DNA of 64,000 nucleotides from a virus (lineage: Duplodnaviria > Caudoviricetes), in the IMG/VR virus record IMGVR_UViG_3300033066_001917, positions 96,001-160,000 of that record. One strand, given 5' to 3'. The first letter of the stretch is position 1. Every line of letters starts with the position of its first letter. A program made the translations under genes and the position numbers. This document shows, one piece after another, positions 1-64,000 of this stretch. Below the pieces are notes generated by a model, which ran no database searches, had not been told where the DNA came from, and saw nothing but the letters and a program-made list of their open reading frames with translations.

Positions 1-61
1 AGCCGTTGCTTCCAGAAAAGCTGCGGGTTTCTTCATTGGGGGAATTACCCCCCAATGAAGA

Positions 62-397
62 TCAGATCGTTGCCAGAGGCAACTTATCTGTTACTTTACG
101 TGTGTGGTCGGATGGACCAAGGACTAGGCAGGTTGTTTGGTCGTCCAAATCCGGCTCCCTAAAAACTGAGCATGGGATCCCCAACTGACAAGCTTTCCCA
201 TGCAGAGTCAAAAGGTGCCCCTCATCTTTAGCATGTAGGACAACGATGGTGTTCGATTTTTGCCGCCACGTGTGGTTGACCTCTGGATGGTCAGCGATGA
301 ACTCATCTCTACCATGGAGGGCCTGGGCCAACTGGGAACCAAAATTCAGGTCCGATCGAACGACCACGTACATCTTGTCGGTGGGTTTGGCCATCAC
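62..397 (-). CDS. pth2: Peptidyl-tRNA hydrolase, Pth2-like
   Basis: KMYVVVRSDL..G..LAQA.H, W...SNTIVVL, FREPDL..Q.T.L.LGP motifs typical of the PTH2 family; start overlaps stop of upstream gene. Confidence 0.85.
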   Translation of the reverse strand: MMAKPTDKMYVVVRSDLNFGSQLAQALHGRDEFIADHPEVNHTWRQKSNTIVVLHAKDEGHLLTLHGKACQLGIPCSVFREPDLDDQTTCLVLGPSDHTRKVTDKLPLATI

Positions 398-834
398 GCC
401 ACCTTTGATGCACGAATTGAGGCTAGCTTGCTCAAGTTCGCTTCACGCTTGAGTCTCCTAGCCTCTTCCCCTGCGGCCATTCTACGGATACGTCGCTCTT
501 TCCTGGCTTCCGTTTCTGGCTCCTTAAACCAGGAATCAATCTGATCCTGAGTAACCTCTACCCCATGGTGAAACAGTAGGGCCCACACCATCCACGAAAG
601 GTGAACGTGTCCGCTTGTCAAGTCGGCCGTGGGTTCTGTTACCCTGTATGCTTTACCCCGAAGATAGGCATAGGCCAAAAACATAACCCTCGAAGCCTGT
701 GCTTCGGAGTAGGGGTGCAGAGCGACATCCCCCCCCACTGGGTACTTGAACCTTTTTCCCGTTCTGTAAATCTCGAGAATGTGGGAAAATTGGCCCTTAG
801 CTTTGATGATGCTTTTGATTTCAATCGTCTTCAT
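394..834 (-). CDS. Hypothetical basic protein co-translated with Pth2 (LAYAYLRGKAY motif)
   Basis: 146-aa ORF, AGGA SD 9 nt upstream, stop overlaps pth2 start. Confidence 0.7.
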   Translation of the reverse strand: MKTIEIKSIIKAKGQFSHILEIYRTGKRFKYPVGGDVALHPYSEAQASRVMFLAYAYLRGKAYRVTEPTADLTSGHVHLSWMVWALLFHHGVEVTQDQIDSWFKEPETEARKERRIRRMAAGEEARRLKREANLSKLASIRASKVA

Positions 835-843
835 GTGAACTAT

Positions 844-933
844 TCCTTGTAATGATGCTGCGACACTTGAACTTGCAAGGCCATCATTACAGGGGGGTCC
901 ACGGGATCGATTGAGCTAGTAGAAGTGGTTCAT
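844..933 (-). promoter_or_regulatory. Putative translational attenuator: uORF MNHFY-TAG-LNRSRGPP plus hairpin masking downstream RBS
   Basis: ATG 933-931, TAG 918-916, RGPP codons 903-892, perfect 10-bp inverted repeat 882-891/848-857 abutting SD at 844-847. Confidence 0.6.
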
Positions 934-971
934 GACTGATGTTACCATCCTGATCATTCGACTGACTTGTG

Positions 972-1556
972 TCAAGTGCAGTTTTCTTCTTCAAGCAAAT
1001 TTGATTGAAGGATAGCCCCTATTGCTTCCACCTCGGTGAATTCCGAGGTGTCATAATTCCCCGATGTTATTCGTGCCACTAGTTCTTTGTTTCTTTTTTC
1101 CGCTTCTTCCAACTCTTGGGTCATCATTTCTGAGGCTGCAGCATGTGCGTCTTTAGAGGATTTAGCTGTGAGAACGTGGTGCCCATATCCATTAAGTAGG
1201 GCTCTCATTCTCCTGCCGCTTTCATTATCAATTGGACATTCCAGGGGGAATCTAAGCTCTCCGTGAATTTGTCGGTGGACGAGCCAGAGGTAACGGGGCT
1301 TCCCTTTTGTGTTGGTTCCGTTTGGAATGCGGATTATGCGGATTCCGGCTCTGTATTCCGCACGTGAAGTGACGTACACCTCCGTGTCCGCGTCAACCCG
1401 TTGGTCGCAGCAATCCTTATATATCTCTTCGGTAAGGTTTTTTTCGTACAATATGGCTTCATTCAAACTATGAAATTTAACCTCATCGAAATTGCGGAAA
1501 ATTCCCATGATATTCCTACCCCTTCCGAGATCATTTTGATTTTCAGATCGTAACAA
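972..1556 (-). CDS. Hypothetical protein
   Basis: 194-aa ORF, no recognised motif; true start may be the internal Met (MGIFRN). Confidence 0.6.
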   Translation of the reverse strand: MLRSENQNDLGRGRNIMGIFRNFDEVKFHSLNEAILYEKNLTEEIYKDCCDQRVDADTEVYVTSRAEYRAGIRIIRIPNGTNTKGKPRYLWLVHRQIHGELRFPLECPIDNESGRRMRALLNGYGHHVLTAKSSKDAHAAASEMMTQELEEAEKRNKELVARITSGNYDTSEFTEVEAIGAILQSNLLEEENCT

Positions 1557-1561
1557 ATGCC

Positions 1562-2380
1562 ATGACTATTAAGATTGAGGCTTGTTATGTCAAAGGGGAC
1601 GAGGGTCAGTGGGTCACAATACCAGCCCCTGAGTTTTCTAGCCCCGAAGACGGGGGGGATGAGGCTTTAGCTCTTCAGGACTATCTCACCGCCTATTCCC
1701 CACCCAGGGAAGCGGTAGCCCTTCGGTTTACATCTGAATCCATACTGGCTTATGTTAGGATCCATCCCACCTATGGTATGGTCCCGAGATTTGAAGGTTA
1801 CGATGTTATCTGGCCCACAAATGAAGAGCTTGGTGGCATATGGACCACCCCACACGTTCTACCGGATGGCCATATCCTCCCGCTCAACTATGTCGAACCG
1901 GCCGAGAGATTCCAGATGGGGGACGATGAAAGCCCCAAGTCTGATCGCCGTGTAGTTGCGGTTGAGGGCCAATTTTTGGCAAAAACCGCAACCACTGTTG
2001 AGCAGTGGAACTGGTATGCAAAAGCAATAAATGACCCCAGTAAGGTGAAGCCAACCACAAACCAAGAGGGTAGAAGTATACTGGACCATCCAGTGACGGA
2101 AGTCAATTTCTGGGATAGTTTGGACTGGGCTGGGTGGGCTGGGTTGATCCTTCCTACTGAAGAGGAGTGGGAACGTGCGGCTCGGGGAAACGATGGCCGT
2201 AAGTATCCGTGGGGCAATGAACGTCCTACCACCGAGCTATGCCATTTCTCTACCCCCGAGGAAGAACAGACGGGTACGGCCTCCGTCTACGCTCACCCAA
2301 AGGGAATGGGTCCTTATGGGCATCTAGATTTGAGTGGAAATACTTGGGAATGGTGCAATTCCCCGTGGCGAAGAGAGTAG
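1562..2380 (+). CDS. FGE-sulfatase (SUMF1)/C-type-lectin-fold protein lacking its C-terminal RGG..GFR segment
   Basis: HPVTEV.FWD...W...LPTEEEWERAARG.DGRKYPWG, PYG..DLSGNTWEW, then stop. Confidence 0.85.
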   Translation: MTIKIEACYVKGDEGQWVTIPAPEFSSPEDGGDEALALQDYLTAYSPPREAVALRFTSESILAYVRIHPTYGMVPRFEGYDVIWPTNEELGGIWTTPHVLPDGHILPLNYVEPAERFQMGDDESPKSDRRVVAVEGQFLAKTATTVEQWNWYAKAINDPSKVKPTTNQEGRSILDHPVTEVNFWDSLDWAGWAGLILPTEEEWERAARGNDGRKYPWGNERPTTELCHFSTPEEEQTGTASVYAHPKGMGPYGHLDLSGNTWEWCNSPWRRE

Positions 2381-2384
2381 TCCC

Positions 2385-2535
2385 ATGGATCCACTTCTCC
2401 ACTTTACACTACGTGGAAATTTTGTTATCTCATTAGGTACGGAATACACGTATACTCGTTTCTCGATGTGTGGAAAACATTGAAGATGTGGGGTTCCGTC
2501 CATCCCAGCGAGGTTGGTTGAGGGTGGGGAAATGA
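2385..2535 (+). pseudogene. FGE C-terminal cassette 1 (frameshifted)
   Basis: MDPLLHFTLRGNF.. from 2385, then +1 frame ..ENIEDVGFRPSQRGWLRVGK*; TGA overlaps ATG of cassette 2. Confidence 0.5.
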
Positions 2536-2663
2536 ATCCAGAATGCCTCCTCCGAGTTCGTGGAAATCCTTTTTTTAGGGTTCGTTTCTCCGCGAGCTAT
2601 CGCAGTCTAAAACTTGGCTTTAGAACATCACAACGAAGTTGGTTATGCCACTTTCGAGTGTGA
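2532..2663 (+). CDS. FGE C-terminal cassette 2 (43 aa)
   Basis: MNPECLLRVRGNPFFRVRFSASYRSLKLGFRTSQRSWLCHFRV; below ORF-track cutoff. Confidence 0.6.
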   Translation: MNPECLLRVRGNPFFRVRFSASYRSLKLGFRTSQRSWLCHFRV

Positions 2664-2708
2664 ATCCACATTCTGTCTTTTGCTTTATGCAGTTAGAATG
2701 AGCCAATC

Positions 2709-2921
2709 ATGGCGGCTAAAATGAATTATCAAGTAAGAGATAAAAGGATTCAAGTTGCAAGTAGGGGTGGTGGGTGGGGATCTGGTAGAATCCCACAGAT
2801 CCCATCGCGGAGGGATTATTGGTTGGCAGGGGTTCCGTCCATTGATGGAAGCGCGAGGTTATCACAGGTTGGATGGGTTTTACATTCCAAGGAGGTCCGT
2901 CAAATTGATGGCCTCCAGTAA
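2709..2921 (+). CDS. FGE C-terminal cassette 3
   Basis: VASRGGGW...SRR...SIDGSARLSQVGW aligns with RxRGG.W...GFR.SQ.W. Confidence 0.55.
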   Translation: MAAKMNYQVRDKRIQVASRGGGWGSGRIPQIPSRRDYWLAGVPSIDGSARLSQVGWVLHSKEVRQIDGLQ

Positions 2922-3299
2922 CCTCTCCGGTTCCATTTTTTTGAGAATGCCTTTGGGGATCTCAACTTTTTTAGGGGCCGGGGGCGGTGGGGGAGGGGGG
3001 TTGGGGGCTATTACAGATGGTATAGGGCCAAGACTGCGAATAGTAGGTGTTCTCTTCCTAGCTTCTTGAATGATTCCCACCATGGCTTGACCGCACGGTT
3101 CACAATAAGAATGGAACTCACCCTCCCAGATGTCTACCTCAACCGTAATCGGATCAGTGTGGCAGGCTCGGCATCGTAATTTGGGGTCTAAAGTGTTTTT
3201 CACGGCTCTCCTGTTACGGTAATACCTATCATGCCGAACCCATGGACGGATCAGGAAAAGAATACACTCAAAAAAGTCCTCGAAACCCGCAAGGCCCAC
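2880..3299 (-). CDS. Hypothetical Zn-ribbon protein with Pro-rich linker
   Basis: CRAC...CEPC, PPPPPPP, C-terminal NLTDLLGM; start uncertain. Confidence 0.5.
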   Translation of the reverse strand: MGLAGFEDFFECILFLIRPWVRHDRYYRNRRAVKNTLDPKLRCRACHTDPITVEVDIWEGEFHSYCEPCGQAMVGIIQEARKRTPTIRSLGPIPSVIAPNPPPPPPPAPKKVEIPKGILKKMEPERLLEAINLTDLLGM

Positions 3300-3944
3300 A
3301 CGCTTGATTGGGTGAAGTTAAAGCAGGCGCTGCCTAAGAAGAGTCGGGATGCTATCTATCGGATGATTGGCGTTCTGGGACTACAGCAACGCAACTGGCC
3401 TGAAAAACACAAAGCCCTGTTGATTTCCTTGTGGGGTCAAGTGACTCCACGACAGCTCCGTAGTAGATTCAAGGACCTCTATTCATGGGACAAAGTTTTG
3501 AAGCAAGCTGACGGGCTTGGTTTATCTAGGGATCTTCCCAGAGGGATGGTTTCTATTCACTCTCTTGGGAAGAACCCTAAGTGGGGTTATGATTACGATC
3601 AAACTCTCCGGGTTCTAAAGTGGTCCGAAGTTCCGGTTCATAACTTCGCCTATGAGGGGAATCGACCGAGATACTGTGTGGACGAATTTGAGGCTCAGGA
3701 AGCGGCTGAGAATTGGGCCCGATCCGAATGCCTTAAAGATGCATCTCTTAGATTGGGTGTTCCCACCTACACAATCAGACGATGGTTGGAAAAGGATGGG
3801 CGGATCCTAAAGAACCGAAAGCATATCAGGTTCTACCCGAATGTATACGACGGTCTGTTGAAGAAGTATGGATCAACCACCCTCGGATCCCCCCAGAAGA
3901 AGAAGCAACAAATCTATCAGGATGGATGGCAAACCGCCGCCTAA
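3231..3944 (+). CDS. Multi-HTH (Myb/SANT-like repeats) DNA-binding protein
   Basis: WTDQEKNTL and WPEKHKALL repeats plus C-terminal ASLRLGVPTYTIRRW HTH. Confidence 0.55.
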   Translation: MPNPWTDQEKNTLKKVLETRKAHTLDWVKLKQALPKKSRDAIYRMIGVLGLQQRNWPEKHKALLISLWGQVTPRQLRSRFKDLYSWDKVLKQADGLGLSRDLPRGMVSIHSLGKNPKWGYDYDQTLRVLKWSEVPVHNFAYEGNRPRYCVDEFEAQEAAENWARSECLKDASLRLGVPTYTIRRWLEKDGRILKNRKHIRFYPNVYDGLLKKYGSTTLGSPQKKKQQIYQDGWQTAA

Positions 3945-6419
3945 CAAGACCAAACCGGCGGAGTAGGCTTGTGGTCCATCAGCCGGTTTGTTTTCCGAAG
4001 CCGTAAGAGCACTTATCACACCATCCGTTCCTGTGGCTAAAACTGGAAGAATAACCGCGTCCGGGATCGATATTTGGAACGGGATGTCAAGGTATCCCCT
4101 GATTTTTCCTAGTACCTCTTGAATTTCAGCCACACGTTGTTCTAGGAAAGAAATGGTTCTCAGAATCCCACTTTCCACTGATTCAGTTCCAGCCGATAGG
4201 GATCCAAGGAACCCATTCACCATTTCCAAGACACGTCCGTTCGCCGCAAGGGGGCCAACACCAACAAGTGGCCTCCATGCCATCCACCCTCCGGGCCTAA
4301 CTCTAGATGTGGTCAAGGATAACACTTCTGCAGCAAGGTTGTAGATGTCAGGGGGGATGACATCCCTCACATACCACGCTCTTTTAGTCCGTATGTCACA
4401 TACCATTGGGGCTGAAGAGAAACCGTCCGGGACATCTCCAAAAGATGACCGGGCAAAGTCATCCCTGGCTTGCAGTTCCATAGCCAAAGGCACAGCAATG
4501 CCCATGTCCCTCCAATACCCAGGAATGCCATAAATGTTTCGGCAAAGAACTGTAGTGTTGGCATCCACTCGGCTGATGCACATGGACTCTAGGATGGTCT
4601 GATTAAGGCCAGGGTTACCCGACGCACCCTCAACCGTGGTATCCGACCATCGCCAATTGATGAGTCGATTGAAAGACTCGGTTCTGGCTCTCAAAAGAGC
4701 CGGTGGGAGATTCCCTTGCACCGCCATGATTTGGTCAGCGAGGGACACAACCTTTGCGTAAAAGTCTCTTGTGAAAGAGTCGGGGCTACTTCCTCTCAAC
4801 CCAAAAAATCGTTGCGGGTTAGTTTCAACTAGGGGAATAAGGTCCTTCCCCGGCCCCTCAAGTCCTGTTGGCTCGTAGACATAAAGTGGAGTTCCAACCA
4901 CTGGTTCCGCTTCCGGGGGTGGGCCGTGGGACACCGGATCGGCCGGTTGGATATCCGAACGACTCAATAGAACAATTCCCAGGGCCGTTTGTAGGGCTGT
5001 TGTATAAAGATTGGTCTCTTGGCTGGGGAACACAACCTTCAAGATCCCACTGGGCGTCCCTTTGGCATCTAAGGTAAATGGAGAGACCAATCCGACTTGT
5101 TCCCGTTCAGCAGAATTTCTTGGCTTCAAGTCCCATTGGAGGGTTTTGAAGTTGTCAGCCGTGACCGTGTCATTCACCGATGTCACCCTCACGTATATCT
5201 CGCGTGGGGCAATGGCATTGTGGGTATCAACCGTGCCATCTTCTAGAATTGGAGCATAGAGAGGCAAGTCATTTTGCGCCAATTCCAAGGTGTAGGTTCC
5301 ACCCACGAGTGCCTGCAAATTGATAGCTTCTCTTGGTACAAAGAACGTTTTTTGGTTGAAATAGATATCACCCTCTTTGGGGAAAGGGTTGTGAAGAGTT
5401 TCCGGGACTGAGGGGTCCCGGAAAAAGAATGCCGGTCGTGCCCCTTCTCTAATTTCAGAACCATTGAAACAGGAGTCCCAGATTACTCCTGGGTCGAGTG
5501 AAATTGAATCATGTCCACCCATGATCCGTAAAATTTGCCCCGTTGTTCCTTCCTTGTATGTTCCTGTCTCATAGGACTGATGGCCCTCGGTGGAACCACC
5601 ACCACCAGCACCTCCGGTTGAGGAAGCCGTTGGAGAAATCCAACCGGCGTAAAAACCTTCTGGAAAGCAAGAAACCTCCACGAGAAATCCCGCCGGGGGA
5701 ATGGTTGGTAGGGGGTTTCCATTGTTGGCATTTGATGGCAAAGTCCAGGAAATGATAGCTGTGTTTCGACCAACCATCTGACTTGTAGCCGCAATAAGTC
5801 TCAGATACGAAGCCTCTCCAGGTCGGGCTGTTTGCGGGGTAGAAGGATAAGTAACGGATAGCCCTGTAGGGGTAGGTAGAGATGTATTCCTACCCGAAAC
5901 CCCAGCCACACCAAGAAGCTGACCAAATGCTTGGCCAGTTCTGCGGAGAGATTGAAATCGGGTCGTGTCAAGAAGTCCATCAACGAAAGAAACGTCAACT
6001 CCGGTATAAACAAAAATACCCAGTACTGTTGTGTTTCCATTAAATTCTGGGCGTCTCGGGTCCCTCCTGTCCGTGAGCCGAGCGATCATTCTCCTCTGAA
6101 ACCCGTCGTATCCACCTTTGAGAGAAGATAAGGGTTCCCCAGAAGCCAAGGCCCCAAAATCTCCCATGTGAGCATACAAACCAGCTTTCCGGAGATCAAT
6201 GAGAGTTCCCTGACACAAATCCACTAACTCATCTAAGATGGCTTTGGTAGGGTTGAGTGTGGGAATTGTGAAGGTTTTTACAATTTGTAGTGTGCTCAAC
6301 CCAATATCTAGGCCCGCATTGACAATCTCCAGGGCCCCGTTTAAGGGCTCTAAGACATCATTGACTTCTGGTAAAGTCAGACGTATTTGAAGTCCACCCC
6401 AGGATCCAATTTCTGGCAT
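3873..6419 (-). CDS. Probable virion structural protein (848 aa)
   Basis: Long ORF tightly coupled to the giant structural gene; G/P/T-rich. Confidence 0.6.
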   Translation of the reverse strand: MPEIGSWGGLQIRLTLPEVNDVLEPLNGALEIVNAGLDIGLSTLQIVKTFTIPTLNPTKAILDELVDLCQGTLIDLRKAGLYAHMGDFGALASGEPLSSLKGGYDGFQRRMIARLTDRRDPRRPEFNGNTTVLGIFVYTGVDVSFVDGLLDTTRFQSLRRTGQAFGQLLGVAGVSGRNTSLPTPTGLSVTYPSTPQTARPGEASYLRLIAATSQMVGRNTAIISWTLPSNANNGNPLPTIPPAGFLVEVSCFPEGFYAGWISPTASSTGGAGGGGSTEGHQSYETGTYKEGTTGQILRIMGGHDSISLDPGVIWDSCFNGSEIREGARPAFFFRDPSVPETLHNPFPKEGDIYFNQKTFFVPREAINLQALVGGTYTLELAQNDLPLYAPILEDGTVDTHNAIAPREIYVRVTSVNDTVTADNFKTLQWDLKPRNSAEREQVGLVSPFTLDAKGTPSGILKVVFPSQETNLYTTALQTALGIVLLSRSDIQPADPVSHGPPPEAEPVVGTPLYVYEPTGLEGPGKDLIPLVETNPQRFFGLRGSSPDSFTRDFYAKVVSLADQIMAVQGNLPPALLRARTESFNRLINWRWSDTTVEGASGNPGLNQTILESMCISRVDANTTVLCRNIYGIPGYWRDMGIAVPLAMELQARDDFARSSFGDVPDGFSSAPMVCDIRTKRAWYVRDVIPPDIYNLAAEVLSLTTSRVRPGGWMAWRPLVGVGPLAANGRVLEMVNGFLGSLSAGTESVESGILRTISFLEQRVAEIQEVLGKIRGYLDIPFQISIPDAVILPVLATGTDGVISALTASENKPADGPQAYSAGLVLLGGGLPSILIDLLLLLLGGSEGG

Positions 6420-6637
6420 TACTTACCCCCACCTCTCCGTATCCTATCAAGCTTTTCCCGTTCTCTTTCCAAAAGCTCAAGGTCGGATTCCAACATCGTC
6501 TCAAGCTCTTTTCTCAAGTATAGGATCAGTTCTCTCTGCTTTGCGAGAGCCGGTAAGTCCCCCAAATTGGTAGGGCCACTGCGTTTCCAATCAATGGAAC
6601 CGGATCTCAATTTTTCTAACAGTTCTTCTCGGGTCAT
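6419..6637 (-). CDS. Small coiled-coil protein
   Basis: 72 aa, overlapping start/stop with both neighbours. Confidence 0.65.
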   Translation of the reverse strand: MTREELLEKLRSGSIDWKRSGPTNLGDLPALAKQRELILYLRKELETMLESDLELLEREREKLDRIRRGGGK

Positions 6638-9600
6638 CGGGTAGACCTAATCGCAAGAGCTTTTTGTTTAAGCTGTTTGATCCTACCCTGTAATGCGGAA
6701 TCGAATCTCCTTATGGCTTCAAGGGTTCCCGTTACCCGGTGGGATCTTGTTGAAATCCAAGCGTCCCTTGTTGCTCTCAATTTGTCCGTCTGGTCTAGAG
6801 ATATCGTGATCCGGTTAGGTAGGACTGGTTTTCCAACCCCATTTTCAAAATCAGCGTAGGGGTCCGTGGAACCATATGGCGGGTGCTCGTGGTCAAGGCT
6901 GATGTCACCCAGCCAGAACCTACGATCTAGAATCGAAAGGCACAAGGCGTTATTGGAGAATGGAGTTACAAGGGTTCGTCCGAATACAGATGCAATCAAT
7001 CCGTTGGACATGATCCCCCATCCCGTATCAAAGTCCGGCAAATAACCCAATTTGGAGATATGTTCTTCAGACTGGAAAACTCTGTATCCACCACCGTGAT
7101 TAATTTCCGAAATGTTTCTCATGACATCAATCCAGGACAGGGTTCTTTCCCTGGTCGAGAATATGAGGTTGATCGTCTCATCCGACAGCTTTGTGGATGG
7201 CCGCAAGATTCTGTAGGAGAACGGGGCAACCGACAACCATGTACCCATGTAACTGTTAAAAGCATCGGGGAAAGCAGTCGGACGAAGGTCCATCTGACCC
7301 TCCAACCCGTTTCCGGAACCCGATAGATTAGATCCATGAACCGTCGGGTAGATGGCATAGGCAGCATTGGATGGTCCGAATACAATATCCGGGTTGCCGC
7401 GGTCTCCAGCAAGATTGTTCTCCTCCGCCGTTACCGTTAGAACACCGTTGGACTTAGCCGCCACCCTATAAAATCCTCTATTATCATCGCATTTTCGCGG
7501 TGTACCCGGGGTGTAATCAGCCCCTCGCGATGACACCCCAAGGTCTCCGGTTGGGGGCTGACCTTGCTCCGGTATTGGGGCCGTTCCTGTAGGACCAGCC
7601 AAGGATCCTGCAGGATCAACCACAACCAAGTCTCCCATTTCAACGTTGGTGTAGGTAACGGTCGGATCCGTATCCGTCAGCTTGTTGACCGATTGGTCAT
7701 ATGCGGTTTGAGGATCAGCATTAGGGACATAGGTGACTTTCCCTCCCTGTTGAGTGGTGTAATTGCATCGTCGGTCTAGAATCACCCGATCTGTGGCAAG
7801 GTCCGCAAGTTCGGCGACCGATTGCTCGTGGGGGACAGGAGGAGTCCTTAATATAACTTCGAATCTGGTGCCAGGAGCAATGGTTTCTTCACATGCAACC
7901 AGTGTAAGAATTTGGTTTTGGACTCCGACGATTTCGGATGTTGTTAGGGTAGTCCCGGATGGGCTAATGAATCTGATTGAGTCCCCCGGGTTGATATTCA
8001 CCCTCTTATCCGTAAAATCCCCCAATTGGGTAGCCTTGCCTCCTCCAATTGGAAATGGTAGCTGGTGGCCATCCACGGGCTCTGCCACCAACGTGCACAC
8101 TCCGTTCGTTGTTGTTACGGATGCTACGACCCCTCTTCTGATTTCATAAGCATAACGGAGGTCTCCGAATGGTGACGTAAGGTCCTCATTTCTGGTGCCC
8201 CATCTTCTTGGCCTTCTTACTTCGGCTTGAGCTATCTCCAAAAAGCTTTGGAGCGGTGGGATAATGCTCGAATCAAAGTATGTTGAAACCGATCTGGCTC
8301 CTACGGCATTGGCCGCTAGGGAGTGGGTGGCATCCACGACATTAACATTCACTGACCCAAGATTGTTACCCACCCTTGGGAACGAAGGCTCCACATAGAT
8401 ACCAGCAGCAGCACTATAATTCGCCACCCATCTGTCCCCTGGAAGAAAGCAACGGGCCCCTGCGGGAATAAAAGCACCTACGGTATGGATGTCATCCCAG
8501 TTGAAACCGGAGAAATCAATGACTCCAGGTATGTGATCGTATACCGGGTCATCTTCCGCTGTGAGTGTAGTGCTGGGTACCTTTACTTTTTCGTAGATGG
8601 ATAGTACCGTTGCTGTACCTTCAAGGTTGCCGTTGGTAGTGGCATCCAAAGTGACGTTAGATACCCCCCTGGATCCAACAACCGACCGAAACCCAAAGAA
8701 AGACCTATTTCCTGGCGCTGCTGTTGCGTTGGTGTATCCAGAATAGTTCTCTGGAATCCCTACGGCTTGCGGTGAAACCGGAGCTAAAGCCATACCACTC
8801 ACGGGCACTCCCACTTGGGCTGCGGCAATAAAAACACCTGAAGAAATAACGTTTCCCAAACCGTCCCGGAAGTCCGTTAGATTGGCAAATGTGGTGTCCC
8901 CCGCCCCCGAAATAGAGCCATATGCCGCACTGTAAATCGCCGTAGCATAAAGTGCGGAGTTGGTAGAGTCCAGGAGGTCCGGCCTCACAATTAGAAAAAC
9001 ACGACCTGTTGGTTTGAAGACTCTCGTGTAAGTAAGGGGAACGCCGCCAAAAGTTTTGACAAAGGGTACCTCCTGATTCGCTGATATGGTGAGGTTGTAG
9101 GGGGCTAGTGTTGTGATTGAAACAACACTAGGGAACTCTATACCTAACCAGTTATTGTCTCCCGTGTTGGCGGAGAGAGTGGCTCTTCTCTCATCTGTCC
9201 CATGTGTCGCTTTGATAACGTTACGAATGCAGTATGTCCCGGCCTTACCCGAAGCCGTAGGTATTGCACTTGCCCCATCCGTAAGGGAGCGAATTACCAG
9301 AAGATCCCCGGGAAGGACGTTTGATACATCTCCAGATAGGGTCGCTTGTGGGGTGAACCTATTTAGCCTGGGTGATAGGGTGGGTGGATTGAAGGCTTCA
9401 TCGCACACAACTTCACCATTGAAAATTGGATCCGTTGCAGTCTGCCGGGCCGTTGGCAGTGCCTTGAAAGTTATGTTAGATGCTTCAATTGGGATATTTT
9501 CATACCCCTCCCAAGCCATGACTTTTAGCGATCCAGTGCCTCCGAAGAACCTCCCAACGCCGTAAACGGAAGGGATTACAGAGCTTCTTGCTTTGAATGT

Positions 9601-12600
9601 GAATGGAACACCACCGTTTGTATTGGTATTTGAGTTGACAGTTATATCCCCTGTAACATATGAGGATGTAAGGGGATCCCAGAAAGAAGCTGTGTTTGAT
9701 GTGATGTTTAGCTGACACTCTACTGGGTCCAGACCAGAAGTAAGAGCACCACGGGGCTGGGCCGTTTTCACATCAATGGGTAGGGTTACGGTTAGCCTAT
9801 CCGCGGCAATGGTGCATGTCCTAGACCCAACACCACCAACAGACAAGGCAGAATCATGGTAGCCTCCGGTTCGTGTGATTCCAGGGGAGGGGTTTGTTGG
9901 GTTGAATGGGGTGAAGTCGAAGAAAGGATTTGCCGTTCTCACCTCAATCACTTGAGGGTGGAACCTTAAACCCCCGGCATTCACGGCTTGTTGGCTAGCT
10001 CCGTTATCCCCGGATACCGTGAAGGATGAAGCCAGGATGTTTGCCCCTGTTCCGGAGTTTGTGAGAACAACTGTTGTGTTTACTTGAAAGTGGCCGTCAG
10101 TGCGGACAAGTTTGATGGACAATCTTGTCCCAACATCACATTGAGAAAGAAAATCATTATATCCACCAACTGGGATGGGTAGGGAACCACCCCCAGTCCC
10201 ATTATCAAGGACAAAATCAGCCGGTGGTGTGGACTCAAAATCAAACGTCGTGATGACGATTCCAACCGTGGTGGTATCTTCGGTCACAACGACACCACTG
10301 ACTCCGCCCCCAAACCACGTTTGAAGATTATCTATTGTCAAATCTACAGCCGATGCCAATAAGGTAGGGGCTACAAATCTTGGGGGCTCTATGACGGAAG
10401 GTGTTCCGTGGGTCACCAACCCAACAGTCATGATTCCCGACGAGCCGGGGGGGGTGGTTACCTCGGGCTGTACCAGAACTACATCATAGGGCCGCAGGGA
10501 ACCCACCCCCCTGTGCCCGGGGGACGGATAAACAGTTGCTGATGGTTGTAGATCCGTGTCGGTCAAAAGGGCGCTTGGGTATGCCGTGTCATAAGGATCA
10601 ATCGCCCCGTCATTGTCGCCTATTTCATCCGGGTAGAGGGCTTCGACAATGTAAGTGTCTACACGTGCAGGGGTCGCTGGTGGTGGGGTTACCGAATCGC
10701 CATACAAGATAGCATCCCCTGGACCAGCAAGGCTTCCCAGCATCTCAATTTCCGATGGTGTCAGAGACGTGTAGGGGAGCCTGTAATCCCCGTTGTCTTT
10801 TTTGGACTCACCCCTCAAGGCCGGTATGTTCAAAGGCTCTACCTGACCGTTTTGGAAGGCAACAACACCCTCTACCGTTCCCATTGGTGGAGGTGGCTTC
10901 TGTCCCGTTATTTCTTTGAGTCCGAATAGGGTTGGGTCACCGAACGACGGGAGGGTTATGTCCAGAATGTCTCCTGTTTTGGGCGAGTACCCAACGTCTG
11001 TGCCTATCCTGTACCCCGGTAGGGCGGTAAGCAAAGTTGCGAGTTCGGAAGCCGTGGGTGGGTCCGAAAGTGTGGGAGATGAAGCACTGTTGGGTATGAC
11101 TAATAAAGTATCCCCCCGTACCGGATCATAGGGAATTCCCGTAGTTTCACCCGTCATAACAACGAGGGTGGATGGATCCGTGATGGGTACGTCGGCCCCC
11201 CCAATGGTCTTTCCCTTGAAAGTAACGGCTGTCCCCTTATATATAGAGTTTACATAAACCCCACCATATCGGCTTGTCCCATCCACATCTAATGTGGTTC
11301 CGGTGTAAGCCAAAGCCCGAATCGATCCATCTGGAAGACCTATGGCTAAAGCATCCCCAGGACGAAAAGGCGGAGTGTGGAGATCAACGCATCCGGTAGA
11401 GATATCATCAACCCCTGTAGGAGTTGGTCCCAAGCTTTGAGATGCAAGTCGCGAAGTATCCGGCAATCCACCGAGGACAGGAAATTCCGCGAAGGGTACT
11501 TGGGCCAAAAGTACGGTCGGGATACCGGAAGTAGCGGCTTCAAGCGAGGCAAATCCTGTTGGGCTATAGTCCCACACCCTGGCCCTGGCGGATCTGTCCT
11601 TAAGGGACAATCCCAGGACGTTCCCCACCACACCAAGAGTTGGGTTTTCCAGTTTCCCGATAGGTTGTCCCGTGGTGGATTGGAGGTCTACGGATAGACT
11701 TGGGGCGAACAGGTTGAGGGTCAGTTTCCCAGCACTATATACCCCATAATTCCCACCCTCGGCACCGATACCTGGACCTAAAGTCGTGAAAACATTGGTC
11801 CGTTCCGGGAAAATCCTAGAGAAAGGTGATGGTGTCGCCAGAGGTAGGAAAGAGCCATATCCTTTGATCCGATATGTGATGAAACCACTCAAAGATCGGC
11901 TTATCCGCTCTCTTGCTACAAGAGCCACGTCATCCAGGTCATTCTGAATTTTCCCACTCTGGAGACCCATGATGGAGGCAAAAGAAGAAGGGTCCTGGAA
12001 TGACCCGTCAGGTCTTCCTTTTCCATCTACGGATGCACCAATAGGACTGATGATGGGGTCCTCTGGGGTCAGCCGAATAGTTGCTTCTCCCGCGCGGAGT
12101 CCGGACCACACTTCTACCCACAGGTTTCTTGGGTTGATAGCTCCTGTCAGTGGATCCTCGTGGCCCGGTGGGACCCACCGATTACCCGGACCTACGCGGA
12201 ATCGGAACTTACCATCCGAGTCCCCAATGGGGTTGCCATCAACAACCTCAAGTATTTGCTCAAAAGATGTGCAGATACCATTGTAGAAAGCCAAAAATGC
12301 TCTGGCAACCCTATCCCTATTGACAAGCACTACCCTTTCTGAGTTCAAGGATTGATTCCCGTGGTCATCTCCGGAGGGTGGGATTGGATCCCATGATATG
12401 ACACTGGATACGGCTGTCTCCACGTAGTCCGCAAAGGGTAAAATCCGAGCATAAAAGCTATCCGGAGAATCATAGCTATATGTCCCCAAGAGGTTCCTTC
12501 CGGGATACGTAGGGAGGGTTATAGCCCCAAACGAAGCTGCAACTCTGGGATTTAGGGTCTGTCCCTCGAATACTTTTGGTTTAAGGGTTCTCCTATCCGT

Positions 12601-15600
12601 TCGGAACAGTCGGATGGTTTGATTCAGGTTTAATCCGGTGATCAGAGTCAGATTTCCCGTGTCCGGGTCTAAATTGAAGTCCCTACCCTCCAAGAGGGTT
12701 TCCCCGGGTAGTGATCCTTCCCACCTAACGGCAATATAGTTTTCCGTGGCAACAAGAGAACTGGATCCAAGAATAGTTTTTGCCCCATCCGGGTAAATTG
12801 GCCTCGTGGAAATCCTCAGACTAGATGCTGCCATTCCGGACGACCAAGAACCAGAGCGAATCACGGATGAAGCCAGGGTGATAGTGGTGGTTCTCCCATC
12901 CGCAGCGAGAGATGCCCCAGAGATTACATAGGGCACCCCAAAAGCCTCTAAGATATGACCCGCGATTGCATACCTCGTGAAATCTCCGGAGAGAACAACA
13001 CTGGTAGTACCGACCAGAAGAGGCTCGAATTGTGGGACTGATGTGACCCCATAGGCCATTGGGAATGTTGCCAGGAATCCAGAATCCACGTTAGGGATGG
13101 ACACACCATCCACTGAAGGGGTGATGGCCCGATCCGTCACGAAGCATATTTGGTCCTCACCGGGGGCGAGGGATCCCGCACCGTTAGGGGGCGGAGGAAA
13201 AATAGTTACAACGGTGTTGGCACCATTTAGGGTGACCGTTTTGAGGTAGGTTGCAAATCCCCCAAGCCGAATCATTCTCCCGGGTGCCATTTCAGCCCTT
13301 CGATCCCCGGAGAAGGTCAAAATGCTTTGATTTCTTCCGATGGAGAAAGGAGGTCGCCACACTGGTGGTTGTGAAACCGTGTAAGTTGTTTCCCCACCAA
13401 TGGTTTCCAGAACGGCATAACTTATCGTCACCACCGTGCCTTCGGCTATGGGGTCCTGGAAACTAATAGTAGATGCCTCGAAGTTCACGGATGACGCCGA
13501 GGGGACGCCGTATGATGTCATCCTCGCCCCAGCATACACTCGGGGTTCGACTGAAACATCCAACTCTCTACCCATGGGGTTGAAGCTATATACTTGCTCC
13601 GACACCCGTGTAGCCACTTCCCGACGAATGAAAGAAGGGAGGACTTCCGTTACAATCGCGGGTTGGCCATTTACAACAATTTTTTCCCCTGTCGAATCTT
13701 TGGCTTTTGTGTAGGTGGCTTCTACAAGTCTTCCGGCGGGTACAGGTTGACGGAAAGTAAATGAACCAAGGATGGGGTTGATTGAGCCATCCAACCCAGG
13801 AACCATTCGAGTTGCGAGGTAGATTTTACTCCCCGTCCTAGTTGCTGTAGCTGCTAACGAAATAGCTACTTCTCCCGTAGTGGGGATTATCTCACCTCTG
13901 CCATCAGGGATCAAAGCTGGGGGTAGGATCCCCTCCACATAGAACACCTCCGACCCCTCGTAATCTCGAAGAACGGCGGCACCAAATTTTAGGTTTCCAG
14001 CACCTGAACCACTCTGGATATACTCCACAGTGGAACCCGGATCCGGGGAGAAAGTAGAAACAGGAATGAGGTCTACCCCATGAGTGTAGGTTTTTGATCC
14101 TACTCGAACGGAGAAAGAAGCCGATGCCAGTCTATCCCCCGTAGGTACGGACAGGGAATCATTTGCTATAGGACCCAAATTTCTTTGGATCAACTTAGTC
14201 AAAGTCACCCACAAAGGAGGGGTTGATGCGATTTTTGCTCTAACTTCGGCGCCGTCCTGAAGAGTTCCCACGGGTTGAAGTGACCCACCGGCCAAACCAA
14301 TCTGTTGAAGAACCTCAATCGAAAATGGATCCTCTTGCAGATGATTGAATTCCCTGTACGTTACATCAGCCAGGATTGATGGATCGATCTCGCCTGGGGA
14401 TACTCCTTCTCTGAGTTCCCAACTTTTGTATGACCCACCGTTGCTTTCTGTGAATGATGGGGTCACCGAAAGGGTGTGTGAGCCAACACCTATTACGGTT
14501 CGATAGGCTCCACCAATACCCAGGAGGTCCCCCACTTCGGCAACGCCAACGAAAGTTGCGCTCTCATCCGTAAAAGTAGGGCCTACACCATATTCTCCTC
14601 TCCCCCCGCTCAAAATGAGACCCCCAACTCTATCAATCAGGGTTGCGGATCCGCCGGACAATAGATAATCGGTTCCTTGATTGAGGTGAACATAAGCACC
14701 ACCCCCTTCGGCCACTTTTAGGTATCCCCCAACAGCGTCATAAAGGGTGTCCCCGATCAAACCGGCGTTCTCGAAGTCAATAGCGTTGATGGTGGTTGTT
14801 ACATTGCCTCCAAAAGAAGCGCGGGCAATCCAACCAACGCGCTTTGTCGGGAATAGATAGGTAGCATTGTCAAATTGACGAAGATAGGACCCCCCGGAAA
14901 CTCTAAAATACACCCCAAAATCGTAACCCGGCAAATCTTCCCTTGGTACCTGATTCAGGAAAACATACGGAGATTGTTGGATGGGTCCTAGATTTTCATC
15001 CCTTAGAGTTGAGATGATTTGAGTGTCCGGAGTTTCTTCCGCACAATGAAGGCCAAATGTGGGCCCGCCTTCTGGACACCAATTACTGTCGTTTGAGTCA
15101 TAAGTGCCCTCCGTCACCGCATAGGACCCAGGGATGAACCCCAACGCTTCACATCCGGAAAGAGCAATTTGCCCCCCCGTGCCGAACCCTATAGATGCAC
15201 GGGTAATACCTTGAATTACGAGTTTGTTGTCTACAACAGAACAAGACCCAGGTGCACTGGCAATGGCGATGTTAAGAGACAGAGCTACGGCGTCAGCCGT
15301 GTGTGTCCCACCACCGAGAACTACGGCAGACCAGTTAACCGTAGTGCTCCCCAGGAGAAATGTGAGCGTTTCAGTTCCCAGTAATGTGTAGGGTCCCGTT
15401 TTACAACTAACTATTTCGATTCCCTCGGGATAGGTGGAGGGGACAAAGTCAGCTTGTGTGAAATATACAAGGTTCCCTTTGAGGGCATTCCCTACATCGG
15501 ATCCAAATACCACCTTACTCCCTAAGGATCCGTGTTTCTCAAGGGATACATACACAGTCCCCTCCGGCATACCATATGTTTCAGATGGTAGGTCTTCCTC

Positions 15601-17226
15601 AAACCCAACACCAATCAAATTGGTAAATCTCCCACCTTTTCCGAAAAGAATTGTGTCTCCGGTACCCGCGGTGAGTTTCCGCACAAGACCCGACCCGTTC
15701 GGACGGGACGTGGGTTGAGTTGAGGTATTAGGTACCACTCCTGTCCCGTCCGGAACCACTACAATGCCCGAAACACCTGTTCCTGGAAGTAATGTGGCAT
15801 CCGGTATATAGAGGTTGACGCCATCCTCATAGACCACCGGAGTACCACCATCACCCACCAATGCTACGGGAGCTATGGTTGGTTGTGGGTGACGGTTGAG
15901 TGTCACCCCATCGTAAAATACCTTTGCACCTAAATACAGGGGGTCAAAGTAAGGGTTTGGTGTGTTATGTGTGCCGGGGTTGGAACGGCTCAAATCCTGG
16001 GCATTGAATTTCAATTTCCCCGTCGTTCGAGCTACACCTACGGATCCAGATGGCACGCTAAGAGCTGCAAGGCTAGTCTCATTGAGAACTAGAATAACCC
16101 TCAGGTAAGCTCTCTGTCCAACCTTGATGAGCGGATACTCCCCATACTGTGGTATTGGGGACAGAAACAAATCTGTGTTAGTGTAGGGGCCTACTTCTCC
16201 AGTAACCCCGTAGAAACTGTCTTGAGATGACCATATAGTCATCCCCTCATAAGAGGACACAAATCCTGGGTTCCATACCAGAGATCCACCCACACCAACC
16301 ACGCCCGCCAGAGGTGGTGTGGTTGTGTTGAAATTATAGTCAGAGTTTGCTTCCTCATCACTAACCACTAAGATCCCGGAGTAGGGTCCAGTAGTGCGAA
16401 AAACTACTGGATAGCTGGTTTCATTTGGAGACGAACCCAGTCGGATTAATGCGGACCCAGATGGTGTTCCGGGGAGATAACCCCCAATTGGTGTATTGGG
16501 AGCCTGGATAATGTAGGCCGATGATGGCTTCATGAGCCCAACATTTATTGGCCCACCACCTTTGAGCGGTTCCCATCGTTGGCTGGATCCATTCCAGGAG
16601 AATCTCTTACGTGTGTCGTTCCTAGACCACCAGAATTTTGACCGCTGGGCGTAGTATCTAACACTTACCGTGTCTCCGCGGAGCGAGGATATTGCTACGG
16701 GGGATCCAACGGGTACATATACCGCTGAACGCACTGTGGGCGTGTCTTGCAGTGTGAGTTTTCTTGTGGGTCCGTCCGCAATAACATCCACACCCACGGC
16801 TAAAGTAACATCTGTGGTCGTACCCCCCCTTCGAAAAACCACGCTAGTGAAAGCGCCAATGGTTTCATCTCCGAGAATGGTGACAACGTTAGATCCATCG
16901 GTTCTGGTGCCCGTGTTGCTGGTAGGGTCCAGAACGGTCATCCCCCTGTTCGGAATATCCGACATCCCATCTTTGGCCCACGACCCATCCTCAATCGTGG
17001 TTAGGGACCCAGAGTTTGCAGCCCATACCAAATATCCGCCTGTGCCAGTAAGTGATGTCCGGACTCGATATCTCTCGGCCGCAACCTCAATTAGTATGGG
17101 TTGCCCTGAAGGGTAGCCCGAGGGGGCCCCCCCAACATACTTTGGGACATTAGCATCCGCAGTCATGCCAGAGGGATTGGAAGGGGAAGATTTGGCCCCG
17201 TCCAGGACGAACCCGTCAAAACTCAT
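6634..17226 (-). CDS. Giant virion structural protein (3530 aa; baseplate/tail-associated)
   Basis: 10.6-kb uninterrupted ORF, G/T/S/P/V-rich beta-type composition typical of jumbo-phage structural proteins. Confidence 0.7.
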   Translation of the reverse strand: MSFDGFVLDGAKSSPSNPSGMTADANVPKYVGGAPSGYPSGQPILIEVAAERYRVRTSLTGTGGYLVWAANSGSLTTIEDGSWAKDGMSDIPNRGMTVLDPTSNTGTRTDGSNVVTILGDETIGAFTSVVFRRGGTTTDVTLAVGVDVIADGPTRKLTLQDTPTVRSAVYVPVGSPVAISSLRGDTVSVRYYAQRSKFWWSRNDTRKRFSWNGSSQRWEPLKGGGPINVGLMKPSSAYIIQAPNTPIGGYLPGTPSGSALIRLGSSPNETSYPVVFRTTGPYSGILVVSDEEANSDYNFNTTTPPLAGVVGVGGSLVWNPGFVSSYEGMTIWSSQDSFYGVTGEVGPYTNTDLFLSPIPQYGEYPLIKVGQRAYLRVILVLNETSLAALSVPSGSVGVARTTGKLKFNAQDLSRSNPGTHNTPNPYFDPLYLGAKVFYDGVTLNRHPQPTIAPVALVGDGGTPVVYEDGVNLYIPDATLLPGTGVSGIVVVPDGTGVVPNTSTQPTSRPNGSGLVRKLTAGTGDTILFGKGGRFTNLIGVGFEEDLPSETYGMPEGTVYVSLEKHGSLGSKVVFGSDVGNALKGNLVYFTQADFVPSTYPEGIEIVSCKTGPYTLLGTETLTFLLGSTTVNWSAVVLGGGTHTADAVALSLNIAIASAPGSCSVVDNKLVIQGITRASIGFGTGGQIALSGCEALGFIPGSYAVTEGTYDSNDSNWCPEGGPTFGLHCAEETPDTQIISTLRDENLGPIQQSPYVFLNQVPREDLPGYDFGVYFRVSGGSYLRQFDNATYLFPTKRVGWIARASFGGNVTTTINAIDFENAGLIGDTLYDAVGGYLKVAEGGGAYVHLNQGTDYLLSGGSATLIDRVGGLILSGGRGEYGVGPTFTDESATFVGVAEVGDLLGIGGAYRTVIGVGSHTLSVTPSFTESNGGSYKSWELREGVSPGEIDPSILADVTYREFNHLQEDPFSIEVLQQIGLAGGSLQPVGTLQDGAEVRAKIASTPPLWVTLTKLIQRNLGPIANDSLSVPTGDRLASASFSVRVGSKTYTHGVDLIPVSTFSPDPGSTVEYIQSGSGAGNLKFGAAVLRDYEGSEVFYVEGILPPALIPDGRGEIIPTTGEVAISLAATATRTGSKIYLATRMVPGLDGSINPILGSFTFRQPVPAGRLVEATYTKAKDSTGEKIVVNGQPAIVTEVLPSFIRREVATRVSEQVYSFNPMGRELDVSVEPRVYAGARMTSYGVPSASSVNFEASTISFQDPIAEGTVVTISYAVLETIGGETTYTVSQPPVWRPPFSIGRNQSILTFSGDRRAEMAPGRMIRLGGFATYLKTVTLNGANTVVTIFPPPPNGAGSLAPGEDQICFVTDRAITPSVDGVSIPNVDSGFLATFPMAYGVTSVPQFEPLLVGTTSVVLSGDFTRYAIAGHILEAFGVPYVISGASLAADGRTTTITLASSVIRSGSWSSGMAASSLRISTRPIYPDGAKTILGSSSLVATENYIAVRWEGSLPGETLLEGRDFNLDPDTGNLTLITGLNLNQTIRLFRTDRRTLKPKVFEGQTLNPRVAASFGAITLPTYPGRNLLGTYSYDSPDSFYARILPFADYVETAVSSVISWDPIPPSGDDHGNQSLNSERVVLVNRDRVARAFLAFYNGICTSFEQILEVVDGNPIGDSDGKFRFRVGPGNRWVPPGHEDPLTGAINPRNLWVEVWSGLRAGEATIRLTPEDPIISPIGASVDGKGRPDGSFQDPSSFASIMGLQSGKIQNDLDDVALVARERISRSLSGFITYRIKGYGSFLPLATPSPFSRIFPERTNVFTTLGPGIGAEGGNYGVYSAGKLTLNLFAPSLSVDLQSTTGQPIGKLENPTLGVVGNVLGLSLKDRSARARVWDYSPTGFASLEAATSGIPTVLLAQVPFAEFPVLGGLPDTSRLASQSLGPTPTGVDDISTGCVDLHTPPFRPGDALAIGLPDGSIRALAYTGTTLDVDGTSRYGGVYVNSIYKGTAVTFKGKTIGGADVPITDPSTLVVMTGETTGIPYDPVRGDTLLVIPNSASSPTLSDPPTASELATLLTALPGYRIGTDVGYSPKTGDILDITLPSFGDPTLFGLKEITGQKPPPPMGTVEGVVAFQNGQVEPLNIPALRGESKKDNGDYRLPYTSLTPSEIEMLGSLAGPGDAILYGDSVTPPPATPARVDTYIVEALYPDEIGDNDGAIDPYDTAYPSALLTDTDLQPSATVYPSPGHRGVGSLRPYDVVLVQPEVTTPPGSSGIMTVGLVTHGTPSVIEPPRFVAPTLLASAVDLTIDNLQTWFGGGVSGVVVTEDTTTVGIVITTFDFESTPPADFVLDNGTGGGSLPIPVGGYNDFLSQCDVGTRLSIKLVRTDGHFQVNTTVVLTNSGTGANILASSFTVSGDNGASQQAVNAGGLRFHPQVIEVRTANPFFDFTPFNPTNPSPGITRTGGYHDSALSVGGVGSRTCTIAADRLTVTLPIDVKTAQPRGALTSGLDPVECQLNITSNTASFWDPLTSSYVTGDITVNSNTNTNGGVPFTFKARSSVIPSVYGVGRFFGGTGSLKVMAWEGYENIPIEASNITFKALPTARQTATDPIFNGEVVCDEAFNPPTLSPRLNRFTPQATLSGDVSNVLPGDLLVIRSLTDGASAIPTASGKAGTYCIRNVIKATHGTDERRATLSANTGDNNWLGIEFPSVVSITTLAPYNLTISANQEVPFVKTFGGVPLTYTRVFKPTGRVFLIVRPDLLDSTNSALYATAIYSAAYGSISGAGDTTFANLTDFRDGLGNVISSGVFIAAAQVGVPVSGMALAPVSPQAVGIPENYSGYTNATAAPGNRSFFGFRSVVGSRGVSNVTLDATTNGNLEGTATVLSIYEKVKVPSTTLTAEDDPVYDHIPGVIDFSGFNWDDIHTVGAFIPAGARCFLPGDRWVANYSAAAGIYVEPSFPRVGNNLGSVNVNVVDATHSLAANAVGARSVSTYFDSSIIPPLQSFLEIAQAEVRRPRRWGTRNEDLTSPFGDLRYAYEIRRGVVASVTTTNGVCTLVAEPVDGHQLPFPIGGGKATQLGDFTDKRVNINPGDSIRFISPSGTTLTTSEIVGVQNQILTLVACEETIAPGTRFEVILRTPPVPHEQSVAELADLATDRVILDRRCNYTTQQGGKVTYVPNADPQTAYDQSVNKLTDTDPTVTYTNVEMGDLVVVDPAGSLAGPTGTAPIPEQGQPPTGDLGVSSRGADYTPGTPRKCDDNRGFYRVAAKSNGVLTVTAEENNLAGDRGNPDIVFGPSNAAYAIYPTVHGSNLSGSGNGLEGQMDLRPTAFPDAFNSYMGTWLSVAPFSYRILRPSTKLSDETINLIFSTRERTLSWIDVMRNISEINHGGGYRVFQSEEHISKLGYLPDFDTGWGIMSNGLIASVFGRTLVTPFSNNALCLSILDRRFWLGDISLDHEHPPYGSTDPYADFENGVGKPVLPNRITISLDQTDKLRATRDAWISTRSHRVTGTLEAIRRFDSALQGRIKQLKQKALAIRSTR

Positions 17227-17234
17227 ATGTCACC

Positions 17235-17828
17235 TTATGCAATTGAGGATACCGAGGTCCCAACACCAGGGGTTGGTCCCACGGGGCCACTCGGAGATAC
17301 AATACCACTACCAGGAATGGTTACTCCAGTGCGGAGAATCGATGCAATACCATTAGCGAGAGATAGATAGAACCCGGGTACCATCGATCCACTGCCCCCT
17401 AAAGTAGAACACAACCCACGGTGAGTGGATTCCAAAAGTGACGCTAAAGTGGGGGTATTAACCGAGGATACCATGCTAATATCGGTCCCCGAAGATACGC
17501 CCGCCGATATCCCCCTGTATTGCGCACCGGACATGGCTTCACTCAAACCCAACGTGAGAGCCCTGGCAAATCGTTCGGACTGACTACCACCCACACCGCC
17601 CGCTCTTAAATTTTGTACCACATCCGGCACAGTGCCGAGGAAAATCATGTTTCCAGTGGTTGTTCCGGATCCTGTAGCTCCCGCAGTGATACCATTGAGC
17701 ACCACGCCGGACCCTATCCACGGCGGGAGTGCCAAACCAATCGCACTAGTGATTGTGTGAAATGAGGGGCCGCCTGGGAAATCAGCAGCTTGGTTAATCG
17801 ATCGGGTGATATTCGCCGGTATAAGCAC
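17235..17828 (-). CDS. Gly-rich probable virion protein
   Basis: 197 aa, G/S/T-rich, directly upstream of giant gene. Confidence 0.55.
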   Translation of the reverse strand: MLIPANITRSINQAADFPGGPSFHTITSAIGLALPPWIGSGVVLNGITAGATGSGTTTGNMIFLGTVPDVVQNLRAGGVGGSQSERFARALTLGLSEAMSGAQYRGISAGVSSGTDISMVSSVNTPTLASLLESTHRGLCSTLGGSGSMVPGFYLSLANGIASILRTGVTIPGSGIVSPSGPVGPTPGVGTSVSSIA

Positions 17829-17831
17829 AAA

Positions 17832-18338
17832 TCACTTGACTTTCTTCCAATCCTCTCCCCGTTTCCAAGACCATTCGGAAATAATCTTATGGTCTCCGCT
17901 GGCCAAGACTCGTTCAATCGAAATCTCGGCCGTACGGTAGTAATCAGGGATTGCTTTGGTAAGTTCCTTACCACCTGTATAAGGGCTTCGGAGCTTATAC
18001 AGGTCCACCGTCCCAAGGTGGCCCTTGTCTATTCCTTTTTCCCATTGTGTTGTGATGTCTTTGACAATATCGGATAGAGACTTACTTGCTTCTTTAGCTG
18101 AAGCATACGTAAATCTTGCCCAGGCCAATGGTTTAATAAGGACATCGTGGGTCTGGACGGGAGACCCAGGGTCGGTTCTGTAGTCCCTCATAGCGGCTCT
18201 GAGTTTGATCTCAAAGGTTACCCCCGATACCTGATTGGCTGCTGATTTCATCCCCTCTGTTACGATAGGAAGAAGATGGGGACGCAGAGACGGGTTCTCA
18301 TAGGCTAGGCGGATGACTTTAGATCGGAGATGGCTCAT
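17832..18338 (-). CDS. Hypothetical protein with N-terminal LRSxxIRLAxxN motif (putative head-packaged protein)
   Basis: MSHLRSKVIRLAYENPSLRPHLLPIV; GAGGAG SD. Confidence 0.6.
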   Translation of the reverse strand: MSHLRSKVIRLAYENPSLRPHLLPIVTEGMKSAANQVSGVTFEIKLRAAMRDYRTDPGSPVQTHDVLIKPLAWARFTYASAKEASKSLSDIVKDITTQWEKGIDKGHLGTVDLYKLRSPYTGGKELTKAIPDYYRTAEISIERVLASGDHKIISEWSWKRGEDWKKVK

Positions 18339-18379
18339 GTTCTCTCCTCAACCATAGAGTTTCAACCGTAAGGATGGGG

Positions 18380-19123
18380 ATGAAACCATCCACCACCCCC
18401 AAAGACAGACTCCTGGAAACTATTCAGACCATTGAAGAACACAGGCCCATAGCACAATCGGGCGAACTAACAGAAACATTCGCTAATATGCTTCGGGGTA
18501 TGCTTCATGGATTAATCATTGCTTCTTATGAGGAGTGTTTTGGTAGAGATACAACGGCTACGGTGTCCTGTTATCGTCATAACACCAAAAGCCGTTCGGC
18601 TAAAATCATTCTTGAAGAAGCGAGAAGCATCATCAGCGAGCTGTGGCCAGATGGAAACCAGCAAGAAACCTTTTTCTCCCAGCCTATTTTTCTTGGCGGC
18701 GGGGAAGATTATTCGGTTTTTCAAATCAACCGATTGCTTGGGCAAGTCAGACGAACTCTATCTTTGTTGAGTGGATTGCAACAAGCCCCGATGTCCACCG
18801 ATGAGATGAGTCAGGCTCAAGAGTGGGAGGGTCATCAATTGAAGCTTGAACACCAGGGTCTTGTTCGAAGCATTGTGATGGCTCTTGGGGGGGAGGTTGT
18901 CCTTCGACCCCTTGACCTACCCCTTTGGGTGACGGAAACAACCACCCGAGAGCTCCGAGAGGAGACAGGGAAAAAGTTAGTGGCTTGCGGTGCCATTATT
19001 GAGGCTGAGGACGCTTGTAGCATCCGATGGCGGGGGAGCGAAAAACTTCTGGCCTTTGTCTCCTCATGGCCGGGAGTTGTACGTGGCTCTACCTACACGA
19101 CCCCGGAATTTCTGATGCCGTAG
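18380..19123 (+). CDS. Hypothetical protein
   Basis: ORF 18374-19123; GTAA-N8-ATG favours start at 18380. Confidence 0.6.
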   Translation: MKPSTTPKDRLLETIQTIEEHRPIAQSGELTETFANMLRGMLHGLIIASYEECFGRDTTATVSCYRHNTKSRSAKIILEEARSIISELWPDGNQQETFFSQPIFLGGGEDYSVFQINRLLGQVRRTLSLLSGLQQAPMSTDEMSQAQEWEGHQLKLEHQGLVRSIVMALGGEVVLRPLDLPLWVTETTTRELREETGKKLVACGAIIEAEDACSIRWRGSEKLLAFVSSWPGVVRGSTYTTPEFLMP

Positions 19124-19133
19124 ACCTTTTAAC

Positions 19134-19679
19134 TTACTTATCCCGAAAGTAAGGGAGCGAGAACCGCACCATAAGACCATTGAGTCCGGTTTTGGGGCTG
19201 GTATATGGCTCTATTGCAACTTGAAGCTGGGAATCCATCAAATGGACTCTATCCCAGTACGGTTCCATGATTTTTTCATACCGATCTTTGTCACGAAAAG
19301 CGATATCTTCGTATTGCTCCGCCGCCATGTCTTTGTCTTCTGCCGCCATGTCCCGACATCTCAAGAGAACTTCACGCTCTAGTCGAGTTAGGTTTAGGCT
19401 CCTTATGGCACTATCATTGTCCAGAATATAGGCTACCCCATTCTTTGCTCGTGGCCATAAATCGGCCACATATCCAGCGACGTTGGCCGGATTGATAGTC
19501 CCAGCGGTTCCCCAGTGGGTGGGAATGGCCATGACATTCCCCTCATAGGCCGGGTTCGTGGTCCTGGGTTGCTTAATCATGGCCACCTTTCCATCGGTAA
19601 CAATTACCGGAAGGATGCAGGATTTGATAGCCCGATTTTGATGCGCGAGTCGAATAAGTTGACTTCGGAGAGAGCCCAT
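19134..19679 (-). CDS. Hypothetical protein with N-terminal LRSxxIRLAxxN motif
   Basis: MGSLRSQLIRLAHQNRAIKSCILPVIV. Confidence 0.6.
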   Translation of the reverse strand: MGSLRSQLIRLAHQNRAIKSCILPVIVTDGKVAMIKQPRTTNPAYEGNVMAIPTHWGTAGTINPANVAGYVADLWPRAKNGVAYILDNDSAIRSLNLTRLEREVLLRCRDMAAEDKDMAAEQYEDIAFRDKDRYEKIMEPYWDRVHLMDSQLQVAIEPYTSPKTGLNGLMVRFSLPYFRDK

Positions 19680-19702
19680 GCGAGACCGGAAAGATAGGAA
19701 GA

Positions 19703-20549
19703 TTACTCTTCAACCCTCTCCATTTTCGTTTGGTGATCAATCTGGTGCGCAAAAATAGGACTTGCGCCTTTGAAAATTACGTCCACGGCGTTAACACAAC
19801 CCCATTTGAGTGGCAACTGAACCGGAACGTACTCCTGCCTTTGAACGATCAGTCCGGGGTTGGACCTAGCTTCGTGCATTTTCGGTAATTTCTGCACTTC
19901 TTCCGTCGTGAAGGCTCGATGTACCGTTTGCTTGTTGAATGCCACGCCGAACTTCCTCTCCGGCGGTAAGAGACCCCACGATTTACCATTTTCCGTTAAC
20001 CACGATCGAACGTCTCGTGGGCTTTTACCGTGAATAGCCGATGGGGATAAAAATTCCTGGCCCCTCCCAAGGGTTGAGTTACGAATTGCATCCGTTTCTC
20101 TCCATTTCACAACCTCTTGCGCCGTTGTTCGATCCAGAACATTGTAGGCCCTGCAATCAAAGGTAGCGATTTTATTGGTACTGATACCCCCACTTGTTAA
20201 GGTCGAGGTTGAATCTAGCAGCCGCAATTCCCGCCAGTAAGGAGCACAGTTTCATCACCCCCCCACCAAAGATGGGCTGGGCTTTCCCTTGTGGGTGGTA
20301 GACAAGAGTGATCTCGTCTGACTGCGTGTAGCAATAACATGCACCTATCTCACTGGCCAGATGCAGCATGGTATCGACCATGAGGCCATTAAGCCTTGGG
20401 TCAAATGGCCGTTCAACGCAAGATGTCCAGGAGTGAAAGGAACGGCCATCTAGGCGAATGATGATGGGCTGTTCCGGGTCTAGGGTCAGATCGGTGACCC
20501 CTTCAAATTTCTTGAGCCTATCCCCCTCGGGGTCTGGTTGCTTAGACAT
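19703..20549 (-). pseudogene. thg1: tRNA-His guanylyltransferase/Thg1-like protein, split by a 1-nt frameshift
   Basis: IRLDGRSFH, RPFD, YTQSDEITL (20172-20549) and FDCR, WR..DAIRNS (19703-20227); removing one G from the G5 run at 20187-20191 fuses them. Confidence 0.85.
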
Positions 20550-20564
20550 GCAAGGGGTTACGTC

Positions 20565-21044
20565 TCAGACAACCCTCTCGTTCTCTACAATCCCACCATG
20601 ACCGCAAACAGTGCAATTGTAGTGGACCGTGAACTGTGGTTGGTTTTTTCCATCAATGATGTCATACCGCAGAGTTGTTACGGGGTTCCCTGCGAAATCC
20701 TTGTGTTTTCGGTGAACGGCACCACCACATTTTAGGCATTGATATTCATAGGATTCGAAACAAGAAGATACGCCTTTGATGACACATGGTAGGCCGTCCC
20801 TTTTGTCTCGTGAGTGTTTTGTGTACCAGGAGTTGTCACATTTGATTTCGTGTGTGAATTCTTTTTTGCACTCTTCACACAAACAGGAATACCAATGGTG
20901 ATTGGGGTCACGTCCAATACCGCCCATAACAGTTTGCTCATGGTTTAACTGTTTCACTCGCTCACTGTCGCAATACGGGCATACGTGATTGGTTCCCAAA
21001 ATGGGACGGTTGCTGATGATGTCTAGAAGGTCCATATAGGCCAT
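20565..21044 (-). CDS. Multi-CxxC zinc-finger protein
   Basis: CPYC, CEEC, CLKC, CTVC. Confidence 0.6.
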   Translation of the reverse strand: MAYMDLLDIISNRPILGTNHVCPYCDSERVKQLNHEQTVMGGIGRDPNHHWYSCLCEECKKEFTHEIKCDNSWYTKHSRDKRDGLPCVIKGVSSCFESYEYQCLKCGGAVHRKHKDFAGNPVTTLRYDIIDGKNQPQFTVHYNCTVCGHGGIVENERVV

Positions 21045-23002
21045 TACACTAAACCCAAAAGATCCGTGAGAGATTGCGGACTTTCATCTTTGGTCTCTTC
21101 ATCTTTGGGCTCACCCGCTTTTAGGTCTTCATCCCATAAAAGCGGGTTGTCAGCTAAAAGGATCCTTGCAACGGCTGTTTGATGTGATTCTGGTTCCATT
21201 TCAATGCCGGTAAATTGGAAACCCTCCTGAATAGCCGCTACTCCAGTGCTTCCACTTCCCATGAAAGGATCCAGAATATGGCCCCCAGGGGGTGTTACAA
21301 GACGGCACAGGTAGCGCATCAGTTTTAGTGGTTTGACCGATATGTGTTTGTTGATAACTCTCCCATCTGCTGTTCTTTCCTTTTTGGATGCCTTAGCACA
21401 GAAAAAGAACCGGGACGCGCCCCCCTCGTTAGGTTCATAGGTTTGAGTCGCTTGCTCTCCACGAAGACCGCCGAATATTCCGGGATCCCCCCGACTTCCA
21501 CCTTGCTTCAATTCTCCGGACTTCAACAAGCCACTTTGTTCATCTAACTCGGATACCGGGCACCCCGTTTCACATTCCCATTCTCCTTCGGTACAGAGGA
21601 AGAACCTGGATACATACCCTTCGTCTTTGTAACCAGCGTTCTGGGAACCTTCGGGGAAGGTTCCCAGACTTTTCCCTGTGTAACCACCTTGTGACACACC
21701 GTTGCTTCTTACGGATGTTCCCCCTTTAGAGATCCCACCCTGTTTGTTGAGTGCATCTACCGGACACCCGGGCTCGCACCCCCATTCATCAAATCCATCT
21801 GTACACAAGAAGAACCGAGAGGCCCCCCCGGAGTCCATAGGATACTCCACTGATCGATGGTTCCTAGGACCCCATACCGTATTCCTTACATCAGCTTCGG
21901 AAGATTGTTTTGATCTCCGACCCGTAATACTGGTCGTCCCGCTCTGTTCATCCAGAGATTTTACCGGACACCCGGACTCACATTCCCAAGCGGGAATGGT
22001 TTCCGTACCATCCTCGCCCCCATAACCGCAAGTCCTACCTAGGGAGTCAATTCCGCCTCCATAAAGGGTATGTTTGCGATCTCCATCTGGTTCATATGCG
22101 GTACCCGTTTTAACTTTCCGGGTGCCGATCTTTCGACAACCCGGAAGATGCGATAAAACCACATTTCCGGGCCACCTCCCGCCCGGCGTGGGGTTACATT
22201 GAACTTTTCTGTCCCCCTCGGCACCAAAATAGCTTTGCTGGTTCTCCGGCATTTCCTGCCCGCGGTTGCGATAGTACATGGCCCCGCTATCGGGTTCATT
22301 TGCACCTACCGGGATTCTGCATCCATCGATGTTGATACCCCCCGTTCCGTGCTTGAGAACGTTTTCCGCTACAGTTCCAATCAGTGGTTTCCTGAACATC
22401 AGGAACGGTTCATGGGAAGGTTTCAGTGCCGTGCCATGGCCTTCGTATCGTTTAGCCTCCTCCCGCTCTATAGTCTTGGGTTGAGTTTTCTTTCTGGACT
22501 TGGGGAACTCAGACCAGTGGAGATCCTCACGGTCCCGGGCCCCATCGCCCGTAACGGTTGAATCGGATCTGCCATGTTCTAGGTGGGCTTCCACCACCTT
22601 AGCAATGTTCACACTCTTGGGAAATCCTCCGGATTTGATCCACACTATGGTGTCCCGACATTCGAACCCAGCCAGTCTCAGAGCAATCCCCAGAAGGTCT
22701 TGCGTCCGGGTGCTGGAGGCCGCCAGGATGTGTCCTCCTGGTTTTAGGACCCGATAGCACTCCTTCCATAATTCTGGGCCGGGAACGAAAGCGTCCCACC
22801 CCCGGCCCATCATTCCCCCTTTCATGCGTGGAGTGTATATTTCACCCATTATCCAAGCTGACAGTGCCTGGATAATGTCGCTCGCTTCGTGATCCGACAT
22901 CCCGTAGGGGGGATCCGTCACGATCGAATCGTAGGTGTTGTCTGGGATGGATTTGAGGGTGGCGAGGGCTTCGCCAAGAAGGAGGGTGTCCCGAAGACTC
23001 AT
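21044..23002 (-). CDS. DNA methyltransferase (N6/N4, beta class) with internal triplicated Cys module
   Basis: VTDPPY near N-terminus, H.SVKP..LMRYL and LDPFMGSGSTG near C-terminus. Confidence 0.9.
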   Translation of the reverse strand: MSLRDTLLLGEALATLKSIPDNTYDSIVTDPPYGMSDHEASDIIQALSAWIMGEIYTPRMKGGMMGRGWDAFVPGPELWKECYRVLKPGGHILAASSTRTQDLLGIALRLAGFECRDTIVWIKSGGFPKSVNIAKVVEAHLEHGRSDSTVTGDGARDREDLHWSEFPKSRKKTQPKTIEREEAKRYEGHGTALKPSHEPFLMFRKPLIGTVAENVLKHGTGGINIDGCRIPVGANEPDSGAMYYRNRGQEMPENQQSYFGAEGDRKVQCNPTPGGRWPGNVVLSHLPGCRKIGTRKVKTGTAYEPDGDRKHTLYGGGIDSLGRTCGYGGEDGTETIPAWECESGCPVKSLDEQSGTTSITGRRSKQSSEADVRNTVWGPRNHRSVEYPMDSGGASRFFLCTDGFDEWGCEPGCPVDALNKQGGISKGGTSVRSNGVSQGGYTGKSLGTFPEGSQNAGYKDEGYVSRFFLCTEGEWECETGCPVSELDEQSGLLKSGELKQGGSRGDPGIFGGLRGEQATQTYEPNEGGASRFFFCAKASKKERTADGRVINKHISVKPLKLMRYLCRLVTPPGGHILDPFMGSGSTGVAAIQEGFQFTGIEMEPESHQTAVARILLADNPLLWDEDLKAGEPKDEETKDESPQSLTDLLGLV

Positions 23003-23030
23003 AGGGGAACGTTACCCCAAAAGTTGGCCC

Positions 23031-23339
23031 CTATCGGAGTACCAGGGTGGTGTACCGAAGACTCCAAATCACCCAGTAGATACCAATGACCATAAGCATC
23101 CGTTGGGTCTCCGGGTTATCAATACCCCGATCAACGAAAAAGTACCCCAAACACACACTGGCGCATGTTCCTACACCCCAAAGAACCCACCTTGTGGCAA
23201 GGTAATGGAACTCCACCCTTTTGTATTCAAGATACAGGTGCCTCCGGGTCGGTTTGGGAAGGGATATGTTTCGATAAGGTGATTCAATGGTACTGGACAT
23301 TAGTCGTCTTCCCAATCCTAAAACAGTGGATTTCCACAT
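23031..23339 (-). CDS. Small membrane protein
   Basis: Two hydrophobic segments; start uncertain. Confidence 0.45.
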   Translation of the reverse strand: MWKSTVLGLGRRLMSSTIESPYRNISLPKPTRRHLYLEYKRVEFHYLATRWVLWGVGTCASVCLGYFFVDRGIDNPETQRMLMVIGIYWVIWSLRYTTLVLR

Positions 23340-23700
23340 CTTCTAATGTGGAAAAATACCCTTTCCATGGAGGGTAAGCATCTGTAAGGGTATCCTCCAC
23401 GATAGCTTCCCGGATTTTTAGAGCCTCATCCTCGGTTGCTACCGCGGCCCACACCTCCCAGTTACCGTGGGTCGTTCCGAAACTGTTTCCATCCTGATAG
23501 CGAGGGATTACCAGGAACACGCGCTCGGCATTGAAAACTTCCTCGGACACCTCGAAATCATGAGCGAAAAATCCATTCTTTTCTCTAGCCACGGATTTGA
23601 AAGTCACGCTGATGTATGCCGGGTTTCGGTAAATACTATCCTGCTGGAGCTCTCCACCTTGAGTGGAAGACTGGTAGCTAAGGTATAGCTTTTTGTTCAT
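23284..23700 (-). CDS. Hypothetical protein
   Basis: 138 aa; GTAA-N8-ATG upstream. Confidence 0.65.
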   Translation of the reverse strand: MNKKLYLSYQSSTQGGELQQDSIYRNPAYISVTFKSVAREKNGFFAHDFEVSEEVFNAERVFLVIPRYQDGNSFGTTHGNWEVWAAVATEDEALKIREAIVEDTLTDAYPPWKGYFSTLEDVEIHCFRIGKTTNVQYH

Positions 23701-23715
23701 GGTTTTAATTACCCA

Positions 23716-24498
23716 TCAAGGCCCAAGAAGAGTGTACAAAACCATACATTTCCCACCCGCTAGGGTGCCCAATCCGAATCCAAGATGATAGAGATCCCGG
23801 AGAGGTTCAAATGGGTTAGGTGTTTCTTTATCCCTTTTTGTCAGCTCCAGATACTTAGGCCAGAACTGCACCCCACACATAACCTCTTTGTAACTCTGTT
23901 TTGGTGACTCGAGAGTCACCAAATTGGTGGGTCCTTTGGCCGGAGTGTTGTGATAAATCTTCGACCATTCGGAGAAAATATCAAGAGATGTCCCCACGTA
24001 TCTCAGGAAACCCCATGGGTTTTCCCTGTAGGTGCTGTTATAGCATACACCACACCATGTCACATCCACGAGGGGCTCTTCACCCAGAATAAACAATCGG
24101 CGGTTGAATTCGCGGACCAACTCTTCAGCTAAAACAAGACTTTCCCCACCGTAAGCCGCGAGCGATGCTAGCTCTTTGATTGTGAGTGGGTAGGGGGATG
24201 GTGAGGATCCCTTGGGTGAGTAAAACGACCTTCTTCTACAATCGCTCCAATCTTCCGCAAGTACCCCGCGTGCGGTTAAATCCTCCCATAGCTGACTGAC
24301 CGAGTCGTAGACCATTGGAAAAGTGCGGGTCACGTTTTTGTATTGTGCTTTAGGTTTTCTCCCGGTCCATGTCCATGTAATAGTGCCTTCCTGAAAATGA
24401 ACGGCATCTGGCCAAGCGAAAAAATGCTTAAAGCTAGGACCCATCTCACCCGTGAGGCAGGCGAGAACATCCGCTAATCGTTTGCGCGCTGGTCCCAC
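23716..24498 (-). CDS. Hypothetical protein
   Basis: 260-aa ORF in minus-strand run. Confidence 0.6.
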   Translation of the reverse strand: MGPARKRLADVLACLTGEMGPSFKHFFAWPDAVHFQEGTITWTWTGRKPKAQYKNVTRTFPMVYDSVSQLWEDLTARGVLAEDWSDCRRRSFYSPKGSSPSPYPLTIKELASLAAYGGESLVLAEELVREFNRRLFILGEEPLVDVTWCGVCYNSTYRENPWGFLRYVGTSLDIFSEWSKIYHNTPAKGPTNLVTLESPKQSYKEVMCGVQFWPKYLELTKRDKETPNPFEPLRDLYHLGFGLGTLAGGKCMVLYTLLGP

Positions 24499-24899
24499 AT
24501 GGACTCCCGGAGTGTCATTTTAAGAAATTTCCCAAGCATAATGGCTACCATGTCACTATTGTATTCCGGAAACCTCCCTTCGGGTCCACAAAGAAACCAC
24601 AAAGGGCACCACTCCACGAGGCCCTCGGCCGAAGATTGGGGTGTGCCTTCGTACTCCAGAGCAAGGTAGGTGTGGGCGAGCGATCCATCTGCCAGATACC
24701 GTTGAAATAGAGGCTTGGCGTCCGTGACGGTGATTCCGGTTTCCTCTCTGGTTTCACGAATTGCTGTTTCCAGCGGGCTCTCCCCGGGCTCGCCCTTTCC
24801 AAATGGCATCCCCCATTTTCTGTCCTTGTTGGACCGAACGAGCAGAACTTTGCCCTCACTGATGATCAGCATCCCAGCGCAAGGTTGTTTTTTCTCCAT
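24474..24899 (-). CDS. Nudix hydrolase
   Basis: Nudix box GKGEPGESPLETAIRETREETG; start chosen from GTAA-N7-ATG. Confidence 0.9.
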   Translation of the reverse strand: MEKKQPCAGMLIISEGKVLLVRSNKDRKWGMPFGKGEPGESPLETAIRETREETGITVTDAKPLFQRYLADGSLAHTYLALEYEGTPQSSAEGLVEWCPLWFLCGPEGRFPEYNSDMVAIMLGKFLKMTLRESMWDQRAND

Positions 24900-24913
24900 A
24901 GTCTTATTACCTC

Positions 24914-25234
24914 TCACCCGAAATACTCTGGGCATGGGACATTGTCACCTTCAAGCCACCGAAGACAGTCAGTTGGGCCAGAATAGGATGCCTGGATGAC
25001 CTCCTTCCCCGCTAGGACATGGGCTACCCACCGATGATTGCCGTCTGAAATCGTGAGCTCGGTTGGTGCCACACCCCACCATTTCCAGTCAATGTTGATG
25101 GGATCCAGATCTTCCCCCGCCATGAGCCGATCATACATCCACCTCACGCGCCCAGCATCATAGCTGTTGGATCGGTCCAGTTCCGGTACGTAGTTCGGTA
25201 TGGGTGATGCCGCCAGTACCACATCCAAGCGCAT
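24914..25234 (-). CDS. ParB/Srx-like domain protein
   Basis: LDPINI...ISDGNHRW; GAGG SD before ATG at 25234. Confidence 0.65.
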   Translation of the reverse strand: MRLDVVLAASPIPNYVPELDRSNSYDAGRVRWMYDRLMAGEDLDPINIDWKWWGVAPTELTISDGNHRWVAHVLAGKEVIQASYSGPTDCLRWLEGDNVPCPEYFG

Positions 25235-25295
25235 TTTGTTGACCTCATTGGAGGGCCAGCCCGCAAGTCTGAGCCTGGAAACGAGAATCATGGAA

Positions 25296-25640
25296 CTATC
25301 CCCGGCCATAGTGGCGGTCCTCCTGTTCGCGCATCCACTCGTACCCGAAGGGTTCCAGGTCCGTGAGGGGGTTCGGGGCGGTGTTGGGGGTCCAGTTGGG
25401 GTTGTTGACGAAACGGTCTTCCGTGGGGTTATCTCCCCAAGCGGAGATAATTCTATCCAGGAGGTTCCGGGCTCCTTCTTCCCACTGGAAACTGTGATTG
25501 TGGTAGAAATCAGCCCAAAAGCGATCTCCCACGGTTCGGCGAGCACAGACGAAATACTGGCGTCGGCTTGAAGGACCGTCTTCCGGGTGGTGGTATTCAA
25601 CAACGGTCTCACCGATTTCGAGCATGAAGGTGTCAGTCAT
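25296..25640 (-). CDS. Hypothetical protein
   Basis: GGAG SD before MTDTFML. Confidence 0.55.
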   Translation of the reverse strand: MTDTFMLEIGETVVEYHHPEDGPSSRRQYFVCARRTVGDRFWADFYHNHSFQWEEGARNLLDRIISAWGDNPTEDRFVNNPNWTPNTAPNPLTDLEPFGYEWMREQEDRHYGRG

Positions 25641-25665
25641 GATGGGCTCCCTGTTGATGTGGTGG

Positions 25666-25968
25666 TTACCAGGAAAGACGGACGTAGTAGCGACCATGGT
25701 CAAGCTCACCCCTCTCTGCAAGGTCGCAGAGAACGTCAGAGATACTTACTTTGTTCGCGCGAATGGTTTCGATGGTGACGGAACGAGTGAACTGATCGTA
25801 GGTGGTGTCCCCACTTTTAATGCAGCCTTTGGTGGCATCGTCACCAAAGGTAGCCTCCTGAGCCTCGTCCCAATCCGCGCCGTATACCTCGCACATTTTC
25901 CTGAAAAGGTCGTTGGCATCGATGACACGATCCTCCCGACACGGGAGTTTGGTCCTGGTAGTAACCAT
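25666..25968 (-). CDS. Hypothetical protein
   Basis: 100-aa ORF. Confidence 0.55.
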   Translation of the reverse strand: MVTTRTKLPCREDRVIDANDLFRKMCEVYGADWDEAQEATFGDDATKGCIKSGDTTYDQFTRSVTIETIRANKVSISDVLCDLAERGELDHGRYYVRLSW

Positions 25969-25980
25969 TGGGGTAGGGGA

Positions 25981-26181
25981 TCAGTGGGGATTGTGAGAGA
26001 GATCGCGGCGATCGAAATCACGGGTACGGGTACGGACTGCACCACGGTCGTGAGTGCGGTTGCGAGCGCGGGCGCGGCGACCGGCAGAACCCTTGTTGAA
26101 GCGGTCGGTGTTGCAACAAGGGCAGTGGACACCACCAACACCGCAGTTGCTGTGGACAAGACGGGTACGAACGTCACTCAT
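25981..26181 (-). CDS. Small Arg/Cys-rich protein
   Basis: CGVGGVHCPCC; GAGG SD; downstream of YCGATA motif. Confidence 0.5.
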   Translation of the reverse strand: MSDVRTRLVHSNCGVGGVHCPCCNTDRFNKGSAGRRARARNRTHDRGAVRTRTRDFDRRDLSHNPH

Positions 26182-26237
26182 AGTGGAAACACCTCAACTC
26201 TGTATCGGTTGGGATTGTACGAAAACAACCATAAAAG

Positions 26238-26885
26238 TTACTTGATGGTCGCCCAAGGTGTCGGAACATCCCCGTAATGTTCTTGGAAAATGTTGGGGCT
26301 AAATCCATTTCGCTCCATAGCTGCTCTAGAATGGGTGTCCCGGGCTTGTTCCCCTTCCTGAAATCCAATACTGTAGGCATCATAGAGAGAGGGATTTACC
26401 GGAATACCCGTGTTCAAATGGCCACGGAATCCAGTCACACCGTCCTTGAATCCCATCTCCCAAGAAGAGAACAGTTGGTATGAAAGGTGAGGGGGGGTGT
26501 TGTTGGTGACTTTCGGTGCTACCATTCCAATAATACTCCTAAGGGAACGCAAGATGACGGATCCAATATCCGGGTGGACCCCAACCATAAAATTGGTCAG
26601 TTCATCGAGTTTTGCCCACCGAGCCGAACGTACCAAGGCCCCCAGTTCATCGTAGGCATCCACTACACTATAATAAACGACAATCGATGTCCCATTTGCA
26701 CTGATGGAACAGAGTTCATTAGGGTTTGTAATTCCAACCCCAAGTCGTCCACGAGCTAAGTTATCGAGTCTAGTTGGAGTACCCGAGTAGGGTAGAAAGT
26801 CCCCCTGATGACCCTGTTCGTGGTTCCCTGATACAACTGCAACTTCTCCAGATCTATTCAGTACTGCAAGTGCTACGATGTTCAT
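26238..26885 (-). CDS. Hypothetical protein
   Basis: 215 aa, coupled to upstream gene. Confidence 0.55.
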   Translation of the reverse strand: MNIVALAVLNRSGEVAVVSGNHEQGHQGDFLPYSGTPTRLDNLARGRLGVGITNPNELCSISANGTSIVVYYSVVDAYDELGALVRSARWAKLDELTNFMVGVHPDIGSVILRSLRSIIGMVAPKVTNNTPPHLSYQLFSSWEMGFKDGVTGFRGHLNTGIPVNPSLYDAYSIGFQEGEQARDTHSRAAMERNGFSPNIFQEHYGDVPTPWATIK

Positions 26886-27262
26886 GCTGCTTCTCCTACT
26901 TTGATTTCCTCGCTGCCAAAACGACCCCGTTTAATCGTTACAACAAAAGGATCAGGGTTGAGCTCAATCGTCACCTCAACACTGTAGGTGGTGGTGATGG
27001 GCCGACCGTCGCGAAAACCCGCGGCATTGTAGTGTCCAACTCTGACCGGCCATGGGATAGGGCTATCTTCGTCGAGTTGCTCAATTGTTGCCACCCAGAG
27101 CCCTTTGTCATTGTAGGACATGCGGAGGATAACTCCTCCCGAACCGTTCTGCGGTTCTATGACAAACTGAACCTCATTCGAGGTGTACACGTCTTTCAGT
27201 GGCTTATCATCCAAAGTGACCAGTACTAGATCGTCGCTGTGACCATGAATTTTGAGCTGCAT
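26882..27262 (-). CDS. Hypothetical protein
   Basis: 126 aa, HGHSDDLV N-terminal motif. Confidence 0.6.
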   Translation of the reverse strand: MQLKIHGHSDDLVLVTLDDKPLKDVYTSNEVQFVIEPQNGSGGVILRMSYNDKGLWVATIEQLDEDSPIPWPVRVGHYNAAGFRDGRPITTTYSVEVTIELNPDPFVVTIKRGRFGSEEIKVGEAA

Positions 27263-27441
27263 TAGTATCCGTCCTTGTACCAGCCCCCACCTTTTAGTTG
27301 GAAAGAGGTTCTGGAGATCAATCTCTTGATTGGTCCCTTACACGTTTCCGAAGGGCACTGGGTTAGTGGGTCATCCGTAATTTTCTGCTGAAGCTCGAAT
27401 CTCTGCTGGCATTTTTCGCAGGTGTAAGTATAAGTCGGCAT
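27262..27441 (-). CDS. FmdB-family zinc-ribbon protein (59 aa)
   Basis: MPTYTYTCEKC..FE..Q...DDPL..CP..C....RLIS...F.LKGGGWYKDGY; not in ORF track. Confidence 0.85.
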   Translation of the reverse strand: MPTYTYTCEKCQQRFELQQKITDDPLTQCPSETCKGPIKRLISRTSFQLKGGGWYKDGY

Positions 27442-27502
27442 GGATCTGTTACACCTTCAGAGACGATAAGGTGATTTTTGGGGTAAGTGTGTACGTGTAA
27501 TT

Positions 27503-27895
27503 GTGGCAAGCTTGATTCCAGCAAACGAGTTTGAAGAAGTCCTGGAGATCGATCCGCCTGAATCTCTTTCTTCGGTCCAACGGATTCTTGGTTGTCTTAA
27601 CGTCACCCCCTGCAGATTCGTAGATGATGAGGGGGGTAGCTGGTTCTGGTCTCCCATATCTTCTCCCTCAAACCCCTCAAATAACCGGGTTGCTAAATGG
27701 ATTAAGGCACCCGTCCCAGTGCATGGAATGTGCCTTTTCATGTCAAAACGTGAAATGACGGCTTTTTTCCCACCGAGGGTGCCCACCGGATGGTGGGCAC
27801 CCAATTCCGTAACTTTGAAGACGGAAGACGACTCTGAGAATTTGGACTCGCTCGTGGCTTCGTTCAAACCTAGACCAAAATGGGGTAAGCCGTAA
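27503..27895 (+). CDS. Hypothetical protein (paralog of next gene)
   Basis: MASLIP.....LE......S.VQ..LG shared N-terminus. Confidence 0.6.
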   Translation: MASLIPANEFEEVLEIDPPESLSSVQRILGCLNVTPCRFVDDEGGSWFWSPISSPSNPSNNRVAKWIKAPVPVHGMCLFMSKREMTAFFPPRVPTGWWAPNSVTLKTEDDSENLDSLVASFKPRPKWGKP

Positions 27896-27897
27896 TC

Positions 27898-28302
27898 ATG
27901 GCTTCTCTCATACCTGTCGAAGGAGAGATACTGGAGTTATTTGTCCCCTCAACTTCTTCCGAAGTCCAAATTCTTTTGGGGCATCAACAAGTTTGGTTGG
28001 AGACGGATACAGGAGCCTTGTGGGTTTGGGGGACTGGGGGTGGTTGGAACAATAGGGCCATTCAATGGTGTGGGGGAGGGGTTATTGGACCCTGTCTTTT
28101 TGCCTCCGCAAAAGAGGCAAAAGTCTTAAAACCATGCCTCACACGAAAGACCCTGGATTTAAGACTTCAAGATACAATAGTATCCTACTTCAAGAAAATC
28201 CCCATTTCGTCAGTGCCCCTCTCAAAGCCGTGGGATGAGTTTAAGTTCGATTCCAACGATATTGCTCTGGATCCCCCCTATGATGTCAAATCAAACTTCT
28301 GA
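27898..28302 (+). CDS. Hypothetical protein (paralog of previous gene)
   Basis: Same N-terminal pattern plus NNR...W...V.G.CLF. Confidence 0.6.
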   Translation: MASLIPVEGEILELFVPSTSSEVQILLGHQQVWLETDTGALWVWGTGGGWNNRAIQWCGGGVIGPCLFASAKEAKVLKPCLTRKTLDLRLQDTIVSYFKKIPISSVPLSKPWDEFKFDSNDIALDPPYDVKSNF

Positions 28303-28696
28303 TCTCCCCTTGGTTGGTGACAAGTTAGGCACCAACCCTTTTGTTGACTTGACCGAGGACTACAAAGTCCTGGAATGGTATGACGGTCCCCTGCTTTCAT
28401 GTGCCAGATTTCCTGGCAACCCCCAGTGGTACGTTCTCCACTGGGCAGACGTAGACAGTCGGTGTAATCGGTGGATCGTCTACGATGTTTCGCCGACGGA
28501 CTTAGACGTGATGGCTAACAAAGACAACACGTCCACTTGTCGAGAGATCATTTCCCGATCCAAAGAGCTTTATCTTTTGGACATAGATAATGAATTTCAA
28601 CACGTGGCTACCTACCGAGTTACATTCAATGAGCTTGACTCCTACGGTGTACTTCCGGCTGAAAGCATGACCTATGGAAACCCAGATTCTGTTTGA
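28235..28696 (+). CDS. Hypothetical protein (LEWYDGPLL motif)
   Basis: ORF in plus-strand run; start probably at internal Met. Confidence 0.55.
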   Translation: MSLSSIPTILLWIPPMMSNQTSDLPLVGDKLGTNPFVDLTEDYKVLEWYDGPLLSCARFPGNPQWYVLHWADVDSRCNRWIVYDVSPTDLDVMANKDNTSTCREIISRSKELYLLDIDNEFQHVATYRVTFNELDSYGVLPAESMTYGNPDSV

Positions 28697-29417
28697 GCCG
28701 CGGTTATATACCGTGCGAGAGCTTGGAACCGTTGACTTACCGGGGGGCGAACATACCCGTGTAGGGGTGTTTATGTTCGAGGGAGAGGAGGAGAAACAGG
28801 TGGGTGAGTACCTCCGTAATCTAGGAGGTACGGGACCATTTTTCCCTTTCCTTCAAGGGGGTGTTGAGTACGCTCTCTACAGCCCTAACTACACGACGAC
28901 AAGCGTGATGAGACTTCCAGATTGTGAGAAGATAGCATCGGAACCCGATGACCCTATGGGAATAGGGTATTGCCCGATGGAATTTTGCGTACCAACCACA
29001 CCCAAAAAGAGATCGGAAATCTATGGGTTACCGTATGAGGATCAGGTAAGAGGATTGTGGGGTGTAGTTTCGGGGTGTTATTGGGGGGCCGAATGGTACA
29101 GCCCTATTCAGTTCCTTGACCTTTCGGAGATAGAGAAAGGAAAAGTTAGTCGGGATGATCGATTTGGGGGTCTTCAGGCACCACGGTCCCTTCCCTTGAA
29201 GGATGCTTTGGATCTGTGGTGTTACACGGATAAGTCACCGACCCTATCAATCCTAGCATCCACCCCGGTCAACCTAACGGAATCGATGGAAGTTGACCCT
29301 TTGGATCTTGCCAAAGAGATTCTAACCGAACTGGATCCTGTCAAAGACCACTCTCGGCGCGTATCTATTCTGGAATCAAAAATAAACTGGCTGCTTCGTT
29401 GGCATAAAAAAGGATGA
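28674..29417 (+). CDS. Hypothetical protein
   Basis: 247-aa ORF. Confidence 0.6.
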   Translation: METQILFEPRLYTVRELGTVDLPGGEHTRVGVFMFEGEEEKQVGEYLRNLGGTGPFFPFLQGGVEYALYSPNYTTTSVMRLPDCEKIASEPDDPMGIGYCPMEFCVPTTPKKRSEIYGLPYEDQVRGLWGVVSGCYWGAEWYSPIQFLDLSEIEKGKVSRDDRFGGLQAPRSLPLKDALDLWCYTDKSPTLSILASTPVNLTESMEVDPLDLAKEILTELDPVKDHSRRVSILESKINWLLRWHKKG

Positions 29418-29421
29418 CAAT

Positions 29422-29691
29422 ATGGGTCTTTCCGTGGTATCAAAACCAGAGGTGGCGTTGCGTTATACAACGCCTTGGGGCTTATCCGTCCAAAGTATTG
29501 GGGAGGAAGACCAGATGCTCCTCCGAAATACCTTTGGATCCGAAATGTATCTTTGGTACAAAAGTAGGGATGTCGTTCCTACTAGAGCTACATCCAATCT
29601 CCAGGGTCCTATCTTGTGGATCCATCGAAGCATTCTAGGCACAGGGCAACCTATCACGACGGAGTTAAAAGATGAAACCACCCAGGGGTAA
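29422..29691 (+). CDS. Hypothetical protein
   Basis: 89 aa, AAGGA SD. Confidence 0.45.
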   Translation: MGLSVVSKPEVALRYTTPWGLSVQSIGEEDQMLLRNTFGSEMYLWYKSRDVVPTRATSNLQGPILWIHRSILGTGQPITTELKDETTQG

Positions 29692-30280
29692 CAATTGGAT
29701 TCAAACGTTCACCGGAAAATACCACTACCCTCTTGACGCGAGACCAGAAGAATTGGATATCCGTGACATCATCCACGGTTGCTCCTTGGAGAACAGGTAT
29801 GCCGGGCAAACACCTTTGGCGGTTTCCGTCGCACAGCATCAGTGTCACGTTTTTGACACGGCCCTCGCATTGTTCGGCGCGAGGATGACCCAAGTTTTGG
29901 ATCTGGATCTTATGCGAATCGTTGGTTACGAGGCCCTTTTTCATGATGCCCACGAAGGGATGGGATTCAGAGATATGCCTGCCCCGATCAAACGCCTTCC
30001 AGAATTTGAGATATACAGAAAACTGTCTGATGGCCTACAGCAGGTTGTGTGGGAATTCCTTGGGATTGATCCAACCCCGGAATCCTCGGATCTCGTACAC
30101 GAAGCTGATATGATCCTTCTGGCAACGGAGAAGAGGGACCTGTGCTCCCCTTCTGACTATGATTGGGGTCCTCTTCCTGACCCCCTCCCCGTAACAATTT
30201 CCCCATGGAGTGCAAAGAAGTCCGAAAGGGAAATGTTCCGAAGGTACAAACTTTTGAGATCGTGGGGTGTTTATGGGTAG
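29672..30280 (+). CDS. HD-domain 5'-deoxynucleotidase (YfbR/YfdR-like)
   Basis: WIQTFTG, DI.H..S...RYAG, SVAQH, LFHDAHE, DMPAPIK. Confidence 0.85.
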   Translation: MKPPRGNNWIQTFTGKYHYPLDARPEELDIRDIIHGCSLENRYAGQTPLAVSVAQHQCHVFDTALALFGARMTQVLDLDLMRIVGYEALFHDAHEGMGFRDMPAPIKRLPEFEIYRKLSDGLQQVVWEFLGIDPTPESSDLVHEADMILLATEKRDLCSPSDYDWGPLPDPLPVTISPWSAKKSEREMFRRYKLLRSWGVYG

Positions 30281-30611
30281 CCTCGGTATTCGCGGAAATC
30301 CCTTCAAAGTGGTGGTTTGTTCCGCGAATTATTTTCGGCCCGGAGAGGGGATAATCCTCTGGTACACGGGGGATATCATCCGGCAACTCATTGCGGACTA
30401 TGGGAATAGTGCCGGGGAGTGTGGCTTTGACCTGGAGGAGACTGGTATTTTTGTTTTCGATGGGTCTTTCTTCTGGGAAACGGATAACAATGGTATGTAC
30501 ACCTACCCCGACGGTGGGTGGGTATTCAGAGGCGAATGCCGATCCCCTACGGATGAGGAGTGGGCTCTCATCAAACAAAACCGTAACCCTTTTGAGGTTG
30601 ATGAGCAATGA
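30267..30611 (+). CDS. Hypothetical protein (paralog of N-domain of 30872-31468)
   Basis: GI.V..G...P.GG.W..RG..RSPT..EW motif. Confidence 0.6.
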   Translation: MFMGSLGIRGNPFKVVVCSANYFRPGEGIILWYTGDIIRQLIADYGNSAGECGFDLEETGIFVFDGSFFWETDNNGMYTYPDGGWVFRGECRSPTDEEWALIKQNRNPFEVDEQ

Positions 30612-30865
30612 GTGATAGAAAACTGGGAGTTCATTCCTTTAATTTCAATGAGAGGGACAATGGAGGGGAGTCCCTGATTCTTGACACCACGGCATTTGCA
30701 AATGGTGATCCAGGGGGGGTATATCTCAATCAGAGATTGACCCTCCACTCCTATTGCAATGCTGCTTCTTTTGAATTTATTGGGACCAACCTCACCCCTG
30801 AAGTCTTAAGAAGACTAGCGGATGGGCTAGAGCAATTCATTGAGCAATGCAAACTGAATACATGA
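30608..30865 (+). CDS. Hypothetical protein
   Basis: 85 aa, ATGA overlap. Confidence 0.6.
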   Translation: MSDRKLGVHSFNFNERDNGGESLILDTTAFANGDPGGVYLNQRLTLHSYCNAASFEFIGTNLTPEVLRRLADGLEQFIEQCKLNT

Positions 30866-30871
30866 GGGTTT

Positions 30872-31468
30872 ATGTTTGAGGACCGGAACAAAACCAGATC
30901 AATTCGAGCCGTCGTAGTAAGTGTTCCAGGCCAGAAAGACATGGTTCTGTATCATGACAGTTTGTTCTTGGAGGAAATGATCCTGGGGTTCGGGAACGAT
31001 TTGGAGGAGCTGGGTCTATGCCCTGCTCCAGAGGGGATCTCCGTGTGGGAGGGTAAGTACCATTGGTGTTCAAACGGATACGAGGACCCGGAGGGTGGGG
31101 ATTGGGACCCTAGAGGGTCCTTTCGTTCACCGACGGAAAAGGAATGGGAAGCCATTCGCACCCATCATTCACCATGGGTTTCAGCAAACGAGTTCGTGCG
31201 CTTACGTGATGCCCACGGTGAAGAACAAAGATTTCTTTCCTGGGTGAATATGGAGGAGCCTAATCTTCTTCGGATTATTAGCATGGGGATGCCGGTTGTT
31301 CCCCTCATCAAGGAGGACATGGAGAGACCCAACAGTAATACGTGGTCGTGGTTTTATGCCCTCAAAGAGATCCTAAAAGATGGTCCAGAGATACCGGAAA
31401 GTATGTTGGGGAGAACCGAACCCATAAAACAACTTTGGCTAGCTTGGCTTACAGAAAGAGGCTTCTAA
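30872..31468 (+). CDS. Hypothetical protein
   Basis: 198 aa; shares RG.FRSPT.EW motif with 30267-30611. Confidence 0.6.
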   Translation: MFEDRNKTRSIRAVVVSVPGQKDMVLYHDSLFLEEMILGFGNDLEELGLCPAPEGISVWEGKYHWCSNGYEDPEGGDWDPRGSFRSPTEKEWEAIRTHHSPWVSANEFVRLRDAHGEEQRFLSWVNMEEPNLLRIISMGMPVVPLIKEDMERPNSNTWSWFYALKEILKDGPEIPESMLGRTEPIKQLWLAWLTERGF

Positions 31469-31500
31469 CCACCCAGCCCGAATCCGGTGTAAGTCCCACC

Positions 31501-31995
31501 ATGAAACCCATTCATAAAACTGACACCAACTTTTTCAACCAACAGGTTCAAACAAGAGTCTCAGACCTTGTCGGGGTTACCCGCGTGACCGTAGGGTATG
31601 ACCATTTGGGATCGGATCTATACCGGGGCAAGGTTGTGGTTGAGTTGGATTCGGAGGGGATTGAGGAAGAGGTGACGGGGGCTTTCGCGCGGTTGAAGCG
31701 TACCTATGATTTTCACCTGATTGTTTTGAATCTATTTTTGGGGGGTACGGTTCTTCCAAAACTCACGCCTAAAATTTTCTCAGTCGGTAAAAACCCTCAA
31801 TCTTGCACTGATTCTTTCATTAGGGATAATTTTCCGTATGAGAAGGATTACGAAGTGGTGGACTGCCATACAGACACATCCACCAAGGATCCTGTGTCTG
31901 GAATGACGGAAGTTCGATTGAAGTCTGGCAACCTTCTCAAACTTCATTGGAAGTCGGAGGGTGACCTTTATTGGGTTGTGAAGTGGGAACTATGA
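31501..31995 (+). CDS. Hypothetical protein
   Basis: GTAA-N8-ATG start at 31501. Confidence 0.55.
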   Translation: MKPIHKTDTNFFNQQVQTRVSDLVGVTRVTVGYDHLGSDLYRGKVVVELDSEGIEEEVTGAFARLKRTYDFHLIVLNLFLGGTVLPKLTPKIFSVGKNPQSCTDSFIRDNFPYEKDYEVVDCHTDTSTKDPVSGMTEVRLKSGNLLKLHWKSEGDLYWVVKWEL

Positions 31996-32489
31996 TAGAA
32001 TTTCAGAAAATTAAGGTCCGATTAAAAGAAATCGGAACCGTTACTGCCAGCTATCCCCCTCAGTTTCAGGAAGTGTGTCGGCATGGGGGAGTTAACCTAA
32101 CGGACCCCATGTGTGACGCTCTTTACGATCATTTTCGAGCGAAATATCGTAAGTTCTATCTATGGTGGGTCATAGATCCGGAGAACCCCAGTGCCAGCAG
32201 ACTTCACGTGGCTCACGTAAGTGACTTTGATCGATGGGCTAACTCGCGGGTTTATTATGGCCCAATCCCGGAGACTTTTGCGGATCTCAATCGACTCCTA
32301 ACCCGATTAGAGGGTGGGAGGGTGCGCGGTCGGGCCATGTACACAGCCCACTACGATGACAAGGGATGGTTCAATATTTATGATAACAACTATAATGTTT
32401 TACGCCGCACTCGCTGCTACCCTTATGGCAACACTAGCCGTTGTCCTGTACAACACGGCCCTCACAAAAGAGTCAACTGCACACCTTGA
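31971..32489 (+). CDS. Hypothetical protein
   Basis: ORF in plus-strand run. Confidence 0.5.
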   Translation: MGCEVGTMIEFQKIKVRLKEIGTVTASYPPQFQEVCRHGGVNLTDPMCDALYDHFRAKYRKFYLWWVIDPENPSASRLHVAHVSDFDRWANSRVYYGPIPETFADLNRLLTRLEGGRVRGRAMYTAHYDDKGWFNIYDNNYNVLRRTRCYPYGNTSRCPVQHGPHKRVNCTP

Positions 32490-32889
32490 CCTTGTCCAAG
32501 AATGGAAGGTTGTTGTTCAACACTCCATGGGTGGGTCCCATGAGGTATACACTGTTCGGGTGTACCCTTATGGGAAAAGCTACAAAGCTACCTATGGAGA
32601 CACGACGGTTTCTGGAACCACACCGCATCTAGCGGTCCTCAGATTGGCTTGTAAGCTTGAATGGAACCTGGAATCCGTTCAATATCCTTACCAAACAGGC
32701 ATTGTGGAAGAAGTTATGGTTTACTGTGAGGATCAGTGTGATTCCGTTCAGAAGGAGTATGAGGACCTAGCTGATGCCGGTGGTGGGAAAGGGTACACAG
32801 CCGATGAATGTGACCTTATTGGTCACGGTGCAAGGTTGGTCAAAAGAAGAATCCGAGAGGGTTCGGAACCGGACGAGGATCGTGAATGA
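32314..32889 (+). CDS. Membrane-anchored hypothetical protein
   Basis: Hydrophobic segment IMFYAALAATLMATLAVVLY; start uncertain. Confidence 0.5.
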   Translation: MGGCAVGPCTQPTTMTRDGSIFMITTIMFYAALAATLMATLAVVLYNTALTKESTAHLDLVQEWKVVVQHSMGGSHEVYTVRVYPYGKSYKATYGDTTVSGTTPHLAVLRLACKLEWNLESVQYPYQTGIVEEVMVYCEDQCDSVQKEYEDLADAGGGKGYTADECDLIGHGARLVKRRIREGSEPDEDRE

Positions 32890-33287
32890 TGGGTGTTGAC
32901 CTATATATTGGGGAAGCTGTTTTGTCTTCCCCTACAGATTGCTTGAAGTATCCGGACGAGTCTCACAAAATAGAGGTTCGGGTTCTGGAGCTACCTGACG
33001 GAAGTAATCATTGGAAATTCTCGTATTCAGGGTTCCGTGACTTTTTACTCAATGCGGGTCTATACGACCTTATGTGGGCGGATGGTACCGCCATTATGTC
33101 CGATCATCCGGGCTGTGACCTGATTACACCAGAGATGCTTAGTAGATTCCAGCAAGCTAAAAAATGCTTGGAAGGGCAAGACCCAGCCCTCAAATTACGG
33201 TCTCATATTGAGGCCATCAACTGGTTTGTATCCCAGTCAGAAAGGGCGCTGGGTGCCTGTAAAATCCCGGCGATCATGAACCGATGA
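32886..33287 (+). CDS. Hypothetical protein
   Basis: MGVDLYIG start, coupled. Confidence 0.6.
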   Translation: MMGVDLYIGEAVLSSPTDCLKYPDESHKIEVRVLELPDGSNHWKFSYSGFRDFLLNAGLYDLMWADGTAIMSDHPGCDLITPEMLSRFQQAKKCLEGQDPALKLRSHIEAINWFVSQSERALGACKIPAIMNR

Positions 33288-33577
33288 TAACCTTAGAATA
33301 CGACCCATCGTCCGATGTTTTGTACGTTAAAATAGGTGGATCCAACCCCACCACTTCTAGGACCCCTGATGATGACGCTAATTTTATCCTCAATCTGGAT
33401 GAATATGGTTCCATCGTTGGTGTGCAATGGATCTCACCCCATCAAACTCCGGAGCATTCGGAATGGATGACTTTGCCAGAAGGGATTCGTAATATCATTG
33501 AAAACTGGTTTTCATCCCAGGACAAATTCTACCCCTGGACAACACTCCAAATTCAAACGGCCAAATTGTTCTTATGA
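33284..33577 (+). CDS. DUF2283-like protein
   Basis: LEYDPSSDVLYV...LNLDEYGSIVGV. Confidence 0.7.
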   Translation: MITLEYDPSSDVLYVKIGGSNPTTSRTPDDDANFILNLDEYGSIVGVQWISPHQTPEHSEWMTLPEGIRNIIENWFSSQDKFYPWTTLQIQTAKLFL

Positions 33578-33774
33578 CATTAGAATCAAAAATACAAGAT
33601 GGAGTAACTGTCAGCGTTGGTTCACTTGTGTGCCAACTTTGCAGTGAGCGCAAAACGGTTGCCTTTATGCTTCCCGGGAACCGGGCCATTTCAGAAGAGG
33701 AGATTGACGCTCTGGGGGCCGGATGGGTTTGTGACCAGTGCAGACACCACCACTTTTTACAAACCCCCAATTGA
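33574..33774 (+). CDS. Small Zn-finger protein
   Basis: CQLC...CDQC. Confidence 0.5.
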   Translation: MTLESKIQDGVTVSVGSLVCQLCSERKTVAFMLPGNRAISEEEIDALGAGWVCDQCRHHHFLQTPN

Positions 33775-33775
33775 C

Positions 33776-34201
33776 TTAGCGGGCAATCAAAGCACATCCT
33801 AGAGCTATTAGGATAGATCCTACGATTGTGTTTTGATTGGTGGGTATTTTGTATACCAAGACGCTAATGAGAATCGCCACCAAGGGGTAAGCGCTGGTCA
33901 TCGGAATAACTTTTGTGGGTGGGAGCCGCGTGAAAGCTTCGTGGTAAGTTGTGGTGCCGAGGATGCCGCAGAGAATAGAAACAATCCCCCATCCGATCGC
34001 GGGATAAAACTCCCCCTGCCGATGTACCCTCGCAATGTGGCAGAGAATGGGGATCTCCGCAATAGCCATAATCACCGCCACGATGGCCATGGCCAATTGA
34101 GCACCATAAGGACCAGCAAGGTGTGTGGCCCTATCGTGTGCGACCGCTTGTAACCCCCACAATAAAGCTGTAACCCCTACTAAACCGTAGGCTAACCACA
34201 T
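33776..34201 (-). CDS. EamA/DMT-like membrane protein
   Basis: ALLWG, V.P.TSAYPLVA...I.G..LI..G; several TM helices. Confidence 0.75.
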   Translation of the reverse strand: MWLAYGLVGVTALLWGLQAVAHDRATHLAGPYGAQLAMAIVAVIMAIAEIPILCHIARVHRQGEFYPAIGWGIVSILCGILGTTTYHEAFTRLPPTKVIPMTSAYPLVAILISVLVYKIPTNQNTIVGSILIALGCALIAR

Positions 34202-34497
34202 TAAAAACCTTTGGCCCCTATTGAGCTCAAAGCAACGGTTAGAAGACCCACCACCTGATCTATTGAAGCTCTGGCCTCTTTGTCCCCTACTTTCTGCGAT
34301 AGTCGTAGTTGGGTCAATTTCTGGATTGCTTCTTTAATGGCATCAACAGCTTCCGGGTGTGGTAGTCTGGACCCGAGTATATCAATTGCTCGCTTCAGGG
34401 GTTCATCATCATAGGGTTTGTAAGGGTCACCAGGACCAGCGAATGGGGCGGCCCCGTACATCATCACGCTCATCGTTGTTGGTTGTTTTTTGGGCAT
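34201..34497 (-). CDS. Hypothetical protein
   Basis: 98 aa; GTAA-N8-ATG. Confidence 0.55.
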   Translation of the reverse strand: MPKKQPTTMSVMMYGAAPFAGPGDPYKPYDDEPLKRAIDILGSRLPHPEAVDAIKEAIQKLTQLRLSQKVGDKEARASIDQVVGLLTVALSSIGAKGF

Positions 34498-34514
34498 GGG
34501 TTATTTTACCTTTC

Positions 34515-34549
34515 AAAATGGGGAGAGGCACCCTCGGGTGCCTCTCCCC
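34515..34549 (-). terminator. Probable intrinsic terminator
   Basis: 13-bp GC-rich hairpin GGGGAGAGGCACC/GGTGCCTCTCCCC followed by ATTTT on minus strand. Confidence 0.6.
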
Positions 34550-34849
34550 TTAAATGCGATTTTGAAACATGGACAGGAAGGTTTTTTCCTCCTGATCTAT
34601 CAGGGCCTTGGACCATCCATAGAAGGTGTCAACATTCTTGTGGGTGACTCCGGCTTCGTCCTCTATGGTGGCCGAGCTATCCAAACCGGCTTCTATAAAT
34701 GCCTCTCTAATGCTAAGTTCGTCCTTGAATTTCAACTCATCATAGCAACAGCCACATCCCCTGCGGACATAAAAAGTTTCGAGCTTAGGGTTGATAGGGC
34801 CATACTTGCCATTGATGATGGTAAGACCGTTTTCATCAACCTTTATCAT
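34550..34849 (-). CDS. Hypothetical protein
   Basis: 99 aa with GCGCC motif. Confidence 0.55.
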   Translation of the reverse strand: MIKVDENGLTIINGKYGPINPKLETFYVRRGCGCCYDELKFKDELSIREAFIEAGLDSSATIEDEAGVTHKNVDTFYGWSKALIDQEEKTFLSMFQNRI

Positions 34850-34850
34850 A

Positions 34851-34925
34851 TGGTTCGGGGTGAGGGAATCGAACCCCCATTAGCGGAGTCAAAGGCCGCA
34901 GTCCTAACCGTTGGACGAACCCCAA
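34851..34925 (-). tRNA. tRNA-Gln(TTG)
   Basis: Cloverleaf, loop CTTTGAC, encoded CCA. Confidence 0.9.
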
Positions 34926-34927
34926 AG

Positions 34928-34998
34928 ACGCGGAGCCACAGATTTGCACTGGTTACCAGGGTTATGGGCCCTGTAGGATACTAAACCCCCCGCCCGCA
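34928..34998 (-). tRNA. tRNA-Met(CAT), initiator-like, atypical
   Basis: CAGGG-CCCATAA-CCCTG with 3 G-C pairs; T-loop TGCAAAT; irregular stems. Confidence 0.6.
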
Positions 34999-35003
34999 GT
35001 ATT

Positions 35004-35303
35004 TTAATTGATCTCGGTTACACGATTGATTGGTGACAGTCTTTGGTAGCCATCCTTTCCCTGGGCATACACCTTCCCGTCAATAATACTGGGTCCACCA
35101 CCTAGGAGATACAGAGTGTAGTCTATAGCTTTCTTCTCGTCTACACCCGCTGACAGTCGAACTGTTTGACCATTGTAAACAGTCATCGTCGTCACGATTG
35201 GGAGTGGGCTAGGATCACCCGCTACCCCAAGTGTGGTATGCTGACCATATATTTCAAGAATCTTACCATCCTTGAGCTCTACATTGCAAAGATGTTTCAA
35301 CAT
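35004..35303 (-). CDS. Hypothetical protein
   Basis: 99 aa between tRNAs, AAGG SD. Confidence 0.55.
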   Translation of the reverse strand: MLKHLCNVELKDGKILEIYGQHTTLGVAGDPSPLPIVTTMTVYNGQTVRLSAGVDEKKAIDYTLYLLGGGPSIIDGKVYAQGKDGYQRLSPINRVTEIN

Positions 35304-35314
35304 AACCTTAATTT

Positions 35315-35400
35315 TGGTGCGAAAGAGGGGACTTGAACCCCTAATGGTTATTAACCCTCGGATTTTAAATCCGCCGCGTCTGCCGTTCCGCCACTCTCGC
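35315..35400 (-). tRNA. tRNA-Leu(TAA)
   Basis: Class II cloverleaf, CCA. Confidence 0.9.
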
Positions 35401-35599
35401 CTGAATAGTCCTTACCGCATCGGGGGCATCTCTGGACGGTAAGATAGTAAGTAAATCCACAGGAACATTCTGTTTTCCCAGCCTTGATCGCATTCTCTTT
35501 TGCTTTCGCCCACACGTCCTTACCAAACAAATCTTCAGGGGTGGCAGAGCAGAGTTTGCATCCAATTCTCGGATTACGGTGATTCGAGCAGATTCCCAT
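35351..35599 (-). CDS. Small Cys-rich protein, 3' end overlapping tRNA-Leu
   Basis: CKLC, CSC, CPRC. Confidence 0.4.
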   Translation of the reverse strand: MGICSNHRNPRIGCKLCSATPEDLFGKDVWAKAKENAIKAGKTECSCGFTYYLTVQRCPRCGKDYSGESGGTADAADLKSEG

Positions 35600-35601
35600 A
35601 G

Positions 35602-35673
35602 TTCCCGCAGATGGAATCGAACCATCATTCCCAGAGTCAGAGGCTGGTGTCCTAACCGTTGGACGATGCGGAA
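35602..35673 (-). tRNA. tRNA-Gln(CTG)
   Basis: Cloverleaf, loop CTCTGAC. Confidence 0.9.
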
Positions 35674-35685
35674 TCAAATACGTAG

Positions 35686-35760
35686 TGCCACAGGTTGGAA
35701 TTGAACCAACTTCTCCGGGGCTTCAACCCAGCGCTTGTGTGCCTCTTCAGCTTCTGTGGC
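35686..35760 (-). tRNA. tRNA-Phe(GAA)
   Basis: Cloverleaf, loop TTGAAGC. Confidence 0.85.
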
Positions 35761-35768
35761 ATTGTTGA

Positions 35769-35836
35769 CAGGCGGACTGGGAGTCGAACCCAGCTCAAAC
35801 GGTTTTGGAGACCATCTGGATCCCGGACCTCCGCCT
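35769..35836 (-). tRNA. tRNA-Trp(CCA), shortened D-arm
   Basis: Loop CTCCAAA, canonical T-arm, 68 nt. Confidence 0.75.
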
Positions 35837-35877
35837 AAATTGGCGAAAAGGTTGGGGTCGCCATAAAGGACCTAAGT

Positions 35878-35953
35878 TGGTGTGGGGAGGGGGATTTGAA
35901 CCCCCGACCAACCGGATATCAACCGGGTGCACTAACCACCGTGCTACCCCCAC
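35878..35953 (-). tRNA. tRNA-Ile(GAT)
   Basis: Cloverleaf, CCA. Confidence 0.9.
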
Positions 35954-36140
35954 ATTCGAATCAAACGCCGTGGTCGGTTCCACGGCGTTGATAATGTTGA
36001 TTGTGAGGGTTGGGGTCATTGAAGTACTCGATTGGTTTGGGTTATAGAAAACTTACCGTCAGAGTTGTTACGCATCTGATTTAGTTCTGGTCGTTCGTCA
36101 GGATGATTCCCTAGCTATAGGAACGACACCATGAGTACCC

Positions 36141-37727
36141 ATGGCCCTCAAAACAGTCGAAATCTCTGTCGCCCAAGCAATTGAAGCTAGCAGTACCTAC
36201 ACCAACGAGCAAATTGCTTTCCATGCCAGTGACCTCTACCTAGGGTCAATGGAGGGGCTGGCTATTCTGGATAACACCGCCGCCCTATCCTGGGATTACA
36301 ATTCTGTCACAAAAAAACTCAGTGGTCTTGCAGTAGGGAGTCTCAACTCTTCCAATATTGCAACGGCGTCCGGTGTTTCTAGTTACGTTGTTGGAAGCAA
36401 AATATTCCTTATTTTCACCAGACAGACGACCACCAGTAGTGGTGTTCCATGGTCGGCCCAAAGCGGCCCCTATCTAGTGAATGTGGTCGGGAATGGGTCC
36501 ACGGTTGCCGAGCTTATTCGAGCCCCGGAATTCTATACCCTTGCCGATGTCAATCTGGGGGCCTTTGCGAACGTCACTGCTGGGACCTATGCCGCTACGG
36601 CTACTTTCTTGAGCAGTAAGGGTGGGGGGTCTTTTGACGCCACCCCCCTGGTTTTCTCGATGGTAGGAACAGGAACCCCGGGGAACCTACCCTCAGCCAC
36701 GGGGGCTGGTGCCTATCCGCGATCCACGGGTGTGGGCACAACTTACACTGCTGTTTTTCCAGTGCTCCAAGGATTGTTGGCGGCGAGACCGGCGGCCAGC
36801 GCTAGTCTGCAGGGTACCTCTTATCTAGCTACGGATCTCACCCCTCCCCTTTTATATCAGTGTATATCAACGGGTCCTAGTACCTATGGGTGGTACCTGC
36901 AAGCCGCTGGGATAAGTGCCGCTGAGGCCAGAGATTCGATCGGGGCCGGTACAAGCAGTGTCGCTCTGGCATCAACCGCTCCGGCTGCATTGGGGGTGAC
37001 CAACGTTGGGATTGGAACCACGGCCGCTCGGAGTGACCACGTTCATCCCCTACCCACAGCGGCAACAATCGGGGCTATTGCCACATCCAGTCTTTCCAAT
37101 TCAACTCCCGCAGCCCCAGGGTCAGCAAGTCCAGGAGTGGCTACCTCGGTTTCCAGAAGCGATCACGTTCATGCACCGACAACTGCCACACAAGTTGGAC
37201 TCGGGGCTGTAACGGCAACGGGTGCAGATGCGGCGACGGCTAGAGCCGTGATCTCGGCAGTTGCTACAACTAGATCAATTGGTACCACTGCCGGATTGTC
37301 CGGTGGGGGTACCTTATCTGGTGACCTCACTCTTTCAGCAACGAATGCCGCCGTAGGTCCAAGACATATCCCACTAGGCGGATATGCAACGGTTTCGGCT
37401 GTTGATGGGACAATGGTGATTGGTGGAAGCCCGGAAGCTTTAGGGCCTTCAGACTTTTCTATCACTGGGAAGACAACGGTTTGGACTCTGCGGCTTGTAG
37501 CCAGTGTGGTGTCACCGGAGACTTTGACCGTGGTTCTTTACAATCTAACGGATTCCACGACTGCGGCAACCATCACTGTCACAGAAACTACACCTACGGC
37601 GAAAAGTGCCTCGGTGACGGTTCCCGGTGGGGCCAAGTTGTTTGAGCTTCGGGCATCCTGCTCGGGTTCAACAAACGCCGAGTATGGTGTTATCAATTCC
37701 TCTTCTTTGAAAGTGCACTGGACATAA
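36141..37727 (+). CDS. Tail/head fibre-like virion protein
   Basis: A/T/S/G-rich with two RSDHVH repeats and GLSGGGTLSGD motif typical of phage fibres. Confidence 0.7.
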   Translation: MALKTVEISVAQAIEASSTYTNEQIAFHASDLYLGSMEGLAILDNTAALSWDYNSVTKKLSGLAVGSLNSSNIATASGVSSYVVGSKIFLIFTRQTTTSSGVPWSAQSGPYLVNVVGNGSTVAELIRAPEFYTLADVNLGAFANVTAGTYAATATFLSSKGGGSFDATPLVFSMVGTGTPGNLPSATGAGAYPRSTGVGTTYTAVFPVLQGLLAARPAASASLQGTSYLATDLTPPLLYQCISTGPSTYGWYLQAAGISAAEARDSIGAGTSSVALASTAPAALGVTNVGIGTTAARSDHVHPLPTAATIGAIATSSLSNSTPAAPGSASPGVATSVSRSDHVHAPTTATQVGLGAVTATGADAATARAVISAVATTRSIGTTAGLSGGGTLSGDLTLSATNAAVGPRHIPLGGYATVSAVDGTMVIGGSPEALGPSDFSITGKTTVWTLRLVASVVSPETLTVVLYNLTDSTTAATITVTETTPTAKSASVTVPGGAKLFELRASCSGSTNAEYGVINSSSLKVHWT

Positions 37728-38689
37728 TGGCAATTCTAACCTCTGCAACCACCCCAGCTACGGGTACGGAAGCAATCTTTGATTTGATAGACATTTTGTG
37801 CCTTGCCGGGTGGGAGATCCCGCAATGGTCCGATGGGTCAACCCTGACAACCCCGGGCTCCCCACTCACGGCAAACCCATATGGTAGTGCAGCCTCAGGT
37901 GCTGGAAACTTAGGGAATACCGGTGCATGGTTCAGAATCACAGCACCAGATGGTAGCCGTGAATGGATGTTCCAAAGAAACTCTACTGACAAGTCCTGGA
38001 AAACATATCGGTCCCGATTAGGTTTCAGTGGTGGTAGCCCATCTGCCACCACTCTTCCCACCGACGCTGTATCCGGCCAATTGATTTGGAACGCCGATAC
38101 ATGGTATCTCCCTCCTGGTAGATGGCTTGTAGAAGCCGAAGACAGTGCCCCCTATGGTTTCACTGGCTTTACTGTTGTGATTGGTGGTGGGAATGTTCGT
38201 ACTGTGTTGTTTGATGAGCCCCTGGTGTCGGGTAGTTACCCTGCTGCTGACTTAGATCCTGTTTTGTCTGGTGTTTATTACAACAGTTCCGGCTTTGGCC
38301 CCTATGACTTTTATATTTCCCCGGGGGGAGTTCCTGTTGGGTACAAGCGATTTCTCCACGGTAACGTATCAGCCTCTAATGCCCGGTTTTCTTATTTCTT
38401 CCAGAGGAGTCCTGATGGGTCAAGGGTAGCCCCAGCCGAAAATACAAGCTTCTCCCAAATGAGCCCAAGTCCTTACAACAACAGTGAAATTCCAGTCCCG
38501 ATTTTTGTAGCCACAAATGCACCAGCAGCTACTAACACCGGGTGGATCGGAGTGACAAGAACGCACCGATGGACAACGGTTGGTGGACGTAGCAACGGTC
38601 AAACCCTCTATGATTCCACCAACAATAAGTATTGGATATATTGTGGCGGGCTATGGGTTCAGTGGGATAACACCACGCCAACGATCTAA
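37727..38689 (+). CDS. Probable virion/fibre-associated protein
   Basis: 320 aa, coupled to fibre gene, W/G/S/T-rich. Confidence 0.55.
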   Translation: MAILTSATTPATGTEAIFDLIDILCLAGWEIPQWSDGSTLTTPGSPLTANPYGSAASGAGNLGNTGAWFRITAPDGSREWMFQRNSTDKSWKTYRSRLGFSGGSPSATTLPTDAVSGQLIWNADTWYLPPGRWLVEAEDSAPYGFTGFTVVIGGGNVRTVLFDEPLVSGSYPAADLDPVLSGVYYNSSGFGPYDFYISPGGVPVGYKRFLHGNVSASNARFSYFFQRSPDGSRVAPAENTSFSQMSPSPYNNSEIPVPIFVATNAPAATNTGWIGVTRTHRWTTVGGRSNGQTLYDSTNNKYWIYCGGLWVQWDNTTPTI

Positions 38690-38701
38690 TAGAGGTGGAA
38701 C

Positions 38702-38917
38702 GTGGCTGATTACAACGGGTTTTCAATCTCCAACCCCACTATCCTTTACGGATCGCAGAGATACCCCAGACGGGAGGGACTGATTCTAGATCCTACAACC
38801 GGAGGGGTTAGTGTCACCACCTACTACTATCGAACCACGATTGGCACCCGCGGTTCTACTACAGACCCTGGAACCATTCCTGTAGGTGCTGTAGTAGAGA
38901 GAATTGTAGTATCATGA
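38702..38917 (+). CDS. Small probable virion protein
   Basis: GAGGT SD, GTG start, 71 aa. Confidence 0.55.
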   Translation: MADYNGFSISNPTILYGSQRYPRREGLILDPTTGGVSVTTYYYRTTIGTRGSTTDPGTIPVGAVVERIVVS

Positions 38918-38923
38918 ACTTAG

Positions 38924-38997
38924 ACCAACGGGCCGGACTCGCACCGGCTTCAGCTAGGGTTGCAATCTAGCGGCTCGACTACTTCACCATCCGTTGG
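38924..38997 (-). tRNA. tRNA-Cys(GCA)
   Basis: Loop TTGCAAC, U73 discriminator, T-loop TGCGAGT. Confidence 0.8.
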
Positions 38998-39000
38998 ATA

Positions 39001-39071
39001 ATCCCGCTGACGGATTTGAACCGACATCTCCCAGGTACAGGCTGGGAATCCTACCATTGAACGAAACGGGA
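39001..39071 (-). tRNA. tRNA-Thr(TGT), C33 variant
   Basis: CCCAG-CCTGTAC-CTGGG; identity uncertain. Confidence 0.65.
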
Positions 39072-39127
39072 ATAGAGCTGTAGGTGAGAATTGATACCTG
39101 ATATTCTCATTATGGCTTACCAACGGT

Positions 39128-40132
39128 GTGAAAACCAGCTATATCTCATTTTCTTGCTCTCGGTGCGGAACTATAAGTCAACGGAATAGGGTCAATTGGC
39201 ACCCTGAACACAAAAACCACTTTTGTAGTAGGGAATGCAGAATACTTTTCCCAAGTGAGCAAACGAAAGTTGATCAACCTTGCGGTCATTGTGGTGATAT
39301 CGTCACTAGGAGAGCCAAAATCCAACAGGAGTCCAAGTCCGGTCACATTTTCTGTAATCATTCATGCGCAGCCAAATACAGAAATGCACACAAAACCACC
39401 GGTACCCGTAGGTCTAAACTGGAGGTTTGGCTAGAGGATAGGCTTCGGGAGCTTTATCCGGATCTTGACATCCATTGTAATCGAACGGACGCAATCAATG
39501 GCGAGCTTGACTTCTACTTCCCAGGGTTGAAACTGGCTTTTGAACTCAACGGGATTTTCCACTATGAACCCATCTATGGGGGGCCTGAAAAGCTGACCCG
39601 AATCCAGAACAACGATGCGCGGAAAATGGCTGCTTGTTTGGAGCGTGGAATTGAGTTGTGTGTGGTTGATACCAGTCAAGCTGATTACTTCAAGTCCAAG
39701 GTGGCGGAAAAATTCCTGGGGATCGTTCGGGGGGTTTTGGACAAGGTGATAGATCAGCGAACCCGGGCGGGGTGGGCCATTCAATCCACGGACCCCACCA
39801 GGGGTCAAACTGCGTCTCCAACAGCACCAGTAGTTGAGTTTCGGCCTCCTTTCTTGGCAACCCATGCCTTAGAGAGATCCCTACAATGGATGGCGGAGAT
39901 AAGGGATGGGAAAATAACCAGAACCGAGTTGGGAACAAGAGAAAACGTCAACCCATCGCGTATAAGCCAACTTCTGAACCTCGTGTATCTTCCAGATGAG
40001 ATGAAAACAAAACTAACCGGTAGAGACCCCTCCGTTGGCTTCCTTACCATTCAACAGGCCACCGAATTGGGGAGAGAGAATCGGGGTTTCAGAGGTAAGC
40101 ATAAATTGTCAAAAAAAGTTGTTACCTCCTAG
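39128..40132 (+). CDS. Zn-ribbon + PD-(D/E)xK-like endonuclease with C-terminal HTH (putative homing endonuclease)
   Basis: CSRC, FCSREC, FCNHSC; ELDFYFP.LKLAFELNGIFHY...D..K; ITRTELG..ENVNPSRISQLLNL. Confidence 0.7.
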   Translation: MKTSYISFSCSRCGTISQRNRVNWHPEHKNHFCSRECRILFPSEQTKVDQPCGHCGDIVTRRAKIQQESKSGHIFCNHSCAAKYRNAHKTTGTRRSKLEVWLEDRLRELYPDLDIHCNRTDAINGELDFYFPGLKLAFELNGIFHYEPIYGGPEKLTRIQNNDARKMAACLERGIELCVVDTSQADYFKSKVAEKFLGIVRGVLDKVIDQRTRAGWAIQSTDPTRGQTASPTAPVVEFRPPFLATHALERSLQWMAEIRDGKITRTELGTRENVNPSRISQLLNLVYLPDEMKTKLTGRDPSVGFLTIQQATELGRENRGFRGKHKLSKKVVTS

Positions 40133-40204
40133 AGCCGTAGAACGGTACTGCCCCGTCTACTCCGACGTACGAAATCGGCGCCTCACTATTTTGGCTTCTA
40201 CGGC
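40133..40204 (-). tRNA. tRNA-Thr(CGT)
   Basis: Loop TTCGTAC; atypical T-loop GGCAGTA. Confidence 0.75.
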
Positions 40205-40225
40205 GTTTCGGTTCTTGCGAACCGG

Positions 40226-40296
40226 AGCTAGTGCAGAGAATTGAACTCTGATTTCCTGAGTACCGATCAGGTGTACTGCCGTTGTACTACACCAGC
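40226..40296 (-). tRNA. tRNA-Thr(GGT), C33 variant
   Basis: CCTGA-TCGGTAC-TCAGG. Confidence 0.85.
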
Positions 40297-40415
40297 GAGT
40301 CTACGTTAGCGGGAACAAGGACACGTTGTCCCTGTTCCCACTGACGTAGTCTGTGTGCTGATGAAGAACTGGTACATGGCTTCGTTTGGTATTACGCTGG
40401 TATAGGCAGAGTAGG

Positions 40416-40682
40416 TTAGAGATTCGACCGACCCTGACGGACGGTTGCAATCTCTTCTGGTGTCCGTGGGTAGTACTCGGCTACTCCGATCAGGGGGCAC
40501 CCTGGGGCATGCTGGAGGGCAACGGGTCCACCGTATTCCTCGCGGATCATCCAGCGCAGGCAGGACCGGCACGAACCCCTGGCGCACACGTAGTCAATAT
40601 CGCAGTCCCGGCAACGACCGTCTGGGCATCCTGCGTCAGGATCACCACAATCAATGCATGGATGGTCTTCCGTGTCTTCCAT
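40416..40682 (-). CDS. Cys-rich small protein
   Basis: CIDC, CRDC, CRSC. Confidence 0.5.
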   Translation of the reverse strand: MEDTEDHPCIDCGDPDAGCPDGRCRDCDIDYVCARGSCRSCLRWMIREEYGGPVALQHAPGCPLIGVAEYYPRTPEEIATVRQGRSNL

Positions 40683-40685
40683 GGG

Positions 40686-41615
40686 TCAGAACATCTCCAG
40701 AACGTTCGTCTTGTTGTTGACGCAGTGGGGAGAGTACCACAAAGACTCCAAACGAGCCCCCTCACCAGGGGCATGATCTGACTGGTTGGCATACCCACCC
40801 TTAGCTTTCCAGTGATGGAGGGTCCATCCGTGGTTCTCGATCTCGGTGTGTTCACCAGGGAGTCCGGCCAGGACAATGCGAATGCGTGGGTTGGCTCCCT
40901 GCTCGATGCACCACTCCCGGACCTGGGCTGATAGGTTGGTTCCGGTGCCCCCCATCGCATACTGCTGGTTGCCAGTGGCATAGGGGGGGTCAAGGAAAAT
41001 TCCCACGGTGGAGTTTCCGTGCAGGGTGTGGTCCGCTGGGAAGAGGGTTGTACGTGACCCACACACCCTCTTCCAGTCACCACAACAGACTCGTACCCTA
41101 GACAGGCGTTTGGACAGGGACACAATGTGTTCCACCTGGGATGCGGGGTCCCTGCCTACGATTCCCCTCCCGAGGTCACTGAGGGAGGGTAGCTGACGTG
41201 AGGGCTTGCTCATCCACCCAGAGCCAATCCAGGAGTTCTGCCCCCAACACCACCACCCTGCCACCTTGGGGTCACACCACTCAGGGTCAGCCAGGAGTTT
41301 CTCTACGAGGCCATCCCTGTTGTCAATGAGCCACTGATGCCGGGCGTGAAGGTCCACCTCGGAGATGGGCCAATCCAGGTGGTGGGCTACCTCCTCCGGT
41401 TTGAGCCTGGAAGCCCGCCAGAAGTTTGCCACCATCCCATCGGCATCGTTGAGGGTCTCCAAACGGTCTTTGTTTGGGCGTGCAAGGAGGACTGCGGCAG
41501 ACCCACAGAAAGGTTCGATGTAGTGGTCCGGGTTTCCAAGGGCTTCCCACACCTGGGAAGCCGCGCGGCTTTTGCCGCCGAAATAATAGAAGGGTGCTCT
41601 GAGAAGGTTCGCCAT
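40686..41615 (-). CDS. DNA adenine methyltransferase (D12/Dam-like)
   Basis: APFYYFGGKS, EPFCGS, LND, FLDPPY. Confidence 0.9.
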   Translation of the reverse strand: MANLLRAPFYYFGGKSRAASQVWEALGNPDHYIEPFCGSAAVLLARPNKDRLETLNDADGMVANFWRASRLKPEEVAHHLDWPISEVDLHARHQWLIDNRDGLVEKLLADPEWCDPKVAGWWCWGQNSWIGSGWMSKPSRQLPSLSDLGRGIVGRDPASQVEHIVSLSKRLSRVRVCCGDWKRVCGSRTTLFPADHTLHGNSTVGIFLDPPYATGNQQYAMGGTGTNLSAQVREWCIEQGANPRIRIVLAGLPGEHTEIENHGWTLHHWKAKGGYANQSDHAPGEGARLESLWYSPHCVNNKTNVLEMF

Positions 41616-41791
41616 GTGATCTCCAGTGAGATGATACCGGGACTTACGATCAGATCACTTGCGGCCAATAATAAAGTGGCCCTCCTCGGCGGGGACCACT
41701 ATAAATTTGCTGTCTTCATTGGTGAAACGACCACAAACGTAATTTACGGTTCGTGTCCACCCGTTGGCAATACCTCACGTAAGGATATAAC

Positions 41792-42724
41792 CTAGCTACC
41801 CATCAAAGAGAGAATTGAATCGTCATCCATTTCTTTGAGGCAATGAGGGCTCATCCAAAGTCTCTCCCGACGAGAATTCTCTTTGGATTGATCCGACCTG
41901 CGAATACCACCTGAGACCCAAGCCAGAACATTCCAACCATGCTTTTCTAATTCCTTATGCTCGGTGTCGTAACCAGCTAGAACAATCCGAAGGGTTGGGT
42001 CAGATCCATTTTCCAGACACCACTTCTGAACCTCTTTGCTAAGTTCCTGGTTATCATTGTCACCATAGCAATTCCCATCACGATCCGGATCGCTGTAGGG
42101 GGGATCAAGAAAGACGCCTGCCACCCTCCCCCTACCCAACTCACCCCACAATACGGACGGAGTAAGAACTCTTTTCCAATCGCCGCACAGGACCCTCACT
42201 CTTTTCATCCGGTTATGAAGGGCCGTTAGATCCTCAAAGGCATTGAAGGCCAACCTATGAACACCATGACCAGCTACATGACCAGAGCATTGAGGTTTGA
42301 TGTTATGGAGCTTCCCCTCACACCACCCCCCACCAAACCATGTGCTTTTTCCCCAAGCCCACCAACCAGCTATTTTCGGGTCGCACCACTCCGGGTCAGA
42401 TTTGAGGCTCTCTAGAAGTTCCTTGTTTTGATTCCACAACCATCTGTGCCGACAATGTAGATCAACCTCTGATACGGGGAATTGAATGTGCTGGATAACA
42501 TCTTGCGGTTTGGACGCCACGGAACGCCAGAAGTTGGAAATGAAGCCGTTTACATCATTAACGGTTTCAATCCAGGGTCCTGAACCAGGGCGGGCCAATA
42601 AAACCGCAGCAGATCCACAAAATGGTTCAACGTAGGTATCTACATCCCCTAGGGACTTCCAAATCTCATCTGCTATTCTTGATTTCCCACCAAAATAGGG
42701 GAACGGGGCTTTCAACTCGGTCAT
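41792..42724 (-). CDS. DNA adenine methyltransferase (D12/Dam-like), paralog
   Basis: APFPYFGGKS, EPFCGS, FLDPPY. Confidence 0.9.
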   Translation of the reverse strand: MTELKAPFPYFGGKSRIADEIWKSLGDVDTYVEPFCGSAAVLLARPGSGPWIETVNDVNGFISNFWRSVASKPQDVIQHIQFPVSEVDLHCRHRWLWNQNKELLESLKSDPEWCDPKIAGWWAWGKSTWFGGGWCEGKLHNIKPQCSGHVAGHGVHRLAFNAFEDLTALHNRMKRVRVLCGDWKRVLTPSVLWGELGRGRVAGVFLDPPYSDPDRDGNCYGDNDNQELSKEVQKWCLENGSDPTLRIVLAGYDTEHKELEKHGWNVLAWVSGGIRRSDQSKENSRRERLWMSPHCLKEMDDDSILSLMGS

Positions 42725-42755
42725 ACAAGAGGTTACCCCTCTTGTGTGATGGGGA

Positions 42756-42992
42756 TTAAGGATTGATTGATGACACTCTGATTACCCTAATGGGTACCCC
42801 CATATAGTCATCCGGCATAAACCCAAGGGATCGCAATTTACGGACGTAAACAACGAACTCCCAATACCCCTTCTCGTCGCTTACTCCCACACTAACCAGT
42901 GCCCCTCCGACCAACTTTAAGAGAAGGTCATTGAGTTGGAAAGATAAATACTCCATCCGCTCTTTGGTGTATTCTTCCGAGGGGTATCCCAT
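42756..42992 (-). CDS. Hypothetical protein
   Basis: Start MGYPSEE just after tRNA. Confidence 0.5.
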   Translation of the reverse strand: MGYPSEEYTKERMEYLSFQLNDLLLKLVGGALVSVGVSDEKGYWEFVVYVRKLRSLGFMPDDYMGVPIRVIRVSSINP

Positions 42993-42994
42993 AG

Positions 42995-43067
42995 TGTCAC
43001 TGGTGAGACTTGCACTCACACCCTGCGGCTTATGAAACCGCCGCTCCACTACTTGAGCTACAGTGAC
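42995..43067 (-). tRNA. tRNA-Met/Ile2(CAT)
   Basis: GCGGT-TTCATAA-GCCGC; T-loop TGCAAGT. Confidence 0.85.
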
Positions 43068-43069
43068 GT

Positions 43070-43393
43070 TCAAGCCCTTGGGGCTGCTAACAAAACCTTA
43101 ACCCTGTCGCCAAACTTAGGCCCACGGACTGTTACTTTCCCCGTCATAAACTGAATCATTCCGTGGGACTTTTCAACCCTAACTACTTCAGCACCCCATA
43201 GAGCCATAACACCGCCCCGAAGGCTGGACAGATTCCCTTGGAAGTCTATGACTTGGAAATCCTTATCGTTCATGGTGACCTGGGTGACATCGGCCCACTG
43301 CTCCGCATCCTCAAAAGCATCATGGATGTCTTCAATCGACGGAGGCCAGTGGTCAATCGTCAGAGTGATGTCCGGGGATGGGGTTTTAGCCAT
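43070..43393 (-). CDS. Hypothetical protein
   Basis: GTAA-N7-ATG start. Confidence 0.55.
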   Translation of the reverse strand: MAKTPSPDITLTIDHWPPSIEDIHDAFEDAEQWADVTQVTMNDKDFQVIDFQGNLSSLRGGVMALWGAEVVRVEKSHGMIQFMTGKVTVRGPKFGDRVKVLLAAPRA

Positions 43394-43416
43394 GGGGATA
43401 TTACCCCATCTCCTAT

Positions 43417-43779
43417 TTATCGGACATACCAGTGAAGGGCCCATCCAGGATCGCCAAAAGGGATCCGATATTTCTCACAGAAGGATCGGAGGATGGCATC
43501 CATCGAACCTGCGTCCGTACCTTTCGGGAAGTCCCGGAAATAAACGAGATTTCTAGGGTCTATATCCCAATGGTAAGCGATATTTCGTCGGCTTTTCATG
43601 AGATAGAGGAAAAACCTCCGGTCCTTTGTGTCTTCCGGGTTCGGCCTCTCAATGTAAACTTGGGGGTCCTTAGTTCCATCCCACTGTACGGCCTGACGAA
43701 CGGTCATATCCGACCCATAAAGATCAGACTCCTGAATTATGAGACCATAAACAACGTCAACTCCAAGATGCATTCCCAT
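43417..43779 (-). CDS. Hypothetical protein
   Basis: 120 aa. Confidence 0.55.
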   Translation of the reverse strand: MGMHLGVDVVYGLIIQESDLYGSDMTVRQAVQWDGTKDPQVYIERPNPEDTKDRRFFLYLMKSRRNIAYHWDIDPRNLVYFRDFPKGTDAGSMDAILRSFCEKYRIPFGDPGWALHWYVR

Positions 43780-43784
43780 GAGGA

Positions 43785-44210
43785 CTAACCTTTCAGATGT
43801 TGAATTACCAGTTCCGGGACGTCCTTAGATGTCATCGGATCCAAAATGTGAAATTGGAGATGTTTCCTACTGAGGGATGTCTTCCAGGAGTTGGGTAGGT
43901 CTCCTTTCCACAAAGAGTTGAGTTCCGGGAGGATGGTTAAACCCTCTAGGGGAAACCCACCGTTAACGAAACACACCAATGATTTGAGTCTCTTTGCCCC
44001 ATCTATGATTTCCCAATCTCCGCGGATGTCCTGACGGACATAAATAGGCGGAAGAGGAAAATCGCAGACAATCGATTCAATCAATTTTGACATTTTATCT
44101 GTGGGCCAAATCCCATGGTCCGAAAAATAAATGTCGCTGTGATCAATTCGGTCTAGGGTTTCTCTAACCGTAAGCTGGCGGCTGTGCCAGCGAATATATG
44201 GCTCTACCAT
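43785..44210 (-). CDS. DUF262 (ParB-like) domain protein
   Basis: W...KMSKLIESI...PLPPIY...WEIIDGAKRL. Confidence 0.75.
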   Translation of the reverse strand: MVEPYIRWHSRQLTVRETLDRIDHSDIYFSDHGIWPTDKMSKLIESIVCDFPLPPIYVRQDIRGDWEIIDGAKRLKSLVCFVNGGFPLEGLTILPELNSLWKGDLPNSWKTSLSRKHLQFHILDPMTSKDVPELVIQHLKG

Positions 44211-44213
44211 GAA

Positions 44214-44507
44214 TCAATGGGCCTTTCCGCATGAAGCGCAGGTTGGGGAAATGGGGTATTCATCCCGATCTCGAACGGTACAAGCGTGGTAGGCACCGCA
44301 GTGGGGACATTTCCGCGGGAGCTTGGGATAGGTCACGTCCGCCAGGGCATAGGAAGAGAGCTTCCCGTTGTCCCACTGGATGTCAACCATGAACTCCCAA
44401 TCGCGTTCTCGGCGGTAGTGGCGAACCACCCGACCGACCACACCGGGTTCGTCAGAGATGAGACGGCTGTCCACGGGAAGGTTCCCACGGTGATACTTGG
44501 CATTCAT
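44214..44507 (-). CDS. Hypothetical Zn-ribbon protein
   Basis: CPHC...CASC; GTAA-N8-ATG. Confidence 0.55.
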   Translation of the reverse strand: MNAKYHRGNLPVDSRLISDEPGVVGRVVRHYRRERDWEFMVDIQWDNGKLSSYALADVTYPKLPRKCPHCGAYHACTVRDRDEYPISPTCASCGKAH

Positions 44508-44553
44508 GGTGTTCGTTACCTCTCAACCCTGTATGGGTTGACGGTTGAGGGAA

Positions 44554-44841
44554 TCAAAACGCTTGGTTGATCAGGTCGTCGAATCCCGCTGGGTGAATCC
44601 ACGGCCGCGGGGTAGCCCGATACACATGAGCCTGCCTACCCATGAACTTGACAGTGTAGGAGATCCAATCCTCACCTTTGGATTCACTTTCAACCTCCAC
44701 TGTCTCACCTTCCGTAGCGTAGACACCACAGAAGGGGTCAACACCACGGAAATAGGGTCGACCTATAGTGTGGAGGAAAAACTCCTCCACAGGTAGTGGT
44801 AGCTGAATGATGTCATGATCCGTCAGAGTTAGAGTTGCCAT
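44554..44841 (-). CDS. Hypothetical protein
   Basis: 95 aa; GTAA-N7-ATG. Confidence 0.55.
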   Translation of the reverse strand: MATLTLTDHDIIQLPLPVEEFFLHTIGRPYFRGVDPFCGVYATEGETVEVESESKGEDWISYTVKFMGRQAHVYRATPRPWIHPAGFDDLINQAF

Positions 44842-44860
44842 GACACTGTTACTCGAATAG

Positions 44861-44936
44861 TCGGAGTGAGTGGATTCGAACCACCGATCTCTGCGTTCCG
44901 AACGCAGCGCCTTAGACCAGACTAGACCACACCCCG
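44861..44936 (-). tRNA. tRNA-Pro(CGG), A37
   Basis: CTGCG-TTCGGAA-CGCAG; C1:G72, A73. Confidence 0.9.
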
Positions 44937-44946
44937 GAGAAAATAG

Positions 44947-45021
44947 TCAGGGTAACAGGATTTGAACCTGCGAACCTCCCGGATCCCGACCGGGCACTCT
45001 TCCAGACTGAGCTATACCCTG
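44947..45021 (-). tRNA. tRNA-Pro(GGG), C33/A37
   Basis: CCCGG-TCGGGAT-CCGGG. Confidence 0.85.
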
Positions 45022-45047
45022 ATTTGGGGGTCAACCCCCCGAAGCTA

Positions 45048-45581
45048 TCAAATCGAAATCGCCAACATCTGCTGACGAAGCTGCTCGCGACGTTTTCCGT
45101 ACGTCCGAACAACATCATCATGGATACGAGGATCCAAGTAAGAACGAACATCCTCCTCGTTAGCCATCATCTTCCGAACCATCGTTGCAGAAATGTTTGG
45201 TCGACCGGGGCCAGAACGGTCCCACACTTCTGTGGTGTAACCTCGGCTAGAGAAGATATCCAGATCTTCTTTGCACCCACCATAAAACACCGGGCAATCC
45301 GGATATTCCTGGGCCAGACGGACCAAGTCATTCAGGGCATAAAGCCAATCATGATCAGAGTTGAAATCCGGGAGTGGTGCGATCCGGAGCTTGGGGTAGC
45401 ATCGCCGCAACCAAGTACTGCGATCCTCATAGGTGAACAGATTGCGTTCTGTCATGGGGGAATTGGCGCTCCCCAGGACTACGAGATGCTCTTGTCCATG
45501 TCGGCGGAGAAGCTCATCTAGATTCTGCATATGGCCCAGATGAAGTGGACTGAAGCGACCGACGCAAACGCCTAGGGTCAT
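45048..45581 (-). CDS. nadM: Nicotinamide-nucleotide adenylyltransferase (NadM-like)
   Basis: GRFSPLHLGH, LGSAN...RN.FTYEDR, ISATMVR. Confidence 0.85.
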   Translation of the reverse strand: MTLGVCVGRFSPLHLGHMQNLDELLRRHGQEHLVVLGSANSPMTERNLFTYEDRSTWLRRCYPKLRIAPLPDFNSDHDWLYALNDLVRLAQEYPDCPVFYGGCKEDLDIFSSRGYTTEVWDRSGPGRPNISATMVRKMMANEEDVRSYLDPRIHDDVVRTYGKRREQLRQQMLAISI

Positions 45582-45881
45582 GGTGGACTCCTTAGGTTAT
45601 AGGTTGACCTAAACTTCGGCGCCCGTGGATTCCTGGTCCTGGGCCTCGAAGATTGAGATCACATTCCAGGCAGGGTGTGGGTAGGAGGGATTAGACCCAT
45701 CCAGGTAGGATCGGAGGTTGTCGAGATTAAGACCCTTGGCCCATAGAGAGACACGTTCACACCGGAACGTATCACCGGAAAGCTCACCAACACGAACCTT
45801 ATCCGCACACATCAGAATAACACGCTTCATCATTCGTACCTTTGGTTGAACCATTGAAATCCGACGTTCCTTGTTGTCGGG

Positions 45882-45967
45882 CGGCGGGAGGGGGAGTCGA
45901 ACCCTCAAGGGCTTGTGGCCTCGGCGGTTTTCAAGACCGTTTTCGTCACCAATCGATTTGCCCCGCC
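45882..45967 (-). tRNA. tRNA-Ser(TGA)
   Basis: Class II, G73. Confidence 0.85.
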
Positions 45968-46030
45968 ATGTGGGGTCGTTGGATGTTACGCCAACGACCC
46001 CGGATATGATTGATCTTTCTTGTGGGTTTC

Positions 46031-46531
46031 CTAAACGTATGGGGCCCAGGTCGGATGGATCTCAGCCGGGAGGGCGGAATCCACCGAGACCGGACGGGCA
46101 GGTACGGTTCGCAGCACCATCTTTGCCTGCTCCGGTGTACGGTCAGCCTTTTTCGCATTGCAGGGCTGGCACGACGCCACGATATTGGTCCAGTCCGTCT
46201 TCCCACCCTTGGAGCGCGGGAGAACGTGATCCAGGGTGAGCTCTACCCCGGAGAAGGTCTTGCCGCAGTACTGACAGCAGTAACCGTCTCGGCGGTAAAC
46301 GTTCGCACGCGAGAACCGGGCACGACGCTCCTGCCGGGCGTACTTGCGCAGTCTCACGACTGAGGGCATCTGGATCGTGAGAGACGGGGATGAGACAGGG
46401 ATATCGTAGGATTCTAGGACATCCACCTTTCCGAGGAAGTCGAGCGTGACCGCCCGCTCCCAGGGGATGACCCCCATCACTTCATACGAGGCATTGAGGA
46501 GGAGAGCAACGAGGGACATGACGATGACCAT
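46031..46531 (-). CDS. HNH endonuclease (McrA-like)
   Basis: LLLNASYE, RD...CQYCG...LTLDHVLPRSKGG...W.N.V..C..CN..K. Confidence 0.9.
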   Translation of the reverse strand: MVIVMSLVALLLNASYEVMGVIPWERAVTLDFLGKVDVLESYDIPVSSPSLTIQMPSVVRLRKYARQERRARFSRANVYRRDGYCCQYCGKTFSGVELTLDHVLPRSKGGKTDWTNIVASCQPCNAKKADRTPEQAKMVLRTVPARPVSVDSALPAEIHPTWAPYV

Positions 46532-46564
46532 TTCTGCCCCCGCGTTGTGAGGGGCTAGTGATTG

Positions 46565-46652
46565 CGGAAGGTGAGGGAATTGAACCCACGGACCTTATTA
46601 GGGCCAACCGTTTTCGAAACGGTCCCAACAAACCAGCATTTGGCTACCTTCC
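46565..46652 (-). tRNA. tRNA-Ser(CGA)
   Basis: Class II, G73. Confidence 0.85.
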
Positions 46653-46670
46653 ACGAGTTGAATTTCATAG

Positions 46671-46760
46671 CGGTGAGCAAGAGAATTGAACTCTTGGGCC
46701 CCTTTTGAGGACCATCTGCTTTCCAGGCAGACCCAGCGAACCAACATCTGGCTGCTCACC
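46671..46760 (-). tRNA. tRNA-Ser(GGA)
   Basis: Class II, G73. Confidence 0.85.
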
Positions 46761-46819
46761 TTGATATCGGTTAAGAGATAGAGAAACAAAGGGAAAACCG
46801 ACATTCCCGGGTAATTATT

Positions 46820-47026
46820 TTAGTACGTATCGTCTTCGTACCGCTTGGGTTTGGGCTTGTTGATGATTCTACGGCACTGAGGACAGGTCACATACCTTAC
46901 GTCTTCCCCCTCATCATGATCTCTGAATTCAACAATGTCCCCCGGATGGAAAGCCACCCGATAGCGACAATGTGGGCAAACTTCTTCCCATTCCCCTTCG
47001 GGGCGTTTACTTACGACCCTAGCCAT
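46820..47026 (-). CDS. Small Zn-ribbon protein
   Basis: CPHC...CPQC. Confidence 0.6.
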   Translation of the reverse strand: MARVVSKRPEGEWEEVCPHCRYRVAFHPGDIVEFRDHDEGEDVRYVTCPQCRRIINKPKPKRYEDDTY

Positions 47027-47045
47027 TGCTTTCCAACCTACTTAT

Positions 47046-47121
47046 TGGCATCCTCGGCAGGAATCGCACCTGCGACCTTCGGCTTAGGAAGCCGCCGCTC
47101 TATCTCCTGAGCTACGAGGAC
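47046..47121 (-). tRNA. tRNA-Arg(CCT)
   Basis: Loop TTCCTAA, CCA, T-loop TGCGATT. Confidence 0.9.
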
Positions 47122-47128
47122 ATCGAAT

Positions 47129-47206
47129 TGGTGCACACGGTGGGATTCGAACCCACACTGCTCGGCTTCTGAGACCGATGCCTCCTAACCTTTGGGCTAC
47201 GTGTGC
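47129..47206 (-). tRNA. tRNA-Leu(CAG), short variable loop
   Basis: Loop CTCAGAA, 5-nt variable region, CCA. Confidence 0.85.
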
Positions 47207-47209
47207 TCT

Positions 47210-47287
47210 TGGTCCCCGTGATAGGTCTTGCACCTACACTATATCTCAGGTTTGAGCTGAGTGCGACTGCTTTTGCGCCACACGGGG
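47210..47287 (-). tRNA. tRNA-Leu(CAA), short variable loop
   Basis: CTCAG-CTCAAAC-CTGAG, CCA, T-loop TGCAAGA. Confidence 0.8.
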
Positions 47288-47404
47288 GAACAATGTCCGT
47301 CTCTCCGGACTGTCAAGCACCCAAAAAGACCCCAACAAACACGCTCGCTTTGTTGCATTTGCTGGTGGCCGTCTTTCCGACCTGTCTTCTATTAAAGAGC
47401 ATGT

Positions 47405-47488
47405 CCTTACACGAACGGACAATATTCCGACTGGATTGGACTCAAGGGGAAACCTTACACGAACGGGTTAATATTCCGACTGGATTGG
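47405..47488. repeat. Two ~35-bp direct repeats
   Basis: CCTTACACGAACGG(AC/GTT)AATATTCCGACTGGATTGG at 47405-47439 and 47453-47488. Confidence 0.9.
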
Positions 47489-47494
47489 TTTCCT

Positions 47495-47569
47495 TGGCAC
47501 TCCCGGTGGGAATCGAACCCACGTTTAGAGATTGAAAGGCTCTGATCCTAACCTTTAGAAGACGGGAGC
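47495..47569 (-). tRNA. tRNA-Glu(TTC)
   Basis: Cloverleaf, CCA. Confidence 0.9.
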
Positions 47570-47820
47570 AACATTCACTATTACGATCGGTAGCGATAAC
47601 TGATTTACCAAATCGACACTGTTTTAGTTGTGGGCCAACAATCGATCCGTGAGCTGTTCCCACAAGCTCTCCTCCCAAGGGCTAAGATCCTCACCCCGGG
47701 CCTCGGCTTCGTGAAGTTGGAGGGAGAGGGCCTCAGCCTTCACCGGATCAAAGTTTTCCAAGGCTTCTCGCAACTGCTTTAGATACATCACACACCTCAC
47801 TGGAATTAGCGGAAATTAAG

Positions 47821-47978
47821 TGCAGCGTGTCGGGCTCGATCCCGAATCATCAACCCACCGTACTCACCACCCACGAACGTGGCTTTCGGAAAGGTTGGTG
47901 ACGACCCATCCCATCCCCTTAACCCCTGGGTTCGTGACCCCCCAAAGATTAGGCGAAGTGAGATATGTGTCGCGCTGC
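47821..47978 (-). ncRNA. tRNA-like RNA with acceptor stem + T-arm and long internal rod
   Basis: GCAGCG/CGCTGC-A ends, TCGGG-ATCGAG-CCCGA arm, inner CTCAC/GTGAG and CACGAAC/GTTCGTG helices. Confidence 0.5.
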
Positions 47979-47979
47979 T

Positions 47980-48052
47980 TGGCACCCCATACAGGAGTCG
48001 AACCTGTCATGGCTGGTTTAGAAGACCTGCCTCCGCGTCCGGCGGATGGGGC
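47980..48052 (-). tRNA. tRNA-Arg(TCT), atypical D-arm
   Basis: Loop CTTCTAA, CCA. Confidence 0.8.
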
Positions 48053-48061
48053 ATAGAAACA

Positions 48062-48187
48062 TAGAGATGGTTGGATTTGAACCAACGTCCTGCGCCTGTT
48101 TTATCCGATTAAACTACATCCCCCTTACGGAAGAGGTGGGATTCGAACCCACAATCTGGCACTGTTCCGCCTCAGAACTTCATCTCT
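48062..48187 (-). ncRNA. Two-headed anticodon-less tRNA-like RNA
   Basis: Two D-arms, two TTC T-arms, one open and one GTAA-capped acceptor stem joined by a GTGCC/GGCGC helix. Confidence 0.75.
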
Positions 48188-48195
48188 TCAATCGG

Positions 48196-48267
48196 TAGGT
48201 CCGTAGGGTAACGATCCCTCTTCTGCGGCTTAAAAGGCCGCGGCTCATCCACTAAAGCTTCGGACCC
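48196..48267 (-). tRNA. tRNA-Lys(TTT)
   Basis: GCGGC-CTTTTAA-GCCGC; T-loop ATCGTTA. Confidence 0.85.
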
Positions 48268-48270
48268 ATG

Positions 48271-48410
48271 TGACGGGTTGGGTACCGTCCCCGATTAGAT
48301 CGGACTATTTTTTTGACCCGGAGTTTCCGGTATTCCCCAGCTAGGGGTCTGCTGCGGGTGCGGCCCCCGATGAGCTGCGATATCATGATCGCAATCGGGA
48401 CTAAGCGTCA
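48271..48410 (-). ncRNA. Candidate structured RNA
   Basis: Nested end pairing TGACG/CGTCA, CCCGATT/AATCGGG, internal hairpins; non-coding gap in RNA cluster. Confidence 0.4.
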
Positions 48411-48418
48411 CCCTCTCG

Positions 48419-48502
48419 TGTCCGGGGATGGAGTTGAACCACCCCACAAAACCGTACGGCTTTTCACCATCATGTTTTATGGGCGCCCTTCGCGCCAGGG
48501 AC
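48419..48502 (-). ncRNA. tRNA-like RNA with expanded anticodon arm
   Basis: GTCC../..GGAC-A ends, GGCGC hairpin, CATAAAAC/GTTTTGTG stem, T-loop TTCAACT. Confidence 0.5.
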
Positions 48503-48503
48503 C

Positions 48504-48653
48504 TGATTCATTGAATCTAATCAGAGTCGGGGAGTTGAATCCCGCGCAATTCATCCTGCCACCATGGCATCACGGACTCGAACCGTGCGGACTACTTTAC
48601 CGAGGTCTCTCGGTTACGCCAACCGTGGATCTCTGATTAGATTCAATGAATCA
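48504..48653 (-). ncRNA. RNA with 23-bp perfect terminal stem enclosing T-arm modules (Y-RNA-like architecture)
   Basis: TGATTCATTGAATCTAATCAGAG and its exact reverse complement flank CACGG-TTCGAGT-CCGTG. Confidence 0.55.
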
Positions 48654-48725
48654 TGGTGGAGGTAGAGGGAGTCGAACCCTCTCGTTTCGCGTGCAAGGCG
48701 AAACTCTAGCCCACTAGCTACCCCC
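48654..48725 (-). tRNA. tRNA-Ala(TGC), reduced D-arm
   Basis: G3:U70, loop CTTGCAC, CCA. Confidence 0.85.
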
Positions 48726-49266
48726 TTTCGTGATAGGGGACCATTCTTGTTTTCAAGGCATGGCACCAGACACATAAAACTTCAAGATTACTTAGATTAT
48801 TGTTACTCCTGTTACCATCTATATGGTGAACATCAAGCATTCTAATTTCTTTCCCATATCCGCAAAGGGAACAAATCGTACCGTGAAGCCCTAATGCTTT
48901 TGCTCTGTAAGAGGTTTTGCCCGTGGCATAATGATCAGGTTGAACGGCTGTAATTCCACCAATATGTTGGGCTAGTTCTTTGCATTTTCTGTCGCAGAAA
49001 GATAATCCGGATTTTGATACACTTAATTTTGAGGGTATCCGAGCTATGGTTTCACCGCACTGGGCACATTGTGTTGTGACTCTATTTTTTCGATGGAGAG
49101 ACGAACAATGCCGACTGCAAAACACATTGCCCTTCAAAGTATGTTTTGGTCTATATGTGGGTTTCCCACATTGTAAACAGGATACCTGATATAACTTCCT
49201 TACACGGTTGTCATATTCTGACGAAACAATAGCAGTGGGGATCATAATCTTATGTTTGCTATGCAA
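48718..49266 (-). CDS. HNH homing endonuclease with N-terminal Zn ribbons
   Basis: CSLCG...LDVHHIDGNRSNN.LSNL.VLC.WCH; 3' end overlaps tRNA-Ala. Confidence 0.85.
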   Translation of the reverse strand: MHSKHKIMIPTAIVSSEYDNRVRKLYQVSCLQCGKPTYRPKHTLKGNVFCSRHCSSLHRKNRVTTQCAQCGETIARIPSKLSVSKSGLSFCDRKCKELAQHIGGITAVQPDHYATGKTSYRAKALGLHGTICSLCGYGKEIRMLDVHHIDGNRSNNNLSNLEVLCVWCHALKTRMVPYHERG

Positions 49267-49554
49267 GGATTATGATCCCCACTTGGGGGTCATTGGATCT
49301 TACCCTTAATGACCCCCAAGTGATCGAGGAAATCGCCTTCTACGTTGCGGGGAGGGTGCGTGCCTCGAAGATGTCTTTTAGACCCATGCCAATCGCGTGG
49401 GCCAAACACGCATCGGCCGGGCTCGCATAGACCGGCTGCGAGGGGTTGCAAGGGGGGCAAGAGTGCCAACCACCACGCCAGGGCCATGCGAAAAAGATCC
49501 GCTTGGTCCCATCGAGGAATGTAATCTCGGCTCGACGTGCAGAACACATAGGTT

Positions 49555-49764
49555 TCACTCCTTCGGGGTGGTGGAGAGAGGGCCACACAGGAGAGACTCC
49601 AGGCTCAGGTCGTTGCCTGCCTGGAAAGTGAGGTAGGCAAGCTCACGGGGAGACACCCCCTTGGCGAGGGCCGCCTCGAAGATGGGCCGGAGTGCAGAGC
49701 GAATCTCGTTCTCAAGGTGGAGAGCCTCGTTCGTGTAGTGGTGATTGTTGTCGAAGAGTCCCAT
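49555..49764 (-). CDS. Hypothetical protein
   Basis: GGAAGG SD and YCGATA motif upstream. Confidence 0.5.
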   Translation of the reverse strand: MGLFDNNHHYTNEALHLENEIRSALRPIFEAALAKGVSPRELAYLTFQAGNDLSLESLLCGPLSTTPKE

Positions 49765-49852
49765 GATCTGCCTTCCTTCATCTCTATATCGACTGGGGGT
49801 GGTGGGAACCAATCGAAAACTAACCCAGGATGGTTTTTTTGTGGGGGTGAAA

Positions 49853-50218
49853 TCACCCCCACGTCACCACACCGATGTCCCCCGCACGGAGACCCAGTTC
49901 CCGGAGAAGATTGAGCTTCTCACTGAGATAACCCTTACGCCGACCGCAGTACACGACTTTGGCCCGACCAGGGGTGCAATCCTCTGTGGCCTCGATCGCC
50001 CCATCATCAATCCCGCCGTTGAGTGCCTTGTCGCACTTGGCGACAAGGTCACGACCACGAACCTCTCCGTAAAGGTCTCCATCCTGGCTACCACTCGGAA
50101 GGCCCACCGCGGACAGAACGTCCACCGCATTGGAATTGGACAGGTTGACGATCCGATCCCAGACGTTGGGGTCGTCATAATCGAGCTTCTCACCACGGAT
50201 TCCGAACGTGACGCTCAT
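49853..50218 (-). CDS. Hypothetical protein
   Basis: 121 aa, promoter motif upstream. Confidence 0.6.
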   Translation of the reverse strand: MSVTFGIRGEKLDYDDPNVWDRIVNLSNSNAVDVLSAVGLPSGSQDGDLYGEVRGRDLVAKCDKALNGGIDDGAIEATEDCTPGRAKVVYCGRRKGYLSEKLNLLRELGLRAGDIGVVTWG

Positions 50219-50337
50219 GATGCTTTCCCTTTACTTTCCGTCCCTATATCGACTGGGATGAGGGGAATCAACCCGAAATCAACAGGAGACGTTCACCCAC
50301 TCCCCTTTTGTATCGAGTGGGGACTCTCAAAACCAAG

Positions 50338-50793
50338 TCAAATGTTAGCGGAAAGAAGATTGCGGAGTTTTTCTGGCGCAAGCGGGATTGTATCGAGAAA
50401 CCCCACCATCTCCTGACGGTACATTGATAAAAGGCGAGGGTTCCCATCACGAAGACAGGACCGAACATTTGCAAGCCGATCCGCTGCCTTTACCGTCTGG
50501 GCATCACAATCACCCACCAGCTTCAGTTTGATACTTGCCTGCTTCTCTTTCCGGTTCCGACCGTAGCCCGAACACTTCTCCACCGTTGGAGCAGCGTGGG
50601 GGAATGCTTCCAGGAGCTCGGCGTAGAGAACAGGCGTGTCCTCCAGGACATCATGTAGATAACCGGCGTCTGAAAGATGACCCATCCCCTCGCTACGAAG
50701 GATACCCACCACTTCATCGAGATGATGAACGTAGGGGTGGGAACCATACATCTGGCCCCGATGTGCATGTTCAGCATAGCTTCGAGCATCCAT
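50338..50793 (-). CDS. Small alarmone hydrolase ((p)ppGpp HD hydrolase, SpoT-HD/Mesh1-like)
   Basis: AH.GQ.YG..PY..HL..V, AGYLHDVLEDT, VK.ADR.AN. Confidence 0.85.
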   Translation of the reverse strand: MDARSYAEHAHRGQMYGSHPYVHHLDEVVGILRSEGMGHLSDAGYLHDVLEDTPVLYAELLEAFPHAAPTVEKCSGYGRNRKEKQASIKLKLVGDCDAQTVKAADRLANVRSCLRDGNPRLLSMYRQEMVGFLDTIPLAPEKLRNLLSANI

Positions 50794-50801
50794 AGGAATG
50801 C

Positions 50802-51248
50802 TTACGTTTGAGCCGTCAGTTCCAGGACACGCCACGAATAGAAATCCGGAAGTTTTTCAGAGATGACCTTTAGAGTATTCCGGTCTCCCAGAATGATCAT
50901 GGGTCCGCGGACAATGCTAGGGAGAACGTCTCGACTCAAATTGAGACTTCCGAGGAGATTCAGCGTAGGGTCTTTCGCGAGGGGCTCAAGACCGTAGAGG
51001 ACAACTCCTGCACGGGCCTCATTTTCAAGGGCCATTCTAACCTGAGCCGTCACGTAGTGGTTCGCGTGAACCCCCACGGGGATCAGAGGAGCAATCGGGT
51101 GATCTCCTCGGAGACTCCGAAGATAGGACACCATATCCTGGTGAGTATTTTCGGGGGCCTCAATAAAGACGATGCCGAAATTATCGGCGAGGTCTTCCAG
51201 AGTTACAAGGAGTGCTTGGCGGTCTTCCTGGGTGAGCATCACATCCAC
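50802..51248 (-). CDS. Hypothetical protein
   Basis: 148 aa, C-terminal PDFYSWR. Confidence 0.55.
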   Translation of the reverse strand: MDVMLTQEDRQALLVTLEDLADNFGIVFIEAPENTHQDMVSYLRSLRGDHPIAPLIPVGVHANHYVTAQVRMALENEARAGVVLYGLEPLAKDPTLNLLGSLNLSRDVLPSIVRGPMIILGDRNTLKVISEKLPDFYSWRVLELTAQT

Positions 51249-51499
51249 CCGTGATGCGTTTCCATATCCATGTATGTGGAACGAAAACGAACACCGGCTT
51301 CCATGCCATCTACCACGTCTCGAAGGAGGTAGGTATCGCCACCAGCGGGATTCGGATGATTGGAAATCTCATCCATAATCCGGCGAAGAGCCTCTGGAAC
51401 CGTAGCCTCGAACTTCTCACGGGTGACACTGGCACCAGGGTTGGACGGGGAAAGGAAAGCGATGACCCAGGAACACTTCATGATGAAACCTCCATCCAT
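51239..51499 (-). CDS. Hypothetical protein
   Basis: GGAGG SD before internal MKCSW. Confidence 0.5.
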   Translation of the reverse strand: MDGGFIMKCSWVIAFLSPSNPGASVTREKFEATVPEALRRIMDEISNHPNPAGGDTYLLRDVVDGMEAGVRFRSTYMDMETHHGWM

Positions 51500-51510
51500 G
51501 TATCGATTGA

Positions 51511-51735
51511 CTAGTCCTCAAACCAACCCCAACCGTGATCAGGGTGGTATCCGACCCTTAAAACGTCTCCAGACTCAATACAAACGGCCGAAAATTGGTC
51601 CCCATCCTCTACCCACGTAGAAGATAGGATGAGGGACTGAAGTTTGGCGATGGTTTCGTCACGGGAACCATCGAAATCCGACCCGCAGTCCCTAACCGGG
51701 GTTAAAGAAGACGTGAATTCGATTCTCCATTTCAC
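51511..51735 (-). CDS. Hypothetical protein
   Basis: 74 aa. Confidence 0.5.
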   Translation of the reverse strand: MKWRIEFTSSLTPVRDCGSDFDGSRDETIAKLQSLILSSTWVEDGDQFSAVCIESGDVLRVGYHPDHGWGWFED

Positions 51736-51919
51736 AGTGTTTTTACCACGGTACGGAGAATGAGGACACGACTGCTGAGTTCAGCATATCGAACTGCCAC
51801 CTGGAGAATATATTGTGCCTTCTCCGGGGTGATATTTTGGGTAGACTCCCGAAGGCGATTTCCGGCCGCTTCGAGGGCTTCCTCCTGGATTTGGAGGATG
51901 TTCTGGATAACATCAGGGG

Positions 51920-52336
51920 TCATGTGCCACTCCACCGATAACATACCTGAATCTCGGGAGCATACTTTTGAAAGTAAGCCTCCATGGTGGGGGCGTTCCA
52001 GGAGGCGTTGTAATATTCCGTACCCTCCCAATTCGGCAGCGCTCGGCCAAGGCGAGTTCCCAGGATCGTCAGGATCCGGGAGAACTGTTCACCGAAACCA
52101 CCGTCCCCCTGGTTGGCCACACGATAGACCAGACGACCGTTTTTCTCGGCCTCGTCCATTACCCGACGCACGTGGCTCTGGAGCTCGGAATCCCCCCCAA
52201 GGAGACGAGTGAGCTCATCATCGCGATTCTCCCGGGTCACACCGGGGCACCAGATGGTGTTGGTGTCATCTTTGAGAGACCAAAGATCGGGGGACCTACA
52301 GAGACTGCTGACACTGACGAGAAGTCGAAGGTTCAT
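51920..52336 (-). CDS. Hypothetical protein
   Basis: Start downstream of GGTTG-N17-TCGATA motif. Confidence 0.55.
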   Translation of the reverse strand: MNLRLLVSVSSLCRSPDLWSLKDDTNTIWCPGVTRENRDDELTRLLGGDSELQSHVRRVMDEAEKNGRLVYRVANQGDGGFGEQFSRILTILGTRLGRALPNWEGTEYYNASWNAPTMEAYFQKYAPEIQVCYRWSGT

Positions 52337-52388
52337 GATTGAGACCCCTTTCCCCCATATATCGATTGGGGGAGATGAAAACCAACCC

Positions 52389-52742
52389 CTAAGCCTCGTA
52401 AATAGCCGAATACCACCCAGTGCAAGGTTCCGCTTGAACGCCGATCTCGCGGAGAGCCCCGTCCATCTCATCCCGCACACTCTGCCACTCGGAGTTGTAG
52501 GAGAGGAAGTTGTAAAGGTCTCCACCATCGTATACAACGATAAGAAGAGACTTGGCCCCATAGGACTCCCCACGTTCCACCCACTCTTTGGGGGAGTAGA
52601 AAGCCCTGCACCCCCCTGTATCCGTCATCCCGTGTTTGGCGAGAACTTTTTTGATCACGGCGGCAGCAGATCGCCCCTTCCGCGAAAGCCCCTTGGGAAT
52701 GTCGAGACCTTTGGGTGATGTATTACTCTGGTCCATCGTCAT
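52389..52742 (-). CDS. Hypothetical protein
   Basis: 117 aa, FYSPKEW..RGE.YG..S.L...YDGG. Confidence 0.65.
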   Translation of the reverse strand: MTMDQSNTSPKGLDIPKGLSRKGRSAAAVIKKVLAKHGMTDTGGCRAFYSPKEWVERGESYGAKSLLIVVYDGGDLYNFLSYNSEWQSVRDEMDGALREIGVQAEPCTGWYSAIYEA

Positions 52743-53059
52743 CTCCGAATCATCTCTAGGGTTTCTACCACACCACTCACTACAACAGTGAGTTTGATGT
52801 GATCAACCATTTTGGCGTCAATCCAACATTCGGCTCGTGTGGAATTCTTAGAGAACTCGTAGGTTTCCCTGACCCTTAGAATCCCATGATACAGAGTCCC
52901 CTGAACCAAGACGTAAGAATCGTCTTCTTCTCGGAAGGTGAAATGTGAGTTCTTCTTGAATTTCACCCCAAGAATTGCTTTGTTAGCGCTGGGGTGAAAG
53001 TTTACCGCCCCATTGAATGCAGACGGTGGAACCGACATCGGGAAACTAGGGTCAGACAT
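52739..53059 (-). CDS. Hypothetical protein
   Basis: 106 aa, coupled. Confidence 0.55.
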   Translation of the reverse strand: MSDPSFPMSVPPSAFNGAVNFHPSANKAILGVKFKKNSHFTFREEDDSYVLVQGTLYHGILRVRETYEFSKNSTRAECWIDAKMVDHIKLTVVVSGVVETLEMIRR

Positions 53060-53063
53060 TTAG

Positions 53064-53136
53064 CACTGGCGGAGGGACTCGAACCCCCAACAACCCGGGT
53101 AGAAGCCGGGAACTCTATCCATTGAGCTACGCCAGC
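53064..53136 (-). tRNA. tRNA-Arg(TCT), second copy
   Basis: CCCGG-CTTCTAC-CCGGG; A20 Arg identity. Confidence 0.9.
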
Positions 53137-53164
53137 ATTGGAGGCGGGGTGGGCCGCCCAGCGA

Positions 53165-53464
53165 TCACCGATTGATCATCGCCCAGAGATCCGAGCGAAC
53201 CTCATCGAATTCACCGTGGAACCGATAACAGACACCCGCCCCATCCAGGCAGGCGACGGGATTCAGGTTGTCGATCTTCTCTACCTCCATCTCGGCGGTC
53301 ATGGTAGAAACGGCAACCCGAACATTACCCCAGACATCGTATCGATACTGGTCACCATCCAAGGTGGACCATGTGTTGGAGCCCTCCCCATGCGAACGAA
53401 CATAAGCACGAACCTGATTGAGAAGCTCAGAATTGGTGATTCCCATGGCGATTTCTCCACCCAT
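53165..53464 (-). CDS. Hypothetical protein
   Basis: GGAG SD before MGITN. Confidence 0.55.
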   Translation of the reverse strand: MGGEIAMGITNSELLNQVRAYVRSHGEGSNTWSTLDGDQYRYDVWGNVRVAVSTMTAEMEVEKIDNLNPVACLDGAGVCYRFHGEFDEVRSDLWAMINR

Positions 53465-53497
53465 ATATCGATTCGGTTTGAATTACACCAAGAGAAA

Positions 53498-54076
53498 TCA
53501 AACCGATCCGTCTCCTTTTACGATTTGCCAGGGGCTACCGGAGACCGACATCTCGACCAGCATTCCGGAATCCAGAGCGGAGTTCTCTTTGACACTATTC
53601 CGGATTCTCGTGATACCGAAGTATTTCATGGTAGCCAGAGCCACGCGAAGGCTAGCCCGGCTAGCCATCTCCCGAATGTCCGGGTCGTGCCGACGAGGGC
53701 CAAAGTACCCCGCAAGGCATTCGATAGCCTTAGCATAGGCATCGTTCAGGCGCATGGAACGGTCTGTGCGCCACCCGAATTTGGGATTCCGAAGGAATCC
53801 TAGGGTGATCGGGGGGCATTCCGTGACCGTTTTATTGACGGTTGCGTTGTTAGTGTATCGAAATCGAAGAACCGGAACTTCTTCCCCGTTCCGAAAAGCC
53901 CGAGCGGGGTAGGGCGGATCGGTATCGAAAACCGAGAATACCATATCATCCTCGAAGGTACCCACAGCGTGGGGGTCCTTCTCTGTGACAAAAGCCTTCT
54001 TTCCCGTCTTCCGAACGGTGATGTTCTCGATTCGATCCGTACCCTCAAAATGGAGAGTCCACACAGCGGTCTTCAT
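53498..54076 (-). CDS. Hypothetical protein
   Basis: 192 aa, promoter motif upstream. Confidence 0.6.
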   Translation of the reverse strand: MKTAVWTLHFEGTDRIENITVRKTGKKAFVTEKDPHAVGTFEDDMVFSVFDTDPPYPARAFRNGEEVPVLRFRYTNNATVNKTVTECPPITLGFLRNPKFGWRTDRSMRLNDAYAKAIECLAGYFGPRRHDPDIREMASRASLRVALATMKYFGITRIRNSVKENSALDSGMLVEMSVSGSPWQIVKGDGSV

Positions 54077-54112
54077 AGTTCCCTCTGACGTATATCGACT
54101 GAGAAGTAGGAA

Positions 54113-54940
54113 TTAAAACTCGTATTTTGTGTGGATCAGCTTGTCACTCACAAACCCAGAAGCATGGGGGTGACCACCCCCACTCCCAAATGCCTTAGGG
54201 ACCAACACAGACAGATCAACCCCATCCTTGGCGTTCCGAAAAGAGTAGGCCCACCGACCATCCTCGGTCGGTCTCCACGAGAAGGCAAAGAGGAACCCAA
54301 TCCCAGCTTGATTGAGAACATCGCTTGTAAGGTTACGTGAGCAACTAACACCCGGAACAGGAACATCAATTCCTGGAAAGGTGTAAAGGGCCACCCGTGC
54401 CAACGTAGCCTCCACCTCTTGACGGTGAATCTCTAGGAGGTGGGCCCCTTCTTTCTTAGCAAGCTCTAGTCCACGGCTATAGAAGGAGTCCAGATCCTCA
54501 AGGGTGTAGCACTGAGAAAGAGCCGCCGCTACAGCTCGGGATTCGGGAAGGTTGTGTCGATAAAGATCTAGGGCCTCCGCATAGTTCACGAGCCACGGGC
54601 GCTCTGTACCACAATAGATATCCCACGTAAGGCCCGATCCAGAACGGTTGTCATCATAAAAAACCGTAGCCCCGTCTACTTCGAGAAGTGTAGGGTGGGC
54701 CGTGGAATGATGATCCGCTACTTCCACCTTTCGCGCGCGGGTGATAACATCTCTGTACCGATCCGCGGTAGGCACAATGTCCAGAAAGTAAACATCCTTA
54801 CCCACCACATCCTCATCCAGAAGAGGAGTAGCGTGCGCCAGTGGGACGAAATTGATGTTGTTGCCGAACGCCTCACGAAGCGACCAAGCAGCAACCAGAC
54901 CGTCGGTGCAGGGGTGGTGATAGTAGACTGTCTTTGACAT
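54113..54940 (-). CDS. DHH/DHHA1 phosphoesterase
   Basis: YHHPCTDG, FLD, DHH, YSFR, GGGHPHASG. Confidence 0.9.
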   Translation of the reverse strand: MSKTVYYHHPCTDGLVAAWSLREAFGNNINFVPLAHATPLLDEDVVGKDVYFLDIVPTADRYRDVITRARKVEVADHHSTAHPTLLEVDGATVFYDDNRSGSGLTWDIYCGTERPWLVNYAEALDLYRHNLPESRAVAAALSQCYTLEDLDSFYSRGLELAKKEGAHLLEIHRQEVEATLARVALYTFPGIDVPVPGVSCSRNLTSDVLNQAGIGFLFAFSWRPTEDGRWAYSFRNAKDGVDLSVLVPKAFGSGGGHPHASGFVSDKLIHTKYEF

Positions 54941-54987
54941 GGTTGGATCCCGTTGGGAAGAAGAATTCGGAAAGCTGCCGCTCTCCG

Positions 54988-55064
54988 TGGCACCCTCAGA
55001 AGGACTTGAACCTTCGACCTTCCGGTTCGTAGCCGGACGCTCTAATCCACTGAGCTATGGGGGC
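54988..55064 (-). tRNA. tRNA-Arg(ACG)
   Basis: Canonical cloverleaf, CCA. Confidence 0.95.
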
Positions 55065-55069
55065 ATGAG

Positions 55070-55144
55070 CCCGCCCAACGGGATTTGAACCCGTGATCTC
55101 CGGTGTGACAGACCGGCGGCCACTCCTAGCTGGCCCATGAGCGG
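55070..55144 (-). tRNA. tRNA-Asp(GTC)
   Basis: CCGGT-CTGTCAC-ACCGG, G73. Confidence 0.9.
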
Positions 55145-55145
55145 A

Positions 55146-55673
55146 TTAGTTAACATCAACCTGGAGGGTTACTGCCTCCGGGATCAGTTTTCTCTTACGG
55201 GGTTTTGGATCTTTCTGAACTTTGGTACCTCGATTTTTCCTGCCCCACGTTGGAGTCTGACTGTGGCAGTTGGGGCACAAAAATCGAAGGTTGGAAATTC
55301 GGTTATCATCTCGAATACCATTTTTGTGGTCTAATTGCAGTGTTAATGGCTTACCGTTGTATTCCGGTCCTATTCCACATTCCTCACATTGGTGTTTCTT
55401 GTAGCCACCTTTCAGGAATCTAGACCGAAGAGTGGATCCATCTACCTCGGACCCTAATCGGAATAACATAGTCTCTGCAACTTTTGGGAAACGTCCGTTG
55501 CAAATAGGTTTAATAAAGTGACTTGTATCTAAACCAAGGGCTAGAATAACTCGCCTCAAAGCAGATCGGTTGGCCCCTGTTTTCACAAGGTTCAATTTTT
55601 TCAAGGTTTGTGATAAATTAGAGGACTTGGCAATCGCTAAAATAAGCTGTTCGGTATCCCATTTTCTCTTCAT
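55146..55673 (-). CDS. HNH homing endonuclease
   Basis: CEECG...LTLQLDHKNG..DDNR.SNLRFLCPNCHSQT; abuts tRNA-Asp. Confidence 0.9.
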   Translation of the reverse strand: MKRKWDTEQLILAIAKSSNLSQTLKKLNLVKTGANRSALRRVILALGLDTSHFIKPICNGRFPKVAETMLFRLGSEVDGSTLRSRFLKGGYKKHQCEECGIGPEYNGKPLTLQLDHKNGIRDDNRISNLRFLCPNCHSQTPTWGRKNRGTKVQKDPKPRKRKLIPEAVTLQVDVN

Positions 55674-55730
55674 CCTGTATATTACGCCCCTTACAATTCG
55701 ACCTGTGATGGTTTGTTTTCCGGGTACACC

Positions 55731-55952
55731 TCAATTGTAATCTTGGGGGACCTCGCAGTATTCCTGCCGGTCGTACCCGGCATCATTGACCCACTGGAGC
55801 TCGTAAACCCGGCCCCATGAACGACCCTCCCCGTCCGGGTCCAGGATGGACTCCATGATGATGGGAGGTACTCCGAAAGTACCCGCCACACGGATAGCTT
55901 CGGCAAGGTTGGAACACTTGATACCACGAACAACGAACAGGTTAGTTTCCAT
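55731..55952 (-). CDS. Hypothetical protein
   Basis: GAGGA SD. Confidence 0.55.
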   Translation of the reverse strand: METNLFVVRGIKCSNLAEAIRVAGTFGVPPIIMESILDPDGEGRSWGRVYELQWVNDAGYDRQEYCEVPQDYN

Positions 55953-56068
55953 GATGTCCTCGCTCTAGAACCACGAACCTCTGACGGCTCCAACCCAATA
56001 TCGGTTGAGTTGGTTAGAACTCAACCCGTGGGTCTAGATCCGGATGTGGAAAATCGGACTGGTTGGGG

Positions 56069-56704
56069 TTATAGGTTGCGATACGCAGTGGGAACGATTG
56101 TATCCGGTGCGTGAGTCCGAAGCCATTTTAGCATTTCGATTGCAATGCTATGTGGTGGTGTAGCCCCGGTTGCAGAAGCAGAGAGAGCACTGTTCACGAT
56201 GGCCCTTCCGAATTTCTTGTGCTCCTCGTCCAGATGATACAAGTCGGAGGAGGTGACTCCAGCCTCTGTTGCTGAGGGTAGAACTCCGGTCACCAGATAT
56301 CTAACCCATAAACCAACCCCACCGGCATCCGCTTCTCTTAAGGATCGCCAGTCGGGGTCTGTGTAATCCACCCCAGCCTGGAAAGGTCCGTTCTTATCAA
56401 TTTGCACTTTATGCACCAGTTCGTGAGCCAAAGTGGAAATGTACAGGTCGCCGCTGGAGACAGCATACTCGGAAAGGAGTATCAGGGTCTTTCCAGGGAA
56501 GGGGATCGTCAGGGATACGTTTTTCATCCGGTCCCCAACTAGAGACTTTGCAGAAGTCAAAGGGCCCACTACACCAGGAATAAGGGATAGGGAAGCCTCC
56601 AGGATAGATAGATACTTCCTAGCCTCTTCCGGCTCCAGAACCTTAACGTCGTGGGTGGCTTCAAATTCCTCCGCGCAAAACCGGCCTACGTCAAGTCCGA
56701 TCAT
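56069..56704 (-). CDS. Putative zinc metallopeptidase
   Basis: LAHELVHKVQ (HExxH) plus downstream READA. Confidence 0.55.
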   Translation of the reverse strand: MIGLDVGRFCAEEFEATHDVKVLEPEEARKYLSILEASLSLIPGVVGPLTSAKSLVGDRMKNVSLTIPFPGKTLILLSEYAVSSGDLYISTLAHELVHKVQIDKNGPFQAGVDYTDPDWRSLREADAGGVGLWVRYLVTGVLPSATEAGVTSSDLYHLDEEHKKFGRAIVNSALSASATGATPPHSIAIEMLKWLRTHAPDTIVPTAYRNL

Positions 56705-56934
56705 GGGTACACCGTCCCTCGAACACAAGTAGCCTCACCCCTCACCATATGACAATGTTGACCGGGTACCCGATTGCACGGACCATCACCAGTTGGATAC
56801 CATCTGGTTGGGGTGCTTGGGGAGCAAATGTGAGGTTGGTCACCCTCACACTTCCAGGCGTAGGGTTCACAGTTGGCCACTTCTGGCCTATTCACGCAAC
56901 CAAGTAGTAACAGAAGACAGAAAAAGTACCTCAT
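56701..56934 (-). CDS. Cys-rich lipoprotein
   Basis: MRYFFCLLLLLGC lipobox; six further Cys. Confidence 0.65.
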   Translation of the reverse strand: MRYFFCLLLLLGCVNRPEVANCEPYAWKCEGDQPHICSPSTPTRWYPTGDGPCNRVPGQHCHMVRGEATCVRGTVYP

Positions 56935-56981
56935 TGGTTCCTTCCTTCCATGGAGTAAATCCTAGAAGGAAGGAACCGAGG

Positions 56982-57056
56982 TGGTGCCCCAGGGTGGGTT
57001 CGAACCACCATTTCCCCCCTGGTTGGAGGGCGTCCTGTCCATTAGACGACCGGAGC
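56982..57056 (-). tRNA. Atypical tRNA: Glu-like body, scrambled loop CAACCAG (nominal ACC)
   Basis: Intact acceptor, D and T arms and CCA; A33 and A34. Confidence 0.6.
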
Positions 57057-57114
57057 AAACGAACACCAGAATGTCACAGACCTTGACTCTTTGTGGAGTC
57101 GGAGGGAAACTTCT

Positions 57115-57189
57115 TGGCGCCGCTAGCGGGAATCGAACCCGCGTTTCCAGAGTGAGAGTCTGATGTCCTAACCATTAGACGATAGCGGC
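57115..57189 (-). tRNA. tRNA-Glu(CTC)
   Basis: Canonical cloverleaf, CCA. Confidence 0.95.
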
Positions 57190-57209
57190 GGTTCCGGATT
57201 CTACATCCG

Positions 57210-57256
57210 GGGGCGCGGCAACCGTCATCTCACTATTTAGACGGTTGCCGCGCCCC
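57210..57256. repeat. 17-bp perfect inverted repeat
   Basis: GGGGCGCGGCAACCGTC / GACGGTTGCCGCGCCCC. Confidence 0.8.
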
Positions 57257-57442
57257 TACGATCCGATAGGGGCGAACTTGAGCGTTCCCGCTCTTTCGCT
57301 CGCTCTTTCAATCGTGAGAGTTTCGGTTTCATCGTCTTACTGCTTTGGTGCTTGTTATAGATGGGAAAACGGGGAAGGCGCAACGTCTATTGATTTTTTT
57401 TAACGAAAAAAGTTGAAGGAAGACGTTACATGGCCCCATTAG

Positions 57443-57522
57443 TGGGAAGTGATGGAATTGAACCATCATTACATTGTAGGGTTAACCCCCTACTTTGGTC
57501 CTAGTCTTTGGATGAACTTCCC
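57443..57522 (-). ncRNA. tRNA-like RNA with elongated anticodon arm
   Basis: GGGAAGT/ACTTCCC-A, GATGG-TTCAATT-CCATC, GTAGGG-GGTTAA-CCCTAC. Confidence 0.6.
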
Positions 57523-57581
57523 TTATGGTCTACTACCTTACGAATCCGATAGTCTTCTGATTTGAAAAATCGAACTCCGGG

Positions 57582-57971
57582 TCACAACTCTACTTCAGTT
57601 ACCCACAAAGTTGGTGGGGACATGGGGTCATGATGGGGGTATGCCTCGGCCACCCATCGCTCGAAAGGAGACCACAATTCTGTGGCAGATCTAATGCTTT
57701 CTTTGTAACGAGTAGGGATTTTGTCGATTGGGCAATTACCCTCCAAAAAAGCTCCGGATTTGACCCGGCCGACACAACGAGGCAAAGCAACCCAAAACCC
57801 TAAGAGTGTATTTTCAGATGCCTGAGATGGCATCCAGAAATCCCCCCTACCTTGTTTGCGGAGGTGGGCTTCGTACCGTGCCAAGGGCCCAAATTCCGGG
57901 TCCTCGTCATCGTAAGGCCATAAACCCATTGGGAGTTTAGACCCAAACATTATCCCTGAGATATACATCAC
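57582..57971 (-). CDS. Hypothetical protein
   Basis: 129 aa, coupled. Confidence 0.55.
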   Translation of the reverse strand: MMYISGIMFGSKLPMGLWPYDDEDPEFGPLARYEAHLRKQGRGDFWMPSQASENTLLGFWVALPRCVGRVKSGAFLEGNCPIDKIPTRYKESIRSATELWSPFERWVAEAYPHHDPMSPPTLWVTEVEL

Positions 57972-58243
57972 TCACCTTCTAACTCAAAATAATCCAAGGG
58001 ATTGGTACCTGTAGACATCCCGTGCTCGTCGAATGTGGCTACGAATTCTGAACTTTCAGTGAGAAGCCGAAGGTTTGTTTCGGTTAGTACACAAGAAATG
58101 TCCGAATGCTTCCCTAGAACTTCACCGAAATTACATCGTTTGCCAACTATTTTTCTGACATCATAGTCTTCAGCAACAAATATACCGGAAAGTTCACCCA
58201 TACGGCCAAAGTCCTGGTGGAACCTATAGATCCCTAACGTCAT
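57968..58243 (-). CDS. Hypothetical protein
   Basis: FGRMG.L.G.F, FGEVLGKHSDI. Confidence 0.65.
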   Translation of the reverse strand: MTLGIYRFHQDFGRMGELSGIFVAEDYDVRKIVGKRCNFGEVLGKHSDISCVLTETNLRLLTESSEFVATFDEHGMSTGTNPLDYFELEGE

Positions 58244-58821
58244 AGTCCTCTTGTTACCGTCTCTTCTAGAAGATACGCCAAGATAAAGGCATGACCCATT
58301 GTCCGATTGGGATCATTGATGACCCCTTTCAATGTCAGACCTAAGCTGAGATAATCGTACCCATCGAAATCCCATAGGGTGATTGATCCATCTCTCCGAT
58401 ACTGGGCTAGAAGTTGAGCATAAGCATCGGTCTGAACTACTGCCCTGGCATAAAGAGGAAAATAGACTTTTTTCCTGGCATCTAGATAGGTGAGTTTCTC
58501 ACCCCCCCACCAGCAAAAGGCCGGTTTTGCTCCTTTCCCCATGGGGTACCGATCGGCTCTTTTCTTATCCCAACCTGCCGCTGCCCATTGATAATAGTTT
58601 TCGGTGGGGAAGCCATCTCCACCTAGCTGATGGGGGTAAACCTTGGCATACTGCCAAGCGTTTTCCATATTTTGAGAGAACGGACGAGCGGCCCCTGAAT
58701 ATAGGGGCACGGGCCCCAGGTAGAAGGGGGATAACCCCCTACTCCAATTATCCGAATGACTTGTGGTGTTTATGCACCCCGGGATTCTCGGGTCTCTGGG
58801 GCCTATTACTCTAACTGGCAT
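58240..58821 (-). CDS. DUF6939-like protein
   Basis: LSPF.LGP, ENAWQ..KVY, L.Y..ARK..Y.P.Y; family assignment from memory. Confidence 0.55.
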   Translation of the reverse strand: MPVRVIGPRDPRIPGCINTTSHSDNWSRGLSPFYLGPVPLYSGAARPFSQNMENAWQYAKVYPHQLGGDGFPTENYYQWAAAGWDKKRADRYPMGKGAKPAFCWWGGEKLTYLDARKKVYFPLYARAVVQTDAYAQLLAQYRRDGSITLWDFDGYDYLSLGLTLKGVINDPNRTMGHAFILAYLLEETVTRGL

Positions 58822-59134
58822 TGATGAAATTACCAGATGGACCTAACATAACCCATTCATACCCCAACAAATCTTCGCACTTGCCGCAGTGGGGGGAGCT
58901 CAAAGAAGACCACACCCAGGATCCCGTTTGAGATTGGTATGCCTTGACCAAGGCCAGAAGAACATTTGGACCAAACACCTCTTGCTTTGAGTATTCGGTT
59001 CTACTTCTCTGAGCCGGAGTCATGTCGTACCAGGAACTCGGGGCTTTCTTCCTTCTAAGAAGGAGGTATAGGATTTTTTTCCCTGAGGTAATCTCTTCAA
59101 TTCGATTTTTGGTTAGAACGTCCGATGTCCACAT
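58811..59134 (-). CDS. Hypothetical protein
   Basis: 107 aa. Confidence 0.5.
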   Translation of the reverse strand: MWTSDVLTKNRIEEITSGKKILYLLLRRKKAPSSWYDMTPAQRSRTEYSKQEVFGPNVLLALVKAYQSQTGSWVWSSLSSPHCGKCEDLLGYEWVMLGPSGNFINAS

Positions 59135-59755
59135 TTAGAGAATTTCCTGCAAGAGTTTTGGGTCGTGCCCGTATCGGGTCTTGACTTTCTCAATCCAAGC
59201 ATGGTTTTTGACTTTGAACATGGTGGGCTGGTACCCCCTCTTAAGGGGCGCCCCCTTACACACAACCCCCTCGAACGTCATACCTTCAAGGGTGCCGTTC
59301 CTAACTGAATCGAGAAAAGGTACCGTAGGATTCCCGGAGTATAGGACTCCAGGTATCTCAACCTTTCCCTCGAACAGCTTTAGGAAATCCCTTGCCAGAG
59401 GCATCCCTTTCTTATAGATGTCAATGTCTATAAGGGTCGTGGTGAGGGTTGGGTCCTCCGGATCATGCATTCCCGCGAAAGATTTACTCCCATGAAACTC
59501 GAAGAAGCAGGTGACCATTTCAAACCGTTGATCCCGAAATATTCTGGATAGGTCTTCACCATATTTTTCGAGTGTCAGGTTGATAGCTCTCCCCATAGTG
59601 CCGTGGTCCTCAGACAGGAGAACTTTTCGACTTCCAAACTTGTGGAGACCGTGTTTCTTATCCCACTGGCATCTGACGTTCTGACCATCAAGTTTGTCAA
59701 AGGCAACGATTGGGATGTCTATGATTTTTCCGTCAAAAGATGGGTAGTGTTTCAT
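59135..59755 (-). CDS. RNA ligase (Rnl2-like nucleotidyltransferase domain)
   Basis: Motif I KLDGQN, FEFHG (III), EGVV (IV), MFKVK (V). Confidence 0.75.
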   Translation of the reverse strand: MKHYPSFDGKIIDIPIVAFDKLDGQNVRCQWDKKHGLHKFGSRKVLLSEDHGTMGRAINLTLEKYGEDLSRIFRDQRFEMVTCFFEFHGSKSFAGMHDPEDPTLTTTLIDIDIYKKGMPLARDFLKLFEGKVEIPGVLYSGNPTVPFLDSVRNGTLEGMTFEGVVCKGAPLKRGYQPTMFKVKNHAWIEKVKTRYGHDPKLLQEIL

Positions 59756-59771
59756 TTTTCCAGCTTTCTCT

Positions 59772-60059
59772 TCACTCAGGGCTACCCTCGTACTGATCCA
59801 CCAAAGTAGAACCCTCAATTTCCCACTGAACACCATTCACCGCAAGTTGGTGGCAGACTTTTCCAAACAATCCATCCATGAGAGCCTTTTTGGTCCTGAA
59901 ACCTAAAGCGACCTCTGACCTTCGAATAACAGCTTCGGGTCTCACCCCTTCAGTTGGCATTGTGCTGTAATCTTGAGCAAGTTCCCCAAAAGTCTTCGCT
60001 TCTTTATGGAGATGGCGAGCCAGAAGGATGAGAAATTCCTGATCTGTGATGGTTTTCAT
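59772..60059 (-). CDS. Hypothetical protein
   Basis: 95 aa. Confidence 0.5.
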   Translation of the reverse strand: MKTITDQEFLILLARHLHKEAKTFGELAQDYSTMPTEGVRPEAVIRRSEVALGFRTKKALMDGLFGKVCHQLAVNGVQWEIEGSTLVDQYEGSPE

Positions 60060-60835
60060 AACTGCTCTTTCCCTACAAGAAGATTCAACAGATGTTTTTT
60101 CAGTTCCGGGTTGTCAGTATTTTCATTTTCCGATGGTAGGGGGAGATTACCCAAAACCTCCCAAGATGAATGCAAGGATTTTGATAGGATAAAGTCAATC
60201 ATCCCTAGACTCAGGTGGTTTTCTCGAAGGATCTCGAATCCCAGAAGTCGGTCATATTCCCTTCTTTGAGGTTCCGTAAACAAAGCTCCGATGCAACCCT
60301 TCTCGCAAAGCCAAGCATGGACTTCCACATCGTAGAAGGTGTCACCAATCCAAGGGGATCGGTAGGACACGGGACGAAAGACTAATGCCCTACCACACTC
60401 GGGACAGGTGGAACCTTGCCCCGCCAAATGAAGGTGGTTTCTGTATTCGGAAGCTTGAGTTTTCAAATACTGAAGGAAAGAAAGGGGATTGTCCGTTAGC
60501 CCTCGAATCCCTCTTTGGGCTAACGCATGAAACAGGGTATGAAGATCGGTCGACATATGACGGATCCTCTTCAAATGGTCCTCGGGTGGTTCGGTGACTG
60601 ACGTACCAAGTTGTCGTCCTATTGCCGAAACGTCGTGCCCGAGGATAATTTGGTGAAGTTGAGCTTTAAGATCTGGGGGGAAGTACGGGTGCTCACCACA
60701 GAGGGATACTTCCTGGACCAATCTTTCTTCTAGCTGAGAGAGGTCTTCGGTAATGTATGGGCTTTCTAGATCAACAGCTCTAAGAATGAGATCGAATTTG
60801 TCGAAGTAGGAACTCACAGAGAGGTTACTGATCAA
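60056..60835 (-). CDS. Hypothetical protein with Zn ribbon
   Basis: CPECG...CEKGC. Confidence 0.55.
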   Translation of the reverse strand: MISNLSVSSYFDKFDLILRAVDLESPYITEDLSQLEERLVQEVSLCGEHPYFPPDLKAQLHQIILGHDVSAIGRQLGTSVTEPPEDHLKRIRHMSTDLHTLFHALAQRGIRGLTDNPLSFLQYLKTQASEYRNHLHLAGQGSTCPECGRALVFRPVSYRSPWIGDTFYDVEVHAWLCEKGCIGALFTEPQRREYDRLLGFEILRENHLSLGMIDFILSKSLHSSWEVLGNLPLPSENENTDNPELKKHLLNLLVGKEQL

Positions 60836-61650
60836 TCTTTAGGTCTGGTCCACTTAACCCTGTTATTGGGGTTCTTTGCCCAAACCTCTTTGCCCTCATC
60901 TTCAGCCGCAATGGCGGCATCTTCTTCCTCTTCTGTGAGGTTCCTTTCCTCTTTCCCACCAAAAAGAAGAGAAATTCTACCCCCGTGATCAAGATGAATG
61001 CTATCCGGCTCCTCTTCTACCCATTCATAGAATTCGTCCTCTTCTTGACGGAGAACGTTCAACGTCAACATGGGTTGAGCAAAGTCAACCAGGATGACTT
61101 CATATGGACCACCCCAATAACATCCCTCCACAGCCAAAGTACGTTTGCTCGGGCTGGCTGTGTATGCCGCCCAACAGAAATTTGGTGGGGACTTGTAGTC
61201 TTTTGTCTCCCCAGTAGTCAGATTAACTACGGTTTGCGATTGGTAATCCCTACCACACACAAGATAGTCATACCCATCTGGATGACCCTCTACGAAAAGG
61301 TACGGGAAGGATGAGTAGTTTCTGCAGATGGTAACGTTGGCCCCACCAGAGATTACGCCCCGAGTGTAGGACCAGAAGTTAGCCCCTTGCGGGTGTGTGT
61401 GGACAGTAAGGGTGTATTTGCCGCTTGGATTTGTCACTGTTTTTGTTTTAAGTGGGTCCTCGGTTCCTGGTCGGCACCTGAATTCAACGTGGGCTTTGCT
61501 ATAAGCTGCAAACACCCCAGGCTCAATAGCTTCAAACAACTCGGCACGTTTGGTGCTGGGGCATTGACCTTTCGTAGCATCCAAGTAGGTTTGGAGTGCA
61601 GGGGTCATACCGTCAAAATGGAAGTCACTCATTTCCAACATTACTCCCAC
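60832..61650 (-). CDS. Hypothetical protein
   Basis: 272 aa; SPSKRTLAVEGCYWGGPY. Confidence 0.6.
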   Translation of the reverse strand: MGVMLEMSDFHFDGMTPALQTYLDATKGQCPSTKRAELFEAIEPGVFAAYSKAHVEFRCRPGTEDPLKTKTVTNPSGKYTLTVHTHPQGANFWSYTRGVISGGANVTICRNYSSFPYLFVEGHPDGYDYLVCGRDYQSQTVVNLTTGETKDYKSPPNFCWAAYTASPSKRTLAVEGCYWGGPYEVILVDFAQPMLTLNVLRQEEDEFYEWVEEEPDSIHLDHGGRISLLFGGKEERNLTEEEEDAAIAAEDEGKEVWAKNPNNRVKWTRPKD

Positions 61651-62105
61651 ACACCGATTCTGGCGCTATATCGCTCGAAGGTCTCAAATCGAATAGACTC
61701 TATCCCAGGGATCAAAAATTCAAAAGACACGATCCAGGCCCATGCCTCGTCACAATCTCGACTCTCAAGAATTTTTGCTAGATCCCTTTTGGCTTCGATC
61801 ACATCAATCCACTCATTGTGTTCATTTTTGTAACCCGCCCACTCCATACTAACCGCTTTTCTAGCTACACCTTCGGGCACGTTCTTGGGTCTAACTGATG
61901 GTTGGGATGGTTCAGGGGGTATCGGGGATTTTGCAAATTCCTGGAACCATTTGTGGTTTAGGATCCAGAACACACTGGTATGAAACTCTTCCCAAGTTCC
62001 GGCAGGGAGATATGATGTGCCGTGTCGGGTTGAAACGATAATCACACCGGGGTAAAATACATTATGGGTCACGTTCTCACCGATCCTCTTCACACGTCCA
62101 CCCAT
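61641..62105 (-). CDS. Hypothetical protein
   Basis: 154 aa. Confidence 0.5.
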   Translation of the reverse strand: MGGRVKRIGENVTHNVFYPGVIIVSTRHGTSYLPAGTWEEFHTSVFWILNHKWFQEFAKSPIPPEPSQPSVRPKNVPEGVARKAVSMEWAGYKNEHNEWIDVIEAKRDLAKILESRDCDEAWAWIVSFEFLIPGIESIRFETFERYSARIGVWE

Positions 62106-63006
62106 AGGACAGTCTCAGGCTGTCTGTAAGAGGGTCGTAATACCAGCCCGTAGATCCAGCACAAATGTCAAATTCTTTCAAACTGTTATTGATAATGACC
62201 GGAAAGAACAGTCTAGACTGACCCGCCCCCAGAAAATCATCGGCTTTGGGGGATTCCTTCCCATCCGAAGAAAAGTGTGGGTTGAGGCTACGACCGGCGT
62301 TAGGGAGTACAGGGTAGAAATCGTTAATCCAACCGGAGATGGTTGGATTCTCCGTGTGGCCAGAAGGTTGATAAAGGTCAGTCGCACCCACAGTTTCAAA
62401 TCCCATTTTGTATCGGTATTCCCGAAATCGGTCCAAATGGAGAAGGATTCTATCCATCCACCCAACAACCCCAAAATCTTCCCAGTCGCAGAAGTTATTG
62501 TAAAGCAACTCCCAATCCCTTCTCTCACCACAAAGCATGATTTTGTCCACCCCTGTTTTCGACCGATTCCTTGTCGGAAATTTAGGCACCCGCCTTCGGT
62601 TCGGCTCTCCATTAAAAGCCACCCCGGCTTGTATGCCCATATCGGCGAATCCAACGGTAGTATTACCTTCAATTTGCTCCGAAAACAAAACGGTTAGGCT
62701 GGGCCTTTCCGGAAGGAAGCCGTTGATAAGATGTGCCTCAAATACATCTCTCGGCCCCAGAACCACAGGGATTTTAGCGGGCTTGGTATCTACGTCCAGG
62801 TCAACGGCGTGCAGCAAAGAAAGCAGATCCTTTGCCGGACCTTTGGTAGTCTTGCAGTGAAGTCCAAATTGACGGACAAGGGTTAACCACACATCGGTGG
62901 GGCTAATCATCGGACAGATGCCCGTCTCATGAGCCATGTCCATCAGACCCACAAGACCCCGCGTATCGTGGAAAACAGTATAACCATTTTGACAGGAGCA
63001 ATTCAT
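62077..63006 (-). CDS. DUF4419-like protein
   Basis: AH......SPTDVWL....QF..H, L.G...DW..L, ISGWI..F. Confidence 0.55.
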   Translation of the reverse strand: MNCSCQNGYTVFHDTRGLVGLMDMAHETGICPMISPTDVWLTLVRQFGLHCKTTKGPAKDLLSLLHAVDLDVDTKPAKIPVVLGPRDVFEAHLINGFLPERPSLTVLFSEQIEGNTTVGFADMGIQAGVAFNGEPNRRRVPKFPTRNRSKTGVDKIMLCGERRDWELLYNNFCDWEDFGVVGWMDRILLHLDRFREYRYKMGFETVGATDLYQPSGHTENPTISGWINDFYPVLPNAGRSLNPHFSSDGKESPKADDFLGAGQSRLFFPVIINNSLKEFDICAGSTGWYYDPLTDSLRLSYGWTCEEDR

Positions 63007-63512
63007 TGGTTTCTCCGAGCCATCATTTGCCGAATGAGAGGAAATCTCATGTCTTCTTCCCCTTCTGACGCTAGACCTAACACTGCCTCCATGAAATCGA
63101 AAATAGTATTTTTGAAAGCGGTTAGTGGCACATCAACCTCCCCAGGAGGCTCACTGAATCGATAGTCCCCCCACGGGTAGGATTCTGGCCTCATGACCCA
63201 CGAGATGTTCATTGCATCCCCTTTTCTCTGGAAAATGACATGAGGAAGACAGAAATAGGATGCCGCAAACTCCAGGTTGTGGATCTCTAGCCAGTCATAG
63301 GCTTCATCCGAGAAACGGGTTTCAATAGATGCCCGTTGAGCGAAAGGCATAGTCGAATCGCCCGGAAGGGACGACGGTGGCTCCATGTGATCCAGGAAAT
63401 AAGGCCAGGAATAAGCTAACCAAGACGCGATATCTCGAAGATCCGCCATCTCTACGGTTCGCCCAACCACACCGGACACGGATGTTCCGGCCGTGAGAGA
63501 TTTACCCCCCAC
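63003..63512 (-). CDS. Hypothetical protein
   Basis: 169 aa. Confidence 0.5.
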   Translation of the reverse strand: MGGKSLTAGTSVSGVVGRTVEMADLRDIASWLAYSWPYFLDHMEPPSSLPGDSTMPFAQRASIETRFSDEAYDWLEIHNLEFAASYFCLPHVIFQRKGDAMNISWVMRPESYPWGDYRFSEPPGEVDVPLTAFKNTIFDFMEAVLGLASEGEEDMRFPLIRQMMARRNQ

Positions 63513-63539
63513 AACAAGTTCAAAGGGTAGGGTTGTAGT

Positions 63540-63743
63540 ATGCCTACCCTAATTGAATTGGGAGAAATGATCCCGGAAATCCTTGCCAAACTATCGACTC
63601 GATGGGCTTGGTTTCCACATAATATGATTGGCCACCCGCTCTCTGAAATCCTTTTCCAATTGGGAGAGCAGGAATGGTCCAACCGAATCCACGATTGGAC
63701 CATTCCTGCTGGAGGGGCCACCTCAAAGACCGCTAGGGGTTGA
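63540..63743 (+). CDS. Small hypothetical protein
   Basis: W..HNMIGHPLSEI...IHDWTIP. Confidence 0.6.
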   Translation: MPTLIELGEMIPEILAKLSTRWAWFPHNMIGHPLSEILFQLGEQEWSNRIHDWTIPAGGATSKTARG

Positions 63744-64000
63744 CTTCTATTTGTCCTGTCTATCAACCACCGCCCAACCCATTACAGGGCGAACAGATTT
63801 ATTATCAATGGTTATCCCTAGGTGCCCGGCGTAGAAATTCATAGGGTGCGACGACCCGCACACCCAATCAAAAGGAACTACCGTGTGCCCGCGTGGTACA
63901 TTTGATGTACTGAGCTGGGATTTCGGTACCCCAACATAAGGGCTTTTGAAAAACTGAGTCCCCTTCGACAAATAAGGGAAAAGATTGATAAAAGATCCAC

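What the first reader, a model, noticed from the sequence alone, without database searches (positions are those of the whole stretch)
62..945. Putative stop-codon-readthrough sensor: uORF MNHFY-UAG-LNRSRGPP plus RBS-masking hairpin controlling a Pth2 operon
Seen: on the minus strand ATG(933) AAC CAC TTC TAC TAG CTC AAT CGA TCC CGT GGA CCC CCC reads M-N-H-F-Y-stop-L-N-R-S-R-G-P-P. The next base starts a perfect 10-bp stem (TGTAATGATG/CATCATTACA). Its 3' arm abuts the AGGA Shine-Dalgarno of the 146-aa gene, and the Pro codons can pair with that SD. The 146-aa gene is coupled to pth2. The uORF has its own GTAA-N8-ATG element and stays in frame with the downstream gene. Known: RAPP/RGPP/RAGP C-termini are ribosome arrest motifs (ApdA, ApdP, SecM class) that open downstream RBS hairpins, and Pth recycles peptidyl-tRNA. 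Inference: normal termination at UAG leaves the hairpin shut. When RF1 termination fails or a suppressor is present, the ribosome reads through, stalls at RGPP, melts the stem and induces Pth2 plus its partner. An arrest motif placed behind a stop codon would be a translation-termination-stress sensor, and gene callers would miss it.
Basis: partly seen in the sequence, partly recalled or inferred. Interest (0 to 1): 0.9.

Follow-up and report, generated by a model that had tools for sequence, protein, structure and literature searches.

The report
Suppressor-tRNA-gated ribosome-stall leader in phage
A 200-kb phage starts a small operon with a five-codon leader whose UAG stop probably has to be read through by the operon's own UAG-reading tRNA before the ribosome reaches a stalling Arg-Gly-Pro-Pro motif that uncovers the next gene's start site. 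Related phages keep this design with stop codon, reading frame and tRNA always matched, which gives their unexplained stop-reading tRNAs a natural target.

Summary
On the minus strand the sequence reads ATG(933)-MNHFY-UAG(918-916)-LNRS-RGPP(903-892). A 10-bp stem follows, then AGGA and the ATG(834) of a 146-aa gene that overlaps a Pth2-like gene.

- 32 of 34 non-identical leaders upstream of homologues of the 146-aa protein keep "short uORF - stop - RGPP". All six Arg codons are used, so the peptide is what is conserved.
- The RGPP codons are themselves the strand that pairs with the Shine-Dalgarno and start region. This holds in 28 of 28 leaders.
- The window's own genome carries a tRNA(CUA) 1.6 kb downstream in the same gene string.
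- Across relatives, UAG leaders go with CUA tRNAs and in-frame UGA leaders go with UCA tRNAs. UGA-A leaders with RGPP in the +1 frame go with tRNAs that have 8-nt anticodon loops (UUCA). There are no exceptions.

Most likely this is a switch that turns on the unknown protein and the Pth2-like protein only when the phage's suppressor tRNA is active. No experiment exists. The biological purpose and the function of the 146-aa protein are unknown. This scan already noted the same design on other phage DNA. I found no paper describing it.

The parts
947..975 (-). Promoter-like TTGACA (975-970) - 17 nt - CAGGAT (952-947). It places the transcript start only about 6-7 nt before the uORF AUG, so the uORF would be near-leaderless.
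   Evidence: Read. The same TTGACA-N17-yAGGwT arrangement is kept at the same distance in L001, L002, L004, L007, L116 and L118. It lies below the threshold of the consensus scan, so it is inferred, not shown.
916..933 (-). Leader uORF ATG AAC CAC TTC TAC TAG (M-N-H-F-Y-UAG).
   Evidence: It is unique in the window and in the genome. It is conserved as MNHF[YFM]-UAG in L001-L008, L116 and L118, and as M[MI][HP]FY-UGA in L120-L122.
892..915 (-). Post-stop codons CTC AAT CGA TCC CGT GGA CCC CCC = L-N-R-S-R-G-P-P. The RGPP arrest-type motif lies at 903-892. The same bases form the 5' strand of the SD/start-masking helix.
   Evidence: RGPP is kept in 32 of 34 leaders with Arg as CGT/CGA/CGC/CGG/AGG/AGA. 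All variation among the close relatives falls on third codon positions. The duplex with the SD..AUG region is -10.0 kcal/mol against -4.8+-1.6 for shuffles.
897..902 (-). P1 5' strand GUGGAC, pairing with GUUCAC (840-835) immediately before the main AUG.
   Evidence: MFE fold. RNAalifold columns 36-41/99-104: invariant, plus a G.U to G-C change in L004 and L007.
848..891 (-). P2 hairpin: arms 891-882 and 857-848 (10 bp perfect), 24-nt loop with conserved GGCCUUGC and AGUUCAA.
   Evidence: Six pairs keep pairing with both sides changed among five relatives.
835..848 (-). Shine-Dalgarno AAGGA (848-844), a spacer, and GUUCAC (840-835, the P1 3' strand) abutting the start codon.
   Evidence: Modelled unpaired fraction of the SD is 0.56 free, 0.56 with a ribosome terminating at UAG, and 0.78 with a ribosome stalled on RGPP.
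394..834 (-). 146-aa protein of an unnamed phage family with motif LAYxxLRGxxY...EPTA...W..PE. Function unknown.
   Evidence: No Pfam or PHROG match. 164 representatives at E<1e-3. The AF2 model has pLDDT 93.8 with no informative fold match. It is followed by PTH2 in every locus inspected.
62..394 (-). Pth2-like protein (110 aa from ATG 394). Its start overlaps the stop of the 146-aa gene (TGATG).
   Evidence: Pfam PF01981 E 5e-12, full length. Matches solved Pth2 2zv3 (E 4e-9) and human Bit1 1q7s. It lacks two residues of the GKGK loop in that alignment.
30..61 (-). 13-bp perfect hairpin directly after the Pth2-like stop and before the AAA ATPase gene. Role unknown. It is listed because it lies inside the same gene string.
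   Evidence: I7. The string continues outside the window: AAA (415 aa), a 74-aa ORF, tRNA(CUA) at genome c[94376,94449], and an HTH protein.

Best explanation
This is a translational switch gated by the phage's own amber-suppressor tRNA.

The operon mRNA begins with a very short leader ORF, M-N-H-F-Y-UAG. If release factor 1 ends translation at UAG, the downstream RNA stays folded. The codons for R-S-R-G-P-P pair with the Shine-Dalgarno, the spacer and the start codon of the 146-aa gene (P1), flanked by the 10-bp P2 hairpin. The 146-aa gene and the overlapping Pth2-like gene are then poorly translated.

If tRNA(CUA) decodes the UAG, the ribosome continues for eight codons and arrests on Arg-Gly-Pro-Pro, with the first Pro codon in the P site. 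tRNA(CUA) is encoded 1.6 kb downstream in the same co-oriented gene string. The stalled ribosome covers the 5' strand of P1 and the 5' arm of P2, which frees the SD and AUG about 57 nt downstream for other ribosomes. Output of the operon therefore reports whether the suppressor tRNA is made, charged and active.

Shown here by sequence comparison:
- conservation of the peptide motif behind a stop;
- complementarity of the RGPP codons to the SD/start region;
- the perfect match between the leader's stop and frame and the neighbouring tRNA.

Taken from the literature: RGPP is the strongest RAPP-like arrest motif.

Inferred: that read-through, arrest and unmasking actually occur; that the direction is ON; and what the switch is for.
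For: 1. Peptide-level conservation behind a stop. 32 of 34 non-identical leaders upstream of family members have a short uORF, a stop, then RGPP. Codon use is Arg CGT19/CGA6/CGC3/AGG2/AGA1/CGG1, Gly GGA/GGT/GGG, and Pro with all four codons. The end of RGPP lies 51-66 nt before the main AUG. One further leader has RSPP.

2. Key and lock.
- The own genome has tRNA(CUA) at c[94376,94449], after Pth2, AAA and a 74-aa ORF on the same strand.
- Eleven UAG/frame-0 leaders have CUA tRNAs with 7-nt loops, or 7 plus a mismatch (L001's contig ends before the tRNA position, so it is not counted).
- Three UGA/frame-0 leaders have UCA tRNAs with symmetric loops.
- Fifteen UGA-A leaders with RGPP in the +1 frame have tRNAs with asymmetric 8-nt loops N-Y-U-UCA-A-N. 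Their UUCA is complementary to UGAA.
- There are no mismatched cases.
- A tree of the 146-aa proteins needs about 5 class changes, 3 of them forced by well-supported branches, and each change keeps the match.

3. Masking. The RGPP-coding 18-mer pairs with the SD..AUG 24-mer at a mean of -15.1 kcal/mol against -7.3 for shuffles. It is stronger in 28 of 28 leaders, Wilcoxon 7e-9. The consensus fold of five close leaders has GUGGAC/GUYCAC, start-codon pairing, and six compensatory pairs in P2. For the window, a modelled stall raises SD accessibility from 0.56 to 0.78, while a terminating ribosome does not.

4. Literature. RGPP gives the most robust, EF-P-refractory and context-independent arrest, with codon 3 in the P site and codon 4 in the A site. 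It is the most avoided tetrapeptide in bacterial proteomes (PMC12992588).

5. The genome otherwise uses the standard code. No Pfam domain spans any long TAG junction. The leader is therefore the only evident target of the tRNA.
Against: - No experimental data of any kind exist.
- The thermodynamic masking simulation is only weakly significant across all 28 leaders (p 0.056). Several leaders show no gain in SD accessibility on stalling, especially in the UGA-A class.
- The uORF has no Shine-Dalgarno of its own, so its translation depends on an inferred promoter and near-leaderless initiation.
- In four lineages the read-through frame ends at or next to the main AUG (L002, L116, L118, L120). That would also fit simple termination-reinitiation coupling.
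- The nascent chain at the stall is only about 13 residues. Whether RGPP arrests in so short a context is not known.
- How the arrest would be released is unknown.
- The host, and hence its RF1 and EF-P properties, is unknown.
Confidence: 0.66

Rival explanations
1. Read-through coupling without stable arrest. The suppressor tRNA lets ribosomes run through the leader and unwind the helix. They then terminate near the main AUG and reinitiate, or in this window make an N-terminally extended protein. RGPP only slows them.
For: The read-through frame stops 2 codons before the main AUG (L002, L116) or overlaps it as AUGA (L118, L120). In the window, L001 and L020 it is in frame with the main ORF.
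Against: The frame relative to the main ORF is 0, 1 or 2 across relatives. In L082 and L147 the stop follows RGPP directly, about 52-54 nt before the AUG, so what lies after RGPP is not conserved. Strict conservation of exactly the strongest known arrest tetrapeptide is not explained by mere passage.
Confidence: 0.12
2. Negative or homeostatic device. Read-through and stalling shut the operon down or mark its mRNA for cleavage or rescue, which limits the level of the co-transcribed suppressor tRNA. Alternatively the leader is a harmless sink for the tRNA.
For: The tRNA gene lies in the same gene string. The genome also encodes a tmRNA and a Pth2-like protein, which are components of stall rescue. 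Several leaders show no modelled gain in SD accessibility.
Against: The RGPP codons are the anti-SD/anti-start strand in 28 of 28 leaders. A ribosome sitting on them must expose the SD, not hide it. The constant 51-66 nt spacing keeps the stalled ribosome clear of the initiation site.
Confidence: 0.08
3. General termination-stress sensor. Any failure of RF1 (depletion, inhibition, host suppressors) triggers it, and the nearby tRNA is unrelated.
For: RF1 competes with the tRNA at UAG, so RF1 activity must modulate the switch. The UAG-C context is kept in the close relatives.
Against: Stop identity, reading frame and even quadruplet register track the neighbouring tRNA in every locus, including switches within one protein clade. 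A +1-frame RGPP cannot be reached by failed termination alone.
Confidence: 0.06
4. An untranslated cis-regulatory RNA or DNA operator bound by a protein, for example the 146-aa protein or the downstream HTH protein. The uORF, UAG and RGPP would then be by-products.
For: Nucleotide identity of CGTTCCCGTGGACCTCC between an AT-rich phage (L082) and a GC-rich phage (L020). A structured 5' region is present.
Against: Arg is encoded by six different codons, including AGG and AGA, while the amino acids stay R-G-P-P. The frame of RGPP relative to the stop follows the tRNA loop size. There is no Rfam match. The nucleotide conservation is explained by the need to pair with the SD.
Confidence: 0.04
5. 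Chance. An ordinary 5' UTR hairpin with a fortuitous ATG...TAG and RGPP.
For: Ten-bp hairpins are common in the window (60). The local fold z-score is only -1.87.
Against: The design is conserved in 32 of 34 leaders over very divergent phages. RGPP is otherwise nearly absent from the genome.
Confidence: 0.01

Closest known systems
RAPP-like regulatory arrest peptides (ApdA, ApdP, ApcA; SecM with RAGP; CruR; Streptomyces RAPP/RGPP uORFs; PMC12992588, PMC10987492)
   Same: A C-terminal Arg-Gly/Ala-Pro-Pro motif in a small upstream ORF in the same orientation as the regulated gene. The stall site sits on one strand of a structure that hides the downstream ribosome-binding site.
   Different: Here the arrest motif is separated from its start codon by a stop codon, or in relatives by a +1 frame change, so it is made only after suppression. 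The nascent chain is about 13 residues with no signal or membrane segment, so release by Sec/YidC pulling is impossible. The input is a tRNA, not protein export. The element is in a phage.
prfB (RF2) autoregulatory +1 frameshift
   Same: An early in-frame stop codon serves as the sensor of the factor that decodes it. In relatives of this locus the event at UGA-A is likewise a +1 shift.
   Different: prfB senses a release factor and shifts by slippage of the P-site tRNA on CUU-U, helped by an internal SD, and the product is RF2 itself. Here the sensed molecule is a suppressor tRNA, or in relatives an 8-nt-loop tRNA. The consequence is an arrest that unmasks a separate downstream gene.
Leader-peptide attenuators (trp, his) and T-box leaders that sense tRNA status
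   Same: A short 5' leader reads out the availability of one particular tRNA and alters an RNA structure that controls downstream genes.
   Different: Attenuators sense scarcity of a charged sense-codon tRNA and act on transcription termination. T-boxes bind uncharged tRNA directly. Here there is no T-box match in Rfam. The discriminator bases of the tRNAs vary while the leader's UGGA is constant. The signal is the presence, not the lack, of a stop-decoding tRNA.
Synthetic amber-suppression gene switches (review PMC6412442) and phage stop-codon recoding (bioRxiv 10.1101/2021.08.26.457843)
   Same: Gene expression is made conditional on a suppressor tRNA that reads UAG, and phages are known to carry such tRNAs.
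   Different: The synthetic switches put UAG inside the target gene. Recoded phages have many in-frame stops in late genes. This genome shows no recoded genes. The stop sits in a leader upstream of an arrest motif, so the regulated proteins themselves contain no suppressed codon.

Membership tests
RAPP-like ribosome arrest peptides | C-terminal core R-[A/G]-P-[P/G] | tested here: met
   RGPP at 903-892. Conserved in 32 of 34 related leaders.
RAPP-like ribosome arrest peptides | Encoded in a small ORF upstream of, and co-oriented with, the regulated gene, whose RBS is sequestered in a structure overlapping the stall site | tested here: met
   Consensus fold with covariation. RGPP codons are complementary to SD..AUG in 28 of 28 leaders.
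RAPP-like ribosome arrest peptides | Uninterrupted ORF from the start codon to the arrest motif | tested here: not met
   UAG at 918-916 lies between the ATG and RGPP. Relatives have UAG, UGA or a +1 frame change there.
RAPP-like ribosome arrest peptides | N-terminal signal or transmembrane segment that allows force-dependent release of arrest (Sec/YidC-linked members) | tested here: not met
   The whole nascent chain at the stall would be M-N-H-F-Y-X-L-N-R-S-R-G-P, 13 residues.
RAPP-like ribosome arrest peptides | Demonstrated elongation arrest with Pro codons in the P and A sites | not testable with these tools
   Needs toeprinting or peptidyl-tRNA detection. The literature basis for the motif is PMC12992588.
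Pth2 peptidyl-tRNA hydrolase (PF01981) | Full-length match to the family profile above the curated threshold | tested here: met
   46.4 bits against a cut-off of 23, profile positions 2-114 of 115. Matches solved Pth2 2zv3, 1q7s and 1wn2.
Pth2 peptidyl-tRNA hydrolase (PF01981) | Catalytic residues of characterised Pth2 enzymes | tested here: inconclusive
   In the HMMER alignment to 2zv3 and 1q7s the phage proteins lack two residues of the G-K-G-K loop, and a Glu aligns with the Asp of R-D-A. Which residues are catalytic rests on my memory of the Sulfolobus enzyme and was not confirmed in a paper.
T-box riboswitch | Match to the Rfam T-box covariance model, and a UGGN bulge complementary to the tRNA discriminator-CCA | tested here: not met
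   No T-box hit at E up to 10 in 700-1100. The tRNA discriminators are C or G while the leader's UGGA is invariant.
Stop-codon-recoded phage (TAG reassigned, code 15-like) | In-frame TAG codons inside conserved protein domains | tested here: not met
   Long TAG junctions are no more frequent than TGA or TAA junctions. In 8 read-through translations no Pfam domain spans a TAG. Only long junctions were examined.

The most novel reading that the evidence does not exclude
Phage 'orphan' suppressor tRNAs exist largely as regulatory keys. In sister lineages these include natural +1-frameshifting tRNAs with 8-nt anticodon loops that read UGAA. Each is paired with a leader 'lock' (stop or quadruplet, then RGPP arrest, then SD unmasking). 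The lock makes an unknown protein and a Pth2-like enzyme only when that tRNA is processed, charged and decoding. This would be a virus-encoded checkpoint or timer built on programmed recoding, and a natural use of quadruplet decoding.
Probability: 0.35. Interest if true: 0.95.

Novelty: new variant of a known kind. Interest (0 to 1): 0.85.

Why it matters
Many large phages that use the standard genetic code carry suppressor tRNAs with no known purpose. This locus offers a conserved, testable target for them.

It would be the first natural example, as far as my searches reach, of an arrest peptide whose synthesis is gated by suppression of a stop codon. In sister lineages the same design implies natural quadruplet (UGAA) decoding by tRNAs with 8-nt anticodon loops.

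The parts are small: a leader of about 100 nt plus one tRNA. They could be moved directly into reporter assays or cell-free systems, and they would interest people who build orthogonal translation switches.

The design also links a phage Pth2-like enzyme and a widespread uncharacterised protein family to recoding.

Tried and rejected
- Rfam search of the leader found only chance-level hits.
- A scan for further copies of the motif in the window and the genome found none. A second RGPP five codons behind a TAG at genome 83235(-) has no uORF or downstream gene and looks like chance.
- DNA-pattern scans of the viral and metagenome collections were mostly chance matches. Only L020, L044 and L082 were true.
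- The first related-loci run with A1 confirmed nothing.
- The N-terminal-extension-by-recoding reading was rejected, because the frame to the main ORF is not conserved.
- T-box-like direct tRNA binding was rejected.
- Genome-wide TAG recoding has no support.
- Function of the 146-aa protein: no Pfam or PHROG match. Foldseek against PDB gave a best E of 1.5, VIA-align gave Z <= 4.2, and the Atlas gave TM < 0.4 with no feature hits.
- Complex prediction of the 146-aa protein with the Pth2-like protein returned 'no answer' (score 0.01). This is not evidence either way.
- The ribosome-masking thermodynamic simulation gave only a weak overall signal.
- Literature searches for a published description found none.
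Full report
**1. What is in the sequence**

On the minus strand the region reads as follows. A promoter-like TTGACA (975-970), 17 nt and CAGGAT (952-947) come first. After 13 nt comes ATG AAC CAC TTC TAC TAG (933-916), then CTC AAT CGA TCC CGT GGA CCC CCC (915-892, L-N-R-S-R-G-P-P). The stem arm TGTAATGATG (891-882) follows, then a 24-nt loop, then the arm CATCATTACA (857-848). Next are AGGA (847-844), ATAGTTCAC, and the ATG (834) of a 146-aa ORF.

That ORF ends in a TGA that overlaps the ATG (394) of a 110-aa protein. The protein matches Pfam PTH2 over its full length (E 5e-12) and matches solved Pth2 structures.

The MFE fold shows more than the 10-bp stem. GUGGAC (902-897, inside the Arg-Gly-Pro codons) pairs with GUUCAC (840-835), directly before the main AUG. 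CC of the Pro codons pairs with GG of the SD. The SD and the start therefore lie in one long interrupted helix whose 5' strand is the RSRGPP-coding sequence.

By itself this is not remarkable. The fold z-score is -1.87, and the window holds 60 inverted repeats of this size.

**2. The setting**

The window is bases 96001-160000 of a 200,245-bp virus record. The record has 37 tRNA genes and a tmRNA. One tRNA has anticodon CUA and lies at genome c[94376,94449]. On the same strand the order is: leader, 146-aa gene, Pth2-like gene, AAA ATPase (415 aa), 74-aa ORF, tRNA(CUA), HTH protein.

The genome does not look recoded. Long in-frame junctions across TAG are no commoner than across TGA or TAA. In eight read-through translations no Pfam domain spans a TAG. 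RGPP occurs only ten times in all six frames and never in a long ORF. No second leader of this kind exists in the genome.

**3. Close relatives**

Five proteins 53-55% identical to the 146-aa protein lie in loci with the same order: FGE-sulfatase (divergent), 149-aa gene, PTH2, AAA ... tRNA(CUA).

Their upstream 130 nt are far better conserved than the proteins. The conserved parts are TTGACA-N17-yAGGwT, ATGAACCACTTCTwCTAG, CTy nnn CGw TCC CGT GGA CCy CCy, and a hairpin whose arms differ but still pair. All differences within the RSRGPP block fall on third codon positions.

RNAalifold on five leaders predicts three features:
- pairing of the start codon with the Arg/Ser codons;
- the GUGGAC/GUYCAC helix, with a G.U to G-C change;
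- a P2 helix with six pairs changed on both sides.

The read-through frame runs into the main ORF in the window and in L001. It meets a TAA two codons before the AUG in L002. It is out of frame in L004 and L007. An N-terminal extension is therefore not the conserved outcome.

**4. Distant relatives**

A profile search found 164 family representatives, in two subfamilies. I fetched loci by exact look-up, by motif scans and by the search for related loci. In every locus inspected the family gene is followed by a PTH2-like gene.

Of 34 non-identical upstream regions, 32 contain a short uORF, a stop, and R-G-P-P. One more (L125) has R-S-P-P.

Codon use shows that the peptide is what is selected:
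- Arg: CGT 19, CGA 6, CGC 3, AGG 2, AGA 1, CGG 1.
- Gly: GGA 26, GGT 4, GGG 2.
- Pro: all four codons.

The end of RGPP lies 51-66 nt before the main AUG in 31 of the 32. The exception is my mis-set start in L144.

**5. The tRNA match**

The leaders fall into classes that track the tRNA genes next to the operon.

- (a) uORF-UAG with RGPP in frame 0: twelve leaders, including the window. All eleven loci that reach far enough carry tRNA(CUA) with a normal 7-nt loop, or 7 nt plus a mismatched closing pair.
- (b) uORF-UGA with RGPP in frame 0 (L120-L122): tRNA(UCA) with symmetric loops.
- (c) uORF-UGA-A with RGPP in the +1 frame: fifteen leaders. Every locus has one or two tRNAs whose best anticodon stem leaves an asymmetric 8-nt loop, N-Y-U-UCA-A-N. 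This loop contains UUCA, which is complementary to UGAA. Decoding the four bases as one step puts the ribosome exactly into the RGPP frame.
- (d) L124 has AUA-A in its uORF, RGPP in the +1 frame, and a tRNA with the loop GGUUAUGU.

There is no mismatched locus. Homologous leader peptides occur in different classes (for example ...YPQMILREH-UAG in L146 against ...YPQMILREF-UGAA in L141). A maximum-likelihood tree of the proteins needs about five class changes, three of them forced by well-supported branches. The association is therefore not a single inherited accident.

This covariation is the strongest evidence that the leader is translated and that the tRNA decodes its stop. It also indicates that reaching RGPP is the point of the design.

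**6. Masking**

In all 28 leaders tested, the 18 nt around the RGPP codons form a duplex with the 24 nt covering the SD and AUG of the main gene. This duplex is much stronger than for shuffled versions: mean -15.1 against -7.3 kcal/mol, Wilcoxon 7e-9. For the window the values are -10.0 against -4.8+-1.6. GGA-CCU-CC is in effect an anti-SD. This explains why the nucleotides, and not only the amino acids, are so constant.

I also ran a partition-function model in which a ribosome footprint is made single-stranded. For the window, SD accessibility goes from 0.56 (free, or with a ribosome terminating at UAG) to 0.78 (ribosome stalled with the first Pro codon in the P site). Over all leaders the effect is weak (p 0.056) and absent in several UGA-A leaders. 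The unmasking step is therefore plausible but not secure.

**7. Literature**

Fujiwara et al. (EMBO J 2025, PMC12992588) report the following about RGPP:
- It gives the most robust arrest among RAPP-like motifs.
- It works with varied N-terminal contexts.
- It is not relieved by EF-P.
- It stalls with the third codon in the P site and the fourth in the A site.
- It is the most avoided tetrapeptide in bacterial proteomes.
- It occurs in uORFs upstream of diverse genes.

I found no paper that describes an arrest motif behind a stop codon, a leader matched to a phage suppressor tRNA, or natural phage tRNAs that read UGAA. Synthetic amber-gated switches (PMC6412442) are the nearest engineered analogue.

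**8. Earlier notes of this scan**

After reaching the reading above I queried the scan's notes. At least eight other phage windows were reported with the same design (UAG or UAA leader, RGPP, Pth2-like gene, matched tRNA). One was reported with the UGAA/8-nt-loop variant. They agree with my results. I re-derived each point independently here, so they add no independent evidence.

**9. The proteins**

The 146-aa protein has a confident AF2 model (pLDDT 93.8), mostly helical with a long C-terminal helix. It has no informative match in PDB or the ESM Atlas and no Pfam or PHROG family.

The Pth2-like protein aligns end to end with archaeal and human Pth2. It lacks two residues of the G-K-G-K loop, so hydrolase activity should not be assumed.

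A complex prediction for the two gave no verdict.

**10. Interpretation**

The best-supported reading is a translational switch. Its input is the activity of the phage's own suppressor tRNA, and its output is translation of the unknown protein and the Pth2-like protein.

- Shown by comparison: the conserved peptide behind a stop, the anti-SD nature of its codons, and the key-lock match with the tRNA.
- Taken from published work: that RGPP arrests ribosomes.
- Inferred: near-leaderless initiation of the uORF, actual read-through, arrest in a 13-residue chain, the ON direction, and how the arrest ends.

The purpose remains open. It could be a timer, a check that tRNA processing and charging still work in the infected cell, a feedback loop on suppression, or handling of peptidyl-tRNA produced by recoding.

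The evidence, however, points to a dedicated tRNA rather than to general RF1 failure.

Noticed in passing
L020, L126-L139, L141, L143, L144 (for example L133:5755-5828 and 5834-5908 in locus orientation): Relatives of this operon carry tRNAs with asymmetric 8-nt anticodon loops (AUUUCAAC, ACUUCAAG). Their UUCA is complementary to the UGAA that ends the leader uORF, and RGPP then lies in the +1 frame. These are candidate natural quadruplet-decoding tRNAs.
   Followed up: yes
L124 (leader about 3240-3365; tRNA about 5108-5181): One relative has no matching stop. Instead its uORF contains AUA-A (ATG TCG ATA ATG TGA) and RGPP lies in the +1 frame. The neighbouring tRNA has the 8-nt loop GGUUAUGU (UAU/UUAU). 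This may be a sense-codon quadruplet version.
   Followed up: partly
L132, L133, L020 and others, directly after UGAAUGCAA: The UGA-A class has a small hairpin 7 nt after the stop (GCGG-UUGAA-CCGC, GCGC-UUAAA-GCGC, GCGG-AUAAA-CCGC). Its stem covaries while the encoded residues change. It may be a recoding stimulator.
   Followed up: no
L125 (about 3270-3360): This leader has MPMT-UGA-A followed in the +1 frame by R-S-P-P instead of RGPP. No tRNA lies within the 7-kb locus.
   Followed up: partly
window 30-61: A perfect 13-bp hairpin (TCTTCATTGGGGG / CCCCCAATGAAGA, 6-nt loop) lies directly downstream of the Pth2-like stop codon, between it and the AAA ATPase gene.
   Followed up: no
window 972-1556 (-): A 194-aa ORF with no Pfam or PHROG match sits between the FGE-sulfatase-like gene (1562-2380, +) and the leader. 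In all close relatives the leader directly faces the FGE-sulfatase gene, so this ORF looks like an insertion. Its stop overlaps the promoter-like TTGACA.
   Followed up: no
window 34851-57189: There are 23 tRNA genes, all on the minus strand, interspersed with small ORFs. The whole 200-kb record has 37 tRNAs plus a tmRNA (tag ANDNDVPAFAAAA) at genome 39905-40278.
   Followed up: partly
window 6634-17226 (-): A single 3530-aa ORF. I did not examine it.
   Followed up: no
L126-L147, about 40-60 nt upstream of the leader uORFs: The second subfamily shares CCTGTACA about 17-18 nt before a TAnnnT hexamer just ahead of the uORF ATG. This may be a phage-specific promoter. The uORF starts 0-13 nt after the hexamer, which implies leaderless or near-leaderless mRNAs.
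   Followed up: no
window 62-394 (-) and its homologues (alignment A6): The phage Pth2-like proteins lack two residues of the G-K-G-K loop of archaeal and human Pth2, and have Glu where those have the Asp of R-D-A. They may not be standard peptidyl-tRNA hydrolases.
   Followed up: partly
L020:11355-11696 (-): In the GC-rich relative the Pth2-like gene is followed by a CsaA/EMAP-like tRNA-binding-domain protein, judged by eye from its sequence. This is another tRNA-related gene in the module.
   Followed up: no

Follow-up and report, generated by a model that had tools for sequence, protein, structure and literature searches.

A truncated FGE/C-type-lectin gene followed by C-terminal mini-genes in large phages, a candidate split binding protein

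Introduction

Variable proteins of the FGE/C-type-lectin (CLec) type are classic targets of hypermutation by diversity-generating retroelements (DGRs), and all those known to us are single polypeptides. In Treponema denticola TvpA (PDB 2Y3C), as in other FGE/CLec variable proteins targeted by DGRs, the C-terminal RGGSW...GFRCA stretch is what varies and binds the ligand; TvpA is one polypeptide, and its reverse transcriptase (RT) and template repeat (TR) lie in the same genome. The DGR of Bordetella phage BPP-1 (Mtd, TR, Brt) varies the C-terminal tip of a receptor-binding CLec domain; its single target is intact, RT and TR are encoded in cis, and variation proceeds by retrohoming. In phages T2 and T6, the gp38 adhesin on the gp37 fibre tip is a separate small protein that supplies the receptor-binding surface of a constant partner, and in shufflons and the invertible segments Mu G and P1 C, alternative C-terminal ends are placed on a constant N-terminal part through inversion between inverted repeats by a dedicated recombinase, giving fused genes.

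The DGR survey of Wu et al. describes tandem target genes, as many as eight, as well as targets that contain three FGE domains, and no split target (PMC5758913), while a survey of 224 jumbo phages describes no FGE-type lectin domains (PMC7824862). Our literature search found no published description of a comparable split lectin with tip mini-genes.

Here we describe a locus in a stretch of 64,000 nucleotides (hereafter, the window) that spans 96001-160000 of an IMG/VR virus record 200 kb long, where the gene for an FGE/CLec-type protein (the scaffold) ends before its domain does and is followed by three short cassettes. The fold is that of TvpA and the other DGR targets, but the segment that is variable in TvpA is here a separate gene, present in several copies, and neither an RT nor a TR was found. 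Unlike in BPP-1, variation in the window would come from choice among pre-made peptides. The likeness to gp38 is offered as a lead; gp38 is a complete folded domain in a single copy and not a missing piece of its partner's fold. Shufflons, Mu G and P1 C likewise pair a constant N-terminal part with several possible C-terminal ends, but their inversion, recombinase and gene fusion have no counterpart in the window. GC-rich giant phages (such as IMGVR_UViG_3300032243_000867; L012, L018) carry a homologous scaffold, ~46% identical and truncated at the same residue, with mini-ORFs directly downstream and ATGA coupling; their arrays hold 10 or more near-identical cassettes, whereas the window has three divergent ones, one of them broken. 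We consider it fairly likely that the locus encodes a naturally split FGE/CLec binding protein with separately translated tips that complete the fold in trans.

Results

The scaffold gene and its genomic setting

The record is estimated by CheckV to be 38% complete, and the window has a GC content of 51%. The window contains 23 tRNA genes (34851-57189, all on the minus strand and scattered among small ORFs) and a single ORF of 3530 aa (6634-17226, minus strand), which together lead us to regard the record as a fragment of a very large phage; an 848-aa ORF adjoining the latter (3873-6419) has no PHROG match. A further tRNA with a CUA anticodon (called tRNA-Pyl by ARAGORN) lies outside the window (G000:C1:94376-94449, minus strand), ~1.55 kb before its first base. 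TAG ends 30 of the 125 long ORFs in the 200-kb record, so that the phage is not visibly recoded. The record also holds, outside the window, a second FGE-domain gene that is intact and unsplit (locus L001, G000:C1:182616-184445, minus strand), a 610-aa open frame with a Cys-rich repeat region and a full RGGSW...GFRCV end.

The scaffold gene (1562-2380, plus strand) encodes 272 aa and stops at a TAG, with a beta-rich N-terminal domain (approximately residues 1-125) followed by a truncated FGE/CLec domain. It matches the Pfam FGE-sulfatase family PF03781 (E = 6.5e-24) over profile positions 30-194 of 255 only. The protein ends ...GNTWEWCNSPWRRE, with the TAG 8 codons past GNTWEW, at about profile position 197, and the final ~60 positions, including the RVxRGGSW...GFRCA segment, are absent. 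When modelled alone with AF2, the scaffold is predicted to fold confidently (pLDDT 89, pTM 0.88), so it might work without a partner. A Foldseek search with this model matched FGE/EgtB folds; every alignment was to a chain of the FGE/EgtB type and none spanned more than ~220 columns, and the N-terminal domain gave no match of its own.

Truncation at the same point across homologues

We searched 5.8 billion proteins for homologues, keeping clusters that cover the whole scaffold query, and obtained 26 clusters at 40-73% identity and 268-305 aa in length, all of which end 4-8 residues past GNxWEW. In that alignment, ordinary FGE proteins run ~60 residues further. No fused scaffold-cassette form, which would be ~330 aa long, was found among these clusters in a search that spanned lengths of 149-476 aa, and a complete PF03781 domain in one polypeptide is seen neither in the scaffold nor in any cluster. 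The loci of the relatives were retrieved with an alignment query; a single-protein query matched nothing. Had the truncation been simple decay, relatives carrying one intact gene would be expected, and instead the proteins of all 26 clusters stop at this point, with cassettes following in every relative whose DNA we read. From these comparisons, we read the split as a conserved design and not as simple decay.

The identity of the stop codon also bears on how the pieces might be joined. The scaffold ends in TAA, TGA or TAG depending on the relative, which excludes a reassigned stop. A related possibility is that frameshifting, bypass or readthrough fuses the scaffold to cassette 1, whose start lies within 5 nt of the scaffold stop; the CUA-anticodon tRNA located ~1.5 kb before the window, and a scaffold gene that ends in TAG, would fit with this. 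Against it, the frame offset from scaffold to cassette is +1 in the window but -1 in L003, L006, L010-L012 and L024, the stop codon itself varies among relatives, no XXXYYYZ slippery site lies near any scaffold stop, and reading through the TAG in the window yields 47 residues without FGE likeness. Neither the slippery site nor the constant frame relation of a programmed ribosomal frameshift is thus present. Frameshifting by -1 or +1 was rejected on these grounds, as was TAG readthrough by the record's CUA tRNA on account of its product, and we find recoding of any kind barely credible.

Three cassettes downstream of the scaffold

Cassette 1 is in two parts on the plus strand, a first half (2385-2483) that starts with an ATG at 2385, contains ...TLRGNF... 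and ends at a premature TGA (2481-2483), and a second half (2482-2535) in the +1 frame that reads EDVGFRPSQRGW... and carries the GFRPSQRGW tail. The frameshift between them is real in the present assembly, and the counterparts at the same position in L003 and L024 are intact; cassette 1 is probably a broken mini-gene. Cassette 2 (2532-2663, plus strand) is one open frame of 43 aa, MNPE...RVRGNPF...GFRTSQRSW..., and lacks ~11 loop residues that typical cassettes have; its ATG and the TGA that closes the second half of cassette 1 overlap as ATGA, and a purine-rich, Shine-Dalgarno-like GAGGGTGGGG lies upstream. Cassette 3 (2709-2921, plus strand) is intact and encodes 70 aa, ...RGGGW...ARLSQVGWVLHS... 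(...ARLSQVGW...). In these respects, our results agree with a sequence-only reading of this DNA, which had claimed an FGE ORF that stops just after GNTWEW without its terminal segment, three short ORFs behind it with the first frameshifted, and an ATGA overlap between cassettes 1 and 2. That reading had also pointed to a 14-bp repeat common to cassettes 1 and 3. The repeat, GGGGTTCCGTCCAT, does occur at 2490-2503 and 2829-2842, but at a blast E of 0.41 it does not exceed chance, matches as long also arising by chance, and it is not read as GFR in the conserved frame of cassette 3. The stop of cassette 2 falls within a terminator-like hairpin and its T-rich tail (2656-2673, plus strand), which might keep cassette 3 transcriptionally apart; terminator-like sites in the region are no more numerous than the shuffled expectation.

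The window groups with L003 and L024 in a clade of 49-59% GC whose cassettes end in GFRxxQxGW. Within this clade, cassette 3 is orthologous to the last cassette of L003 (7837-8013; local alignment score 97, z = 15.9), cassette 2 resembles cassette 2 of L003 (z = 7.4), and the tail of cassette 1 resembles L003 cassettes (z = 7-8), while nothing significant was obtained for the first half of cassette 1 in the comparison with the clade. Against an HMM built from the cassettes of relatives only, the window cassettes score within noise in a six-frame scan of the 200-kb record (E = 0.9-1.2), a level reached by ~17 matches over the 400 kb of both strands. By our estimate, three such matches would fall by chance inside the 540 nt downstream of the truncated gene with a probability of ~2e-6. 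The same scan found no further cassette in the 200-kb record besides the three, and cassette 2 has no Pfam match.

Mini-gene arrays in relatives

We read the downstream DNA in the window and in nine other distinct loci (L003/4/5, L006-L013, L023, L024), and in every relative found 1 to 10 or more same-strand cassettes downstream of the scaffold. We list 57 mini-ORFs of 47-68 aa, each with an ATG or GTG start, and many are preceded by Shine-Dalgarno (SD)-like sites, such as AAAGGAGG in L007, the clearest instance, and GGAAGGGA in the GC-rich clade. The scaffold stop overlaps or abuts the start of the first cassette, and many consecutive mini-ORFs are joined by ATGA or GTGA stop-start overlaps, junctions which account for a frame that shifts by -1 with each successive unit and for a repeat period of 176 nt. 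Independent gene callers also score the mini-ORFs as genes, and a library of 1.84 billion proteins repeatedly yields free-standing proteins of 54-71 aa with a match to the whole cassette profile. The mini-ORFs of the relatives have the structure of genes.

Cassettes also occur in other arrangements. Proteins in which 2-4 cassettes are fused in frame without a lectin body are found in L003 (7326-7652) and in the protein collection (P0110, P0118, P0137, P0140). In GC-rich relatives, cassette arrays are also located far from the scaffold gene (L014, L016, L017, L018, L020; records G002-G004), and in one genome (G002), identical variable regions are found at two loci, at ~9 kb and ~66 kb, which suggests duplication or conversion between arrays.

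Cassettes correspond to the missing FGE segment

Of 49 cassettes, 23 match PF03781 on their own (best E = 2.4e-7), and hhalign places the cassette profile on the C-terminal RVxRGGSW...GFRCA segment of full-length FGE with a probability of 96% (E = 2.5e-9). This family-level alignment answers the objection that the peptides might not align to the FGE C-terminus at all. Scaffold and cassette profiles also cover consecutive stretches of known structures, residues 134-246 and 267-308 of 6muj, and residues 158-229 and 254-294 of TvpA (2y3c), so that the cassettes map to the segment that bears the variable region (VR) in TvpA, i.e., the C-terminus of a CLec-fold target. The truncation is conserved, and the two pieces are homologous to, and tile, a complete FGE domain. 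At the level of the family, the cassettes encode the missing segment; for the window's own three, this assignment comes by way of their clade orthologues and a docking prediction, which suggest the same.

The cassette alignment is invariant only at M1, R10 and G29, and no conserved Cys pair is present in it. The catalytic cysteines of human FGE, Cys336 and Cys341, lie in the C-terminal segment. Without the Cys pair that would mark a catalytic formylglycine-generating enzyme, the cassettes are likelier to serve in binding than in catalysis.

Predicted docking of scaffold and cassette 2

The sequence-only reading had offered assembly in trans of one scaffold with interchangeable specificity peptides as one of two explanations, and a complex prediction for the window's own pair favours it. 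Scaffold and cassette 2 together reach an ipSAE of 0.91, compared with 0.34 for the best of 3 controls, a mark reached by 58/80 solved complexes and 2/110 mismatched pairs. Contacts agree between runs in at least 91% of cases, with a partner pLDDT of at least 69, and in the predicted complex the GFRT residues of cassette 2 pack on scaffold residues 139-144, 186-197 and 263-264. A pass is to be expected for two halves of one fold when, as for scaffold and cassette 2, many structures of that fold have been solved, and it may reflect likeness to solved FGE; the prediction indicates that the pieces fit a known fold, and not that they bind in a cell.

The docking result also bears on whether the mini-proteins act alone or with other partners, as free binders or decoys, with a position beside the scaffold that reflects origin only. 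In its favour, many relatives' arrays lie far from the scaffold gene, behind unrelated genes, and fusion proteins of several cassettes without a body exist. However, at ~55 aa and with no more than the final segment of the FGE fold, such a peptide is unlikely to fold by itself, a cassette comes directly after each scaffold gene, in many cases with a start-stop overlap, and the docking prediction for the pair passed its controls. We regard independent action as improbable.

A retroelement signature in GC-rich relatives and its absence from the window

As the sequence-only reading had it, the window contains no RT, and we found no RVT_1 domain anywhere in the 200-kb record, itself 38% complete, nor any RT in four related phage records (the five records total ~790 kb, all fragments). 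No second copy of any window cassette is present in the 200-kb record, and hence no TR/VR pair. The window cassettes themselves were considered as such a pair and rejected, sharing weak DNA similarity plus the 14-mer at E = 0.41.

In the GC-rich relatives (L010-L021), 24 distinct cassettes have an invariant backbone and vary at NNC codons, with the third base fixed and the first two free, and the residues at these codons fall almost entirely within the 15-residue set reachable from AAC. Two degenerate patterns of the template inferred from them gave 0 matches in IMG/VR, and a scan of genome contigs gave one match, in a 2470-nt contig (CAISKJ010000074.1, locus L022) labelled as an uncultured deltaproteobacterial MAG. 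This contig carries an RVT_1 ORF (2-1135, E = 3.6e-14), the template just after it (~1175-1280) and, on the opposite strand, an FGE target (1818-2468) that is intact (E = 2.2e-41, profile positions 29-255), with GNVWEWTSTV... running unsplit into RGGSW...GFRCA.

When compared with this bacterial template, phage cassettes mismatch at 336/600 adenine positions vs. 181/1950 other positions. GC-rich cassettes differ from it at 9-16 of its 24 adenines and at 0-5 of the remaining 78 positions, with 0/78 non-adenine mismatches in the two best, whereas the window is without such a signature. The GC-rich cassettes carry the pattern expected of DGR adenine mutagenesis, and their template was located in the bacterial MAG, next to an RT, rather than in any phage DNA sampled. 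Window cassettes differ from the template in length; those of L024 keep its length, with mismatches at 16-17/24 adenines vs. 25-27/78 elsewhere, a pattern that is only residual.

Possible turnover and partial erosion of the array in the window clade

The L003 array holds 7 cassettes and is identical in three samples (L003, L004, L005), so that nothing points to ongoing hypermutation. The window array has three divergent cassettes, the first frameshifted, the second shortened and the third intact and conserved. Within the family, the window is a distant member of low GC that is partly eroded and has no RT, template or DGR signature. The idea of active diversification, which the sequence-only reading had entertained for this locus, is not borne out for the window's lineage, as the signature is seen only in the GC-rich relatives.

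One further strain, L023 (ENA ERZ650281, NODE_9208; 1328-2962), is 98% identical over window positions 1086-2412, an identity that breaks off precisely at cassette 1's RG motif and gives way to unrelated sequence. Downstream, it carries a different short cassette 1, a canonical cassette and then a 409-aa gene absent from the 200-kb record. Coverage of L023 is low, so a chimeric assembly is possible, and its divergence is either a real array replacement or a low-coverage chimera.

A break of this kind at the start of cassette 1 is also what one might see if the cassettes were silent donors, their sequence being copied to the scaffold or recombined with it (through retrohoming, gene conversion or site-specific recombination) so that a fused gene results, and the layout does resemble the expression site and cassettes of pilE/pilS or vls systems. 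This was the second explanation of the sequence-only reading, and the evidence speaks against it. There is no fused gene in the 26 clusters, the cassettes have starts, SD sites and coupling, all of them are in direct orientation (in the window, all on the plus strand) with no flanking inverted repeats, the L003 array is identical over three samples, and no recombinase was recognised among the neighbours scanned, most of which have no family match. The intact expressed gene and the cassettes lacking translation signals that define pilE/pilS and vlsE-type systems are not what we observe. We consider donor cassettes very unlikely.

Erosion of the array leaves one more alternative, namely that the window cassettes are dead relics of a system that has lost its diversifying input, with only the scaffold, or nothing, still functional. 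The broken cassette 1 where L003 and L024 have intact counterparts, the missing ~11 residues of cassette 2, an array of 3 cassettes against 7 in L003, the lack of any other cassette, RT or template in 200 kb, and HMM scores of E ~1 are all in keeping with this. On the other hand, cassette 3 is an open 70-aa ORF kept in L003, cassette 2 is open, has an SD-like purine stretch and docks in prediction, and a second sample has the same intact scaffold at 100% identity. Relics are in our view unlikely, though less so than the other alternatives.

Discussion

In the split protein that we favour, ORF 1562-2380 would supply a constant body that ends short of its final strand-loop segment, the one that in TvpA and other DGR targets carries the ligand-contacting variable region, and each mini-gene would supply one version of that segment. 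The mini-genes would be translated separately, through coupling or re-initiation and without fusion, and the peptide would dock non-covalently into the body and complete its fold, one body taking alternative tips. We infer the translation of the mini-genes, the docking itself and the binding function. In the GC-rich relatives, tips would be hypermutated by a DGR whose template was found only in a bacterium; in the low-GC lineage of the window, this link is absent, and a small array would turn over by wholesale replacement between strains. As to whether the locus is a combinatorial binder, a lectin body with interchangeable tips in which the split persists without retroelement input and diversity arises via array swaps between strains, we lean very slightly against, with the chances not far from even.

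To the GC-rich phages, the window adds a distant low-GC clade, a case without a DGR footprint and strain-level array replacement, and these three additions bear on which is primary, the split or the hypermutation. If the interpretation is true, the locus would offer a ready-made split-protein scaffold for engineering, and a conserved split with many tips per body would be a new route of diversification, by peptide choice in trans.
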